Source: Callorhinchus milii (taxonomy: Eukaryota). Taken from it: a stretch of DNA of 64,000 bases. Of this stretch, positions 1 through 64,000 are shown one piece after another. The translations under genes were made by a program, and so were the position numbers. Under the pieces are notes generated by a model. The model searched no databases. It was not told where the DNA came from and saw only the letters and a program-made list of their open reading frames with translations. The DNA lies in NCBI RefSeq assembly GCF_018977255.1, contig NW_024704743.1, positions 8,186,001-8,250,000 of the forward strand, given 5' to 3'. The stretch's first letter is position 1. Each line of letters begins with the position of its first letter.

Positions 1-555
1 CCTGTTCTAGTCGTTGATTACCCTCTGTGTAAAAAAATACTTTCTGGTGTCTGTTCTGAAATATCAGGTCCCCTCTGAGATGGCTTCACTCAAGACTGAA
101 GAGCCCTTGCTTGCCTAATCATTGCTCATAGCTTATTCCTCTAACACTGGGAATCATCCTTGTTGCTCTCCTCTGTACTGGCATTAGAAGCTTTCTATCA
201 TGGTGACTAGAGATGTGTGCAGTATTCAAGATGCGGGCTACCCGAGCACTGTGCAGCCTAAGGACTGTATTACAACATGCTTCCTTTCTGTAGCTGATGT
301 GCGTAGGCAGCATTACAGCTATTATAGGGTTTGTCAGGCCACCTTTGTTTTCTTGATGCTGTAGGGCAGTACTTTTAAGAAAGTTGCCAGTTCTGCAGTG
401 TTTACCTACTAATTGTGCATATGAACAGAATTGAGCTATTTGGCCCATCAAGCCTATGTGTATTGGTTCATCGTAGCTCTTGAACTTTCTCATTCCCTTC
501 ACTGCTTTTTTCTCCAAATTCTTAATATTGTAAGATATACTTCCAATATTATGCA

Positions 556-595
556 TCTGTCTGTCTGTATGTCTGTCTGTCTGTCTGTCCGTCTG
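556..595 (+). repeat. (TCTG)n microsatellite
   Basis: Directly visible. Confidence 0.9.
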
Positions 596-2444
596 CGCCT
601 CCTGATGTGAAGAAGGATTATAATATAATAATAATGGTTATATCAAAAAACAGGGATTATTCTTATTAAAATATACAAAATATACAGTCAATTCACTTTA
701 CAGTATATTCTGTGAAGCACTTTGAGACGTCTCGAAGATGTGATAAGGCACTATATAAAATTCTAGGATTGTTATTATTAAATACCTGTATTGATTCACC
801 TAACAATAATAATAATAATAATACACGTACTTGCATTTGATATAGTGCCTTTTAATGGGGAGGATGTCTCAAAGTGGTTCACAGGAGTCACTAATGTGTA
901 GTGACTGTATTTTTGTAGCCTGTCAGACTTTTATAGTGTATTTCCATGACTCCAGGGACGATGGATTTCACACTCTGTGGTGTAAAAAGATATTTTCTGA
1001 ATTCTGCCAATTAGACTAGTGAACAACTAATTATTCCTGCAGTTGAACTTAATTGTTTTGTCCTTCGTGTTGAATGACATTAATGGTACTTTGCATTAAA
1101 AGTATAGAGTGGCTGTGTTTTTAAGACCAGAGAAAGAAAACTCGGTTGCGTACAGGAGATGAGTGGCCAGGGAACAGCCTTCCTCTGATGATAGGTAAGG
1201 TCTGTGAAGTGGTTGATTATTAAGCCAAGAACAATCAGGAAGAAGCATCAGAAAAGCACAGTACTTGTCACCATGACGGGTGAGCCTCAGGCTGAAGCAA
1301 ACAAGGATTGAGAATAACTTAATATGAGGGAAACAATGTCCAAATAAATGTGCTGTGAGATGCCAGGAGAACTCAGAGATATCAAATTAGAAAAGTCAGA
1401 GGCCCATAATTCCTCATGGTTTTAGCTTTAAGACTACTTTCTTTAAATTGTCAGAATCTTGGAAAACTCTTAAATTCAGTCGTAATTTGGAAGTCGGTTT
1501 TCCGCGGTTCTTGTGTAATATTTAATAACAGTTTATCTTTTAGACTGCAACATCTTGCACGCTAAACTACCGTAAAATATGCGAGATTGTTTATTACAGG
1601 ATGACCCCAGTTAATGCACTGTGCTAGATCACAAGTCCTCTTATTACATGGGCGTCCTGTGGACGTATGGTTACTGGATGTATGGAAGGCTCCCAACTTC
1701 CCATGTTGACCACTTGGCTTCATGTGTGGGTGTGCATGAAGCTGGCAACTCAGCACATTACTGCTCTTGTGAGAATTCCTTCTGCATAGGGAAAACTTAA
1801 CGTAGAAACTTGAGCAGGGAAGGAATGGGGGGTGTTGGGAGTGCGGGTTTGAGGGAGGGGGCGGGGGGGCGGTGCTAGGGTAGCTGAAGGTGCAATGGAA
1901 GTTTTGACAGGTTTGAAAGCAAAGCGTGAAGGACGAGGGAGGTGGAGTGATTTTGGAAGACAGCTCCAGAGGCTTCAACACTGTGACAATGACAAGGTGA
2001 ACACGATGAAGGTCAGTGTTTGTTGCCAACAGTCAAACACATTGGAAGCTCTTTGATGGTTTATGGATGTTTAGTGCTGCTGAAATATGCAGTGGCAATC
2101 AAGGCGTAATTTGATAATGTGCTATTGCAGATAGTCGTTTACAGAAAGTGGGCTGTTTCTCCCAGTCCTAATTCAATGCCGAGCTGTCTCATTAATTTTG
2201 CTACTACATATTTAATTTCCAGTAGCGAGTGAATCAATTCCTGCCACTTTACAGTGCGTAGCTCGTAAAGTTGCACTGAAATTGATTGGATGCAAGGGAT
2301 ATAAATAGAAGCACTGTAGCTTTTCAATGTAACCAACACATGAAGGTGACCAACCGAAACATTGCTTATCTCATTTGTAACCTTAGGTTTGGTGGTGATG
2401 GTGGTGGGGGGAGGGGGAGGAGGCATGTGAAACGTAATTGAGTA

Positions 2445-2725
2445 TCTTTGGGATCTGAGTTGGTTCCAAGTTGACACACCTGGCAATGGAAGATCGGAAT
2501 TGTGTCTCTGTAGTCCAGTTATTAATACAGGCAGCTCCGCTGTTGATGGCGATTAGGTTGGCTCATTGGCAGGACATGAGAAACGTAGACCAGTCAATGG
2601 GGGCTGTGACTCTTCCCATTTGGCTCCTGTTAACTCTTAAAGCCAAAGCTCTAAGTGTAGGATGGTCCTAGCTGGACAGATAGTTTTATCTGGTTAAATT
2701 CAGCAGTACCCCACTTTTCTATCTG
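2445..2725 (+). mobile_element. Family X diverged internal fragment
   Basis: GCTCATTGGCAGGAC...GCTCCTGTTAAC...AAGCCAAAGCTCTAA...CAGCAGTACCCC collinear with 19480-19640. Confidence 0.6.
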
Positions 2726-2729
2726 GAGA

Positions 2730-3100
2730 TAATAATAATAATCCTTGCATTTGATAGAGCGCTTTTCACGTCTTGGAGATGTCTCAAAATGTTTCAAAGT
2801 ATATACTATAAAGTGAATTGACTATATATTTGTGGGTGAAACCCGGCAGCCAATTGCACACAACAGTGTCCCACAAACAGTCGTGGATTGAGTGACCAAA
2901 TTATTATTGGGTTTTTCAGGGATTATTATGCTCGGGAAAATGATCCGCCAATCAACTAACAATCGGGTTCCTACTTCCTGCGAGGTAAACAGAGGCGTGT
3001 GGAGTAAGGAAATTTGCCCAACATTTTGCCCTGCCGGGAATAGAACCCAGGTCTCTTGCTTGTGAGGCGAGTGCTCTAACCACTGAGCTACAGTACTCCA
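2730..3100 (-). mobile_element. tRNA-headed SINE, long subfamily
   Basis: Carries the extra internal segment CTCTGTTTACCT..GTAGGAACC..GTTAGT..ATTGGCGGATC that short copies lack. Confidence 0.85.
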
Positions 3101-3469
3101 ACTATAGATCGTTGGTTAGGACATGGAGAAACTCCCTTTTCTTTTCAGATAGCACCATGGAACATGCACCTGAACAGACAGATTGGACCCTAATTTAACA
3201 TCTCATCCAAAGAATGGCACCTCTGACCATCACAAGATTCATTCGGATAAAAGCTCTTTGGCCCCTCCAATCTCATCCTTCCAGAACACACATTCCACAA
3301 CAGCAATAACCTGTATTTATATAGTGTCCTTCCTGTGGGGAGTGTCTTGGAGCACTTGGAGGAGACTGTTGCTGGGGAGGGGGGAGGTGACAGTAAGCAT
3401 GGTCGAAGAAGGGAAGGAGGGGGTAAGGCAGAGGGATTGAGGGAGAGTTCCAAAGCTTCAGGGTGCAGC

Positions 3470-5410
3470 ATTCAGCCTGCAGAGTGTTCTACCAGTTTAT
3501 TAGATCTTGACAGATCTTTTAATCCCAATATTCTGCCCTTTCATCATACCCCTAATACCTCTACTTCCCAAATATTTATTTCTCTTTTAAACATTCCTAT
3601 GGATTCCCACTCCACAGCTTTCCCGGGCAGAGTACAACGTCACAAGCATATGCGTGAAGAAATGCTTCTCGACCTCAGTTCTGTCTTGATTCTGATTTTA
3701 AGGCTCTGCCTCCTTGAAATGGATCTCTTTACCAAGGGAAAGAGTCATCCACTATTTAATCACTTAATTCCTTTCATTATTTTAAATTTCTCAATCAAAT
3801 CACTCCTTAACATTCCCTGCAATAAGGAATATAACGTCAGTGTAGCCAGCCTTGTATCATAGCTATGGCCTTGCAGCTCAGGTATTAATCTAGTGACCCA
3901 TTTGCTGGACACCCACTAAGCTTAGTATATCCTTCCTAAGATTGGTTGCCCAAAACTGAACACAGAACTGCAAATGAAGTCTGACCCATGCTCAATATAC
4001 CTGGAGAAGCACTTCTGTTCTTTTATTATTCCAGACCTCGTGTAATGGATGCCAACAATCCATTTGCCTTATTGACTGCCTTCTGCGCCTGTGAATTTGA
4101 TTTTACTAATCTATGAACTTGAACCCTTCAATCTCTCTGTTTATCTATCTCGTGTTTCCCCATTTAGCACATACTCACAACCACTATTCTTCCATTTCGA
4201 ATGTACTACCTGGTACTTTGCAATGTTAAACTCTATCTGCCTTAGTTCTGCCTGTTTGCCCTTAATCTGATTGTGTCTCTTTGTATTTTTCACTTGTCCT
4301 TTTCACAATTTACAACACCTCCTAGCTTAGTGTCATCCGCAAACTTAGATACCGATTCCCCCCCCCATTCCTACATCTAGATCAAGAAAGCTGAGGCCCC
4401 AGCACTGGGAAACACGATTTGGCACTGCCCACCAATCTATCTATAATCCATCACTCCTCACCGGTTACCTCTGATCTGTTCATATTACTTAATTGAAATC
4501 AGCCTTTCTTAATACATTCCGAGTTCCTCTAACCTTTCTGTTTGCTTGAAGAGCGTTCTGTCTATTTGTTCCACTGGAGCTGGAAGTAGCTACCAGTTGT
4601 CAATTGCTATCTTGTAGCCATTACTATTTGGTATTCCTTCACCTACTATCCTTGTGGTGTTTGCTTTAGCTGTATCTGCTGGGGCTGGGGCCTCCCCTCC
4701 CTCCACTAAGAGTGCTATATCCTCATTTACTAATAATGACATTACTCCACCCAGTCTCGAAGTCCTATCGTCACATTTCATACCCTCTTAGCCCCATCTC
4801 CTGGCCATTATCTGAACTCAGCCATCTTCTTTGGATGCTGATCATGTCAATTTTTTCATTGAGTGCATGCATGTACTGTGGCGTCCTGTAATGAATTGGT
4901 TAGAGCACTCAGCTCGCAAGCGAGAGAAACCAGATTCGATTCCTGGGCAGAGCAAAACCTTTGGCAAATTTCCTTACTCCCTTCAATAAATAAATAAATT
5001 GAAACAAAAATGTTGCCAATCTGCGACTGTTTGTGGGACTCTGCTGTGCGCTATTGGGAATCTTAAAACATACCCTGATACTCCTATTTGATAAAATTAA
5101 TTGAGCTCTTGCGTCAACAATTTGACTTGATCATTTTGTTATTTTTTTTTCTTTGACGTACAAACTCTCCCTTTTACCTCTGAATCTAGTTGAAGTGAAT
5201 CCCAATTACATATTTATATTTCTGCCAACAAATTAGTTCCCTATCTAATGTGTGTGTAGACCATCCTTCCTGTAAAAATTGTTTCTGCCCAGAAGAGTTT
5301 ACCAGTAATCCTACAATGTAATTCCCTCTGCACACACCATTTACGTAACCACTCTTTGAAGTCAATTATCCTACTCATACTTTCCATGCCCCTAGACAAT
5401 GTTGGAAGCC
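3470..5410 (-). mobile_element. Old internally deleted CR1: RT C-terminus, APE endonuclease N-terminus and probable ORF1 remnant, with a SINE fragment at 4878-5058
   Basis: FADDTKLGG around 4317-4343; DDRTSRLGGVMSLLV resembles the APE DR...GGGV motif near 4730-4780; weaker esterase-like ORF1 trace at 5210-5400. Confidence 0.7.
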
Positions 5411-5419
5411 ATCCAAATA

Positions 5420-5826
5420 ATAATCCTTCTATTTGATATAGTGCATTTCAATTCAGGAGGACGTCACAAAGCGCTTCACAAAATATACTACAAAATATAG
5501 TGACTGGTATTTTGTAGCAATCAATTAAATGTCCCACAAACAGCCATGTAATGAGTGAACAACTTTATTTTGGCTGATTATTGTCCATGACACTGAGAGA
5601 AACTCACTTCTCTTGTAGAACAGTGCCAACAGAATCTTTAACGTCCATCTGAACATGCACGGACGAGTCATCTTCTGAAGGACAGAACCTCCAACATTCC
5701 CCACAGCACTTCATTGGAGTATTGGAGTACCAACCTAGACTTGGGGGTTCAAAGTTCTGAGATGGGGTTTGAACCCACAACCTTCTGACTCAGGTGTGAA
5801 TGCTACCAATTGAGTCAGGCTGACAC
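5420..5826 (-). mobile_element. Older tRNA-headed SINE, Deu-domain/SacSINE1-like (family name from recall)
   Basis: Head GTGTCAGCCTGACTCAATTGGTAGC...TCAGAAGGTTGTGGGTTCAAA; body GTTAAAGAT...GGCACT; 3' half shared with the young SINE. Confidence 0.75.
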
Positions 5827-5920
5827 ACAAATCCTACCATCTTTCAACTCTTTGCCTTAAAGATGCCAACACTAATCTATTTAGTATTTTACTTCTTCAG
5901 AGGGTTTGTGTTAGAATTGG

Positions 5921-5971
<51 letters not shown>

Positions 5972-6308
5972 TCCTTGCATTTGATATAGCGCTTTTCATG
6001 TCTTCTAGACGTCTCAAAGCGCTTCACAGAATATGCTGTAAAGTGAATTGACTGTATATTTGTGGGCGAAATGCGGCAGCCAATTGCACACAGCAGTGTC
6101 CCACAAACAGTCGTGGATTGAAAATGACAATTTATTATTGTTTTGTTTTGGAGGGATTATTATTAGGCTCTGTGTGGAGTAAGGAAACTTGCCCAAGGTT
6201 TCGCCCTGCCTGGAATTGAACCCTGGTGTCTCGCTTGCAAGGCGAGTGCTCTAACCAAAATAATCCTGTTTATTATTATTATATATCCACTGAGCTACAG
6301 GACTTCAC
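5921..6308 (-). mobile_element. Young SINE, short subfamily, with expanded (TAA)n tail
   Basis: Same head, body and tail; ~30 bp AT-rich insertion in the head near 6257-6286. Confidence 0.88.
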
Positions 6309-6423
6309 AAAAAATATTGTTACATGGATGAATTTTCTATTCCAAGATTTCTCATGAAACCTCTATGTATCTGCAGCAGGAGTGAAGCCGTGTGATATAT
6401 ATAGTCAATCGTAGCTCTCCCAG

Positions 6424-7058
6424 CCTCTGATCTCCCGGCTCCATCACTGTCTCACTACGCAGGCTGCCAAAACCCTCATGCACGCATTCATAACTTCCAG
6501 GCTTGACTATGCAAACTCCCTGCTTACCGGCCTCCCCAACTCCTCCCTCCATAGGCTGCAGATCATCCAAAACTCTGCAGCCCATGTCCTCTCCCGCACC
6601 AGGCTCCGTGATCCTAACATCCCCATCCTCACCTGACTCCACTGGTTTCCCATCACACAGAGGATACAGATCAAAATCCAGGTCCTCACCTTCAAAGCCC
6701 TCCATGACCTTGCTCCCCACTACCTCTGTGACCTCCTAACCCCCTACCATCTTGCCCTCTGCTCAGAGGGCTCCAGCCAGCTTCAGGTCCTCCACCTCGT
6801 CTGCCCCACCATTGGCAGGTGGGCCTTCTGCCACTCTGCCCCCACCCTCCGGAACTCCATCCCACAGGCCCTCCGCCTCATCCTCCCTTGCCTCCTTCAG
6901 GCCGATCTCTCTGACCGTGCTTTTGATCACCCTGCGTTCCCCCTTGCCCTCCACCCTCCCCAATCCTGACCCCCAACTCGGTCTGAACACTGACTGTCGG
7001 ACATCCTCCCAACCTGAAAGGCTCTATACAACTGTAATTTTGTTGTTGTTGTTGTTAA
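6424..7058 (+). mobile_element. L2 LINE 3' end
   Basis: HAFITSRLDYANSLL...LQIIQNSAA motifs; (TTG)n tail. Confidence 0.87.
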
Positions 7059-7254
7059 CCATACTTTCCTTGATCCCTCCACAGACCAAATCTCAAATAG
7101 TGTAGGCATAATCAGAAAAGCATTTTTTTGGATGGTGGTCACTTTGTTTTCAGCAGACTGAAGCCAGCCAATGTTTCCCACTCATTGCTCTGAGTCTCTT
7201 CAAAAATGGACCAACCAAATCAACACAACCCCTTAAAGCCAACAATATTAAGAA

Positions 7255-7650
7255 TATGTATTTTGGAATAGCACCTTTCACATTGTAATATGCAGTGACT
7301 GGGTGTTTTGTGCAAAATTTTGTGCAATTCAGCAGCCAATTTATGCATAGCATAATGATTTCCCAACAACAGCCAGGAAGTGAATGACCAAATTATTATT
7401 GGGAGAATTGTTGGCCAGGACACTGGGAGAAACTCTTTTCCTTCTGTTTTTAAATAGTGCCATGGCATCTTTAACATCCATCTGAACAGGCACAGTTTAA
7501 CGTCTCATCTGAAAGACAGCACCTGCAACCAAGTAACAGACCCTTATCCCTACACTCAAATGTCAGCTTAGACTACGTTATTTCCAGTCCCAACTTGGGG
7601 CTTGAACCCACAATCTTCTGATTCAGAGTGCTAACAACTGAACCAGGCTC
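7255..7650 (-). mobile_element. Older Deu-type SINE
   Basis: Same head and body as 5420-5826. Confidence 0.75.
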
Positions 7651-8381
7651 GAGTTGTAACTTTATGGGGGTGAAAGCTACTGTTTTCTTAAAGTCATTCC
7701 ATTTCTTAATTTTTTAATAATTTATTGACTAGTCAGAAAATACAATTAAAGCCTGCCTCGTACAACTTTTCTTTTCTGGAGTGTGCACCCCTCTCTCCCT
7801 CTGGACATTTGGAGAATGGTTTTACCCTCAGTTCCTGCAGAGTCTATATCAGCATCATTGTCTTTTAGCAATGCTGAGCCCATCCTCCTTTACTCAACGC
7901 TGTCCCAGTGGGGATTGAATCCTCCTTCATGTTAGGCTGGGATCCGATGAAGCAGTGTGGGAATGCTGCTCTGGTTGCGCACAGCAGTGTCCCACAAACA
8001 GTCGTGAATTGAAGTGACCAATTTATTATTTTTTTTTGAGGCAGGAATTATTACCCCCGGAAAAGTGACCTGCCAGTGAAGTGACAGGGAGCCAGAGAAC
8101 ATTGATAATCTGAGCTCAGAGTCTCCAAGGAGAGTTAAATCGAAGTCCTCACTATATACAGACCTTTCTGTGTGTATGTGTATTGGGGATTGGGAGAGTC
8201 CTTATACAGTGTAGGAGTATCCCTGAAAGTCTAAAAGGGCCATTTTACACTTTCAGGCACATCTGCACTGTTAAATCATTGCAGTGTTAGATTGCTCTCT
8301 TGTATTGCAATAAAATTCCGAGCACTACAACAAATTCATTCAATTGTTCAAGTTAAGTGTTGCAATTCTGTGCAACTATTA

Positions 8382-8790
8382 GGTATCAGCTTGGCTCAGT
8401 TGGTAGCCCCATTGCCTCTAGGTCAGAAGATTGTGGTTTTGAGGCTCATTTTAGAATTTGAGCACATAGTCTAAGATGACTTTCCAGTGCAGTGCTGGTG
8501 AATGCTGAATTGTCAGAACTACCGTCAATGTCTGAAGAACAGCGTCGGTCTGCCTGACTTCAGGTGAATGTTAAAGATCTCATCGTACTGTTCAAAAAGT
8601 GTATTGACCTGACCATAAGGTTCTCCAGGTACAAATGATTGCTCGCCTCAAGGCTGTTTGTTGGATCTTGTTCTGCACAAAATGGCTTCCGTACTTGTCT
8701 ACTAAACAGTTGCTATTCTTGGCAGTGATTACCGTGCTTCAGATATTTGACATGGGATAGCATGATAAAAATGTGAACTTCTTCTTTCCT
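8382..8790 (+). mobile_element. Older Deu-type SINE, diverged
   Basis: TTGGCTCAGTTGGTAGC head; TTCAGGTGAATGTTAAAGATC body. Confidence 0.7.
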
Positions 8791-8812
8791 CTCATAAAGC
8801 ACTCTTTACAAT

Positions 8813-9890
8813 GTGGGCATGTTCGTTAGCATATTGGTTAGAACACTCGCCTCGCAAGCGCGAGGACCCAGGTTTGATTCCCGGGCATGGTAGAACCTTA
8901 GATAAGTTCCCTTACTCCACATGCCTCTGTTTACCTACCAATAAGTAGGAATCAAGTTGTTAGTCGATTGCTGTATCATTTTCTGGGGGTAATAATCCCT
9001 TTTTAAAAAAATATTTGGTCACTCAATCCACGAGTGTTTGTGGGATACTGCTGTGCTTAATTGGCTGCATCATTTCGCCCACAAAATATGCAGTCAATTC
9101 ACTTTACAGTATATTCTGTGAAGGGCTTTGAGGCGTCTCATTGGCTCCCATCAATGTATTCTATCCTATGGCTCTGACCTCCTCAACCTCCTTGGCCAAT
9201 CCCTTAGATTTACCAAACCAGAGCACAACCTAGGCCACAGCTGTTCTTCCTTCCCCACATCTGGTCCCTGACCAGGACCACCTTCCTCCACCTCCACCAC
9301 TTTGCCCTCCTCTGACTGTACCTTACCCCAGACGCAGCCAAAACACTTGTCCAAGTGTTCGTCACTTCCTAACTCAACTTCTCAAATGCCCTCTGTGCCG
9401 ATCTCCCCAGCTCCACCATACACAAGATCCAAAACTCTGCCGCCTGCATACTCACTCGTACCAAACTCTGTACCCCCATCACACCAGTTCTAACCAGGCT
9501 CCACTGGCTCCTCATCGGATCGATTTCAAGATCCTCACACTCATTTTCAAATCCCTTCCTGCCCTGGCAGCTCCCTACCTTTCTGATCTGCTTATCCCCA
9601 TCCCAAAATCCGCTGCCTGAACTCGACTGGCTCCAACCTTCTGCATGTCCTTCTTTAGTGGCTGCGCTTTCAGCTACTATCTCCAAAACTCTGGAACACT
9701 CTTCCTCTATCCCTCCGCCTTGCACCTGAAGACCTATTTTACTGTCACCCCATCTCCCCCCAACTCAGCATCATGCTCTGCCACTAAGCACTCTAGGATG
9801 CTACCCTGAGTGAGGGGGGGCCATATAGATGCACGTTGTTGTCTCACTGAAATGATAAAGTGCTATATCAAATGCAAGGATATTATTATG
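8813..9890 (+). mobile_element. Long-subfamily SINE split by an L2 3' fragment (9141-9840)
   Basis: GTCTCA at 9135-9140 and 9841-9846; the SINE tail resumes after the L2 (GTT)n end. Confidence 0.82.
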
Positions 9891-10544
9891 TGCACATATA
9901 AATATTTTAAACACAGAAAACTTTGGGATAACTGTTTAAAGATGAAATATTACTTGTTTTGTGCTTTATTTTAAATCTTTGACTCAGAAAAAGGGATTAC
10001 TCTCAACTCTTTGAGCTCAGCAATTTGTTTGTGTGTCTGAAGTGATTTCTCCATTCATTTTTCACAAGATCACCACAACAACAAATTACATTTGAATAGC
10101 GCCTTTATTTTTCCCCTCTATCCCCTGGGGGATCATCGCACTTCAGCTCAGTGTCTCCCTTCGATATTACCATCAGCATCAAGAACTCACTGTGGCATTA
10201 CTTCCAGGCCCTGGTCTGAGTTTTCCTGCTGAAAGGATAGAAGTAAACTCTTCAACAACAACAACTTGCAGTTATATAGCACCCCTCACACAGGGTAGCA
10301 CCCCACAGCACTTGACAGTAGTGGAGGATGACACCAAGCTGGTAGAGGGGGGAAGTGGCCCTAAGCATGGTCGAAGGGCGACCTGAAGATAGTGAAGGAG
10401 GGCGCAAGGCGGAGGGATACAGCAAGAGTGTTCCAGAGTTTCGAGGCATTGTTGATGAAAACGTGGCCAAGAACACATACTCTTTATACATTCCTTAGTT
10501 GTGTGCCCCCTCTTCCTCCCAACCTCTGTCCCCACTCCCCAAGG

Positions 10545-10785
10545 CTGAGTGGCTGAATGTACGGTTGGTACTGGGCTATGCAAACAACGAAAGTCTCAGC
10601 TTTGAGCTCTGGTTTGTTTTGAGTTAGCTGAGCTCCGGCAAATCAGCAGTAGGGCTGCTACAACTAGTCTCAGAGCCCTGGACCAAGGAACGCAAAATCA
10701 GTCAGAGTTCTCTCTCTCTCCACTTCTGCAGGAGCACTGTGAGTGTCTGGATGTCGGGGAAGACAGGATTGAGATCACTCATTCT
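10545..10785 (+). mobile_element. Ancient SINE, LmeSINE1-like by recall; related copies at ~14400-14560 (-) and ~38500-38730 (+)
   Basis: GAGTTAGCTGA.CTC...CTACAA...CTCAG.GCCC.TGG...AAAATCAG.CAG motifs, partly shared among three diverged copies. Confidence 0.45.
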
Positions 10786-10817
10786 CAAAACATCTCAATA
10801 ACATGATAACCTTGATT

Positions 10818-10892
10818 TCTGAAACGTTGACCCACTTTTGTTTCTCCATAGATGCTCCTTACCTGCTGAGTTTTCCCAGTGATCTGTTTTTA
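10818..10892 (+). mobile_element. Penelope-like terminal fragment (3' half of hammerhead only)
   Basis: GAAACGTTGAC...CTCCATAGATGCT...ACCTGCTGAGTTTTCCCAGTG matches the other two copies. Confidence 0.6.
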
Positions 10893-10904
10893 TATAATAT
10901 ATAA

Positions 10905-11224
10905 TAATATAATAATAATAATAATCCTTGCATTTGATATAGTGCATTTTACTTGACGTCTAAAAGTGCTTCACAGAATATACTGTAAAGTGAATTGACC
11001 GTATATTTGTGGGCGAAACGCGGCAGCCAATTGCGCACAGCAGTGTCCCACACAGTCGTGGATTGAAAATGACCAATTTATTATTGTTTTTGTTTTTGGA
11101 GAGCTTATTATTATTAGGCGTGTAGAGTAAGGAAACTTGGCCAAGGTTTCGCCCTGCCTGGAATTGAACCCAGGTGTCTTGCTTGCAAAGGCGAGTGCTC
11201 TAACCACTGAGCTACAGGACTTCA
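10905..11224 (-). mobile_element. Young SINE, short subfamily
   Basis: Same head, body and tail as 60493-60810. Confidence 0.88.
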
Positions 11225-12128
11225 TGTTTCATGAATATTATATTCAGCCCATTGAGCCTGGTCTACAAAGAGATTTGCACGTGGAACGATAACTGCAATG
11301 AGTCTTTAGGAAAACAACCATTGAGTGAAACCTTAGAAGTTACTATTCCATCGCAGTGCTTGAAATTGATCTCAAGGTGAATTGGCTTCAGTGCTTACAG
11401 AGAGAATGATCTATTCATCATAGAGGCAATCTATGAAATCTGATGGTTTCATCTTAGTCAATAGCAGAGATTATAAATGAAGAAACAACCTTCTGCTCAA
11501 AATGTTTATTTTTCAGAGATATCTTGATTTCAGAGGGATTTGCTTTGCTCATATGATCAAATGTTTCTCTAAGGACATAGTTCACTTGAATAAACTTTTT
11601 TTAGTTAACTTTTGCTAAAATTATCATCACAAAAGTCTTCATCATATCATCTGTATGTGTATGTGTGTGTGTATCATGATTGGTTTGTGTATGGTTTATG
11701 TGTGTGAGCGGGTGTGATGTGCTTAAACACTCCAGAACACACCCCATGTGAAAGGTGCTATGTAAATGCAAGTTGTTGTGATGTGTGGTGTATTTGTGTG
11801 TGTGTATTGTATATGGGATTTATAATGTGTTTGAGTAGATGGTTAAACAATCACAAGGTTGGTTTGGATAAACAAGCCCCATCAATCCAGAATACCCACC
11901 CTGCCGCCCCCATTAGTTAGTTTCTAAATGAGTCCAGTATCTTGGCCTTAACCACCTGTCCTGGCAACATGTTCTAGACATTACTTAACCCCTTGATAAA
12001 GAAAATGTTTCTGGTATCTGTCTTGTAATTCCTCTTTACAACTCTGAACCTATGTCTTCTTATTCTACTGTCATGATGAAGTATTGATCTGGGTTTACTT
12101 TTTCAATCCCATTTAAAATTTATACACC

Positions 12129-12837
12129 TATAAGCTGATGATTTTATGCACTTGGTGATCACACTTGGTGTATCCCAGCAGAAAGAGTGTGGCTGCAGTC
12201 TCCCCCCCGCTCCCCCCCACCCCTTCTGCTCGAGTGGGCTGGTTTCTGTGGGAGAGAGACTTTGTTGTGTCGGCCTACGTGAATTCCAAAGGTGAATGTG
12301 GTGGTGACAGACACAGTTGCTCTTGGAGGTAGCATGATCAGGGGCACCCTCTTTGATAGGAGGATGTAAGAAGCAATTGGAAGACCTGGAATGCAAATAT
12401 GGAAACAAGGAAAGAACCGGCATGAGCTGGTCAGGAGTGGTTTCAGTAGCAGGTAGACAGGTGACCGCTCGGCCGGGAGAGGTGTCTCGTGTGAAACAGA
12501 GAGAGAGATGGCTGCCATTTTATACCTGGACGGAGAGAGAAAAACTCCTCCTCGACTGTCTGTATAAGAGACTCAGAGACACAGAGAGGAAAGAGGAAGA
12601 TACTGAGGCAGAAGGAGAAGGAGCTCAGATTAAAATACACAAAGCGGTCATCATTCTCTCACGGAGAAAGAATTGGATCACCTTTGAATCCAAACCACGT
12701 GTCCCCGGTTGTAAGTATTTGTAAATATGATATAACAACTTATCAATAATAATTTGGTTGTATTAAAACATTAACTTCATTCTGACGAATGCTGGTCAGC
12801 CTCTTGTATTACAGCATCAGTAACTCATAAACTTACA
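12129..12837 (+). mobile_element. Candidate solo LTR interrupting a CR1 fragment
   Basis: ~710 bp foreign block between two collinear CR1 pieces; ends TATAAG...CTTACA (near TG..CA inverted termini); ATTAAA near the 3' end; no clean TSD. Confidence 0.4.
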
Positions 12838-12957
12838 TCTCCTCTTGAGACTGAAGAGTCCAAACGTGTCTAATCATTGCTTACAGCTCATTCCTCTAAC
12901 ACTGGGGATCCTCATCATTGCTCTCCTTTGCACTGCCTCTAGTGCCTAGACACCTTT

Positions 12958-13881
12958 TATTTTTGGTCAGCTGGGTGCCTCTGACACATGCGGAAAGCCA
13001 TCACCGTGCTTAAGAGCGTACAAACCAAGCTAAGATTTCCATGCATCGCACCTACACATGGAAATCCCAGAGATAGATTGTTGAAATGGAATGCGCTCTC
13101 TCTCCCTGGAGGGACACATCCTGCTTACCTAATTCCGAAAAGTATTAGGCGAAGGTTGGCAAGAGCCAAGGCTTGGGGACCCCAGAGTTTGCATTGGGGG
13201 TACTGCTGGACTGCACACATTCCCATTGATATTGCTGTCTGGCAAACTTTCCCGCTGCTTGTCTAGCTAGGACCACCATATCCATTAGGGCTTGGGCTTC
13301 CAGGACTGAGTGGGATGACTCTCTGCCCCCAATGATTGATCTGCCCTTCCAGGTCCTACCAATGAGCCAGGCTCTCTGTGCTGTCATACAACAACAACAA
13401 CTTGCACTTATGTGGCTCCCTCCACACAGGGTAGCGTCTCAGAGCGCTTAACAGTGGCGGAGCCTGACTCCGAGCCGGGGTATGTGGGTAGGTGGGTAGG
13501 CCCTAAGCACGTTGAAGAGGAAGGTTTTCAGGTAGGACTTGAAAAAGGCGGAGGGATTGAGGGAGTATGTCCCAGAGATTCGTGACATAGGGGCTGAAAG
13601 CGCAACTTCCAATGGTGGGGTGGAAGGTGCGAGGAATGAGCAGGAGGCCAGTGCCAGTCAAGTGGAGGCACCGGCTAGTGGATTGAAGAGTGAGGAGGTT
13701 GGAGAGGCAGTGCCTTCATCAGCAGCTCCTGGAATACTGTGGATCAACCTGGATCAGGAATCGGACTACCGAGCCACGGAGGGTTTGCTCAATTCCAACA
13801 TTTCATTGGCAGTGCATGTCACCTTGGAGCCAGTTTAATTCCAAGGAGACCGCCCTTACCTTGCCCCCAAGGAGGACAGTC
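12958..13881 (-). mobile_element. Family X copy interrupted by an L2 3' fragment (13388-13709)
   Basis: Collinear with the reverse complement of 19308-19880 on both sides of the L2 insert; T-tract at the left end. Confidence 0.75.
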
Positions 13882-13959
13882 ACTATTCTCTAAGCAGCTA
13901 AATGTCATGACCAGAACTGTATCTTAGTCTAGCCTGACCAGAGCACTATAAAAGCTTGT

Positions 13960-14130
13960 GAGTATGTGTGTGCGCGGTTTGTGTGTATGTGTGATGTGGT
14001 GTGTGGTTTGTGGTTTGCCTGTGTGGGGGTGTGGGGTGTGGGGGGTTGGGGGGGGGGTGGTTGGAGATTGTGCAGTGTGTATGTGTTGGAGTTTGTGGGG
14101 GGATCAGAGGTTGTGTATGCATGTGTGTCT
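13960..14130 (+). repeat. GT/G-rich low-complexity tract
   Basis: (TG)n and G-runs. Confidence 0.85.
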
Positions 14131-15112
14131 GCTGTTAAGGTGGAAGTTAAAGATCTCATAGCACTATCAAAACGAAAAGGAAGTTTCTCTTGCTGTCCTA
14201 GACAACCAAAGCCCCAGATAAAATTGATCATTCAGTTCATGGCATTTGTGAGACACCACTGGGTGCAAATTGGCTGCCGTGTTTGCCTGTAAAATAAACA
14301 ACCACTGCACTTTGCAGCAATAATTCTGTGAAGCTCTTTGTGATGTCCTCCTGACCTGAAAGGCGTAATATCGACTGTGAAGATGATTAATATTTATCTC
14401 CTCCCTAGCACGGGAACAGCAGGACAACTGTAGCAAAGAATTTTCTACCTGCCGCACAACTGAGATCATCTTATTGAGCACAGACAGGATCAAACGTGGG
14501 ATCTACCTGGTCTGTACAGCTCAATGTCAGACTCGGCAATGCCTTTATGAGCTGAGCTTTCAAAGGAGCAGTCTTGTGCTTTCGAGAAGATTTTGGACAG
14601 ATTCAGCTCATGTGGGGAATGCCCTCGACAGCTGTCACAATGGTTGCTGAGCTGGTATGTCTTGCGGCACAAACGTTGACAGTGCAGAATCAGCGATGAA
14701 TGCTCCACTTATTCAAGAAGCATCTAACTTTTTCCATTGTGGATTGAATCAAAAACATAAACTTGCCATTGTTTTTAGACAAGCGCATCTTTTCACGTGT
14801 CACATTTACAGTCTCAATAAAATGGTGACCCGATGAGTTCAGAGTGCAGCGACTTTAATTTTTTCATAATGAATAAAATTGTATTTATTTTCGGATGAAG
14901 TCACACGGCACTAGTCAAAAAAAAGGCTAGTGATACAAACAAGGCTAGTATTGAGCTTGATAGATGCTGCATCATCATCATGGAATGGGGTGAATATTTT
15001 GCAACGGAGAGAAAAAAAAGGTTTCCTTTTGTTTTTTCCAACCCTGACATTCACTGCAAATATTCCCCAAAAAATGAATAAAGCTGCCCAAAAGAAATAT
15101 TAGTTATTAATA

Positions 15113-15447
15113 TTAGCATATTAGTTAGAGCACTCGCCAGCAATCGAGAGGACCCGGGATCGATTTTCAGGTGGGTGAAACCTTAGGCAAGTTTATCTGT
15201 TTACCTAGCAGTAAGTAGGAACCTGATTGGTGGTCAATTGGCGGATTGGTTTTCGGGGGTAATAATCCATTAAAAAAGAAGAATTTGGTTATTTTTTGTG
15301 GAACATTGCTGTTCGCAATTGGCTGCCACATATTGCCCACAAACTATACAGCGAAATTATGTTATAGCATATTCTGTGAAGTTCTTTGATACGTCTCAAC
15401 GATATGATAAAGCGCCAAAACAAATGCAAGCATTATTATTATTATTA
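15113..15447 (+). mobile_element. tRNA-headed SINE, long subfamily, diverged
   Basis: Head, internal segment, body and (ATT)n tail are all present. Confidence 0.8.
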
Positions 15448-15997
15448 AAGGAGAAACAAAAATGTGGTCTAATCTAGCCAGGATGTCTCCAGGTTCACTC
15501 CCATTTATTCCTTTAACCTAGAAAGATATCTATGTCTAATATTAATTGGTAATAATAACCAATGTGTAATAATAAGTGTAATCTTCCCTTCCAGCAGAAC
15601 ATCACTTTATCTCATCCCTACAGTCTTAGGATCCTTTTTATTTGATCACAGATTTTATTATGCATCTTTGCTGCATTATTAAACCAAGTGTTTCATATTC
15701 TTATAACCAGGACAGCATTCACACCAAGATTATGAGCCTCTTTGCTACCAGTAATACTGATGGCTTTAATATCTGACGATGCTCCTTCTAAGCAATAAGC
15801 AATAAGCACTCTCGGGTCCTTATTTAGATCTTTCTTCTAAGTCACATCACCAATTCCCTCACTATGGCAGATATCCACATTTAGCCATTCTGTGTAGAAT
15901 ATAATGACTCTGTGAAGGATATTCAATTGGATTGTAATCTCGTCTTCACAATGCTAGATGCTGAGAAAGTATTTGACCCCACTGAAGGGTGAATGAA

Positions 15998-16775
15998 TAT
16001 AGAATCATAGAATCATAGAATCGTACGGCACAAAAAGAGGCCGTTCGGCCCATCAAGTCTGTGCTGGCTCTTTGAAAAGAGCAAAGTAATGTCAACCCCA
16101 CTCCCCAGCCCTTTCCCCATAACCCTGCAAACCCGTCCTTCTCAAATACCCATCCACTGCGTTTTTAAAAGTAGTTATCGAATTGGCCTCGACCACCCTT
16201 TCAGGCAATGCATTCCAGATTTGAACAACTCGCTGCGTGAAAAAAAAATTCTCACCTCCCCTCGGCTTCTTTTAGATATTATTTTGAATCTGTGACCTCG
16301 AGTCACCGACACACCCACCAGTGGAAACAGTTTTTCCCTTTCTAACCTATCAAATCCCTCATGATTTTGAAGACCTATATTAGGTCTCCTCATAATCTTT
16401 TCTGCTCCAATGACAATAATCCTAACCTCTCTGGCCTTTCCTCATGATCAGGGTCCCTCATTCCTGGTACCATTCTTGTAAATCTCCTCTGAACCCTTTC
16501 CAATGCCTTAACATCCTTCCTATAGTGTGGTTCCCAGAACTGGGCGCAGTATTCCAACTAAGGCCTAACCAGTGTTTTATATAGGTTAATCATAACCTCC
16601 TGACTCTTGTACTCTATGCCCCTATTTATGAAGCCTAGTATCCCATATGCCCTTTTTACCGCTTTATCTGCTTTATCTATCTGTCCTGCCACCTTCAAGA
16701 ATTCATTTACCTGAACCCCCAGGTCTCTCTGTTCTTTCACACCCCTTAAGATTGTAAGGCCCATTAATTCCACTC
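15998..16775 (-). mobile_element. CR1-clade LINE 3' end, young
   Basis: (ATAGAATC)n tail; QRDLGVQV...AYGILGFINRGIEYKSQEVMINLYKTLVRP and TRGHRFK motifs. Confidence 0.9.
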
Positions 16776-16909
16776 CCAGATCCTTCTCTTGAATTATGTT
16801 ATTCTCACCTTGTTGAGCTTTGTTCCCAAAATGTGACCAAAACTTTCATAATCTATGATATTTGTTAATAGATTTTATAAGAAGAAATGTTTAAGGCAAA
16901 TAAAATTAT

Positions 16910-17120
16910 TGTTTTTTTTTGTTAGCTCGATGTCTGGCACATACAAAAACCTATCCCCATGCTTAAGAATATGCAAACCAAACTGAGAGTACATATGTAC
17001 GCCATTCACACCTGGAAATTTCTCTGTGTCTGGAATAGAATGTGCACTTTCTCCCTGGAGGGATGCAACAATTCCAGAGAGTATTAGGTGCAGGCTGGCA
17101 AGACCCAAGGCTTGGAGAAA
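16910..17120 (-). mobile_element. Family X diverged 3' fragment
   Basis: T-tract followed by CATGCTTAAGAATATGCAAACCAA ... CCAAGGCTTGG, as in the other copies. Confidence 0.65.
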
Positions 17121-17564
17121 TGAATTTTATAACCAGCCATCCCTCTACAGCATCCTCTATCCTATCCATTAGTTGTTTGGCCTGACATGGTTGTAACCAT
17201 AGAAATGTGTGACTCGGTAGGAGAGCATTCAACCAATTGTATTAATGTCAGTGCTTTTTTCTCCATCCGAATCCCGATTCTCTGCTCTTTCTCAATTTCC
17301 CTCTAATACCCTTCTTCCAATTTCTTCTGATACCAAACATAATGTTCGGCAAAATACGTTTGGCATTTAGACGTGCCTTTTCACGTTGGGAGGAAGTCTC
17401 AATTGTTTCCATTTATTAGTGAGTCCATAACTAGAGGACATGAATATAATATTAGCTGCAAGTAGATCTAATAGGAAATTTAGGAGGAACGTTCTTACAC
17501 AGAAGTTGATGAGATTGTGGAACTCGCAGGCAGAAGCAAATAACATCAATGTATTTAAGAGAAA

Positions 17565-18670
17565 CAGCAACAAAAACAAAATGACATTTGTAAAGCACCT
17601 TTCACGTTGGGAGGACGCCCCAAGGTGCTGAACAGTCAAGGATCAGGACCCGAGCCTTGGGGCAGGGTTGGGATGAGGGAGGGCAGAGGGAGGGTAAGAG
17701 AGCGGCTGAAGACATGGTCAAAAAAAAGGAGGGTCTTGAGTTGTGCCTTGAAGGAGTCAAGAGAGGGAATAAGGTGAAGGGATTGTGGGATGAGTTCCAA
17801 AGAGTGGGGGCAGAGAGGCCAAAAGCCCAGCTGCTGGTGGTAGGGCAGGTCAGGCGGGAGTCCTGGACCAGGCTGGAGCCTGCTGAGTGGAGGTAGTGGA
17901 CAGATTGATAGGTCAGCAGAGTCAGAGATGTAGGAGGGGACAGCAGGTCAGCAGGTCAGAGATGGAGGAGGGGACAAGGCCGTGGATGGCCTTGAAAGTG
18001 AAAACAAGGATTTTAAATTCTGCCTTCTGAGGAATGGGGAGCCAGTGGAGCCGGTCGAGGGTGGGGGTGATGGGTTCACGGTATCTGGTGCAGGAGAGGA
18101 AATGAGCTGCAGAGTTCTGGATGATCTGCAGCTTGTGGAGGGAAGAGTTGGGGAGTCCAACAAGAAGAGTATTTCCATAGTCGAGCCTTGAGGTGACGAA
18201 TACGTGTATGAGGATTTCGGTGGCCTGAGAGGTGAGGTAGTGGTGCAGTCAGGCAATGTTACGGAGGTGGGGGAAGGCAGAGTGAGTCATGGCATGGATA
18301 TGGGGGAGAAAGGACAGTTGTGGGTCGAACAAGATGCCCAGGTTCCTGACTGGCTTGGTGAGATGGAGTGAGCAATAATGGAGGCTAAGCTGCCAATGCC
18401 TGAGGTGCTGAGGCTCTGGCGGGAGCCAATCAGGTGAGCCTCGGTCTTGCTGACATTCAGCTGTAGAAAGTTGGCTCTCATCCAGGACTTGATGTCAGAC
18501 AGACATTTTGTCAGGACGTCAGTTGTCCTGGAATCGAAGGTGGAGGCAGAGAGATAGAGTTGGGTGTCATCCATGAACATGTGGAAGTTGACCCCATGTT
18601 GGCGGATGATGTCACGAAGGGGAGCATGTAGAGGTTGAAGAGGAGGGGACCAAGGACAGAGCTAGACTGT
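17565..18670 (-). mobile_element. L2 LINE 3' portion including the RT catalytic region
   Basis: SVLGPLLFNLYM, FMDDTQLY and WMRANFLQLN on the minus strand; tail near 17565. Confidence 0.9.
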
Positions 18671-19307
18671 ACAGGGGCTGGAAGAGAAACTGTTGGCAGA
18701 GACTGGAGAAAACTGGAAACATACATGAGGGAGAAGGGAATAGGAAGGGTGGGGGCTCGTATGGCATATAAACAGTAGCATGGATTACTTATGCCTGTTT
18801 CCATGCTTGTTCTCTCTATATAACTCCATGAAAGATCACGGGGGTGAGGGTACCTGAGGGTGTATCTTGAATTGTGTTTTGCAAAGCCTTCAGGAGAAGA
18901 GCAGGGAAAACTGGCAGAAAAGGGCAAACTCATGCGTTGATAAAAAGTGTTGACCTAAAAGTACTCCAATTATATTTGACGTAATGTAAATGTCAATTAT
19001 TAAAAGATTAATGGTCAGGGACTTCCGCAGGTCTTTTAATTACAAGCAAGACTGTACATGTTTCAATCTGACCTAATCTGAATAATATACAACTACATGC
19101 TTACTTGAGTTGCCAGAATCTGCCCCGGGAAACTTATTAGCTGAAATGTGTAGTGATATCATGAATTTGACTGCTATACTAACTGCAACAGTGGTGACAG
19201 GCTCTGACTGCTCCCTGAGTACTTACTCTGTCATTTCATTTCATTCATCACTGAAGGTGCTGTGTGACAGTGTCTGTCTCTCGGTGGAGTGACGAGGCTC
19301 CTGTCTT

Positions 19308-19880
19308 TGACTTCCTCCTTGTGGGGAGGTAAACAATGTCAACTTGGAGCTGAACTGGCTCCAAAATGAATTGCTTGGCAATGGAATTTCGGAATCGAGC
19401 CAGCCTTCTGCGCTAGTCTTGGTAGTTCAGTTCCTGAGCCAGGTGGGTCTGCGGTATTCCATGGCACTGCTGATGACAGCACAGCTCATTGGCAAGACCC
19501 GGAAGGGTAGACAGGTCATTGGGGGCAGGGAGACATCCCACTCAGCTCCTGTTAACACTACAAGCCAAAGCCCTAATAGATAAGGTGGTCCCAGCTGCAA
19601 TATCAATGGCGGTTTTGGCTGGTTAGACACCAGCAGTATCCCAACCCATACTCTGGGGTCCCCAAGCCTTGGTTCTTGCCAACCTATGCCTAATACATTC
19701 CGGAATTAGGTAAACAGAATGTGTCCCTCCAAGGAGAGAGCCTACATTTCCATTCCAACAATCTATCTCTGGGATTTCCATGTGTAGATGCGATGCATGG
19801 AAATCTTAGCTTGGTTTGCATACTCTTAAGCATGGTGAGGGGTTTACGGATATGTCAGACACCCGGCTGAACAAAAAAAA
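19308..19880 (+). mobile_element. Unclassified structured A-tailed retroposon ('family X'), longest uninterrupted copy
   Basis: Ends ...CAGACACCCGGCTGAAC(A)8; homologous to copies at 12958, 16915, 24755, 50709, 2445 and 36250; several internal hairpins. Confidence 0.75.
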
Positions 19881-20134
19881 CTTCAACTTGGCTGGATTTA
19901 CATTTATTTTAGTCCCTTTAATTCCCTTGACTCCAGGCATGGGAATGAAGCTCAGAACTTGAGCTTTGAAATTTCAGCAAACCTTTGAAACATTTACTGC
20001 CCTTTTTTTTGCTGACTCTTCACTCAATCGTGCTACAGTTATTGCTGTGTTTGCCATTCTTTATTAATTTTGATTCCTGCTGTAATCAAGGGATATTTGT
20101 ATTCAATAAGTGGTCATCTCCCGTTCCTTCCAAT

Positions 20135-20472
20135 TGGTGGGCTCTGGCCTGCTCCATGCCCCCCGCCCTGGCTGCCCAACCATCAGTGGTTGGGCCTTCA
20201 GCCTTTCTGCATCCAGTTCTTCAACCTCTGGAACTCCATCCTGGAATCCCTTTGCCTCACCTCCTCCCTTGCCACCTTCAAAGCCTGTCTCAAGATCTTC
20301 TTCTTTGACCGTGCCTTTGATCGCCCTCCCACTCCCACCGGCTTGGCCCCCACCGCTCTTGATGGCAACCCCCAGCTCGGATTCAAACCCTTGACTGTTC
20401 AGTGCTTTGGGACATTATTTCGACATGAAATGCACTGTATATAAATATTTATAAATTGTTGTGGTGTTGTTG
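20135..20472 (+). mobile_element. L2 3'UTR fragment. Similar short L2 tails near 3300, 10255, 13388, 37625, 51335, 53170, 62170 and 63080
   Basis: CTCTGGAACTCC...CCTTCAAAGCC...CTTTGACCGTGCCTT shared with the 56650-56760 region. Confidence 0.78.
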
Positions 20473-20619
20473 ATGGTCACAAATACTACACAAACTATAG
20501 ACTCAAGCTAGAGTCTCTCTCCTGGTCTGGATTTGCACCATCATCTACCTTAGACTAGGTGGCATCAGAATACTGCCCACTCACCTCTTGGAGTGCAGAA
20601 TCAAATCAATATACTAATA

Positions 20620-21020
20620 GTGCTTACATTTCATACAGCACCTTACGACAGGACATCTTCACAGGAGTTTATTGTAAAGAGTAGTGTCTGTGTATTTGTA
20701 GGTGAAAGCAGCAGCCAATTTTCACACAGCAGTGTCCCACAAACAGCCATGAGTTGAGTGACCAATTTTATTTGGGGAAATGTTGGCCAAGACACCGGGA
20801 GAAACTCTCTTTTTTGAATAGTGCAATAGGACCTTTAACATCCACCTGAACAGGCAGACAGGACTTTGGTTTAACATCTCATCTAAAAGACAGCACCTGC
20901 AAAATGCACACTGCATTGGAGCATCAGCCTAGACTATGTGAGTTCAAATTCCCCATACGAGGCTTGAACCCACAACCTTCTGACTCGAGGTGAGAATGCT
21001 ATCAACTGAGCCAGCCTGAC
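20620..21020 (-). mobile_element. Older Deu-type SINE. Further copies or fragments near 14130, 24175, 25452, 29110, 32065, 44325, 46612, 52620 and 56995
   Basis: CTTTAACATCCACCTGAACAGGCAGAC body and GAACCCACAACCTTCTGACTC head recur through the window. Confidence 0.78.
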
Positions 21021-22782
21021 AGTAATGTTCCACCAACACCCATGAAGTGAATAACTGTGAGAATGTTGGCAGGACACTGGGAGAATCTCCCTTCTCTTTT
21101 CAAGTAGTTCCATGGGATTTTTAAAATCAACCAAAACAAGAAGAATCAAACCAGACCAAGATAAAATAAAAATCCCTCTGATAAAGCAATACAAATGGTG
21201 GTGTTTGTCTGAAGATTTGACAGATTTGCTGTTCATGTTGAAGACACAACTAGGAGACTTTCAGTGCCTTGGGACATACTCCCGAGGTGAAAGGCGCTAT
21301 ACAAATGTAATTTGTTGTTGTTGTTGAGACCTTTTAAACCTTATCCTCTCTATCTAGTCCTGAATCATTTTGTCTTTATTTAACCTCTTGTCCACACAAA
21401 AAAAATCTATCTCCCAGACAGACTGATTTGCTCCATCCTTACATTTTCCCAGAAATATTGGACACTAAATCTTCCGCTTTCTCCCTTCCTTGTATGACAT
21501 GATCCTTGCAGAGCTCATCCATCAGTAACTTTCAATAAGGTATCTTTAAATTTCCCCAGTAGTGGGATATACAGCGCCACTGTGTGGTGCTCCGGAGCAG
21601 TGTGTGGGAGTGCCTGAAACCTTGTACACTCCTCACATCCTTTGGATTGAAACTTCAGCGCTCAGAACGTGGCAGTCCCACAAGAAGAAAGACCAATTTC
21701 AACAGCCCAGGGTTCAGTAGACGCTAAGCCTTGGCTGACTTTAGTTGCAATGACGTCATGCGCTTGTGATGTAGTTCATCCTTTGCCAGCGAAACTCACG
21801 TCACTGCATTTTCGATGCCAAATATTTGTTTGTAAAAAAAATAAGTTTACTAAGTAAAATGCTTTTTTAAAATTTTGTCATTGCAAAATTTCACAAACGC
21901 CTGCTTGCCAAAATCCACCTCAAACATAAAAACAAACCGTTGTTCACCTCATGGCTGTGTGTGGGACATTGGCTGCTGCGTTTGCCTACAAAACACACAG
22001 TCACTACACTTTACAGTGAAACCTGTGAAGTGCTTTGAGACACCAACGCTACACTTTATGGTAAATTCTGTGATGTGCTTTGAAAGTGCTCTGGGCCGCT
22101 ACCCTGCATGAGTGGCGCTATATAAATGCAAGTTGTTATTTTCCTGATGTGACACGGTTTATAACAAATATAAGGATTATAATTGGGTTAATGTTGAAAA
22201 TGTTTCTCTGAACAAAAAGCAAAGATCACGTAGCAAATAGAAACATAATTCAGCTTTGAGATGTCTCGAAGATGTGATAAGGTGTTATATCAAATGCAAG
22301 GATTATTATTATTTATTGCTTTTTATAACAGAACCTCAATATACGATTTGTGCCAGTGAAGGAGTTAAAACACTTGGGCTGCATGTGTTACCTACAGCTT
22401 TGAATTGTGAACTTCTGATTGCAAGCTCCAAGTCTGAAGCCCATTCAGCCGTTTCCTGCAAAGAATTTTTCCTGAATCTCAGCTCAGTGATCCCTGAGAA
22501 GCATGTAGTATCCAAGTGTCATCTTGTGGGATAAACTAAGATTGGCTTTGGCATTAGCACTGGGCAGTCCGCATTCCATCCTCCTGACATGTTGCCAGAA
22601 TATTTGGGTCTAATTTAGGATGGTAAAAAATAGGGGAGAAATGGGGTGGGGAAGGAATAAATATGGCAACACATACCAGTCTTCAATGTGTGAAATTGCT
22701 TTCTGCGTAGCTGCTGCTTTCAGATAGCATAGATGCATTCAAGAGGAAGCTAAACCTTCACTTGCATGTGTATGTGTGTGTG

Positions 22783-23632
22783 TCCTGGATGAGGGCAAAT
22801 TTTCTACAGTTGAATGTGAACAAGACTGAGGCACTCCTGATTGGCTCGCGCCAGTGCCTCAGCACCTCACCTCAGCATCAACCTCCATGGTTGCACACTT
22901 CAACTCACCAGCCAGTCAGGAACCTAGGTGTCTTGTTCGACCCTCAACTGTCTTTTCTTACCCACATCCAAGCCATGACCCGCTCTGCCTTCCCTCACCT
23001 CCATAACATTGCCCGACTCCGCCACTACCTCACCCCTCAGGCCACTGAAACTCTTGTTCATGCCTTCATCACCTCCAGACTCGACTTGTCGGCCTTCACA
23101 ACTCCTCCCTCCACAGGCTGCAGATAATCCATAACTCTGCAGCCCGTGTCCTCTCCCGCACCAAACTCCGTGACCATCTCCCCCACTCTCGCCCGACTCC
23201 ACTGGCTCTCTATCCTTCAGAGGATCCAGTTCAACATCTTGGTCCTCACACACAAAGCCCTCCATGGCCTCACTCCACCCTACCTCTGAGACCTCCTAAC
23301 CCCCTACCAACCCGCCCATTCTCTCCTCTCAGCTGGCACCGGCCTGCTCCACGTCCCCCGACCCACCCATCTCACCATTGGCGGGAGAGCCTTCAGCCAC
23401 TCTGCCCCCACCTCTGGAATTCCATCCCCCAATCACTCCGCCTCGCCGCCTCCTTAGCCTCCTTCAAGTCCTGCCTCAAGGCCCTCCTCTTTGACCATGC
23501 CATCGGCCACCCCCTTTCCCCTCCCCTCCCTTCTCCCTCCCCCCTACCCCAGCTCGGGGCTGAAATGTTGTCCAGCGCCTTGGGACATCCTCCCAACGTG
23601 AAAGGCGCAATACAAATGTAATCTTGTTGTGT
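22783..23632 (+). mobile_element. L2 LINE 3' end
   Basis: WMRANFLQLNVNKTE...VRNLGVLFD...LVHAFITSRLD; same tail as the 56005 copy. Confidence 0.9.
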
Positions 23633-23887
23633 GTGTGAGGGTATGTGTGTGTGTGTGTATGTATGTATGTGATGGTGTATGAGGGTGTGTGTATGTGTAT
23701 GAAGGTGTATATGAGGGTGTGCGCATGTGTGTGAGGGTGTATATGAGGGTGTGGTATGTATGTAGGTGTATATGATGGTGTATGTATCTGAGGGTGTATA
23801 TGAGGGTGTATGTATGTGAGGGTGTATATGAGGGTGTGTGTATGTATGTGTTTGTATGTGAGGGTGTATATGAGGGTGTGTGTATGT
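23628..23887 (+). repeat. Compound GT-rich mini/microsatellite with recurring GAGGGTGTATAT unit
   Basis: Repeated TGAGGGTGTATATGAGGGTGT interleaved with (TG)n and (TATG)n. Confidence 0.9.
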
Positions 23888-24754
23888 CCATTCCCCCATC
23901 TTCCATCAATTGCTGGTTTTGTTCGATTGCATCTAATAAACAAAGAACATTGTGGTTTGGTAATAAATTTTGGTATGACACTGCATTTTTCACCTCTGTT
24001 GGAAGACCATAAACAGTTGATTGGAAACAGAAGCCGGTTTGTTTCCTTCACTTGTGACTGCCCAACGTCAAAACACTCTACCGTGAGCTTCCTCCTAGCA
24101 CAACATCATGTGCAGTGGCAGCAACATGTGACAGGCCTGAGATGAACTAAAATTCCAATCAGTTTGTGCACCTTATCACATCGTTAAAATGACTCAAAGC
24201 ACTTCAAAGGATTTGTCAGTAAAGTATAGTGACTGTGCATTTTGTAGGCAAATGCAGCAGCCAATTTGTGCATAACAAAGTCCCACAACCAGCCATGAAA
24301 TGCGTGACCAATTTTATCTGGGGGATTGTTGGCCAGGTCACTGGGAGAAACTCCCTTTTCTTTTTGAATAGTGCCATGGGATCTTGTGAGGTCCTCCTGA
24401 ACAGGCAGACATGTCTTATGTTGATACAAAGGCTCCATTTAATGGGCTTCATCCAATTTTCCAACAGAACAGTATGTGTTCAGATCACACAAGATCACAA
24501 GATTAGTCTGGAAGAAGAAAGCCCTTTAGCCCATCTGATCTTATGAAGTGGCCTGTGTGGAATGCATTCATTAGTGCAAGATACTGTTCCCTTGCATTGG
24601 TGGATTAATATAACAGAATGGCTGCTTTTACAGGGCATATTTCAATATTCTTTCACTTATTCTTTTAAAAATGCAATTAGTGTAATGTGATTATTTAGCA
24701 ACCTGACTTACCTCTAGTAGGTGTGAATGTGTGGTTCTTATCCATTATATATTT

Positions 24755-25072
24755 CAACTGGGTGTCTGAAAAATGCTGAAACCCATCACTATGCTTAAGA
24801 GTATCAAATCAGACTAAGAGTTCCATATTTGGGACCCACGTGTGGAAATGTCAGTGTTTGGAATGAAATGCACACTCTCTACCCAAAAGGACTCACCTGC
24901 TTATCTAATTCCAGAGGATATTAGGCTCAGGTTGGCAAGAGCCAAGGCTTGGGGACCCCAGAGTGTGTGTTGGGGTACTGCTGGTGTCTAACCAGCTAAA
25001 ACTGTATAGCTTGCCATTCAGAGTACTTTCTGGGAAGCTTCCTGCTGTTCGTCCAGCTAGGTTGGAAGAGAT
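24755..25072 (-). mobile_element. Family X 5'-truncated copy
   Basis: Shares GGTTGGCAAGAGCCAAGGCTTGGGGACCCCAGAGT with the 13155 and 50846 copies. Confidence 0.75.
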
Positions 25073-25145
25073 TGAATTTGGCTTGTATGTTTGTGTATAA
25101 TATACAGAATAATAATTCTGAAATAGTCATTGCATTTGATACAAT

Positions 25146-25448
25146 AATAATAATAATGATCCTTGATATAGCGCTTTCACGTTTTCTAGATGTCTCAAGT
25201 GCTTCACAGAATATACTGTAAAGTGAATTGACTGTATATTTGTGGGCGAAATGTGGCAGCCAAATTGCACACAGCAGTGTCCCACAAACAGTCATAGATT
25301 GAAGTGACCAATTTATTATTGCTTTTTCTTGAGGGATTATTATTAGGCGTGTGGAGTAAGGAAACTTGCCCAAGGTTTCGCCCTGCTGGGAATCGAACCC
25401 AAGTCTCTCGCTTGAGAGGTGAGTACTCTAACCACTGAGCTGCAGGAC
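25146..25448 (-). mobile_element. Young SINE, short subfamily, inserted in the tail of an older SINE
   Basis: ACAAT at 25141-25145 and 25447-25451; the older SINE resumes afterwards. Confidence 0.85.
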
Positions 25449-26281
25449 AATGCCTTTCATATTGGGAAAACAACGCTCAAAGCGCTCGCAGAATACACTG
25501 TAATGTGGAGGGACTGTGTATTTTGTAGGTGAATTTAGCAGCTAATTTGTGCACAGCAAAACCCCTATGAAGTAAATAATTTTATTTGGGGGATTGGTGG
25601 CCAGGGATGGGAAGGAACTCCCTTGTCTTATTGAATAATGCTATGAGATCTTTAATGTCCCCCTAAATAGGCAGTTTAACATCTCACCTGAAAGACAGCA
25701 GTGACCTCCAACAATGCAGCACATCCCAGCACTGCTTTAGAGTGTCACCCTATATGAGTTCAAAGTCTAGACATGGGGCTTGATCCTAGAATCATAGAAT
25801 CCTACAACACAGAAAGAGGCCATTCGGCCCATTGTGCCTGTGCCGGGTCTTTGAAAGAGCTATCCAATTAGCTCAACTAATTAGCTTTTTCCCCAAGTAT
25901 ATATCCAATTCCCTTTTGAAAATTACTACAGAATCCTACAACCTTCTAGATCTCAGAGATGACAATGCAACCAACTAAGGCATACTGACACCTAAGGCAT
26001 AACAATACGCATGTTATTGAGAGGGTAAATGCCGCGCTCGCTTACAAATATACAGTCACTGCACTTTACAGTAAAACTTGTGAAGCACTTTGAAACATTT
26101 GAATGACTTGATAAGGTGTGGTATCAAATGCAAGGCTTACTGTTAATATCACCTTCTATTATTCCCACGAAGAGAGAACAGATGATCGAGCTGTTCCAAG
26201 ATCTATACCATTGTTGGTCTGAAGATGATCACTGGAGATTTACAAGAACAACCTAGCATCCCCTCCTAGTCCGCTTCATCC

Positions 26282-26570
26282 CGATTCCCGGCAGGGCAAA
26301 ACGTTAGGCAAGTTTCCTTATTCCATACGTCTATGTTTACCTAGCAGTAAGTAGGAACCCTGTTGTTAGTCAATTGGCAGATCGCTTTCCGGGGGTAATA
26401 ATCCCTTCACAAAAAATAATAATTTGGTCACTGTTCGTGGGCCACTGCTGTGTGCAATTCGCCCACAAAATAAACAGTCAATTCACTTAAACAGTATAGT
26501 TTGTGAAGCGCTTTGAGACGTCTCACCGAAGTGATAAGGCGCTATATCAAATGCAAGGATTATTTTTATT
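26282..26570 (+). mobile_element. tRNA-headed SINE, long subfamily, 5'-truncated
   Basis: Starts in the B box (CGATTCCCGGCAGGGC) and runs to the tail. Confidence 0.82.
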
Positions 26571-27464
26571 AGGGCGCTAATGATGAGTGTCACCTTCCAC
26601 AGGGCTGTGTGAGTGGAGGTCAGACTTGCCTTTGCCATTGGGAGCAGTCCTTATCCTTGTGATTAATCCTTTATGGTTTCTCCATCCTGTGTGTTATCCC
26701 TGAAAGGATCAGGTTGTTGTTATACAATCTGTGCCTTTAATGCCTGCCACCACTGGATCCACTTCCAATCCTCCCCCGCCCTCTCGCCCAGCAGGTTACT
26801 CGTTTTTTATGTCTTAAACAAGTTGATTTAAGGTCTGCCTGAAATATAAGAATAATTCACTATTTCTCCTCTTTGAGAAAATGTATTTACCTACTAATCA
26901 ATTGTTACTGTTTCATATTCAAAAGCATAATCTACAGAACGGCCACAATTTATGAACAATCACTCAGATAAAGTGAGAGAGGATTTGGGAGATTTATAAA
27001 TAATGAATACTTGTTACAAATTAGCTGCAATGATTAAAGTACCTAATGCAAGCTATATAAATGGTAATAGCATTCTTTCTGAAGGTTAAGATGAATTGCA
27101 GGTTGTCTTCTTCATTAAGAACACAGCACTCAGCCGAAACTCACAGTATAATACAACAGCAACTTTCATTTATATATAAGTGCCTTTCACATAATATCAA
27201 TAAATACCAACTAAAATGTGCACTATTTAAAGTCAACCTTTGGGGAGAGTAACCAGAAACAGGAATCTTTAATTGTGTTGCCTTCTGAAAGGAATCTCAT
27301 TTCAGGCACAATGAATCTGAGTCAGAGGTTTTGGGTTCATCGGGAATTTGACCTCACAGTCTCGGCTGACACTCCAAAGCAGAGCTGGGGGTGTGCTGCA
27401 TTGTTGGAGTTGCCATCCTTTAAGTTAGACATTAAACCTGCCTGTTCAGGTGGATGTTAAAGAT

Positions 27465-27817
27465 AATAATAATAATCCTTGCATTTGATATAGCGCCTTA
27501 TCACGTCTTTGAGATATCTCAAAGCCCTTCACAGAATATACTGTAAAGTGAATTGACTGTACATTTTGTGGGCAAAACACGGCAGCCAATTGCACACAGC
27601 AGGGTCCCACAAGTATTTGTGGATTTGTTTTAAGGGATTATTAACCCTGGAAAAGCAATCCGCCAATTGACTAACAACCAGGTTCCTACTTACTGCTACG
27701 TAAACAACAGCGTGTGGAGTAAGGAAACTTGGCTAACATTTCGTACTGCCAGGAATCACACTCAGGTCCTCTCGCTTGCGAGGCAAGTGCTCTAACCAAT
27801 ACGCTAAAGGACTCCAC
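27465..27817 (-). mobile_element. Long-subfamily SINE inserted in an older SINE (host ~27320-27950)
   Basis: TSD AAAGAT at 27459-27464 and 27818-27823, splitting the host GTTAAAGATCCCATG. Confidence 0.85.
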
Positions 27818-28609
27818 AAAGATCCCATGCCAGTATTCGGAAAGAGAAGGGAGTTTCTCCCAGGTGTCTGGCTAATAATCCCACAGACCCGGGAAGCACT
27901 TTGAGACATGCCGAAGGTTCTGTATCAAATGCAAGTATTATTATTATTAACTGCTGTTTGATGAACCATCCTGCCAGCTGGCCAACAGAAGACTCAAAGG
28001 AGGTCTGAAGGTCTGATTGATGATGGATATCCCTGTGCTGCAGAGTCTGTCGGGTAACAAACCAGGGCAGTCAGCAGATTGGCAAGAGAACCAGACTGCT
28101 AGGCCAACTATAGGCAGGAAATTTGCGTGCTGTGATACAAGGACGTAAAATTCTTTCACATTTGGTTGAAGCCAGTCTGCATAATGTGAAAAAATCTTTA
28201 TTCCTGTGAACTCTCAAGCACTTCCTTTCTTCTGCTGACTTAAACCATGGGGTCAGGCAAAGGTCAAGCAACATCTGGGGCTACTGTGTCCACAAGGACA
28301 GCCCTATTGATTTGTAAAGTAAACCAATAGATGATCTTCTAAGATAGAGATATCCTTCCAGGCTTCAGTTTATGTCAACTGTCTGTCAGATGTTCCGGCC
28401 CCGAAGTTGGATACCTCGCCCTTCCCCCCCTCCCCATTTTGCTCTTCAAATAGAGTTGCAAGATGTTTCTTGATAAGGATGAAACATTTGTGCAAAAAAA
28501 ATACTGTATATGACTTTCAAAATTTCACTTTGATTAGATAAAGATTTTTTTTAAAAACAAGAGCTTGTACTTATACGGCGTCCTTTTTTTAGGGAGACAA
28601 TCAGGAGGA

Positions 28610-28865
28610 CCTTGGTCTTGTTGGCGTTCAACTGGAAAAAGTTAGCTCTCTTCCAGGACAATCTGTCAGGACAGTAGTGGTCCTGGAGTTCAGGGTGAAG
28701 GCAGAGAGATAGAGTGGTGTCTCATCTGCATACAGGTGGAATTTAACCCCATGTCTGGGGATGGCATGACCAAGTGGGAGCATATAGATATGAATGAGGA
28801 GAGGAGCAAGTACAGAACCCTGAGGAATGCCACATGTCACAGTACAAGGGCAGAAGAAGATGAAG
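28610..28865 (-). mobile_element. L2 LINE RT core fragment
   Basis: GIPQGSVLAPLLIHIYM...FHLYADETPLY. Confidence 0.82.
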
Positions 28866-29419
28866 AGGAGCACTGAACATTAGTACAAAGCATAGACCCC
28901 AGAGCATACAGCTGGCCCTGTTATTTTGGTCTGTAAAATGAGAGCCTATGTTATAATGGTTTGTGGAAAAAAAGGCATCAGGATCTGCCTCTGATGTGAA
29001 CTGATTGGTTTCCTGCATCCTGAGCATCTGCAGAGGAAGCTGGACATGAACAGCAATTACCAAGGTTGACAAGACATCTGCATTAAATAGATAAAAAGAA
29101 ATAATCGTTACATTTGGTTTAGTGCCTTTCACATCAGGGGACATCTCAAAGTGCTTCACAGGATATACTTTGAAATGTAATGACTGTGTATTTTGTAGAC
29201 AAATGCAGCAGTCAATTTGTGCATAGAAATGTCAAGTCAAATAGCGGTGGGTTTAACATCCCATCTGAATGACGGTTCCTTTGAGAATGCAGCACACACT
29301 GAAGTGTGAGCCAAGGCTATGTGAGTTCAAATCCCGAAGTGGGATTTGAAGCCACAAATTTCTGAATCAGAAGCGAGAGTGCTACTGAGTGAGCCAAGCT
29401 GACACACATTATTAGAGGA

Positions 29420-30160
29420 CTTGCACTCCAGCGAGTCACTTTATAAACGTAACCAGGTGGAGGCGGGAGGAGAAACCGTTCAAAGAGACAAAGTGAAGGT
29501 GGTTTGTAATGTAGGACATGAACCAAGCTCGTGCACTCCCACCGAGGTAGATGAGGATGGCGTGGTCAACTGTGTCGAATGCAGTGGAAAGGTCCAGGGG
29601 GGGCGAGGAGGCAGGGGGAGCCCTGGTCAGAGAGAAAGAGGACGTCATTTGTGACCTTGACAAACGCCGTCTTTGTGCTATGGGCAAGGCGGAAACCAGA
29701 TTGGAGAAGCTCGAGGAGGGACTGGAGGGAGACATGAGAACAAAGCTGGCTAGTGACAACATGTTCCAGAGCTTTGAAGAGGAAGAGCAGGATGTAAATG
29801 GGATGGTAATTTGTGAGCTTGGAGGGGTCAAAGGAGAGTTTTTTTGAGGAAGGGAGTAATGACAGTGGTTTAAAGGGGGAGAGAACAGAACCTGAGGAGA
29901 GCGACTAATTGACTGTGTCAGCCAGCAGCGGGGAGAGGAGGGGGAGTTAGGTGACCAGCATCTGGATAGGGAAAGTGTCAAGGTAGTAGTTGGTGGGCTT
30001 CATCTGAGAGATGGTGGTTGAGGGGTGGTGTGAGTAATTGGGCAAAGGAGTGTCGGGAGGGGGGAGTGGTAGGGGCCGTGCTGGAAGGAGGGGATGGGGT
30101 AGACAGTCTGGTGAGTGTGGAAGGGAACGTGGGGAAGGAAGATCCAGCCAAGTGGATATT
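29420..30160 (-). mobile_element. L2 LINE internal RT fragment
   Basis: LDLSTAFDTVDHAIL motif on the minus strand. Confidence 0.82.
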
Positions 30161-30704
30161 TTCAATCTTTGACACAAAAACGTCTAGGACCTCTTTGCAT
30201 TTGGCGATTGACGCACTTCATACTCTGGAACTTTGCTCAGGCATTTCCTTTTTGAATTATTAGTTTTTTATTCTTAATGTAACAGAAAATGTACATAAAG
30301 AAATATTAGACACGTGCATTAATATTTGACTCCTAACAATATAACAAATAAATTCTCTGAATTTCAATGAATCTTAAGGTTGTTTTGAAAACATATTTTT
30401 CTGATCAATTCAATTGTACACATGTAAATTGTGTCAAATTCTAGAAATTGGTTTCCCTTCCTGCAGAATGGTTATGGAGTTTGATTCATAAATCAGGACG
30501 TGCATTATTTGTTGATGAGAATGTGGAACAGCTGCCTACCATTTCTCTAACACTTTCTCCTCCAATAGCTTATTTCACAAGCAAATTTGTGCCTCCTGGC
30601 TCAGTCCTCAAGAGCACAAGGTCAGTTTGGATAAAGAAGCCACTTTGGCCCGTCTGATCTCTTCTTTCCATAATATTCTCCCTCCCATCTTCCCATCACA
30701 GTAT

Positions 30705-31074
30705 CATAATAAATAATCCTCGGACTTGATAAAGCACCTTATTATGTCGGAAGAACAGGAGTAATTGTGAAATGGAGTGACTGTGTATTTGTAGGCAAAC
30801 ATTGCAGCACAATTGCACACATCAATGTCACACAAACAGCCACTTTTGAAGTCAATTGCGCATAGCAGTGTCCCACAAACAATCGTGTATTGAGTGACCA
30901 ATTTTTTTGGGGGGGAGAGATTATTACCCCTGGAAAACCAAACAATTTATTGCCAGGTAAACAGAAGCGTGTGGAATAAGGAAACTTGCGTGAGGTTTTG
31001 CCCTGTCCCTGAATCGAATCTGGGTCTTCCTGCTTGCGAGGTGAGTGCTCTAACCAATACGGTAAGGAACTCCA
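30705..31074 (-). mobile_element. tRNA-headed SINE, long subfamily, with partly duplicated body
   Basis: Head at 31010-31074; the CACAAACA body segment occurs twice. Confidence 0.75.
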
Positions 31075-32374
31075 TATCGTAAACAACTCGTAACTGGAGT
31101 TGCTTACAATATCTTAACTGTTTATAGTAATATGAGGGTGGGGAAGAGTTGTTGACATGCGTGTACAGCCTTAAACTGATACTCCTGATGGTAAAACACG
31201 GGGGATGAAAACTCAATATTTGTGGTTTGAGTTACTAGTTGAGATTTCTAGTCTGAAAGATTTAGAGTACTCCAGAGTAGAACAGCAGACCTGCCTGGCT
31301 CAGGAACTGGACTACCGAGAAGGTTGACTGAAATCTGATATTCCGGAGGCAAAAGTTCTACAAGCTGACACACACTCATCACTTCACAATAAATAAAAAA
31401 AGTCTCATCAATGACTTTTCATTGCTACTTTTACGTCAGGCAGTTAAAAACGTCCTCCTGTCAAATCGTTCATTTGCCATTTACGCAGATCACACAGGCA
31501 ATGAAAAAAAGGCAAACGTACAGTTACTAAAGGGAAACAATTCAACTGCAAAGGCAATTATCTAACAAGGTTACATCCTGCAATTTGCAATCCTCCTGCT
31601 TTTGGGGGACATTGAGAGTTGCTGACCATCTGCTTTGAAACCAAAGCCTTGTTAGATGCTTAAGCTGGCACTAACACAAGACACTTTATTTACTGGCAGT
31701 GAACCAGCACATTTTATGACTGATTTACGTTCTAATCGAAGCAAAGAGATAGCTTCACATGAGCAAAAGTAGCTAGTTGCCTCCTACTTCTACCTGCTCA
31801 CTGGGAATCCATTCAACCTGATTGATTTTAAGGAGTCGTATTGGCTGCATGTTAAATTATGGGGACCTTTCCTTCCAGGGCTGTCTTGTAATGTGCCGCA
31901 GTCCTTCAAGTCACATTCTTCTTCCCACACATAAAATAGATGCTGCACGGTAGCTGTGGAATATATTATCCTATTCAAGTCAAGCCTGAGGGGAAGCAGT
32001 CATAAATCTATCGACCTACACCTATTGGAAAGTTCAAAAGAGAGTTACAATTCAGATTAAAACACACTGCTGCATTGTCACAAGTTCCCTCTTTCAGATG
32101 AGTTGTTTAACCAAGATCCTGCCTGCCTGTTTGCCTGTTGTTCAGGTGGACATTAAAGATCCCGTGAGACTATTTAAAAAGGGTGTTTTCTCCTTTTATT
32201 TGGATTAATAATCCTTCAGGTTAATTAGTGTTTCAGCTCCTGCTGTTTGGGGGACCTTCCTTTGTGGAAAATGATGGCTACATTTGCTTGTAAAAATTGT
32301 GTCACTATGTTTGACAGCAATTACTGGAAAGCACTTTGAGACATTCAAAGTAATGAGATACTGTAAAATGCAAG

Positions 32375-32500
32375 TTTGTTTGTTCCTTTCTTTTTTCTTT
32401 TCTCCCTTTCTCTTTCTTTAGCTCTCTTTCTCGCTTTTTTTTTATCTCTCTCGTTCTCTTTTTCTTTGTTTCTCCCTTTCTCTCTCTCTTTTTCTCTCTT
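32375..32500 (+). repeat. Polypyrimidine CT-rich low-complexity tract
   Basis: Almost only C and T for ~125 bp, following a SINE tail. Confidence 0.85.
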
Positions 32501-33289
32501 TGATCCCATATTCATTCCTTCAATCGGTCTGTAATCACAACACCCAAAAGAATCAGAATGATTGAGCCTGCCGTTATCACTAGACTCCCAAGAGGTATTC
32601 CTGAGTAAATCATTTCTTTTAAATTCTGTTCATGGAAAATGCAGTGGATAAAAAAATGTCTCACTTTCACAAGGAACATAAATCTAATGACCTGACTGAG
32701 GCAAAACCTTGTCGGCATAGCTTGCCAGGTTGCTCTGGTTTGGGCTGTATTCTGACTCTTATTGCCTACTATCTGAGTTAGTGATTTTATGTCCATTAGG
32801 AGAGGTGGAGAACGGAAAGGATCTGGGTGCAATTACTGATCATTTACTGTCGGTTTCCAGTCAATGTGGAGCTCCTACCCACAAAGCTAATAGAATACAA
32901 GGTTACATCTCAAGGACATTTAACTGTAATGTTAATAAGATTTCTAGCCTTGTACAGATGACTGCTGAGGCCACCTATGGAATACCGAGGTCAAGCTTGC
33001 AGCCCACAGGCTATTTATCATGTTTAATGTGCTGGAGGGTGGATAGCAATACCACCCCATCCCCCGTCTCCCCAAAGCCAGCAACAAAGTGGTGTCTGCA
33101 AAACCGTCGGCCTTGTGGATCACAGCCTTCACTGCCGATCAAACATTGTAGAGAACGGAAAACTCCCAAATTCAGTAATAATAAATAGCCTTGTGTCATT
33201 CCACACATTTTTAATGTGGGACTTTTTCTGAAGAGTAAATGAAAATGCAACAATAACAATAATTCATGTGAATTAAAATGACCCTTTAT

Positions 33290-33392
33290 GTTCTGACAAA
33301 GGGCCATGGACCCGAAATGTTGACTCACTTTCCTTTCTCCATCGATGCTGCCTGACCTGCTGAGTGTTCCCAGTGACTTCTGTTTTTATTTT
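33290..33392 (+). mobile_element. Penelope-like terminal fragment with decayed hammerhead (G8A)
   Basis: CTGACAA agggcc atg gaccc GAAAT GTT gact, then GATGCTGCCTGACCTGCTGAGTGTTCCCAGTGACTTCTGTTTT identical to the 39953 copy. Confidence 0.7.
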
Positions 33393-33424
33393 ACAATAAC
33401 TCATGTATTTGGTATAACGTATTA

Positions 33425-33930
33425 TGAAGGATGTCAAGACCTTTGAGAGGGTGCAGAAGAGATTTACCAGAATGGTACCAGGTTATGACAGACTTCAGCT
33501 ATATGGAGAGACGAGAGAAGCTGGGATTATTCTCCTTAGAGCAGAGGTTAAGGGGAGATTTAATAGAGGTGTTCAAAATTATGAGGAGTTTTGATAGGGT
33601 GAACAGGAAGAAACTGCTTCCTCTGGAGGGTGAGTCGGTAACCAGAGGACACAGTTTTAAGATAATTGGCAAAAGAACCAGAGGGAAAACAAGGGGAATT
33701 TTTTTTAATGCAGCAAGTTGTTACGATTTGGAAGGCACTGCCTGAAAGGGTAGTGGAGGCAGATTCAATAATAACTTTCGAGAAGGGAATTGGATATATA
33801 CTTGAGAAGAAAAATGTTGCAAAGCCATGGGGAAAGAGTTGGGGAGTGGGACTAATTAGATAACTCTTTCAAAGAGCAGATGCAGGCACGAGGGGCTGAA
33901 TGGCCTTCTGTGCTGTAAGATTCTATGATT
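33425..33930 (+). mobile_element. CR1 LINE 3' end
   Basis: LGLFSLEQRLRGDLIEVFKIM...TRGHSFKI; ends ATTCTATGATT. Confidence 0.9.
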
Positions 33931-34146
33931 ATCATGTCATCAAGACATATCAAACTCCAAAATTGGAGTGTCAGAGTTCAAAGTCCTGACGTGAGGCTGG
34001 AACCCACAGTCTTCTGCCTCAGAGGCGAGAGTGCTACCAACTGCACCAAGGTAATAGTAATACGGTAACGCTTACATAAGCCGTATCAGTCAGGGCCATA
34101 AAATTGAATATGACTTATGTGAAGTCAGAGTTGCAGGCAACCTACA

Positions 34147-35036
34147 TCATAGAATCATACAATTATACAGCAAAGAAGGAGGCCATTCGGCCCATCGTGT
34201 CTGTGTCGGCTCTTTGAAAAGAGCTATCCAATTCAATTCCACTCCCCCGCTCTAATAATAATAATAATAATCCTTGCATTTGATATAGCGCTTTTCACGT
34301 CGGGAGGACGTCCCAAAGCGCTTCACAGAATATACTGTAAAGTGAATTGACTGTATATTTGTGGGCGAACGCGGCAGCCAATTGTGCACAGCAATGTCCC
34401 ACAAACAGTCGTAGATTAAAAATAACCAATTTATTATTGTTTTGGTTTTGGAGGGATTATTATTAGGCTCTGTGTGGAGTAAGGAAACTTGCCCAAGGTT
34501 TCGCCCTCTGCCTGGAATTGAACTCAGGTCTCTCACTTGCAAAGCGAGTGCTCTAACCACTGAGCTACAGGACTCCACTGAGCTCTCTCCCCATAGCCCT
34601 TCAAACTTGTCCTTCTCAAATAATTATCTACTTTTCTTTTAAAAGTTGTTATCGAATCGGCTTCCACCACACTTTCAGACAATGCATTCCAGATCCGAGC
34701 AACTCGCTGTGGAAAAAAAATTCTCCTCACTTCCCCTCTGTTTCTTTTAACAACTATTTATAAATCAGTAAAAACTATTTTAAATGGGTTACCGACCCAT
34801 TCTTCCTAAAGTGTGGTACCCAGAGGGATGTCAAAGCATTGGAAAGGGTGTAAAGCAGATTTACAGCTACTCCACTACTCAGAGTTCTACCAGGAATGAG
34901 GCACTTCAGTTATGAGGGATAGGCTAGAGAAGCTAGAATTATTCTCCTTGGAGTAGAGAAGGTTAAGAGGAGACTTAATAGAAGTTTTCAAAATTATGAA
35001 GGGATTCGATAGGGTGAACAAGAAGAAACTATTTCC
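34147..35036 (-). mobile_element. CR1 3' end with an inverted upstream segment (34825-35036) and a SINE insertion
   Basis: Compared by eye with the collinear CR1 at 16000-16560. Confidence 0.8.
34253..34578 (-). mobile_element. Young SINE, short subfamily, inserted in a CR1
   Basis: Near-identical reverse complement of 60493-60810; the CR1 continues on both sides. Confidence 0.9.
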
Positions 35037-35805
35037 GTATAAGTCAAATAAAATCCAATTTTAAAAATATAATAATAATAATCCTTGCATTTGATAGCGT
35101 CTTGTCATGTCTTTGAGATGTCACAAAGCTCTTCACAGAATATACTGTAAAGTGAATTGACTGCATATTTTATGGACAAAATGCGGCAGCCAATTGCACA
35201 CAGCAGTATCCCACATGTAATTAATAATCTACATTGGGTTGGTGTAATTCAATTCAGCCGTAAGTGCGCATGCGGTAGTTCGTCACTGCAGTCGGTAAGA
35301 GTACATGCGACGACAGATCAGGATAACATTTCCCGTGATTCAATGCAGCTGGTAAGTGCGGGAGTAGTAGAGGTACTGACTGAGAACTTGTGAATTTGCT
35401 TCACCAAATATACCTTGCAGATATTGTACTGTGTCTGGTCTGCTTCTCCTTGACGAAGGGTTCTATCTATATTGCAGACAAATTACTATTCTGCATTGGT
35501 AATCTTCAGGTGCCTTTTCAGCACACCACACCAGCTTGTGTAACTATTAGGGCTAATAGAAAAATTTCCCTAAACAGCTGCTGTGGGAATACTGTGCTGG
35601 AAGTCAGTCCACTGTGGATGGTGATGATGAACTTCTTGCTGTGAAATTCACAAATTCTGCTGACAACTCTTACCATATGGATATAACTGAGAGGAGCTCA
35701 GGAGCTTTAGACATGTACAGCCCAATTGCCGTGCTTTGTGGTTAGTCAGCTCGGTGTCTGACACAGAGATCCATCATAATACTAAAATACTAAATGGTCG
35801 ACTGT

Positions 35806-36176
35806 GTGGAGTCCTGTAGCTCAGTGGTTAGCGCACTCACCTCACAAATGAGAGACCTGGGTTTGATTCCAGGCAAGGTGAAATGTTGGGCAAGTTTCCT
35901 TACTCCACACGCCTCTGTTTACTAGCATATAGTACATAGGTACATGGTTGTTAGTTGATTGGTGGATCGCTTTTCCAGGGGTAATAATTGCTTTAAAAAA
36001 AACTGCTTACCGAATCAACGACTGTTTATGGGACACTGCTGTGCACAATTGGCTGCCACATGTTGTCCACAAAATATAGTCAATTCACTTTACAGTATAT
36101 TCTGTGAAGCGTTTTGAGACATCTCAAAGATGTGATAAGACGTTATATCAAATGCAAGGATTATTATTTATTATTA
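35806..36176 (+). mobile_element. tRNA-headed SINE, long subfamily, full length
   Basis: GTGGAGTCCTGTAGCTCAGTGG start through the (ATT)n tail. Confidence 0.87.
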
Positions 36177-36249
36177 TCATGCCTAAGAGTCTCCAAACCA
36201 AACTACTGAAAGTTCCACATATGAATATTTTTAGTTTGTCTGCTATGAT

Positions 36250-36470
36250 CGAAGAGACCACCCTGTTTACCGAATCCCAGATTGTTTAGGGATACATTGG
36301 CAAGAGGCGGTGTTGGAAAACCCCATAGAGTGCTTTAGGTTTAACCAGCTACAAAGTTTAACCAGTCTACAGAGTGCTGGCAAACTCCCATTGCTTGAAC
36401 AGCCAGGACCGCACTACCCATTAGGGCTTTGGCTTACAGGGATAACAGGCTTTGAGTGGGATGATTCTAA
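36250..36470 (-). mobile_element. Family X diverged internal fragment
   Basis: TTGGCAAGAG...CCATTAGGGCTTTGGCTTACAGG...TGAGTGGGATGA collinear with 13130-13320. Confidence 0.6.
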
Positions 36471-39429
36471 ATAGCTGTGACTGGTGTCCTCCTCCAAATC
36501 CTGCTAATAATAATAATAATCCTTGCATTTAATATAGAGCCTTATCACGTCTTCAAGACATCTCAAAGCGCTGCATAGAATATACTGCAAAGTGAATTGA
36601 CTGTATATTTTGTTGGCGAAACGCGGCAGCCAATTGGGCACAGCAGCGTCCCACAAACAGTTGAGGATTCAACGGCTGTTCCATTAACAATGCTTTGGAG
36701 TTTTGTGCACACGATTGGCTCAGGTATTGGGCTATTGAGATCATCAAGTGAGGATTAGTTCAATTCCAACCTTCCATTACCAAGTATGTCGCTATGCACT
36801 AACTCAGCCCCCAAAGACCCACTTACCTCACTTATTATTGCAGAGATAATAAACAGGGGAACAAACAGTGAGCTTTAAAACCACGACAACATTTTAAATG
36901 ATGTGGAATGTCTTGCTGAATAGGGTGGTGGAAGTTGGAGTCCATTATAGCTTTCAACAGTGAAGTAGGCAGGTTTATGAAAGAAAGGAGCTTCAATGAG
37001 GTTAAGGTGGGGCCATGGAATTGAAGTAATCTCTTTGCTCTGTGAGCCGGTGCAGACTCGATGGGCTGAATGGCTTCTTCCTGTACTGTAGATTTCTATG
37101 TTTCTATCTGATGGGGACAATATTCCTTGAGTTTGAGATTTGGCGTCTTGTCATGTGTCATCCTGCTTGTGCATTTGTAGGAGATATAAATATAAAAAGG
37201 TACAGTAGGCAATTGGGATCCTAATATTGTAGTTACCTCCAGTAGAGAAACTAGCAACAGCATGAGTTTGATGGATTGAATGGCTGCCTTGAATGCTGCA
37301 ATCTCTATGAGTTTCTCCCTGCAGTTTCAACATGACAACCACCTGAAGGCTTTTGAAGATGATGTGATCAGCTTATACTTGAACATATTCCACCATCAGA
37401 GGGCAACAGGAAACTGTGCTGTTTCGTGTATTGAAAGAAATTGTAAGCAAGGCTCAACATTGCTCAGTATCCTTGCCCCAAAACTTAAAGTGTAAGATGT
37501 TGCAGAAGTTTGGAAAATTCCTAAATTCAATCTTAATATTAGCTTGATATTAGAGCAGAATAGTTTAAAGGATTATTTGTTTGGGGTATTTAAATAGTGA
37601 AATAAATTGATTAGGTAGTGTGCCCAGAATCTCTGGAACTCCCTGCCTCAATCCTTCTGTCTTTCCTCTTCTTTGCCCATCTTCAAATCACACCTGAAGA
37701 CTTTCCCCTTCGACAGGGCTTTTGGTCACCTCCCCTCTCTTTCATTGACCCAAAGGTGCTACATCAAAAGTAAGGATTAATATTATTATTGTTATAAACA
37801 CAACAAGTGATTGCAAAGATCCTCAGACCTTCAGCTTCCATTTTTTCCAGCAAACCCTGACTGTCACAAACATGTTAATGAGGTTGGGGGTATAACTAAG
37901 TGGAAACATGTTGCTTTAGGATTAAATAGGTATTCAGGATTATAGTACTTGCATTTCAAATTGATCTTAGTATATAAAACATAAATTTGGTTCTGTATCT
38001 ATGTAGATTGCCCTCATTATACTACTGAATAGGTTTCTGTTTAGTTAGTTCGCATAAATACAAATTTGCTAAATATCTTCACGATTACACAGAAAAGGCA
38101 CCTGTAAACCATTATTTATTGTGTTGCTTGAAATCTGGTACAACACAACATATTTAATTCTATTTGTCAATCCTGGCTGATATGATATATTGCATTGGTA
38201 GTTTTATTGATGCAAAACTGAAAATATGTACAGTATTTAAACGCTCTGTACTTAAACAGTTTTTTCCATGAAATGCTAGTCATAAGATTGCCAGATGCTA
38301 AAAATAAATCTTACCGGAAAACTGAACCATGTGACAATACAATAACATGGGAACAGAAAGAGGCCATTCAACCCATCAAGTCTACACCACCAATGAATCA
38401 AGTGACCAGAGCTAATTCTCATTTATTCCTGCATTCTATAAATACAGTATAGCTTGAAGATAGATCTTTATAGTCACACTTTTATCAACAAGGAAAATCT
38501 AGCTCCTTTATGGCTCAGTGAATCAATACATTGTCTGGTATACAAATCCTCTGTTCACTCTTTAATACAATAAAATAGATATAAGCTCGGCTGGTGATAT
38601 GGGTGCTATCGTCAGCCTCCATGGCTTTGGGATAGGGAGGGGGTACAGGGGATACCAGGATTCCTATTTCCAATCCAAATGATTCTTACTGAAAAGCACG
38701 CATTTGTGAATTGCGGGTAATGGCAATGCCGTTACCTGGATCACTGCCATTGTCTTGTTCCACTTAGTAGCAGTTTGTTTCAGGAAAACAGATTTACATA
38801 ATATTTACAGCATGGAAATGGGCCACTCAGCCAAATAGTCCATGCTGCTGTTTATACTCCATGAGTCACCATCCAATCCTTATGTGTCAACCCTTGAAAA
38901 TGAAGGCAAAGCTTGTGTCAACCCTTGAAACTTGAACTGATTGCATTCAGCCAATTTCTTATGGTTGTGGCTGTGGGGAATTATACTTAGCCAGTATGGC
39001 CAATGCAGAAAGTCAATAAAGTACTCCGGTAATTAGGATCGTTAACAGAATTAGCATAGTATTATAAATGAATCCAACCTACTGCCTTCTGGGGTTATTC
39101 CTTTGTTGAGATATCTCATTAAATAGGTCTCAGTCTAAATTGATCAGCCAGCTAGTTACAACAGCCCACTTTTGCCTTCTTGCTCATTTGAAAACATGGT
39201 TGTGAGTCCTCGGACCCACGGTGAGTCAGAACACATCGTTCACTCTGCCTCACATTCCAGTATTCTCTTGCGTAGTGCTCTGGGACGCTACCCTGCGGGA
39301 GCAGCACTATATAAATGCAAGTTGTTGTTGTTGCAGTGTAAGTCCTCAACCTCTTAAGATTGGGCTCTTAAATGTCATTCTAATGGGGGAATTCCTTAAT
39401 TAAAGATTCCACAAAAACTGGTGAACGAA

Positions 39430-40030
39430 GGACTACCCACTTGCTGCCACTTCAACTCTCCCTCCCACTCGCACTCTGACCTCTTCATCCACGGTCTCCT
39501 ACTCTGTTCCAATGAGCCACAGTGCAAACTCGAGGAACAGCACCTCATTTATCTGCTGGGGACCTGACAGCCCTTTGGCCTCAACATTGATTTGAACAAT
39601 TTCAGACCATTTCAGCTCACCTTCCCCCTCCCCCTCTTCTGTGACCATTACCACATCATCTTGGTCCCAGATACATCTTCTCTCTCTGGTCTGCCTTATT
39701 GTTGCAATCTTTCTCCCCCCTCCCTTTGTTCTGCAGTATTAACACCTCCATTCCCCTGTTTTGTTGCAACCCCCCCCTTTGTTTTGCATCATTAACACCT
39801 CGTCCTCTGTCCTCTACCCCATTTTCTCCTTTGTCTTCCTTGCCCTGCCTCCCCCAACCTGTTAGTCTTTAAAATTCTCTCCCTCCCAACGTGCCCCAGT
39901 TCTAACGAAGGGTCGTGGACCCGAAACGTTGACTTATTTTCCTTTCTCCGTAGATGCTGCCTGACCTGCTGAGTGTTCCCAGTGACTTCTGTTTTTGTTT
40001 CAGATTTCCAGTATCTGCAGAATTTTACAT
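39430..40030 (+). mobile_element. Penelope-like element 3' remnant: GIY-YIG endonuclease C-terminus plus terminal region
   Basis: Translates HFNSPPHSHSDLFIHGLLLCSNEPQCKLEEQHLIYLLGT*QPFGLN, the HFN...KLEEQHLI...GLN signature; followed by a pyrimidine-rich tract, a hammerhead motif and GATGCTGCCTGACCTGCTGAG. Confidence 0.8.
39897..39934 (+). ncRNA. Degenerate minimal type I hammerhead ribozyme (G5A, predicted inactive)
   Basis: cagtt CTAACGA aGGGTC gtg GACCC GAAAC GTT gact: CUGANGA and GAAA boxes, stem II GGGTC/GACCC, stem I AGTT/GACT. Confidence 0.65.
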
Positions 40031-41302
40031 TTTGATTACCCACTCAATTCTTTTACTGTGGACTTATTGTACCCTTTCCATGGTTCTGATTACTTTCTAC
40101 AATGAGGTGCTTAGAACTGCATGCAGTGCTCCAACTGTGGCCTAACTAAATAAATTTAAAGTCACATTCTTACTTTTATATATGAAGCCCCTATATAAAG
40201 CCTAGAATCCCATTGGTCTCATTGTAGAGCCCCTACTTTGTAAACCCTCATCTGTAAAAATCTGACTACCTTTCTTGTTTCCAGCAGCCACCGTGCTATG
40301 TCCAATGTGCCCCTGAAAAAACAGGAGGGTTCATTTAATAAAATGTTCTGTGCCAGATCCAATAAAAATAAATAGGCAAGGATAAGGATCCATAGGGGCT
40401 TTACTTCCATGTATTTGACTTTAAAAACAAATTCAAATAAAACCAAATTCATCTCAGAAGTTAAGTCTGGACCCACCATCTCCCTCCTTGGTGACAGATT
40501 GTTAAGTTGTCTTGTTGCAGGTGGCATCACCATCACATGTTTGACAAAGTTGGTGAGTGACTACTAGGGCAAGAGAGGGCTCAGCCCCCCCCAATCTACC
40601 TACAGTCACCTCTTTAAAGGCAGCCAGTCCTCCGAGGAGCTCCAAACCGCAGCATCTGTGAGGGCCCCTCTTGCGGCACCTGCCTACTTCTGGTCCAACC
40701 GGCTGCTCGTTGAGGCTTTTTCACCTCTGTTTGGATGATGGACCTGCCAGTCAAGCCAATTGCTCACCTGTCTTAAAGGGGACCGTCCTTAAACTGAGTT
40801 TTACTCAGCCCCCACACACCCCACCCCCACAATTTTTCACCCGCCACCTATGGCGAGAACAGTTTGCCAATACCCTGACAGAGTGGAGCCAAATAAAATT
40901 GGTCACTCGCTCCATGGCTGTTTGTGGGACTTTGCTGCTTGCAAACTGGCTGCTGGATTTCATCCACAAACTACACAGTCACTCCACTTTACAGTATATT
41001 CTGTGAAGCACTTTGAGACTTCTCAATTATTTGATAAGGCATTATATACAAATCAAGGATTATTGCCATTATTATCTGGCTGAACCTTTCAGTACGATGA
41101 TACACCCAATCCAGGGATTAGATAGTTTAAATTTGAATCTTGAAAATGATGTGACTTTACTTTGAAGAATGCCAGACTAATTGTTCCCTTTCATGATTAA
41201 CCTATATAATACTTAACTTTTCCTTGCTGTAAAACAAGATTGTCAAAAGCGGCAGATTTCTAGAAATAAGAATAAAATATATTAATACAATTTTTCCAAA
41301 TA

Positions 41303-41612
41303 AGTGGCGGGTGGGTCGGTAACCAGAGGACACAGATTTACGATAATTGGCAAAAGAACCAGAGGGGAGATGAGGAGATATTGTTTTACCCAGAGAATTG
41401 TAACAATCTGGAATGCATTGCCTGAAAGGGTGGTGGAAGCAGATCCGATAATAGCTTTCAAAAATGAATTAGATAGGTACGTGAAAAGGAAAAATTTTCG
41501 GGGCTCTAGGGTAGAGCAGTGGAGTGGGACTCATTGGTAGCTCTTTCAAAGAGCCAGCACAGTCTCAATGTCCCGAATGGCCTCCTTTTGTGTTGTAAGA
41601 TTCTACGAATCT
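41303..41612 (+). mobile_element. CR1 LINE 3' end
   Basis: TRGHRFTIIGKR...FTQRIVTIWNALP. Confidence 0.88.
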
Positions 41613-43044
41613 GTTCTAAATGTTTCTAAACTAGCTGCCGTGAAGAAGCCAAGTATATGTCAGTCTATTGCAACAGCATTTAGTGAAGACCGAGTATGTA
41701 GGTATAAGTCATGCAGGTAAATTGTCTAGATGGAGTCACAGAACATCCCAGCTCAGCGCATTAGTGGCAGGGGATAATTAGTGTTTACTTATAATCATCA
41801 GCCCTCTGTGCCAGCAAGCATGGAAGACTGAATATCCAGAGCAAAGGAATCCCTGCTGTTTTCCAGCTGTCAGGAACAGTAATTACATTGTGTCTCAACA
41901 CCTCTGGGAGCTTGGCAGCATTTATCCATCAGTGACTGCTCTGATTCGTTAGACGCCTTAAGGCCTATCCCCATCCCAACCAATCCTCTTTGTTACTGGC
42001 TGAAAAGAAAATGGGATGAAGATCATAATAAGAAGATAATCATTCACCAGCTCTGTGTAGCCTTGTTGATGGCTTAATTGAGGTTAAAATAAGCTCCAAT
42101 CAGACCGATAACAGTGCTACTTAATCTTACATAAATATGTAAGAAATACAAGTGCATGATTAGGGAAGAATAATCTGCACCAGCAGGGTTTCTGCAGGGG
42201 ACAATTATTAGCCAAGCACTGAACAGCTTGGTCTCAGCAAGAGCTGTTCACCATTCATGAGTGGGTACTGACAGAATATTTTTTAGCGCACGACTGAGTT
42301 CAATATGACATATAAAATCTGGCATTACAGACGCCAAAAAAATATCCAGAATATGCCAAAGATCCACTGCAAGTGATAGGGAAAAAAATAGGTCAATATT
42401 CCAGGTGGGACCTCTCATCAGGAATGAAACGGTGTGGGCTGGTTCCTGCAGAGGGCAGCGGAGCAAACGTTAGGACCAGGCAGAGAAAACAACATCAGGA
42501 ATGAGTTAAAAAGTGATTATGTTCTTCAAGAGGTATCTGGTGGGCCATTAACAGATTGTGAATGCTGTTAGTGGAAGCTTTAAACTAAAAGTGCATGAAA
42601 CAGGTGTAAGAAGGTGTGAAATTCCAGTGCAACATAACGGTAAAAAGGAGTGAAAAAGAAATCAGAGGTTTGCATGACTACCTGATATTGGGGGAAAGGT
42701 TAACTAGTAAGTGATGTACTGCTCCTAATCTTTGGATCAGGCTCAGTTTAACATGTATCGGAGGATGAGCATAGAAGCAAAAGCATGTGAGTACATACTG
42801 TGTTCGATTCCCAGACAAGTCGAAACCTTAGGCAAGTTTCTTTACTCCACACTCCTCTGTTTACCTAGCGGTAAGTAGGAACCCGGTTGTTAGTCAATTG
42901 GCAGATCACTCCGGGGGGGTAATAATTGCTTAATGGTATACACTTTATGGTATACTCTGTGGCGTACTTTGAGAAGTCTCGAAGATGTGATAAGGCACTA
43001 TATCAAATGCAAGGATTATTATTTATTATAAGACAAAGCCATAC

Positions 43045-43860
43045 TCTTTGGCTCCCGTCAACATCTTCTCTCCTGCTGTCCAGAACTCCTCATCCTACCC
43101 AATCTCTCCCTAAGACTCATCGAACCCATACGCAACTTAGGATCAGGTTTCCCAGCTATCCTTCTTACCCCACATCTGGTCCCTGGCCACAACCTCCACC
43201 TCTGTCACATTGCCCTGGCCAGGTCCGCTTTCCTTCACCTCCACCACATTGCCCGCCTATGTTCGTACCTCACTCCAAAAGCTGTGGAAATCCTCGTCCA
43301 TGCCTTCGTCACGTCCCGCCTCGACCACTCAAACCCCCTCCTCACCGGTCTCCGCTACTCCACTACTCACAAAATTCAACTAACTCAAAACTCCGCCGCC
43401 CACATCCTCACCCGCACTGAACTCCGTACCTCCATTCTACCAGTCCTTGTCAAACTCCAATGGCTTCCGGTCACTGAGGGGATTGATTTCAAGATCCTTA
43501 CTCTGATGTTTAAATCCCTGGCACCCCATACATCTCTCCAACCTGCTCTCTCCCTACACCACTACCTGTTGCCTCTGCTCGGCTGGCTCCTCCTTGTCCC
43601 CTGGACCATCCACCCCACCATCGGCGGCCGTATTTTCAGCCACTACTCCCCAAAGCTATGGAACATTCTTCCTAAATCCTTTCACTTTGCTGCCCTACCC
43701 TCCCCATTTTCAGGTCACGCTTGAAGACATGCCTCTTCGACCGTGCCTACGGTCACCTTCCCCCTCCTGCTGGTTCAGCATTGGGCTCCACCACTGTTAA
43801 ACACTCCGAGACCCCGCACAGCGTGAAAGGACCCATATAAATACAAGTTGTTGTTGTTGA
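43045..43860 (+). mobile_element. L2 LINE 3' end
   Basis: LVHAFVTSRLDHSNPLLTG...QLTQNSAA...LQWLPV; (TTG)n tail. Confidence 0.87.
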
Positions 43861-45337
43861 ATACAATACTGTGGGATTAGAGGAGGTTGATGGGAATTAT
43901 TGTTGGACATGAAGAGTGTCTTTGGGGTAATGGGCAATAAATTAGAAAGAATCTCAGAAAGGGAGATTTCCTGATGAGGTACAGCACTAACTCTGTGTCA
44001 AATTCGTCTCATACTCGTGCAACCCTTTTTATTTTTACATCAATCCACACAAATTCATATTCCAGCACAAACCGTGGATAGTTCTGGATACTTGAGAATG
44101 CAGGGGAAATGTTGGCACATTTCTCGCAGTCCAGGAATCTAGTATGGAATTTTACTTAAATAGAAACATGTGAGGGGATGGTGTGAAACTAAATTAGATT
44201 AGGCAGTTTTCATCTGATCCTTGTCTCAGTGAAAGCTGGTCCACAGCACAAGTGTTCATAATGTAACACTAATTACAGCTACAATGAAGGTTGGAGCGTA
44301 AAATGGTATCAATTATCATATATACCAAATCCTTGCATTTGACATAGTGTTAAAGCGTCTTAAAGCACTTTACATTGTATTTCCCTGTATTTGGAGGTGA
44401 AGGAAGCAGGCAATACATGTATAGTATTATCCGATACATTAAGTGAATGAGCAATTATCTAGGGGATTGTTGGCCAGGACACTGGGAGGAACTCCCTTTC
44501 CTTTTCAAATACTGTCATAGGATCTGCAATGTGACCTGACCAAGCAAATGCTTTAACATCTCATGCAAAGGTTCTCCCAGCACAACATCGAAGCGTCATG
44601 GGACTTGAGCTTACAACCTCCTGACCCAGATGTGAGACAACTAACCAACTGAGCAAAGCTGACACACTGTAACAGAATAATAGAAAATTCCTCACTATCA
44701 ATGACTTAAATTATTGCAGGTATGTTCCACATATTCGTGTTCTGTTGCATCTCTAAAGGAGGCACGACTTGCAAATATAAGAAAAGTTTATTTTGCTAGC
44801 TTATACCAATATTTTAAATCTCACGATCTGCTTTATTCAAACCAGGTTGAATCCAAAGTTAGAAGACTTGCAGTCTACCAAATTCCTTGGCAGGATTGAA
44901 GTGATTTCACCTCTCTGGCACTGATATGCTAAAATCCAGCCAATACATGTCAGAATTCATACAATTCTGAGTATTAAACATACTTTCCATTACCCGAAAG
45001 TTAATTATCCAGAGAAGCAAATCAATGGGCACTTATTTAAGAAAGCACCACTGTGAAAAAGTGTTGGAACATTACACAACATTTGTCAACCTCCCCGTGG
45101 ACCCAGTAACTAGCCATCTACCTCACACGAGAAATTGAAGGAACTCTGTCGTGTGAGATTGTCCACCCAATAAGTAAGATAGCTGACAAGAGGTAGGCAT
45201 CTACACAGCCTTTGATGATAGACTGACAGATATTTCAATTATTTGAGCCAAAATGTTAGAAAAACAAACCTGACATTTCACAAGTGCCGATTTTCACTAC
45301 CGATTCCATGCTCGATTCCAGTAATCCATCCTCAGGT

Positions 45338-45750
45338 ATCATAGAATCATAGAATATTACAGCACAGAAGGAGGCCATTCAGCCTATCATGCCTGTCGCT
45401 CTCTTTGTAAGAGCTACCCACTCCCCTTCCCCGCTCTTTCCCCACACCCCTCCAAATTGTTCCTTTTCAAGTACCTATCCAATTTCCTTTTGAAAGTTGT
45501 TATTGAATCTGTTTCCACCAGCCTTTCAGGCAATGCATTCCAGAGCATAACAACTCACTGTAAAACAAATGTCTCCTCATCTCCCCTCTGGTTCTTTTGC
45601 CAATCATTTTAAATCTATGTGCCCTGTTTACTACTTGCCTGCGAGTGGAACCAGTTTTCCCTATCTACTCTATCAAAACTCCTGATAATTTTGAACACCT
45701 CTATTAAATCTCCACTTAACCTTTTCTGCTTTAAGGAGAACAATCCCAGA
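45338..45750 (-). mobile_element. CR1 LINE 3' end. Other CR1 fragments near 1-330, 11845-12950, 25785, 36920, 40050, 48220, 53790, 59965 and 61675
   Basis: ATCATAGAATCATAGAAT tail and GGAGGCCATTCAGCC 3' motif; collinear with the 15998 copy. Confidence 0.85.
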
Positions 45751-47554
45751 TTTGTGGATTTTTAACTCAGCCCCAAAGAGACCCTACTTCCTCCCCTTAT
45801 GAGGATCCTTTGATTTATTCACTCTTCATTTCAACAACTTGCACTTATATACGTCCCACATGCAGGGTAGCATCTCAGAGCGCTTAAATAATAATCCTTG
45901 CATTTGATAAGAGCACCTTATCACTTCGTTGAGACGTTTCAAAGCTCTTCACAGAATATACTATGAAGTGAATCGACTGTATATTTTGTGGGCTAAATAA
46001 AGGCACGTGTGGTTGTGTGCCAGCTAATATGCACTTTGCTGGGAGGGAGAAGGAAGTGAAAATGGGAGCTGTGAACAATGACCTGCTGGATTAGATTAGG
46101 CAGTTTGTGTGAAGAAATACAATACTTCAGCACAAACTTGATGGCCTGTTTCTGCTCTATGATTCTAGGAGTGAATGTCAGCCTGGCTCAGTTGATAGCA
46201 CTCTCACCTCTGTTGCTCTATTCCAGATTTAGAATCAACCTCCATTTTTATGTTTGATCTTTAATTTATTTTTGTACGATGATTTTTTTCAACATTATAT
46301 TACTATATATCTATAATGTTTTTGAGGTGATAATTATCACATCCACCCACCCTGTTGATATAAGAACGTGAGAATTGCTGGACGAAAGATGACCACAGTT
46401 CATCCACTTTGCCTTCCACCATCCTTAATTTCTTGACTGGCAATGCCTTGCTCTGTGCCCACCATCATTCTGGTTGGGCTCAAATCCGTTTGAAGCAGCA
46501 ATTAAACGTGGAGATGTACGGATCGTAGCATTGGAGTGAGAGAGACCAGCTTAACCCATCAAACTTGTACTCTAACCAAGTCAAATGATGGGGAAGAGAT
46601 CATGTATCAGAGCAGCTCAGTTGGTAGCACTCTTGCCTGAGTCAGAAGGTTGTGAGTTAGAGCCCCACATCGTGACTTGAAACTCATATTCTCTTGGCTG
46701 ACACTCCCAACAATGCAATGGTGCTGAATTGTTGGAGGTGCTGTTCTTCGGATGAGACGGTACACCTGTTCAGGTGGACATTAAAGATCCCATGGCACTA
46801 TTGGAAAAGAGAAGGGAATTTCTCCCAGTGCTCTGCCCGTGGATGCATCTTGATAATTCACTTAAATGAGAATCACCATACGTATGCAGGCTCTGTGAAA
46901 TTAATGTCAGGTTTACACTGTGCTAACAAGTCAATCTATATTGATACATATCAAAAGCTCTCCAAATGAACTATTACAAATATACTTAAACAAAATTCCA
47001 CCGATGGGAACCATTAAGCCTCTAAGTTGACATTGTTATACAAAATGGTTTGGCAAGTGATTTTTTTTGTAATGAATCAAAATCTGAAGCTCTCTATTTA
47101 CAATGCGAATATTTTGCCAAAAGACTGAAATTAGGAGAGGGGCCACAAAAATAGCTGTTTCCAACTGATAGGTAAGGTTTCAAAGCCAAAAAGGAATGCT
47201 TGTTTCAGTGAAATTGTAATCTGAATGGTACATTAGTCGATTGCCTCAAGTAATCTTAGTCTTGTTAGATATCCATCGTAGGATTTTGCATATTACCAAG
47301 TACAGATGGAGGCTGCAAGCAATCCTCTCTGTGTTTGTAACTCCTTTGGCTGAGAAAACATGACTTAAAAAAATACTAAGTGGACGATTCTTGTTCCGTT
47401 TATCCATCTTTCAAAGTCCTACAGTTCAATGATGATAACTGATCAATATAAGTATTGATCAGTTATAATGATCAGTTTTGGTATTACCTCAAACTGCATT
47501 TATCGTTACTGTGCCCAAGTTTGGAATTCCAAATAGTATTGACTTTCTTTGATT

Positions 47555-48047
47555 AATAATATAATCCTTGCACAATAATAATATAATCCTTGCACTTGAT
47601 ACAGCACCTTATCACTTATTCGAGAAGACTCAAAGTGCTTCACAAAAAATATTGTAAAGTGAATTGACCGTATATTCACTTTACTGAATAATGTAGCTTA
47701 GTGGTTAGAGCATTCGCCTTGCAAGCGAGGACAGATTTGATTCCCAGGCAGGGTGAAACGTCAGGCAAGTTTCCTTACTTCACCCGCCTCAACTTACCTA
47801 AGTAGGAACCCAGTTGTTAGTCAATTGTTGGATTGCTTTTCTGGGGTTAATAATCCCTTCAAAAAGTAATAATTTGGTCACTCAATCCACGACTGTTTAT
47901 GGGACACTGCCGTGCACAATTGGCTGCCACATTTTGCCAACAAAATATACATTCAACTGACTTTATAGCATATTCTGGGAAATGCTTTGAGACATTTCAA
48001 AGACACGATAAGGCGCTATATCAAATGTAAGGATTATTATTATTATT
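47555..48047. mobile_element. Back-to-back SINEs: minus-strand tail (47555-47675) and plus-strand long-subfamily copy (47690-48047)
   Basis: Same family motifs in opposite orientations. Confidence 0.8.
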
Positions 48048-49229
48048 TTGTGAGAGAAACATAAAAATGTTTTAACGGCAGCTGATATTCTTCTTTAGGA
48101 AATAAGTTGCTTTGATCCTACAATCACACATCTTCAAAATCAAGCTTAACATCATTGGAACTGGAGGTACTGACAGTTGACAGACATTGACAGAAATTTA
48201 GACAGTTTGAAAAACACCTAGAAATTTTAGCACCAATGGAGAACATTCAGCCCATCACGATTGTGCTTGTACTCCTCCCTGCTGGAGTTATCTTCTCTAA
48301 TCCTATTTCATCTTTCTTCATACTCTTCTAAAATATTATTTAAGCACCTATTCCTTTCAAATTATATAACTGACTTAACTTCATCAGCCACTTGTAGCAA
48401 TGCACTTCACATCCCAATAATCTTTCATATATTGATATTTCTTCTTACTCTCTTTTATCTTTCAAGCAAATAATCTTGAGTTTATTAGTGTTGTTGCCAA
48501 CTCCCCAACCATTTTGGGATTATTCACAATCTCAAATCATGATTTGAAACATAGGTTCCATCCGCTCTCAACATACTCCAAAGAATATAGTCCTATATAG
48601 TTAATCTTATCATAATTATTAAAACCGAGGTCCTGACTGCTTGCTCAGGTTGACATTAAAGGTCCCATAATACTATTCAAAAAGAGGAGTTTCTTGTAGT
48701 TTCCTGGTCAACAAAATCCCTCAAACAAAATTGGTCACACAATCCATGACTGTTTGTGGGACACTGCTGTGCAATCTGGGATTGCTGGGATTGTTCAATC
48801 CCAGGAATTGATTATTCTTTTATAATAAAGGCCAATTTTTCTTCTTTCTGGACCTACGAGATGCACATACTAGAGAAAAAATTGTAAAAGAAATTGATAT
48901 CTTGGGCAGGATAGTTGACTGAATACTGTTAGTAAATCCCATTAAACAGATTATGTTAGAAAATGAATACAAACGGGTATTATGAAATAAATTAATTGAA
49001 ACAGTTTTTCATTGTTTTCCGTTTTAATTTTGATTAGACATAGCATAATGCCATACGCCAAACGCAGTTAGTCTAAAAAAATACATTCAAAAAAATCTTT
49101 AGCAGATCATGCGCTCAACAACAGGTAATGTTCCAAAGGAACCCTGTTTGTACAACCAATCTGTACATCATTAAAACAGGAGAATTCAGATTAGCATCAA
49201 GTTTGTCTGCTTTTATAACACCCATCATC

Positions 49230-50361
49230 AGTGCATAAGTAGATTTTTATTATTAAAATGTTAGCACTTTATTGTACAATAAATTGTTAAGCAGATTTTG
49301 TTCAATTTTTGTCTGTACATTTTAAATAATCTTAACAGCTCCTGTTGTAGTGCATCTAGGAAGCATAAGCCTACACAATACTTTCCAGTACCATTTGCAA
49401 TACAAATGGTTAATATTTGTCCTGCAATGGAAATTACCAATAGCTCAAAAGTGCACACAACTTCTTAGTTTTCCTAAGAATAGCCCCCTGTGTTGCCCAT
49501 CATAAAATACTCCCCAAAAGCTCTTAGTTCTGATCTTAACTGGGACATTGACCCAGTAAATGAATATTACAAGTTGGCAAAATGTGATTAGAAAATGTTA
49601 CTGTATGAAAAACATACACTGTTAAGGAACTATACACAAACTATATATACACACATTGGTTGAGGGCATGTTACTTTAATATTTGTACCCTTTTTAAAAT
49701 CTGTACATCACATAGCATTCTGAAACACTGGGTGTGATCATATGATCTCTGTATTAACAGCAGACTGAGTGAACATCCAGTGCAGGATGCTTTTAGTCCA
49801 TATTCATCAAATGGGAAGCATCAGCACAAACATTCACCTTTTCAGTAAAGCTGTGAAAAAAATAAATTACACAAATTCTGGCCGTGCTTGCGAGCAGTAT
49901 GGACTCAGCAGTGATTTACAATATTAGAACTTCTGCTACAATGAACAGCAGAAAAGGCTACAAATGAGGTTTGCAAACTATATATAGGAAACAGATATTT
50001 CCTAAATATACATATGTGCAGAAATGACTGCTTAGCCCCTCAGGCAAATATTGCTGCAAAATAACCCAGTGTATATAACTATACTTAAATCTCTATTTTT
50101 CTTTATAACCAGGTAACCCCGGTAAGCCCGCCCGCATTTGTCTGCCTGGCATTTTACACAGACAATCGCAGTGATTGACACTTGATTTCAAGAGTGATAC
50201 CCACTGAAAAAGTTACAGATCAGTTTAAAAACCAGTGGAAAATCAGAGGTAAAAGTTTACCATTTTCTGTTCAGCTGAAGATACAAGAAGCACACGTACA
50301 ATACAATCTAGTTCTGACAAAATGAGTTTTGGTAGATCTGGATTTCATTTACACGATTTTT
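49230..50361 (-). other. ARHGAP12: Probable ARHGAP12 3'UTR
   Basis: Repeat-free AT-rich sequence directly after the stop codon, ending at tandem AATAAA signals. The 3' end is inferred and a longer isoform is possible. Confidence 0.65.
49246..49273 (-). terminator. Tandem polyadenylation signals (AATAAA x2)
   Basis: Plus-strand TTTATT at 49268-49273 and 49246-49251; TGTA (CFIm-type) elements just upstream on the mRNA strand. Confidence 0.6.
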
Positions 50362-50539
50362 TCAACTGCGACCAAATACGGTTTCATATTCTGTTAGGAT
50401 CAATTCCACTATTTGATTCTGATAGACCATGTGCACTGCAATATTGCCAGTCTCTTTCTCTGGCTTCAGAAGGGTTGGACCAAATACTATTGCAACGCTT
50501 TGAGTGGTCATTCGGTTTAGCTCACCGTTGGCAACAATC
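50362..50539 (-). CDS. ARHGAP12: ARHGAP12 terminal coding exon: IVANGELNRMTTQSVAIVFGPTLLKPEKETGNIAVHMVYQNQIVELILTEYETVFGRS*
   Basis: ttcttcctag|G acceptor in phase 2, matching the previous exon. NRM...AIVFGPTLL motif; TGA stop at 50362-50364. Confidence 0.94.
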
Positions 50540-50708
50540 CTAGGAAGAAAGAGCAAAGCAAAGTCTCAAGCCAGCTTAAGTGTACATTCATGCTGAAATA
50601 TTACACAATAGCCAAGTATTGGCCAGCACACAATTTAATTTGATCAAAGTGGCATACCTAAGAACTCAGATAATAAGATAGATAATGACTCCCATATTTC
50701 TGGTTATT

Positions 50709-50953
50709 TATTTTTGGTCAGCTGGGTGTCTGACACATGCGGAAACCCATCACCATGCTTAAGAGTATCCAAACCAAGCTGATTCGAATGTGCATTCTGT
50801 TCCTGGAGGAATGCATCCTGCTTATCAAATTCAGGAAAGTACATAGGTTGGCAAGAGCCAAGGCTTGGGGACCCCAGAGTGTGCATTGGGGTACTGCTGG
50901 AGTCTAACCAGCTAAAACTGCATAGCTTGCCATTGATATCATTGTCTGGCAAG
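50709..50953 (-). mobile_element. Family X 5'-truncated copy with 15-bp TSD, in the last ARHGAP12 intron
   Basis: ATATTTCTGGTTATT at both 50694-50708 and 50954-50968; body matches 12960-13250. Confidence 0.8.
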
Positions 50954-51604
50954 ATATTTCTGGTTATTGAATCTCAATATATTTTATTGACTATTTGTTG
51001 GATATAAACTGAGCCAACACAACATTGATCAGCCATTGTATATCACTAAAAGGCTTCACAGATGCCTGTAAAATATGAATTAATAAAAATTCTGTGCAAA
51101 CAATTCAAAACCACACACTATTTTAACTGGAAGGCAAGCTTGATTAATTCATGCTTGCTAACTCACTTTAATAAAAGAACTGGATGTTGATGTTAAAAAA
51201 AAATGCTCAATGGAGCCTATCTGAAATGGTATGGACTAAGTGAATACAACAGTGAATACTAAGTGTATAATTGCTAAGTATATACAACACTTAGTAATAA
51301 CAACAAAAATATGAATTTGGATCTAATCCAAAATTACATTTGTATAGCGCATTTTCATGTCAGAAGGACGTCCCAAGGCACTGGACAGTCAGGGATTTGG
51401 ACCCAAGCTGGGGGTCAAGATCGGGGAGGGTGGAGGGCAGGGGAGGTAGCCGAAGGTGTGATCAAAGAGGAGGGTTTTGAGACGTGCCTTGAAGGAGGCA
51501 AAGGAGGGAGCGAGGCGAAGGGAAAGTGGGATGGAGTTTTGAAAGGGAAAATGTAGAAAAGGAATTTTGTAGCAGGAACAAAATCCCTTTATAGTCACAG
51601 TTCA

Positions 51605-51910
51605 AACACTGTTTAGCAGTGAGTTAGCACACTGTCTGTTCAACTCTGATCTGAATTCAGCTTGCAATGCTGAGATGAAAGTCTGTCTTCTGCCTAAAGA
51701 GATTTTCTTATTGTGTGAGTTTATGCATTCTTAATCTAGACACCACAAAAGGTGGTCAACATGGGAAATGGAAAAAGTCACTTTGGTGCAGATGGGGTGT
51801 TCACTTGAGATTTGGATTAGAGCAAAGTAGAAAATATTTTACTTTCCATTAAACTCAAGCCGTAGCTGACTCAGAAGTACTTCATGTGGACAATGGGTGT
51901 CCAAAAATAG
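51605..51910 (+). mobile_element. Highly diverged LF-SINE-like relic in the last ARHGAP12 intron
   Basis: Resemblance by recall to LF-SINE blocks (GATGAAAGTC..., TGAGTTT..., ...TGGGTGTCC); weak. Confidence 0.35.
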
Positions 51911-52344
51911 TCTCTCATCTTGCTAAATGTGGGCTGGGTGGGGCGACGGGGGCAGGGGTGGGGCAATCACAGGGTGGAGGGTGGTAGGGTGAGAGGGAGG
52001 AGAGAATTTTAAAAGAATTCTTTTAAGTTATCCTAAATCTGAAAAACGAAACAGTGGTCACAACAAATGAACAATTTAGGATTAACATCAATAAGAGAAA
52101 ATAAATCACCAGTTCAATTGTTGGATGTGGAAAAATGAAACCCTAAACACATTCCAATATTCAGAGCCTAATAAATTATTCTTAACAAATAGTTATTTTA
52201 CACTTGGATTGTAATAAGTGTTGCAATTTACAAAATGATTAATTTTCAGGCAGAAATATAAGAAAATTATTAAAATTGTACACAATATTGCCCATTAATC
52301 TATGCACATCACAGGAACATTAATGGCAATGTGTTTGTACTTAC

Positions 52345-52450
52345 TTGCCAAGGTGCTGGAAAAGTATTTGCATAGTGTCGTGGTTTGGTTTAGGCAACTG
52401 TCTTATTAGTTCCTTAATATCTTGAACACGCTGCTTGTAGTCTGGATTTT
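52345..52450 (-). CDS. ARHGAP12: ARHGAP12 penultimate coding exon: (K)NPDYKQRVQDIKELIRQLPKPNHDTMQILFQHLG(K)
   Basis: ctttcag|AA...GGC AA|gtaagt; 106 bp, phase 1 to 2. LP..N..T...LF.HL RhoGAP motif. Translated by hand. Confidence 0.93.
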
Positions 52451-54342
52451 CTGAAAGATTTAGAAACCCAATTATTTTTAATGCCTGCAATTTAGATTTA
52501 AGTTGTGTTCTAGAATGGTACCTTGATTACTTCGAGATAATTACAAACCAACTGTTAGCCACCAATGGCTGAGGTGCGCTGGAACACTAGTGGACTGCTG
52601 GGTCTGAAGCAGATGTTAATGATAATAATCCTTGCATTTGATATAGCGACTCATCACTTTGTTGCAATATTCTCAAAGCGCTTCACGGGTTTTACTGTAA
52701 AGTCTAGTGATTTTACTGTAAAGTCAAATTGCACATAGCAATGTCCCACAAACAGCCACGAAGTGAATGATCAAGTTTATCTGGAGAGATTGTTAGCCAG
52801 GACACCAGGAGAAACTCCCTTTAGCTCCCAAATTCGCTTTTGTATCCCACTTCAACAACTGGTTGTCACGACAATTTATTACACTATTAACAGCAATAAA
52901 GGGGAACTAACCACAGTATATATTTATAACTTATTTTATATAATACTTTTTGGCTATTGACTGCACAAGCAGTTTGATTTTACAATTTACTGCCACAGTT
53001 AATTGTTGTCTTTCTTTTAAAACTGATCCAAATGCAAAGCCGGAAAGAAAAAAAGAAATGGCATTCAAAGAAAAGTAATCCAATTATTACTTTATTAGCA
53101 GTCCAAGGCTAACATTTTTATTAATTCAGACTTTCCTTTACTTCATGCATCGTTTAACCTGCATAATCCTTTCACACAGGATTTGGCTTCTACATGTCAC
53201 TCGTGCACTCTACTCCACCATTGACGGCCATGCATTCAGCCACTACTCCATGAAACTCTGTAGCTCTACGCCTCAGGCCCTCTGCATTAGCCCCTCTTTG
53301 CCCATTTTCAGATCGCATCTAAAGACCTTCCTCTTTGACTGTGAGAACAGTCACCTCTCTTCTCCCATAGGCTAGGCATCAGGCCTGTTAAGCTCTCCGA
53401 GTCGCTACCCTCATGAAGGGCGCTATATAAATGCAAGTAGTTGTTGATGACTTTCTGAAGCAATTAACAACAACATTACATTTGTAATAAACACAATGAG
53501 ATATACAGAGAAGGGAGAAATAAGAAAACTGATCAAAAGCAGTCAAACACCTGTCTTTTAAAAGGGTTTTTGAACATAGTGAGAGAGGAGCAAAGTGAAG
53601 AGATTTTGGAAGAGAGTTTCACAGATCATAGGCACAGTGGCCAAAGCTTAGCTACCATTGGTGAGCAAACGGAGTGAGAAACCAGAATCACAAGAGCAGA
53701 AGGCATGAAGGCATGAAGACGACTGTGTAGGCAAGGAATAGCAAGATTGTGAAGATACTTGAAGCGCGAGGATTGTAAAGTCTTCTAGCATACCAGGCAC
53801 TAGACTCAATGGCAAGGATGGGAGCATTCAGCAGTTCGAGCCTGTTCCCCCATTTAATTAAGACCATGGCTGATCTGTACCTCAACTAATCCTTTCAATT
53901 CCGATTTCCCACTTTCTCCCCATATCATTTACCCTGACCTACCAAAAATCTATCACCCTCACTCTTGAAGGTGTGGATGGATCCAGCATTCATGGCCTTT
54001 TGGGGGGAGAGAATCCAATGCTTCTTGATTTCACTCGTAAATGGCCTGGTTCTAATTTTAAGATTATGCCCCTTGTTTTGGATTCCCCCACCAGAAGAAA
54101 TAGCTTCTCTGTATCGACCCTATCAAATCACTTTATCATCTTAAATACCTCAATCAAATCACCCCTCAATCTTCAAAACTCAAGGAAATACAACTCAAGT
54201 TTACGCAGCCTTTCCTCGTAACTTAACCCTTTTAGGCCTGGTAACATTCTTTGAAAGATCTGTCCAACTAAGCTCACTCCACCGCTCTTACCCAAAACTC
54301 CTTCCAGATTGTATTTATTTACTCTTTAAGGAGAACAGTCCC

Positions 54343-55397
54343 AGACTACTCTGCCCAGCAAGTCCAAACTATTCGCATAAAAGTTGATCTTAATAGGGAA
54401 ATGGTGCAACAGGAAACTATTTTAAAAATATTCAGAGTGAAAAGAAGTTTGCCTTGAGAAGCACAATCTTACTGAACCTTAAAATGACTACTGAATCTGT
54501 ATTGTAATGAATCAATCAGGCCATGGGGAAAGTACCCGTGCTCTTGGTGAGCCATTGTGCTGGTGGCTGTAACTATCCTGCCTTCTTGGTTGAAGAATGA
54601 ACTATGGAAGTGGAATCAAATGTGGGGAATGTGAAACTGGTAAAAACTGCAGAAAAAAACTACAGAAATTCAAGCGACTTTGACTTAATTTCAAAATGAA
54701 AGAACACGTTGAACAGAGCTTTTTGATGCTTGATATTCAATTGAGGAGTTTTTAAAATCTGGCTTTTGAACTTCATCTTTGTCCCAAATGGCATCCAAGT
54801 AATAATAATCCTTGCATTTGATATAGCGCCTTATCACGTCTTCGAGACGTTTCAAAGCGCTTCACAGAATATACTGTAAAGTGAATTGAGTGTATATTTT
54901 GTGGGTGAAACGCGGCAGCCAATTGCGCACAGCAGTGTCCCACAAACAGTAGTGGATTGAAGTGACCAATTTTTTTTTTTTTTTGAAGGAATTATACAGC
55001 TATGAAAACTTGTAATATGTTGTACTTGAACCAGTCGAGCCAGAGTAGTCATAAATTTATAAATAACATCCTCAAAATTACACTTGGAAAGAGACAAAAG
55101 GAAAGTACTGAGTTTAGCAAAGCACCACGCTGTGGGTAATCAGTGCACTGCAAGTAAATAACACGCTGGGGGAAACAGCATATAAAGACAAAATGCATAA
55201 ATTTGATGTCACCTCACACTGTTAATCTACTTAATGATGAACCTCTCTTAAAATTCAGTAATTTTAAGCTAAGACTGTGCTCCTAAAGGCAACTTCTTTT
55301 GACTCTGAATATTTTTAAAAATAGTTTCCTGTTGCATCACTTCCCAATTAAGAACAACTTTTATGTAAATAATTTGGGCTGCTGGACAGACTGGTCT
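54343..55397. repeat. Intronic inverted repeat pair, arms ~54343-54496 and ~55253-55397
   Basis: Arms are reverse complements along their length, e.g. TGCAACAGGAAACTATTTT / AAAATAGTTTCCTGTTGCA and CATAAAAGTTG / CAACTTTTATG. Confidence 0.88.
54800..54995 (-). mobile_element. Young SINE 3' half, inside the spacer of the intronic inverted repeat
   Basis: AATAATCCTTGCATTTGATATAGCGCC...GTGACCAATT. Confidence 0.85.
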
Positions 55398-56004
55398 AGT
55401 TTCTGTGATGCTCAAACAAACACTATTACAGCAATAAAGCTATACCAGTAATAAGTAGTTCAAACATTGTAGTACTGACTTTCACAGAATGAAACAAAGC
55501 TAAATACAATTTCTTATTCTCTTCGCCAAAACTACTTGCATGTTCCCAGCAATGGTAATCTAATCTGTCTGCTGGGAGGTGCACAAGTTTCCACAAAGAT
55601 TCTCCTTTTAATATTCTCTTGGCTAAGAGAAGGTGAGAAGGTAAGAATCTAGCCTCTTCTCAGTGCTTTACCACAGCAATATGGTCAAGTCTATACTTTA
55701 GATGGCATACATGCGCGAGAAGGGAACAGAGTGGTGGGGAGTGTTGGAATCGTTGGAATTTTGGCCACGATACCAGTTGAATTCACTAGTTTGGTCGGTG
55801 AGTCTGTAATTAAATGGCATCAATTTAAGATAACAACTTTGCAATTTGCAACTGCACAATTGGGATGACTCAAGGGTAACTGCACTGATTTGATTTTTTT
55901 TATAATTTTAGAACAATAAATACACATTTTCCAAGACCAGTCAGGCATTTAATATGAACTAAGTTTTTCATATTTTTATAGTATTTATAAACAAAGAATG
56001 TAGC

Positions 56005-56918
56005 TAATGTACCTGTCTGACATCGAGTCCTGGACGAGAGACAACTTTCTTCAGCTCAACGTGCGCAAAACTGAGGCCCTCCAGATTGGCTCGCGTCAGC
56101 ACCTCCGCACCTCAGGCGCTGACAGCATCAGCATCCAAGGCTGCACTCTCCACCTCTCAAAGCCAGTCAGGAACCTCGGGGTTCTGTTCGACCCTGAGCT
56201 GTCCTTTCTTCCTCATATCCGCGCCACAACTGGCATCACCTTCCATCACCTCCAAAACATCGCCAGACTACGGCACTACCTCACCCCTCACGCTGCTGAA
56301 ACTCTGGTCCATGCCTTTATCACCTCAAGGCTGAACTATGGGAACTCTCTCCTCGCCGGCCTTCCCGGCACCTCCCTCCACAAGCTGCAGGTCATTCAGA
56401 ACTCTGCAGCTCGTGTACTGTCCCGCACCAGGCTTCGCGACCACATCACTCCCACCCTCGCTCACCTCCACTGGCTCCCCATCCCCCAGAGGATCGAAGT
56501 CAAGATCCTCATCCTCACCTACAAGGCCATTCACGGCCTTGCTCCCTCCTACCTCTCCGACCTACTTACCTGCCCGTACCCTCCGTTCCTCTGGCTCCGG
56601 TCTGCTCCACATCCCCCGCCCCAACCGCCCTACCATCGGTGGCCGGGCCTTCAGCCCCTAGGCTCTGGAACTCCATCCCCCAGTGCCTTCGCCGCCTCCT
56701 CCCTTTCCTCCTTCAAGGCCAGTCTCAAGACCTTTCTCTTTGACCGTGCCTTCAGCTCCCCTCTCGACTCTCTACCCCCTCCTCGCTCCCTCCCTTCCCT
56801 CCCCTCACCCTGACCATTTCCCTCCTGCTCGGGTCCCGACCCAACTGTTCAGCGCCTTGCGACGTCCTCCCGACGTGAAAGGTGCTCTATAAATGAAATC
56901 TTGTTGTTGTTGTTGTTC
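56005..56918 (+). mobile_element. L2-clade LINE 3' end (RT C-terminus, 3'UTR, (TTG)n tail); best-preserved copy
   Basis: ORF 56007-56813 contains NFLQLN..KTE, VRNLGVLFD, LVHAFITSRLNYGNSLLAG, LQVIQNSAAR and LHWLP, all L2 hallmarks. Confidence 0.92.
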
Positions 56919-58592
56919 AACTGTATATTCTGAATGCCAGATAATCATGTTTAAAACATCACTGATTTTTACTTCCATTAAACAATTTAATTCATATAGT
57001 CTAAGCCAATACTCCAATGCAGCACTGGACAATGCACTACATTGTCGGAGGTGCTGTCCTTCGGATAAAACTCTAAAACCAAGGTCCTGTTTGTGCCTAT
57101 TCAGGTAGACGCTAAAGAATCCACTGCAGTACTCGAAAAGAGAAGGGAGTTTCTCCCAGCGACCTACCCAGCAATCCCCCAGATAAAACTGATCATTCAC
57201 TTTATGGCTGTTTGTGGGACATTGCGGTGTGCAAATTGGCTGCTAATTTCACCTACAAAATAAAGTCACTTTACGGTGCATCTTGTGAAACACTTTGAGA
57301 AGTCCTCCCAATGTAAAAGATGCTACATCAAATGCAAGTATTAATACTATTATTAATATTGATGACCAAATCCTGTGGTCAGCAGCAGAGTTCATTTCTT
57401 ATCCCAACCAGGCCATTCGTGATATTTTTTGCCTGACTTAAAATTATGGTTAAACAGGTTACATTACATCATTTAAATTATAATTATTTTGTTTAAAAGG
57501 AACTATGAATCCTTGATTATATCTTTATCCATGACTTTGGTCTAAAAAGAATAAATGGTATAATTGTAAGTGTGAATAAGGGAGCATAAGGTATTCCGAT
57601 TAAAAAGAACTAATTAAATAACAGTAATTAAATTGAAAGACAAGCCAATATAACAAAAGGAATTACTACATTATTACAGCTTAGGTGTGTCAAAATGCAG
57701 AAGCTCAAACCTGCTATAGATGTTGTCTTTTCACAATATACAATTATATACAATATACACGTAATTTGACAGTTTTTTTCCTAGTGTTTTATACCATCAG
57801 AAATTTCAGTGCATTACATTTGCAGTAGAAGTCACATTATTTATAATATTCCTATTTAAAATGGAAGAAATCACGTATCCAATTGTTCACCAGCAAGAGC
57901 AACTGAAGCTGGAGGACACACTTACAAGAGCACATTCCATCTAACCCGACAGTAAGTGACATTTACTAAACCCGTACTTTGAATCCATCATTCACAATTA
58001 TAATCATGGCCAATTTGGTAATTGAGCGTGTCGTGTGCGAGTATTCTCACTGTCTCCTTGATCTATTATTAGTTTTGATTGTGTCCCTCCCTTCTGAATG
58101 CACCTTTCAACCAGTTTGTACCATTTGTGCAGAGGTACTTATATTCCTATATTCTCAAAACATTAAATACTTTTCTTCTAAAATTGGCTAGGCTTTCACA
58201 GCCATCACTGGACAATTATAACAGTTTTTCATTTAACCTTTTCAGATAATCCTCTTTTTTGTTTCCTTTATTGTCATTTTGTTACTGTCAGCTCTTTTCA
58301 CTCAAATTACCGGGTACATAAGGTACTCTAAAATTCTCCTTTCATTCAGAAAGATAATGACCCTGAATTTGAGTCTCCAACATTTCAATAGGTCAGTGAG
58401 CTTCCCATCTCATTTCGACTGACTTACACTTCTATTTTCTCATCTGAAAATAGCACCTACATTATAATTACTTAAGAATCAAGATCTATTGAACGTTTCA
58501 GAAAGAGAATACATCACAACCTTCTGTGAACTGGGAAATGCATTTTTAGGATGAGATGAGAAGAATATCATTGACTTGTGGCTTCTACTTAC

Positions 58593-58727
58593 TGATTGCA
58601 TTGACAAAGTCATTAAAGAGATGATATGTGAAGAGAGGTTCTGGCAGTTCTCTGAAAAACATCTTCAGGGCTCCAGTAATTACATTAATATCCTCCCACT
58701 TGGAGTCTTTGAGGTCCAGTTTCTCAT
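58593..58727 (-). CDS. ARHGAP12: ARHGAP12 coding exon: (D)EKLDLKDSKWEDINVITGALKMFFRELPEPLFTYHLFNDFVNAI(K)
   Basis: ctttacag|AT...ATC A|gtaagt; 135 bp, phase 1 to 1. LKMFFRELPEPL RhoGAP motif. Translated by hand; not in the ORF track. Confidence 0.94.
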
Positions 58728-60492
58728 CTGTAAAGAAGATAATTCATTAGTATGTTCAGGACTGGAAGAAAACCAGCAGCTCACTGTGTATACTGCATTT
58801 CAAAGGTGTATTGTTGCAGAGGGGCAGCTTTAACCAGTAAGGAGTGGAAGAAGGCCCTTCAGGCCATTTGATCTCATTCCTTTCAGAATCCCCACACTAG
58901 TATCCTCCCATTACAGAAAGATGCAGATTCTTAAATGCTTCTAAAACTGCCAATAACTTAGCATAAGGTGGTAAACTTCTTTAGAACAGCACCAAACAAC
59001 GGAAAATTCACAATGGTACAGTGAAGATCTGAAGACGGACTAAGCCACACTATTATGAGCAGATCAGAAGGTGAATTAGTATCTGACAACTCTAAACTGA
59101 CCTGAGTTTCCTTGATGAGCAAAATGACAAGCAAATCATCAATTCTCCAGCATCAACACAGAGAATAGCAATATGTAGAACAGAACATTTTACTTTTTTA
59201 AACAAAAGCATCAGAAACTTTAAGTATCTCATGGTCTTAACTTTAACATTTAAGATCGTGCACATTTTAGCAAATTTTTGAACTCAATCTCAACGTGGAA
59301 GGTAGTTTTCTGCAAGCCTTTTTAAAAACTAAAAAAAGCTGACAAATAAAGGCAGACTTTTCCAAAATTTTAAGACAACGGTCTTAAGGCTAATACTATG
59401 AGAAATTTCGAGCTTAAAAAAAGCATTGCTATTCTGAAAATCATAAGCAGCTTGTGTGTGGTATTCAATTACTTTCATTGTCTGTTTACCTCTGGCCTAT
59501 GTCAGAAATGTCTAATTCTGTGGTTAATTAATGATTGATGTACATTGAAAAATAAAGGTAAGCAACTTTGAAAATGAAGTCCTTCCTCCATAAAGTCTGT
59601 AGAAAAGATGCAAAATGCATGTCCTCCCCAAAAGAAGATAGTTAACATTTATGCAGTAAGAAAACAGGGATGAACATATTAATATTTTGACAATTTTGGA
59701 AGCAAAGATGATAAATATGGCGGAGATGGAAACAATGGAAACTCTATTGTGAGTATGTGGGGGGGGGGGGAGCAGAGAAGAGATAATTTCAGACATAGTT
59801 TACAACCATGGATGTTATGGTCATATCACATACATAATGTTCATATAAACTTATCTTCCAGTTTAGTGAAATTCGTCAAATAACCAGAACTATTCCAATG
59901 AATGGTGTGGACACGTTGGATAATCCATATTAATACTTTTTAAATCACTTTCTTTCCTTCTCAAGCGTAAGAACATAAAAATTTGCTGGGCGAAAGAAGA
60001 CCATGGTCCACCTAGTTTGCCTTCCACCATCCTGGCAGTCGTTTGAAATGCCGTGTCCCAAACTACACACTGTATCCCATGATATTATTTTCTAGCAGAA
60101 ATCTATCTAATTTGTTCTTGAAACAAATGACATTTTCTGCTTTCGCTGTCTCCCTAGGGAGCCTCTTCCATAAGTTTACTACTCGCTCACTGAGGTAGTG
60201 TTTCCGCAGATTTGTTCAGAATTTACCCCCCTTCAATCGCAGGCCGTGTCCTCTGGTTCTACTGTTCAGCACAAGATAAAATTTCAACTACTTTTATCCT
60301 ACCATAAAATATTTAATACAATGCAACAATACAATATAAATTATAAATTACGCTATTTATATAGCACCTTTCAAGTCAGGAGGACATCTTACAGTGCTCA
60401 ATCTGCCAGCTGCCCAACCAAGCTGGGATAAGTGACTGGGGTTGAGCAAGAAAATTCAGAGTTCAGCAGTGCACTGAGGTAGGCCATTTAAA

Positions 60493-60810
60493 GTGGAGTC
60501 CTGTAGCTCAGTGGTTAGAGCACTCACTTTGCAAGTGAGAGACCTGAGTTCAATTCCAGGCAGAGGGCGAAACCTTGGGCAAGTTTCCTTACTCCACACA
60601 CCTAATAATAATCCCTCCAAAAAACCAAAACAATAATAAACTGGTCATTTTCAGTCTACGACTGTTTGTGGGACATTGCTGTGCGCAATTGGCTGCCGCG
60701 TTCGCCCACAAATATACAGTCAATTCACTTTACAGTGTGTTCTGTGAAGCACTTTGGGACGTCCTCCCGACGTGAAAAGCGCTATATCAAATGCAAGGAT
60801 TATTATTATT
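60493..60810 (+). mobile_element. Young tRNA(Ala-like)-headed SINE, short subfamily, full length
   Basis: A box TAGCTCAGTGG, B box GTTCAATTCC, TTTGCAA anticodon-like loop, conserved body, L2-like tail, (ATT)n; TTAAAG at both ends. Confidence 0.9.
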
Positions 60811-62037
60811 AAAGAGAGCAGAGTACAATCTGTGCCTTCAAGGGAAAAGATTTATGCCAAGACTTCTTATTGTATAACAGATTCTCTCTCTCCCCACTCT
60901 TTTCCTGAATGTTCTGTTCTGATTCATGATGTAGCACAGTACCACAATTACCGAGCAACCTTCAATACTTGACCAAATGGTCAATCTTCATGTGGAAGAA
61001 GAGAAAGAAGAGACATTGAGTAGAAACGCTGGTTAAGCACATACCAAATATCTGGATGTTCACATATGAATGTTCCCATATCCTTCCACACATGTCCGAT
61101 ATGCAAATGGAGGTAGGGTTCGAAATACCAGCAAAAACATTTCAGTCGTGCCCACCATTAAGTGATAAAATGTAATCATGCAGCATGAATATAATAAGCT
61201 CAAACATTTGTGCACAAACTTATACGTGTGCATAATTAGATTTTTCTTTGCTAGTAGCACAAAGGTGTACTTATAACTACTGTTGTGTTAGAGTCAGATC
61301 AGAGAGAGAGAGAATGTGACAGAGAGTTTGTTTATCCATATTGGGGCAACTGTCAGTCACTATGGATAATCAGCTCTCTACTGCACAATGTAGGTCATTT
61401 CCACCTTGGACAAATAATAATCCTTGCATAGAGCCTTATCACATCGTTCAGATATCTCAAAACGTTTCACAGAATATACTGTAAAGTGAATTGACTGTAT
61501 ATTTTGTGGGAGAAACGACTCATGAGTTGGTCAAGTTACATCACAACCTCATACTTTATTACAACAACAACTTGCACTTATATAGCGTCCTCCAAGCAGG
61601 GTAGCATCTCAGAGCTTCTATGCTTTACCTTCTTAATTATGAAGTAAGTATATTATCATACAATTTACAATGTTCTTTCACAGAAGGAAGCCATTTGGGT
61701 CATTGTATCTGCTCTGGCTCCTTTAAAGAGCTATTTATTTATAACCATATTTGCAACACAGAAGGTCATTTGGACCTATTGTGTCTGTGGCGATTCATTG
61801 AAAGAGCATCTATTCAGTCTCATTTAGTTGCCTTTTCTCCATAACCCTGGAAGTTATTCATTTTTAAATATCTATCTGTTTCCTTTTTAAAAGCCATTCC
61901 AGATTTTGCTTCAAATTATAGACATATCAAGCATATCTTAACAGTGGCAGATTTCCAGACATTATTCCATTTGCAGTAAAGGATACTGACAGCTCTTCAC
62001 CGTCAACTACCATTGGTGATCAGACTTTCGTCCTATG

Positions 62038-62699
62038 TGGAAGTGTGAAACATGCAGCAAAAAGTATAAGTATATTTGGCATGTGATAGATTCAAATTAC
62101 AACTAATTACAACTTTGGACTGTATAATATACTACTTGTGATGCTTTGGAATCAGGCTTAAATTTTTTTTATCTGCTCCACTCTCTGGAACTCAATCCCG
62201 GAGAACCTCCAACTCGCTCCCCTTACCTCAGTCAAGTCTGTCTAAGACTGAACTCTTTGACCAGGCTTTTGGTCATCTTTCCTTTCCCCACCTCCTCGGC
62301 TCACACCTCTGGGGCTAAGCTAGGACTTTGGGATGTCCCGATGAGAAAGTTGCCATATAAATGTAAATTTATATTGTTTTTTATACATGTTGCCTTAGGA
62401 AACCCTACAGTAAAGGATTGAACTCTTGTGGAAAGAGTGAGCTGAAACATTATTAAATATTTTGATCCAAAATTAAAGAAATCTTAAAATGTACAGATGA
62501 AATACAGAAGACACAGTAATTTGTTAAATTGTCGCCACCTGGTGGTTCAGAGTATTACGTGCAAATTCTGAAAACTTTTTAAGCCTGATTCCAAAGCATC
62601 ACAAGCAGTATATTATACAGTCTAAAGTTGTAATTGCTAAGTGTGAATGTAGCACATGCCAAAAATACTTATACTTTTACTGCATGTTTCACACTTCCA
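62038..62699. repeat. Intronic inverted repeat pair, arms ~62038-62162 and ~62577-62699
   Basis: Exact complementary blocks of 20 nt (TGGAAGTGTGAAACATGCAG) and 28 nt (CTTGTGATGCTTTGGAATCAGGCTTAAA). Confidence 0.9.
62532..62547 (-). promoter_or_regulatory. CTCF consensus site, intronic
   Basis: Minus strand aaCCACCAGGTGGCGa matches the CTCF core CCASYAGRKGGCR; isolated GC-rich word in an AT-rich intron. Confidence 0.6.
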
Positions 62700-63296
62700 A
62701 TAATTCAAAAAGAATGAAATGATTGAACAACTATTTCGCCCGTAAACTATACAGTATATTCTGTGAAGCGCTTTGAGAGATCTCCAAGACGTGATAAGGC
62801 ACGATATCAAATGCAAGGATTATTATTATTAATTACAATTGCTACCAATATGAATAAATTGCAAATGTTAACACATGGGGTTTTATACAGATTTATGGGA
62901 TTTTATACATTTAGAGACTGATTTTGAAAAAGGTCTTGAAGGAACTTCCTACAGGAAAATCTGAGAGCCAGATACACTGAGCTGCTCTCCCACCCACATC
63001 TTGTGGCTGCCTCCGAAAATCATTACTAGGGTCAGGAAACAGATCACTTACTCATTCTCAATCAGGGAATGGTGTGGTGTAGAGTGCCTTGGGACGTCCT
63101 CCCAACATGAAAGGCGCTCTATAAATTTAATTTTGTTGTTGTAGGGGATCTAATCAGAAGCGTAAATTAAGAAAAGAACCATAGGATTTCAATCCGGTAT
63201 ATTTTGTTGATATTCAGGATATTAATGCAACACTCTATTAGTGCCAAATGGAAATGGTTTCACAAACATTGGCTTTTTATTTGTCAAATGGCTTAC

Positions 63297-63374
63297 CATG
63301 ATTAACTGCAAATCGAAGCTTCTGTATCACAGCTAAGTTGCCACTCACTCTGTAAAGACCATCAATGTCTAAAC
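63297..63374 (-). CDS. ARHGAP12: ARHGAP12 coding exon with catalytic arginine finger: (G)LDIDGLYRVSGNLAVIQKLRFAVNH(D)
   Basis: catcag|GT...CAT G|gtaagc; 78 bp, phase 1 to 1. GLYRVSG arginine-finger motif. QKLRFAVNH fits ARHGAP12 better than ARHGAP15, from recalled sequences. Confidence 0.94.
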
Positions 63375-63750
63375 CTGATGAGAGAAGATGAAACCATATA
63401 AAGAGAGGCACCGACACCAAGCACAAAGTCCTACTGGAGATTAGAAATGCTACAGGATAGTCACAACAAAATGTTTTCTTTTGCAAATCCACCATGATTT
63501 GGTCCTCCCACACCCACCCACATGCTGAACTCCACAGATCACAAATACCACATTATAAAAGCACAATTGTTTGAATCAGCTGTTTCCATTGGTTATTCTT
63601 CAAATAAAAATAAAGAGAAATAAAAATAGCATTTTTGGATTACCCTTCAACATTACTGCTCAACATAATAATAATAAGTGAATACTACAGAATACAGATA
63701 AATGCTATGCAAAATGTTGCTGTGAAAATTTTATTGTTCAAATTACATAC

Positions 63751-63849
63751 CCTCTTTTTCTACATGATCAATACACATCTTCACAAATTGCGGGATAGTG
63801 GTGTTCTCTCTCTGACACAGACTGTCTAGGTTACATCCAAACACCTGAT
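63751..63849 (-). CDS. ARHGAP12: ARHGAP12 internal coding exon, start of RhoGAP domain: (D)QVFGCNLDSLCQRENTTIPQFVKMCIDHVEKE(G)
   Basis: Minus strand ttcatacag|AT...GAG G|gtatgt; 99 bp, phase 1 to 1. VFG..L...VP.FV..CI..VE is the typical RhoGAP start. The gene continues upstream beyond the window. Confidence 0.93.
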
Positions 63850-64000
63850 CTGTATGAATGAAAGAAATACGTAGTAAAAATCTCATTTCATTTCCAATAT
63901 TAACATTGATCACATTGGGATGTTTCATTCAGATAATGGATTTTAAACTGGGATTATAAATAATTTTAACCAAAATAAATTGTGCATTAAAATGTTTTCA

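What the first reader, a model, noticed from the sequence alone, without database searches (positions are those of the whole stretch)
19308..19880. Abundant unclassified retroposon: no tRNA head, many hairpins, A-tail
Seen: at least 7 homologous copies (2445, 12958, 16910, 19308, 24755, 36250, 50709). Five end at ...ACACCCAGCTGACC(A)n or a decayed version of it and are variably 5'-truncated. The two longest start at about the same point (TGACT.CCTCCTTG.GGG, ~570 nt unit). I see no A/B box and no recognisable protein. Hairpins: CCTCC/GGAGG; TTGGAGC-7nt-GCTCCAA (CCTTGGA/TCCAAGG in the 13.8 kb copy, TTGGGA/TTCCAA in the 2.45 kb copy); CCAAG/CTTGG; CCTAAT/ATTAGG; and GATTTCCATG..CATGGAAATC at 19773-19805 and 13034-13066. 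Inference: a non-autonomous retroposon or retrocopied structured RNA mobilised by a LINE other than the local L2/CR1, whose tails are microsatellites. I cannot name it, and it may already be catalogued.
Basis: partly seen in the sequence, partly recalled or inferred. Interest (0 to 1): 0.7.

Follow-up and report, generated by a model that had tools for sequence, protein, structure and literature searches.

The report
Old A-tailed retroelement tails in chimaera
This is a real, very abundant, old and decayed family of roughly 610-base repeats with an A-rich tail in an elephant-shark-like genome, most likely the cut-short untranslated tail of a LINE jumping gene rather than a new structured RNA, and so probably ordinary.

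Summary
The repeat is real: 8 copies (11 pieces, 4.6% of the window), 8-32% diverged from their majority. Six end at one stem-loop, most with an A-rich tail; one truncated copy has a perfect 15-bp target-site duplication. Contigs show thousands of further copies in two species labels, and one insertion is shared by both. The full unit is about 610 nt, not 570. C. milii gene models contain translated copies, so the host is the elephant shark or a close relative. There is no tRNA head, Rfam family, ribozyme fold or coding frame, and hairpin covariation does not exceed controls. Two copies 'starting at one point' proves nothing, but 4 of 7 measurable 5' ends do cluster just upstream of two hairpins. 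Best reading (0.62): 5'-truncated 3' UTR of an extinct poly(A)-type LINE, not L2/CR1, with a truncation hot spot. I could not reach the LINE's ORF: no genome is held and no window copy extends into one. Earlier AI notes on this genome say the same, untested here. Main rival (0.22): a headless non-autonomous element, possibly RTE-derived. Dfam and Repbase could not be searched.

The parts
19308..19880 (+). Reference copy, 565 nt plus A8 tail; lacks about 9 nt after 19485 and about 38 nt after 19597 relative to the family
19308..19375 (+). Two adjacent hairpins directly behind the clustered 5' boundary (first 80 nt fold at z -2.9; same region of the 13.8 kb copy z -2.4)
19769..19809 (+). 17-bp hairpin; intact in 2 of 5 aligned copies, partial in 2, deleted in 1; best-covered part of the family in contigs
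19854..19880 (+). Terminal 5-bp stem-loop followed by A-rich tail (fixed 3' end of the family)
13707..13882 (-). 5' part of the second long copy; may extend a few tens of nt further 5' (not measurable)
13389..13706 (-). Later L2-type tail with (GTT)n end inserted into that copy
   Evidence: L2 label from its tail, which resembles the tails of the L2 copies
12957..13388 (-). 3' part of the second long copy with A-rich tail containing AATAAA
50709..50953 (-). 5'-truncated copy, closest to the family majority (8% substitutions), in the last intron of a RhoGAP gene, sense strand
50954..50968 (-). 15-bp target-site duplication, 5' copy
50694..50708 (-). 15-bp target-site duplication, 3' copy
24750..25064 (-). 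5'-truncated copy
16910..17215 (-). 5'-truncated, older copy (28% from majority) with A9 tail
2426..2728 (+). 5' half of an old copy; cut off by a tRNA-derived SINE at 2729; 3' half not found
36672..36835 (-). 5' part of the oldest copy (32% from majority)
36180..36505 (-). Middle part of the same copy, between two later SINE insertions
35740..35780 (-). 3' tip, probably of the same copy, beyond the SINE at 35802-36174
31278..31361 (-).

Best explanation
These are old, decayed insertions of one very abundant repeat family with a fixed 3' end, an A-rich tail, staggered 5' ends and, in one copy, a 15-bp target-site duplication, and they are most likely the 5'-truncated untranslated tail (about 610 nt) of an extinct poly(A)-type LINE other than L2/CR1. 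Shown: copy structure, abundance, a TSD, insertions older than nested L2/SINE copies, one insertion shared with a second species label, and no coding frame, pol III box or known RNA. Inferred: ORF2p of that LINE nicked AT-rich DNA, primed on the A-tail next to the terminal stem-loop, and reverse transcription usually ended within the 3' UTR. Also inferred: many insertions ended at one preferred spot just 5' of two hairpins, which makes the tail look like a defined unit. The link to an RT-encoding ORF and the LINE clade (Tx1-, Nimb/Vingi-, RTE- or Zenon-like) were not demonstrated here.
For: Fixed 3' ends in 6 of 8 copies and 5' ends spread over about 300 nt. Perfect 15-bp TSD in 1 of 6 copies tested. 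21,803 and 15,083 contig pieces laid from runs X1 and X6, confined to 19314-19907, most under 95% alike. No pol III B box and no small-RNA head, so no internal SINE-type promoter explains a free-standing unit. No covariation above shuffles, as expected for neutrally decaying copies. The longest sense frame matches only host gene models with exonised copies and two short ORFs, no RT protein, so the unit is non-coding, as a UTR would be. AATAAA in the tails of 2 of 5 tailed copies; vertebrate L1-type LINEs end in AATAAA plus poly(A) (PMC5381506, passages), and most LINE insertions are severely 5'-truncated (PMC3381678, passages).
Against: No copy in the window runs into an ORF: flanks of the 4 longest copies gave 0 of 12 Pfam hits, no mutual homology, and the 45-codon frame above the 13.8 kb copy found nothing (weak test). 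4 of 7 measurable 5' ends lie within about 25 nt; chance for 3 of 6 independent ends is 0.075 (640-nt span), 0.033 (1 kb), 0.004 (3 kb), which fits a defined unit. The copies include the 5' hairpins, so simple stalling of RT at those hairpins does not explain the boundary. GC is 46-52% without poly-T tracts, unlike fish, frog and lizard L1 3' UTRs (PMC5381506), which argues against the L1 clade proper. Short words resembling RTE 5' UTRs and tails occur in order (by eye).
Confidence: 0.62

Rival explanations
1. A headless non-autonomous retroposon of defined length (about 610 nt), mobilised in trans by a LINE that shares its 3' end; possibly a composite of the type unknown part - RTE 5' UTR - RTE tail, like WALLSI1A.
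For: 5' ends of 4 of 7 copies cluster. No longer copy in 64 kb. The first 80 nt fold better than shuffles in both long copies. By eye, several 7-10-nt words of BovB/RTE 5' UTRs occur in the same order in the middle of the unit, and a 9-nt word of MAR1/BovB tails occurs in the last 30 nt (supplement of PMC5786205). Headless 390-610-nt RTE composites exist (WALLSI1, WALLSI1A).
Against: No full-length copy with a TSD (0 of 3 long copies with a 3' end). No promoter or ribozyme found. The RTE likeness needs large gaps, comes from different RTE families and was not tested statistically. The RTE tails shown in that supplement end in microsatellites such as (CAA)n, not A runs.
Confidence: 0.22
2. LINE tail as in the best explanation, but the clustered 5' end marks a real RNA species: a 3' UTR fragment protected from 5'-to-3' decay by the two hairpins, or released near the stop codon, and then reverse transcribed.
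For: The boundary lies directly 5' of the hairpins, not 3' of them. Flanking 80-mers do not fold unusually (z -0.7, -0.1).
Against: Only 4 copies; boundaries of the two oldest are fuzzy. No covariation in these hairpins. Microhomology or an RT stop at a structure further upstream would give the same picture.
Confidence: 0.08
3. Mass retropseudogenes of an unknown host non-coding RNA.
For: Non-coding, locally structured, A-tailed.
Against: No Rfam match. No covariation. Alternative internal segments among copies point to transposon subfamilies. A density of 8 copies per 64 kb is far above ordinary retropseudogene numbers (own knowledge).
Confidence: 0.05
4. Solo LTR, DNA transposon or Penelope-type end (the long copies begin with TG and end near CA).
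For: TG at 19308 and 13882; CA before the A-tail in 3 copies.
Against: Staggered 5' truncation with a fixed 3' end, an A-tail and a 15-bp TSD; no hammerhead core.
Confidence: 0.03

Closest known systems
5'-truncated 3' UTR fragments of poly(A)-tailed APE-type LINEs (L1/Tx1, Nimb, Vingi groups; clade traits partly recalled)
   Same: Fixed 3' end, A-rich tail with AATAAA in some copies, 15-bp TSD, staggered 5' ends, non-coding, high copy number.
   Different: ORF link not shown here; GC-rich and hairpin-containing rather than T-rich like fish L1 UTRs (PMC5381506, passages); 5' ends cluster.
Headless or bipartite RTE-type non-autonomous elements (WALLSI1/WALLSI1A, RTE-N1/N2_Lch; PMC5786205, parts 2-3 of 5 and supplement parts 1, 2, 6, 10 of 15 read)
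   Same: Similar size (WALLSI1A 610 nt), no small-RNA head, long TSD compatible, short words in common.
   Different: No continuous similarity seen; A-tail instead of (CAA)n; no defined TSD-flanked full-length copy.
CmiSINEs (SINE2-1_CM, SINE2B-1_CM) and SacSINE1-CM with L2-2_CM (PMC5499810, parts 1-2 of 6 read)
   Same: Same kind of genome; abundant retroposons; likely the tRNA-headed SINEs nested in these copies.
   Different: They have tRNA heads with A/B boxes and L2 tails; this family has neither and shares no homology with the window's tRNA-headed SINEs.
Zenon LINEs (PMC13343379, passages read)
   Same: Poly(A) tail; present in cartilaginous fishes (sharks and rays).
   Different: Reported from elasmobranchs, coelacanth and hagfish, not stated for holocephalans in the passages read; no sequence comparison possible.

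Membership tests
Non-LTR retroposed insertion (TPRT product) | Fixed 3' end with A-rich or simple tail and variable 5' truncation | tested here: met
   6 of 8 copies share the 3' end; 5' ends at reference positions about 19325 (4 copies), 19556, 19586, 19608
Non-LTR retroposed insertion (TPRT product) | Target-site duplication of 7-20 bp | tested here: met
   15 bp, perfect, in 1 of 6 copies tested
3' UTR of a poly(A)-type APE LINE | Some copies continue 5' into an RT-encoding ORF2 | tested here: inconclusive
   None in the window; no genome held
3' UTR of a poly(A)-type APE LINE | The unit itself is non-coding | tested here: met
   8-9 stops in each sense frame of the majority; no RT protein among profile hits; Pfam blank except one weak, copy-specific hit
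3' UTR of a poly(A)-type APE LINE | Clade assignment by RT phylogeny | not testable with these tools
   No ORF2 sequence of this family available
Classical SINE (tRNA, 5S, 7SL or snRNA head) | Small-RNA-derived head with pol III boxes | tested here: not met
   Rfam blank over three copies; no B box; the same scan finds tRNA heads on 6 neighbouring SINEs
L2/CR1-dependent SINE (CmiSINE, SacSINE1-CM) | 3' tail shared with L2/CR1, microsatellite end | tested here: not met
   Family HMM hits no L2, CR1 or SINE tail in the window; L2 tails here end in (GTT)n
Bipartite RTE/Vingi non-autonomous element | Alignable 5' UTR and 3' end of a known RTE or Vingi LINE | tested here: inconclusive
   Short words only, by eye; Vingi 5' ends shown do not resemble the 5' end
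Bipartite RTE/Vingi non-autonomous element | Self-cleaving HDV-like or twister ribozyme at the 5' end | tested here: not met
   0 descriptor hits inside 9 copy regions; 2 hits in a flank against 25 of 212 background tiles; Rfam blank. Decayed copies lower the power.
Conserved structured ncRNA | Covariation above controls | tested here: not met
   2 of 30 and 0 of 21 pairs with double changes; 64/500 and 349/500 shuffles reach the covariation score; only 4-5 sequences
Catalogued Repbase/Dfam family | Match to a library consensus | not testable with these tools
   No repeat library available; paper searches gave no sequence to compare

The most novel reading that the evidence does not exclude
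Most copies were made not from randomly aborted LINE cDNA but from a discrete ~610-nt 3' UTR RNA whose 5' end is set by two hairpins that block 5'-to-3' decay, so a LINE tail behaved as a promoter-less SINE: a route to SINE-like families through RNA decay rather than through a pol III head.
Probability: 0.08. Interest if true: 0.65.

Novelty: new member of a known kind. Interest (0 to 1): 0.2.

Why it matters
As a LINE tail it matters for annotation only. It fills 4.6% of this window, it leaks into gene models (C-termini of C. milii COPS5 and carboxylesterase entries in UniRef are translated copies), and it keeps being mistaken for a new RNA element. The one open point is why 5' ends cluster just upstream of two hairpins. 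If that reflects a decay-resistant UTR fragment or a true headless element, it would bear on how SINEs arise without a pol III promoter.

Tried and rejected
Whole genome: none held. Exact DNA patterns: 0 hits in metagenomes, GTDB genomes and one viral scan; the one viral hit (46) does not match the family HMM (67). Rfam: nothing beyond chance. RUVBL/TIP49 origin: a Pfam TIP49_C hit (E 4.5e-4, 1 of 12 frames; PDB E 0.075) spans a deletion private to the 19308 copy; other copies and P0121/P0122 carry three extra residues there, so chance. HDV-like reading of the first 25 nt: the loop word resembles the recalled P3/L3 motif, but no full fold is possible and the COPS5-embedded copy differs there. 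Twister, hammerhead and pistol readings: no match (75; pistol by eye only). ORF2 end in the long sense frame: no RT protein; ESM Atlas no usable hit; two of six profile hits (P0124, P0126) are unrelated repeats. A 9-bp repeat at 19339 and behind the tail is internal to the homologous region and taken as chance. Expression: no RNA holder listed; runs X11 and X12 are only guessed to be RNA, are contigs, and mirror the DNA profile, so nothing follows about a discrete transcript. SINEX-1_CM is listed with SINE2-1_CM as a tRNA SINE (13), so not this. Earlier-finding look-ups by sequence were blank 3 of 3 times. A whole-window Pfam scan was not completed, so other LINE ORF fragments in the window are not excluded. 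The search for papers linking XRN1 to LINE truncation (107) listed 5 unrelated reviews; one search is no proof of absence.

Full report
Host and setting. No genome is held for this window. The best protein hits of an L2 fragment are Callorhinchus milii entries (60-72% identity). The window's tRNA-headed SINEs with (AAT)n-type tails fit the CmiSINEs of PMC5499810 (parts 1-2 of 6 read). Two C. milii UniRef gene models end in translated copies of this very repeat. The host is therefore the elephant shark or a close chimaera. A RhoGAP gene runs on the minus strand from at least 63.4 kb to its stop near 50362.

The observation. BLAST and nhmmer confirm all 7 listed copies and add a fragment at 31278-31361 and a 3' tip near 35740-35780. 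That makes 8 copies in 11 pieces, 2,966 nt, 4.6% of the window. Copies differ from their majority by 8-32%. Three are interrupted or cut by L2 or SINE insertions; for none of the 8 did both flanks match another repeat of the window, so the family is at least as old as those inserts. Six copies share the 3' end, a 5-bp stem-loop, and five of them have an A-rich tail. The 50709 copy is 5'-truncated and flanked by a perfect 15-bp duplication; 5 other copies tested show none. The 19308 copy has two private deletions, so the unit is about 610 nt.

Genome-wide view. Laid on 19050-20010 at 80% likeness, run X1 gave 21,803 contig pieces and run X6 (a second species label) 15,083, with depth confined to 19314-19907. 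Summed depth is 1,600 to 39,000 times the single-copy flank; the tool warns that this is no copy number, so I take it only as 'thousands'. One X6 contig covers the unique flank from 19124 and runs to 19330 inside the element (24 other letters and 10 gaps in 207 nt), so this insertion probably predates the split of the two species. The read data cannot place the family's 5' end, because the reference copy itself stops there and the loose-end table was cut.

What it is not. Rfam finds nothing on three copies at any useful score. There is no B box, hammerhead core, twister loop or HDV-like fold inside any of 9 regions. Every sense frame of the majority has 8-9 stops. The longest sense frame matched, among 1.84 billion representatives, only the two host gene models, two short unnamed ORFs and two unrelated repeats (6 hits); none carries RT. 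A weak TIP49_C hit depends on a deletion private to one copy. The family shares no 3' end with the L2, CR1 or SINE copies of the window.

Structure. The named hairpins exist, but whole copies fold no better than shuffles (z -1.6 and +0.1; majority -2.2). Two local regions do fold well in the 19308 copy: the first 80 nt (z -2.9; -2.4 in the second long copy) and the 17-bp hairpin (z -3.9 in the scan, where 60 random windows reached -3.7). Covariation does not exceed controls: 2 of 30 pairs in the 3' part and 0 of 21 in the 5' part have double changes. With 4-5 dead copies this test is weak. Two short stems are unbroken in all copies that have them, but they were chosen because they were conserved.

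The 5' end. With all copies, 4 of 7 measurable ends fall within about 25 nt and 3 lie 230-290 nt further in (the internal fragment was left out). One of the four only marks the ceiling of what can be measured; for 3 of 6 independent ends the chance is 0.075, 0.033 or 0.004 for spans of 640, 1,000 or 3,000 nt. The clustering is therefore suggestive. The boundary lies just 5' of the two hairpins, so stalling of reverse transcriptase on those hairpins would not produce it. Upstream flanks show no mutual homology and no Pfam domain (0 of 12 frames).

Mechanism. Shown: a fixed 3' end, A-tail, TSD, truncation, age and abundance. From established knowledge these mark target-primed reverse transcription by an endonuclease-bearing LINE protein of a poly(A)-type clade. 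Inferred: the template was the LINE's own mRNA and these are its 3' UTR. I favour this (0.62) because there is no head or promoter to transcribe a free unit, the sequence is non-coding, and severely truncated copies dominate old LINE families (PMC3381678, passages). The GC content (46-52%) argues against the L1 clade proper, whose non-mammalian UTRs are T-rich (PMC5381506, passages). Against my reading stand the 5' clustering, the absence of any longer copy here, and a by-eye resemblance to RTE 5' UTR and tail words in the supplement of PMC5786205 (4 of 15 parts read, plus term searches). These keep a headless or RTE-composite element at 0.22.

Earlier notes. Five AI notes on other windows of this genome describe a 560-830-nt A-tailed repeat as the tail of an old APE-type LINE; one reports 41 of 57 cuts within 35 nt and one a long antisense frame. 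Size, density, TSD length, 5' clustering and a 128-codon antisense frame in my majority fit. Sequence look-ups were blank, so identity is not proven, and I could not test their ORF link. They moved my reading from undecided towards the LINE tail but are not counted as evidence.

Literature. Ten searches gave no description that I could match to this family; Repbase and Dfam could not be searched, so it may well be catalogued. The supplement of PMC5499810 could not be read and holds tail alignments that would bear on the L2 comparison. Also seen as passages only: PMC3747384, PMC8501958, PMC4350176, PMC13343379, PMC13295347, PMC5203782. Traits of Nimb, Vingi and Tx1 not cited to these papers are recalled.

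Verdict. Observation confirmed with corrections; interpretation partly supported. Most likely an ordinary, old LINE tail; the clustered 5' end is the only feature worth a follow-up.

Noticed in passing
window 50362-63363, minus strand: Exons of a RhoGAP-domain gene (Pfam RhoGAP E 1e-9 at 58.6-58.7 kb; ARHGAP12-like by recall); stop near 50362. The TSD-flanked copy sits in its last intron, sense strand, about 200 nt above the last exon, with AATAAA in its tail.
   Followed up: partly
P0121 (UniRef A0A4W3GE79) and P0122 (UniRef A0A4W3JYL0): C. milii COPS5 and carboxylesterase gene models whose last 88 and about 50 residues are translated copies of this repeat; probably annotation artefacts or minor exonisation.
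   Followed up: partly
window 19660-19680 and the same place in 4 other copies: An 11-nt interrupted palindrome is invariant in 5 of 5 copies that cover it; too tight for a 5-bp RNA hairpin, cause unexplained.
   Followed up: no
window 19745-19805 versus 24.8 kb and 17.0 kb copies: The segment before and within the 17-bp hairpin exists in alternative forms among copies and contigs, pointing to subfamilies; it has the highest contig depth of the unit.
   Followed up: partly
window 50953-50850 and last 30 nt of the unit: Short words in the same order as in BovB/RTE 5' UTRs and tails printed in the supplement of PMC5786205; by eye only.
   Followed up: partly
P0123, P0125 (unnamed 900-nt contigs): Two diverged short ORFs match the 5' part (40% identity for P0123), possibly copies from other cartilaginous fishes.
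   Followed up: no
window 19124-19330, run X6: The unique flank and the first 23 nt of the element are present in a second species label at about 88% identity: a shared insertion usable as a phylogenetic marker.
   Followed up: no
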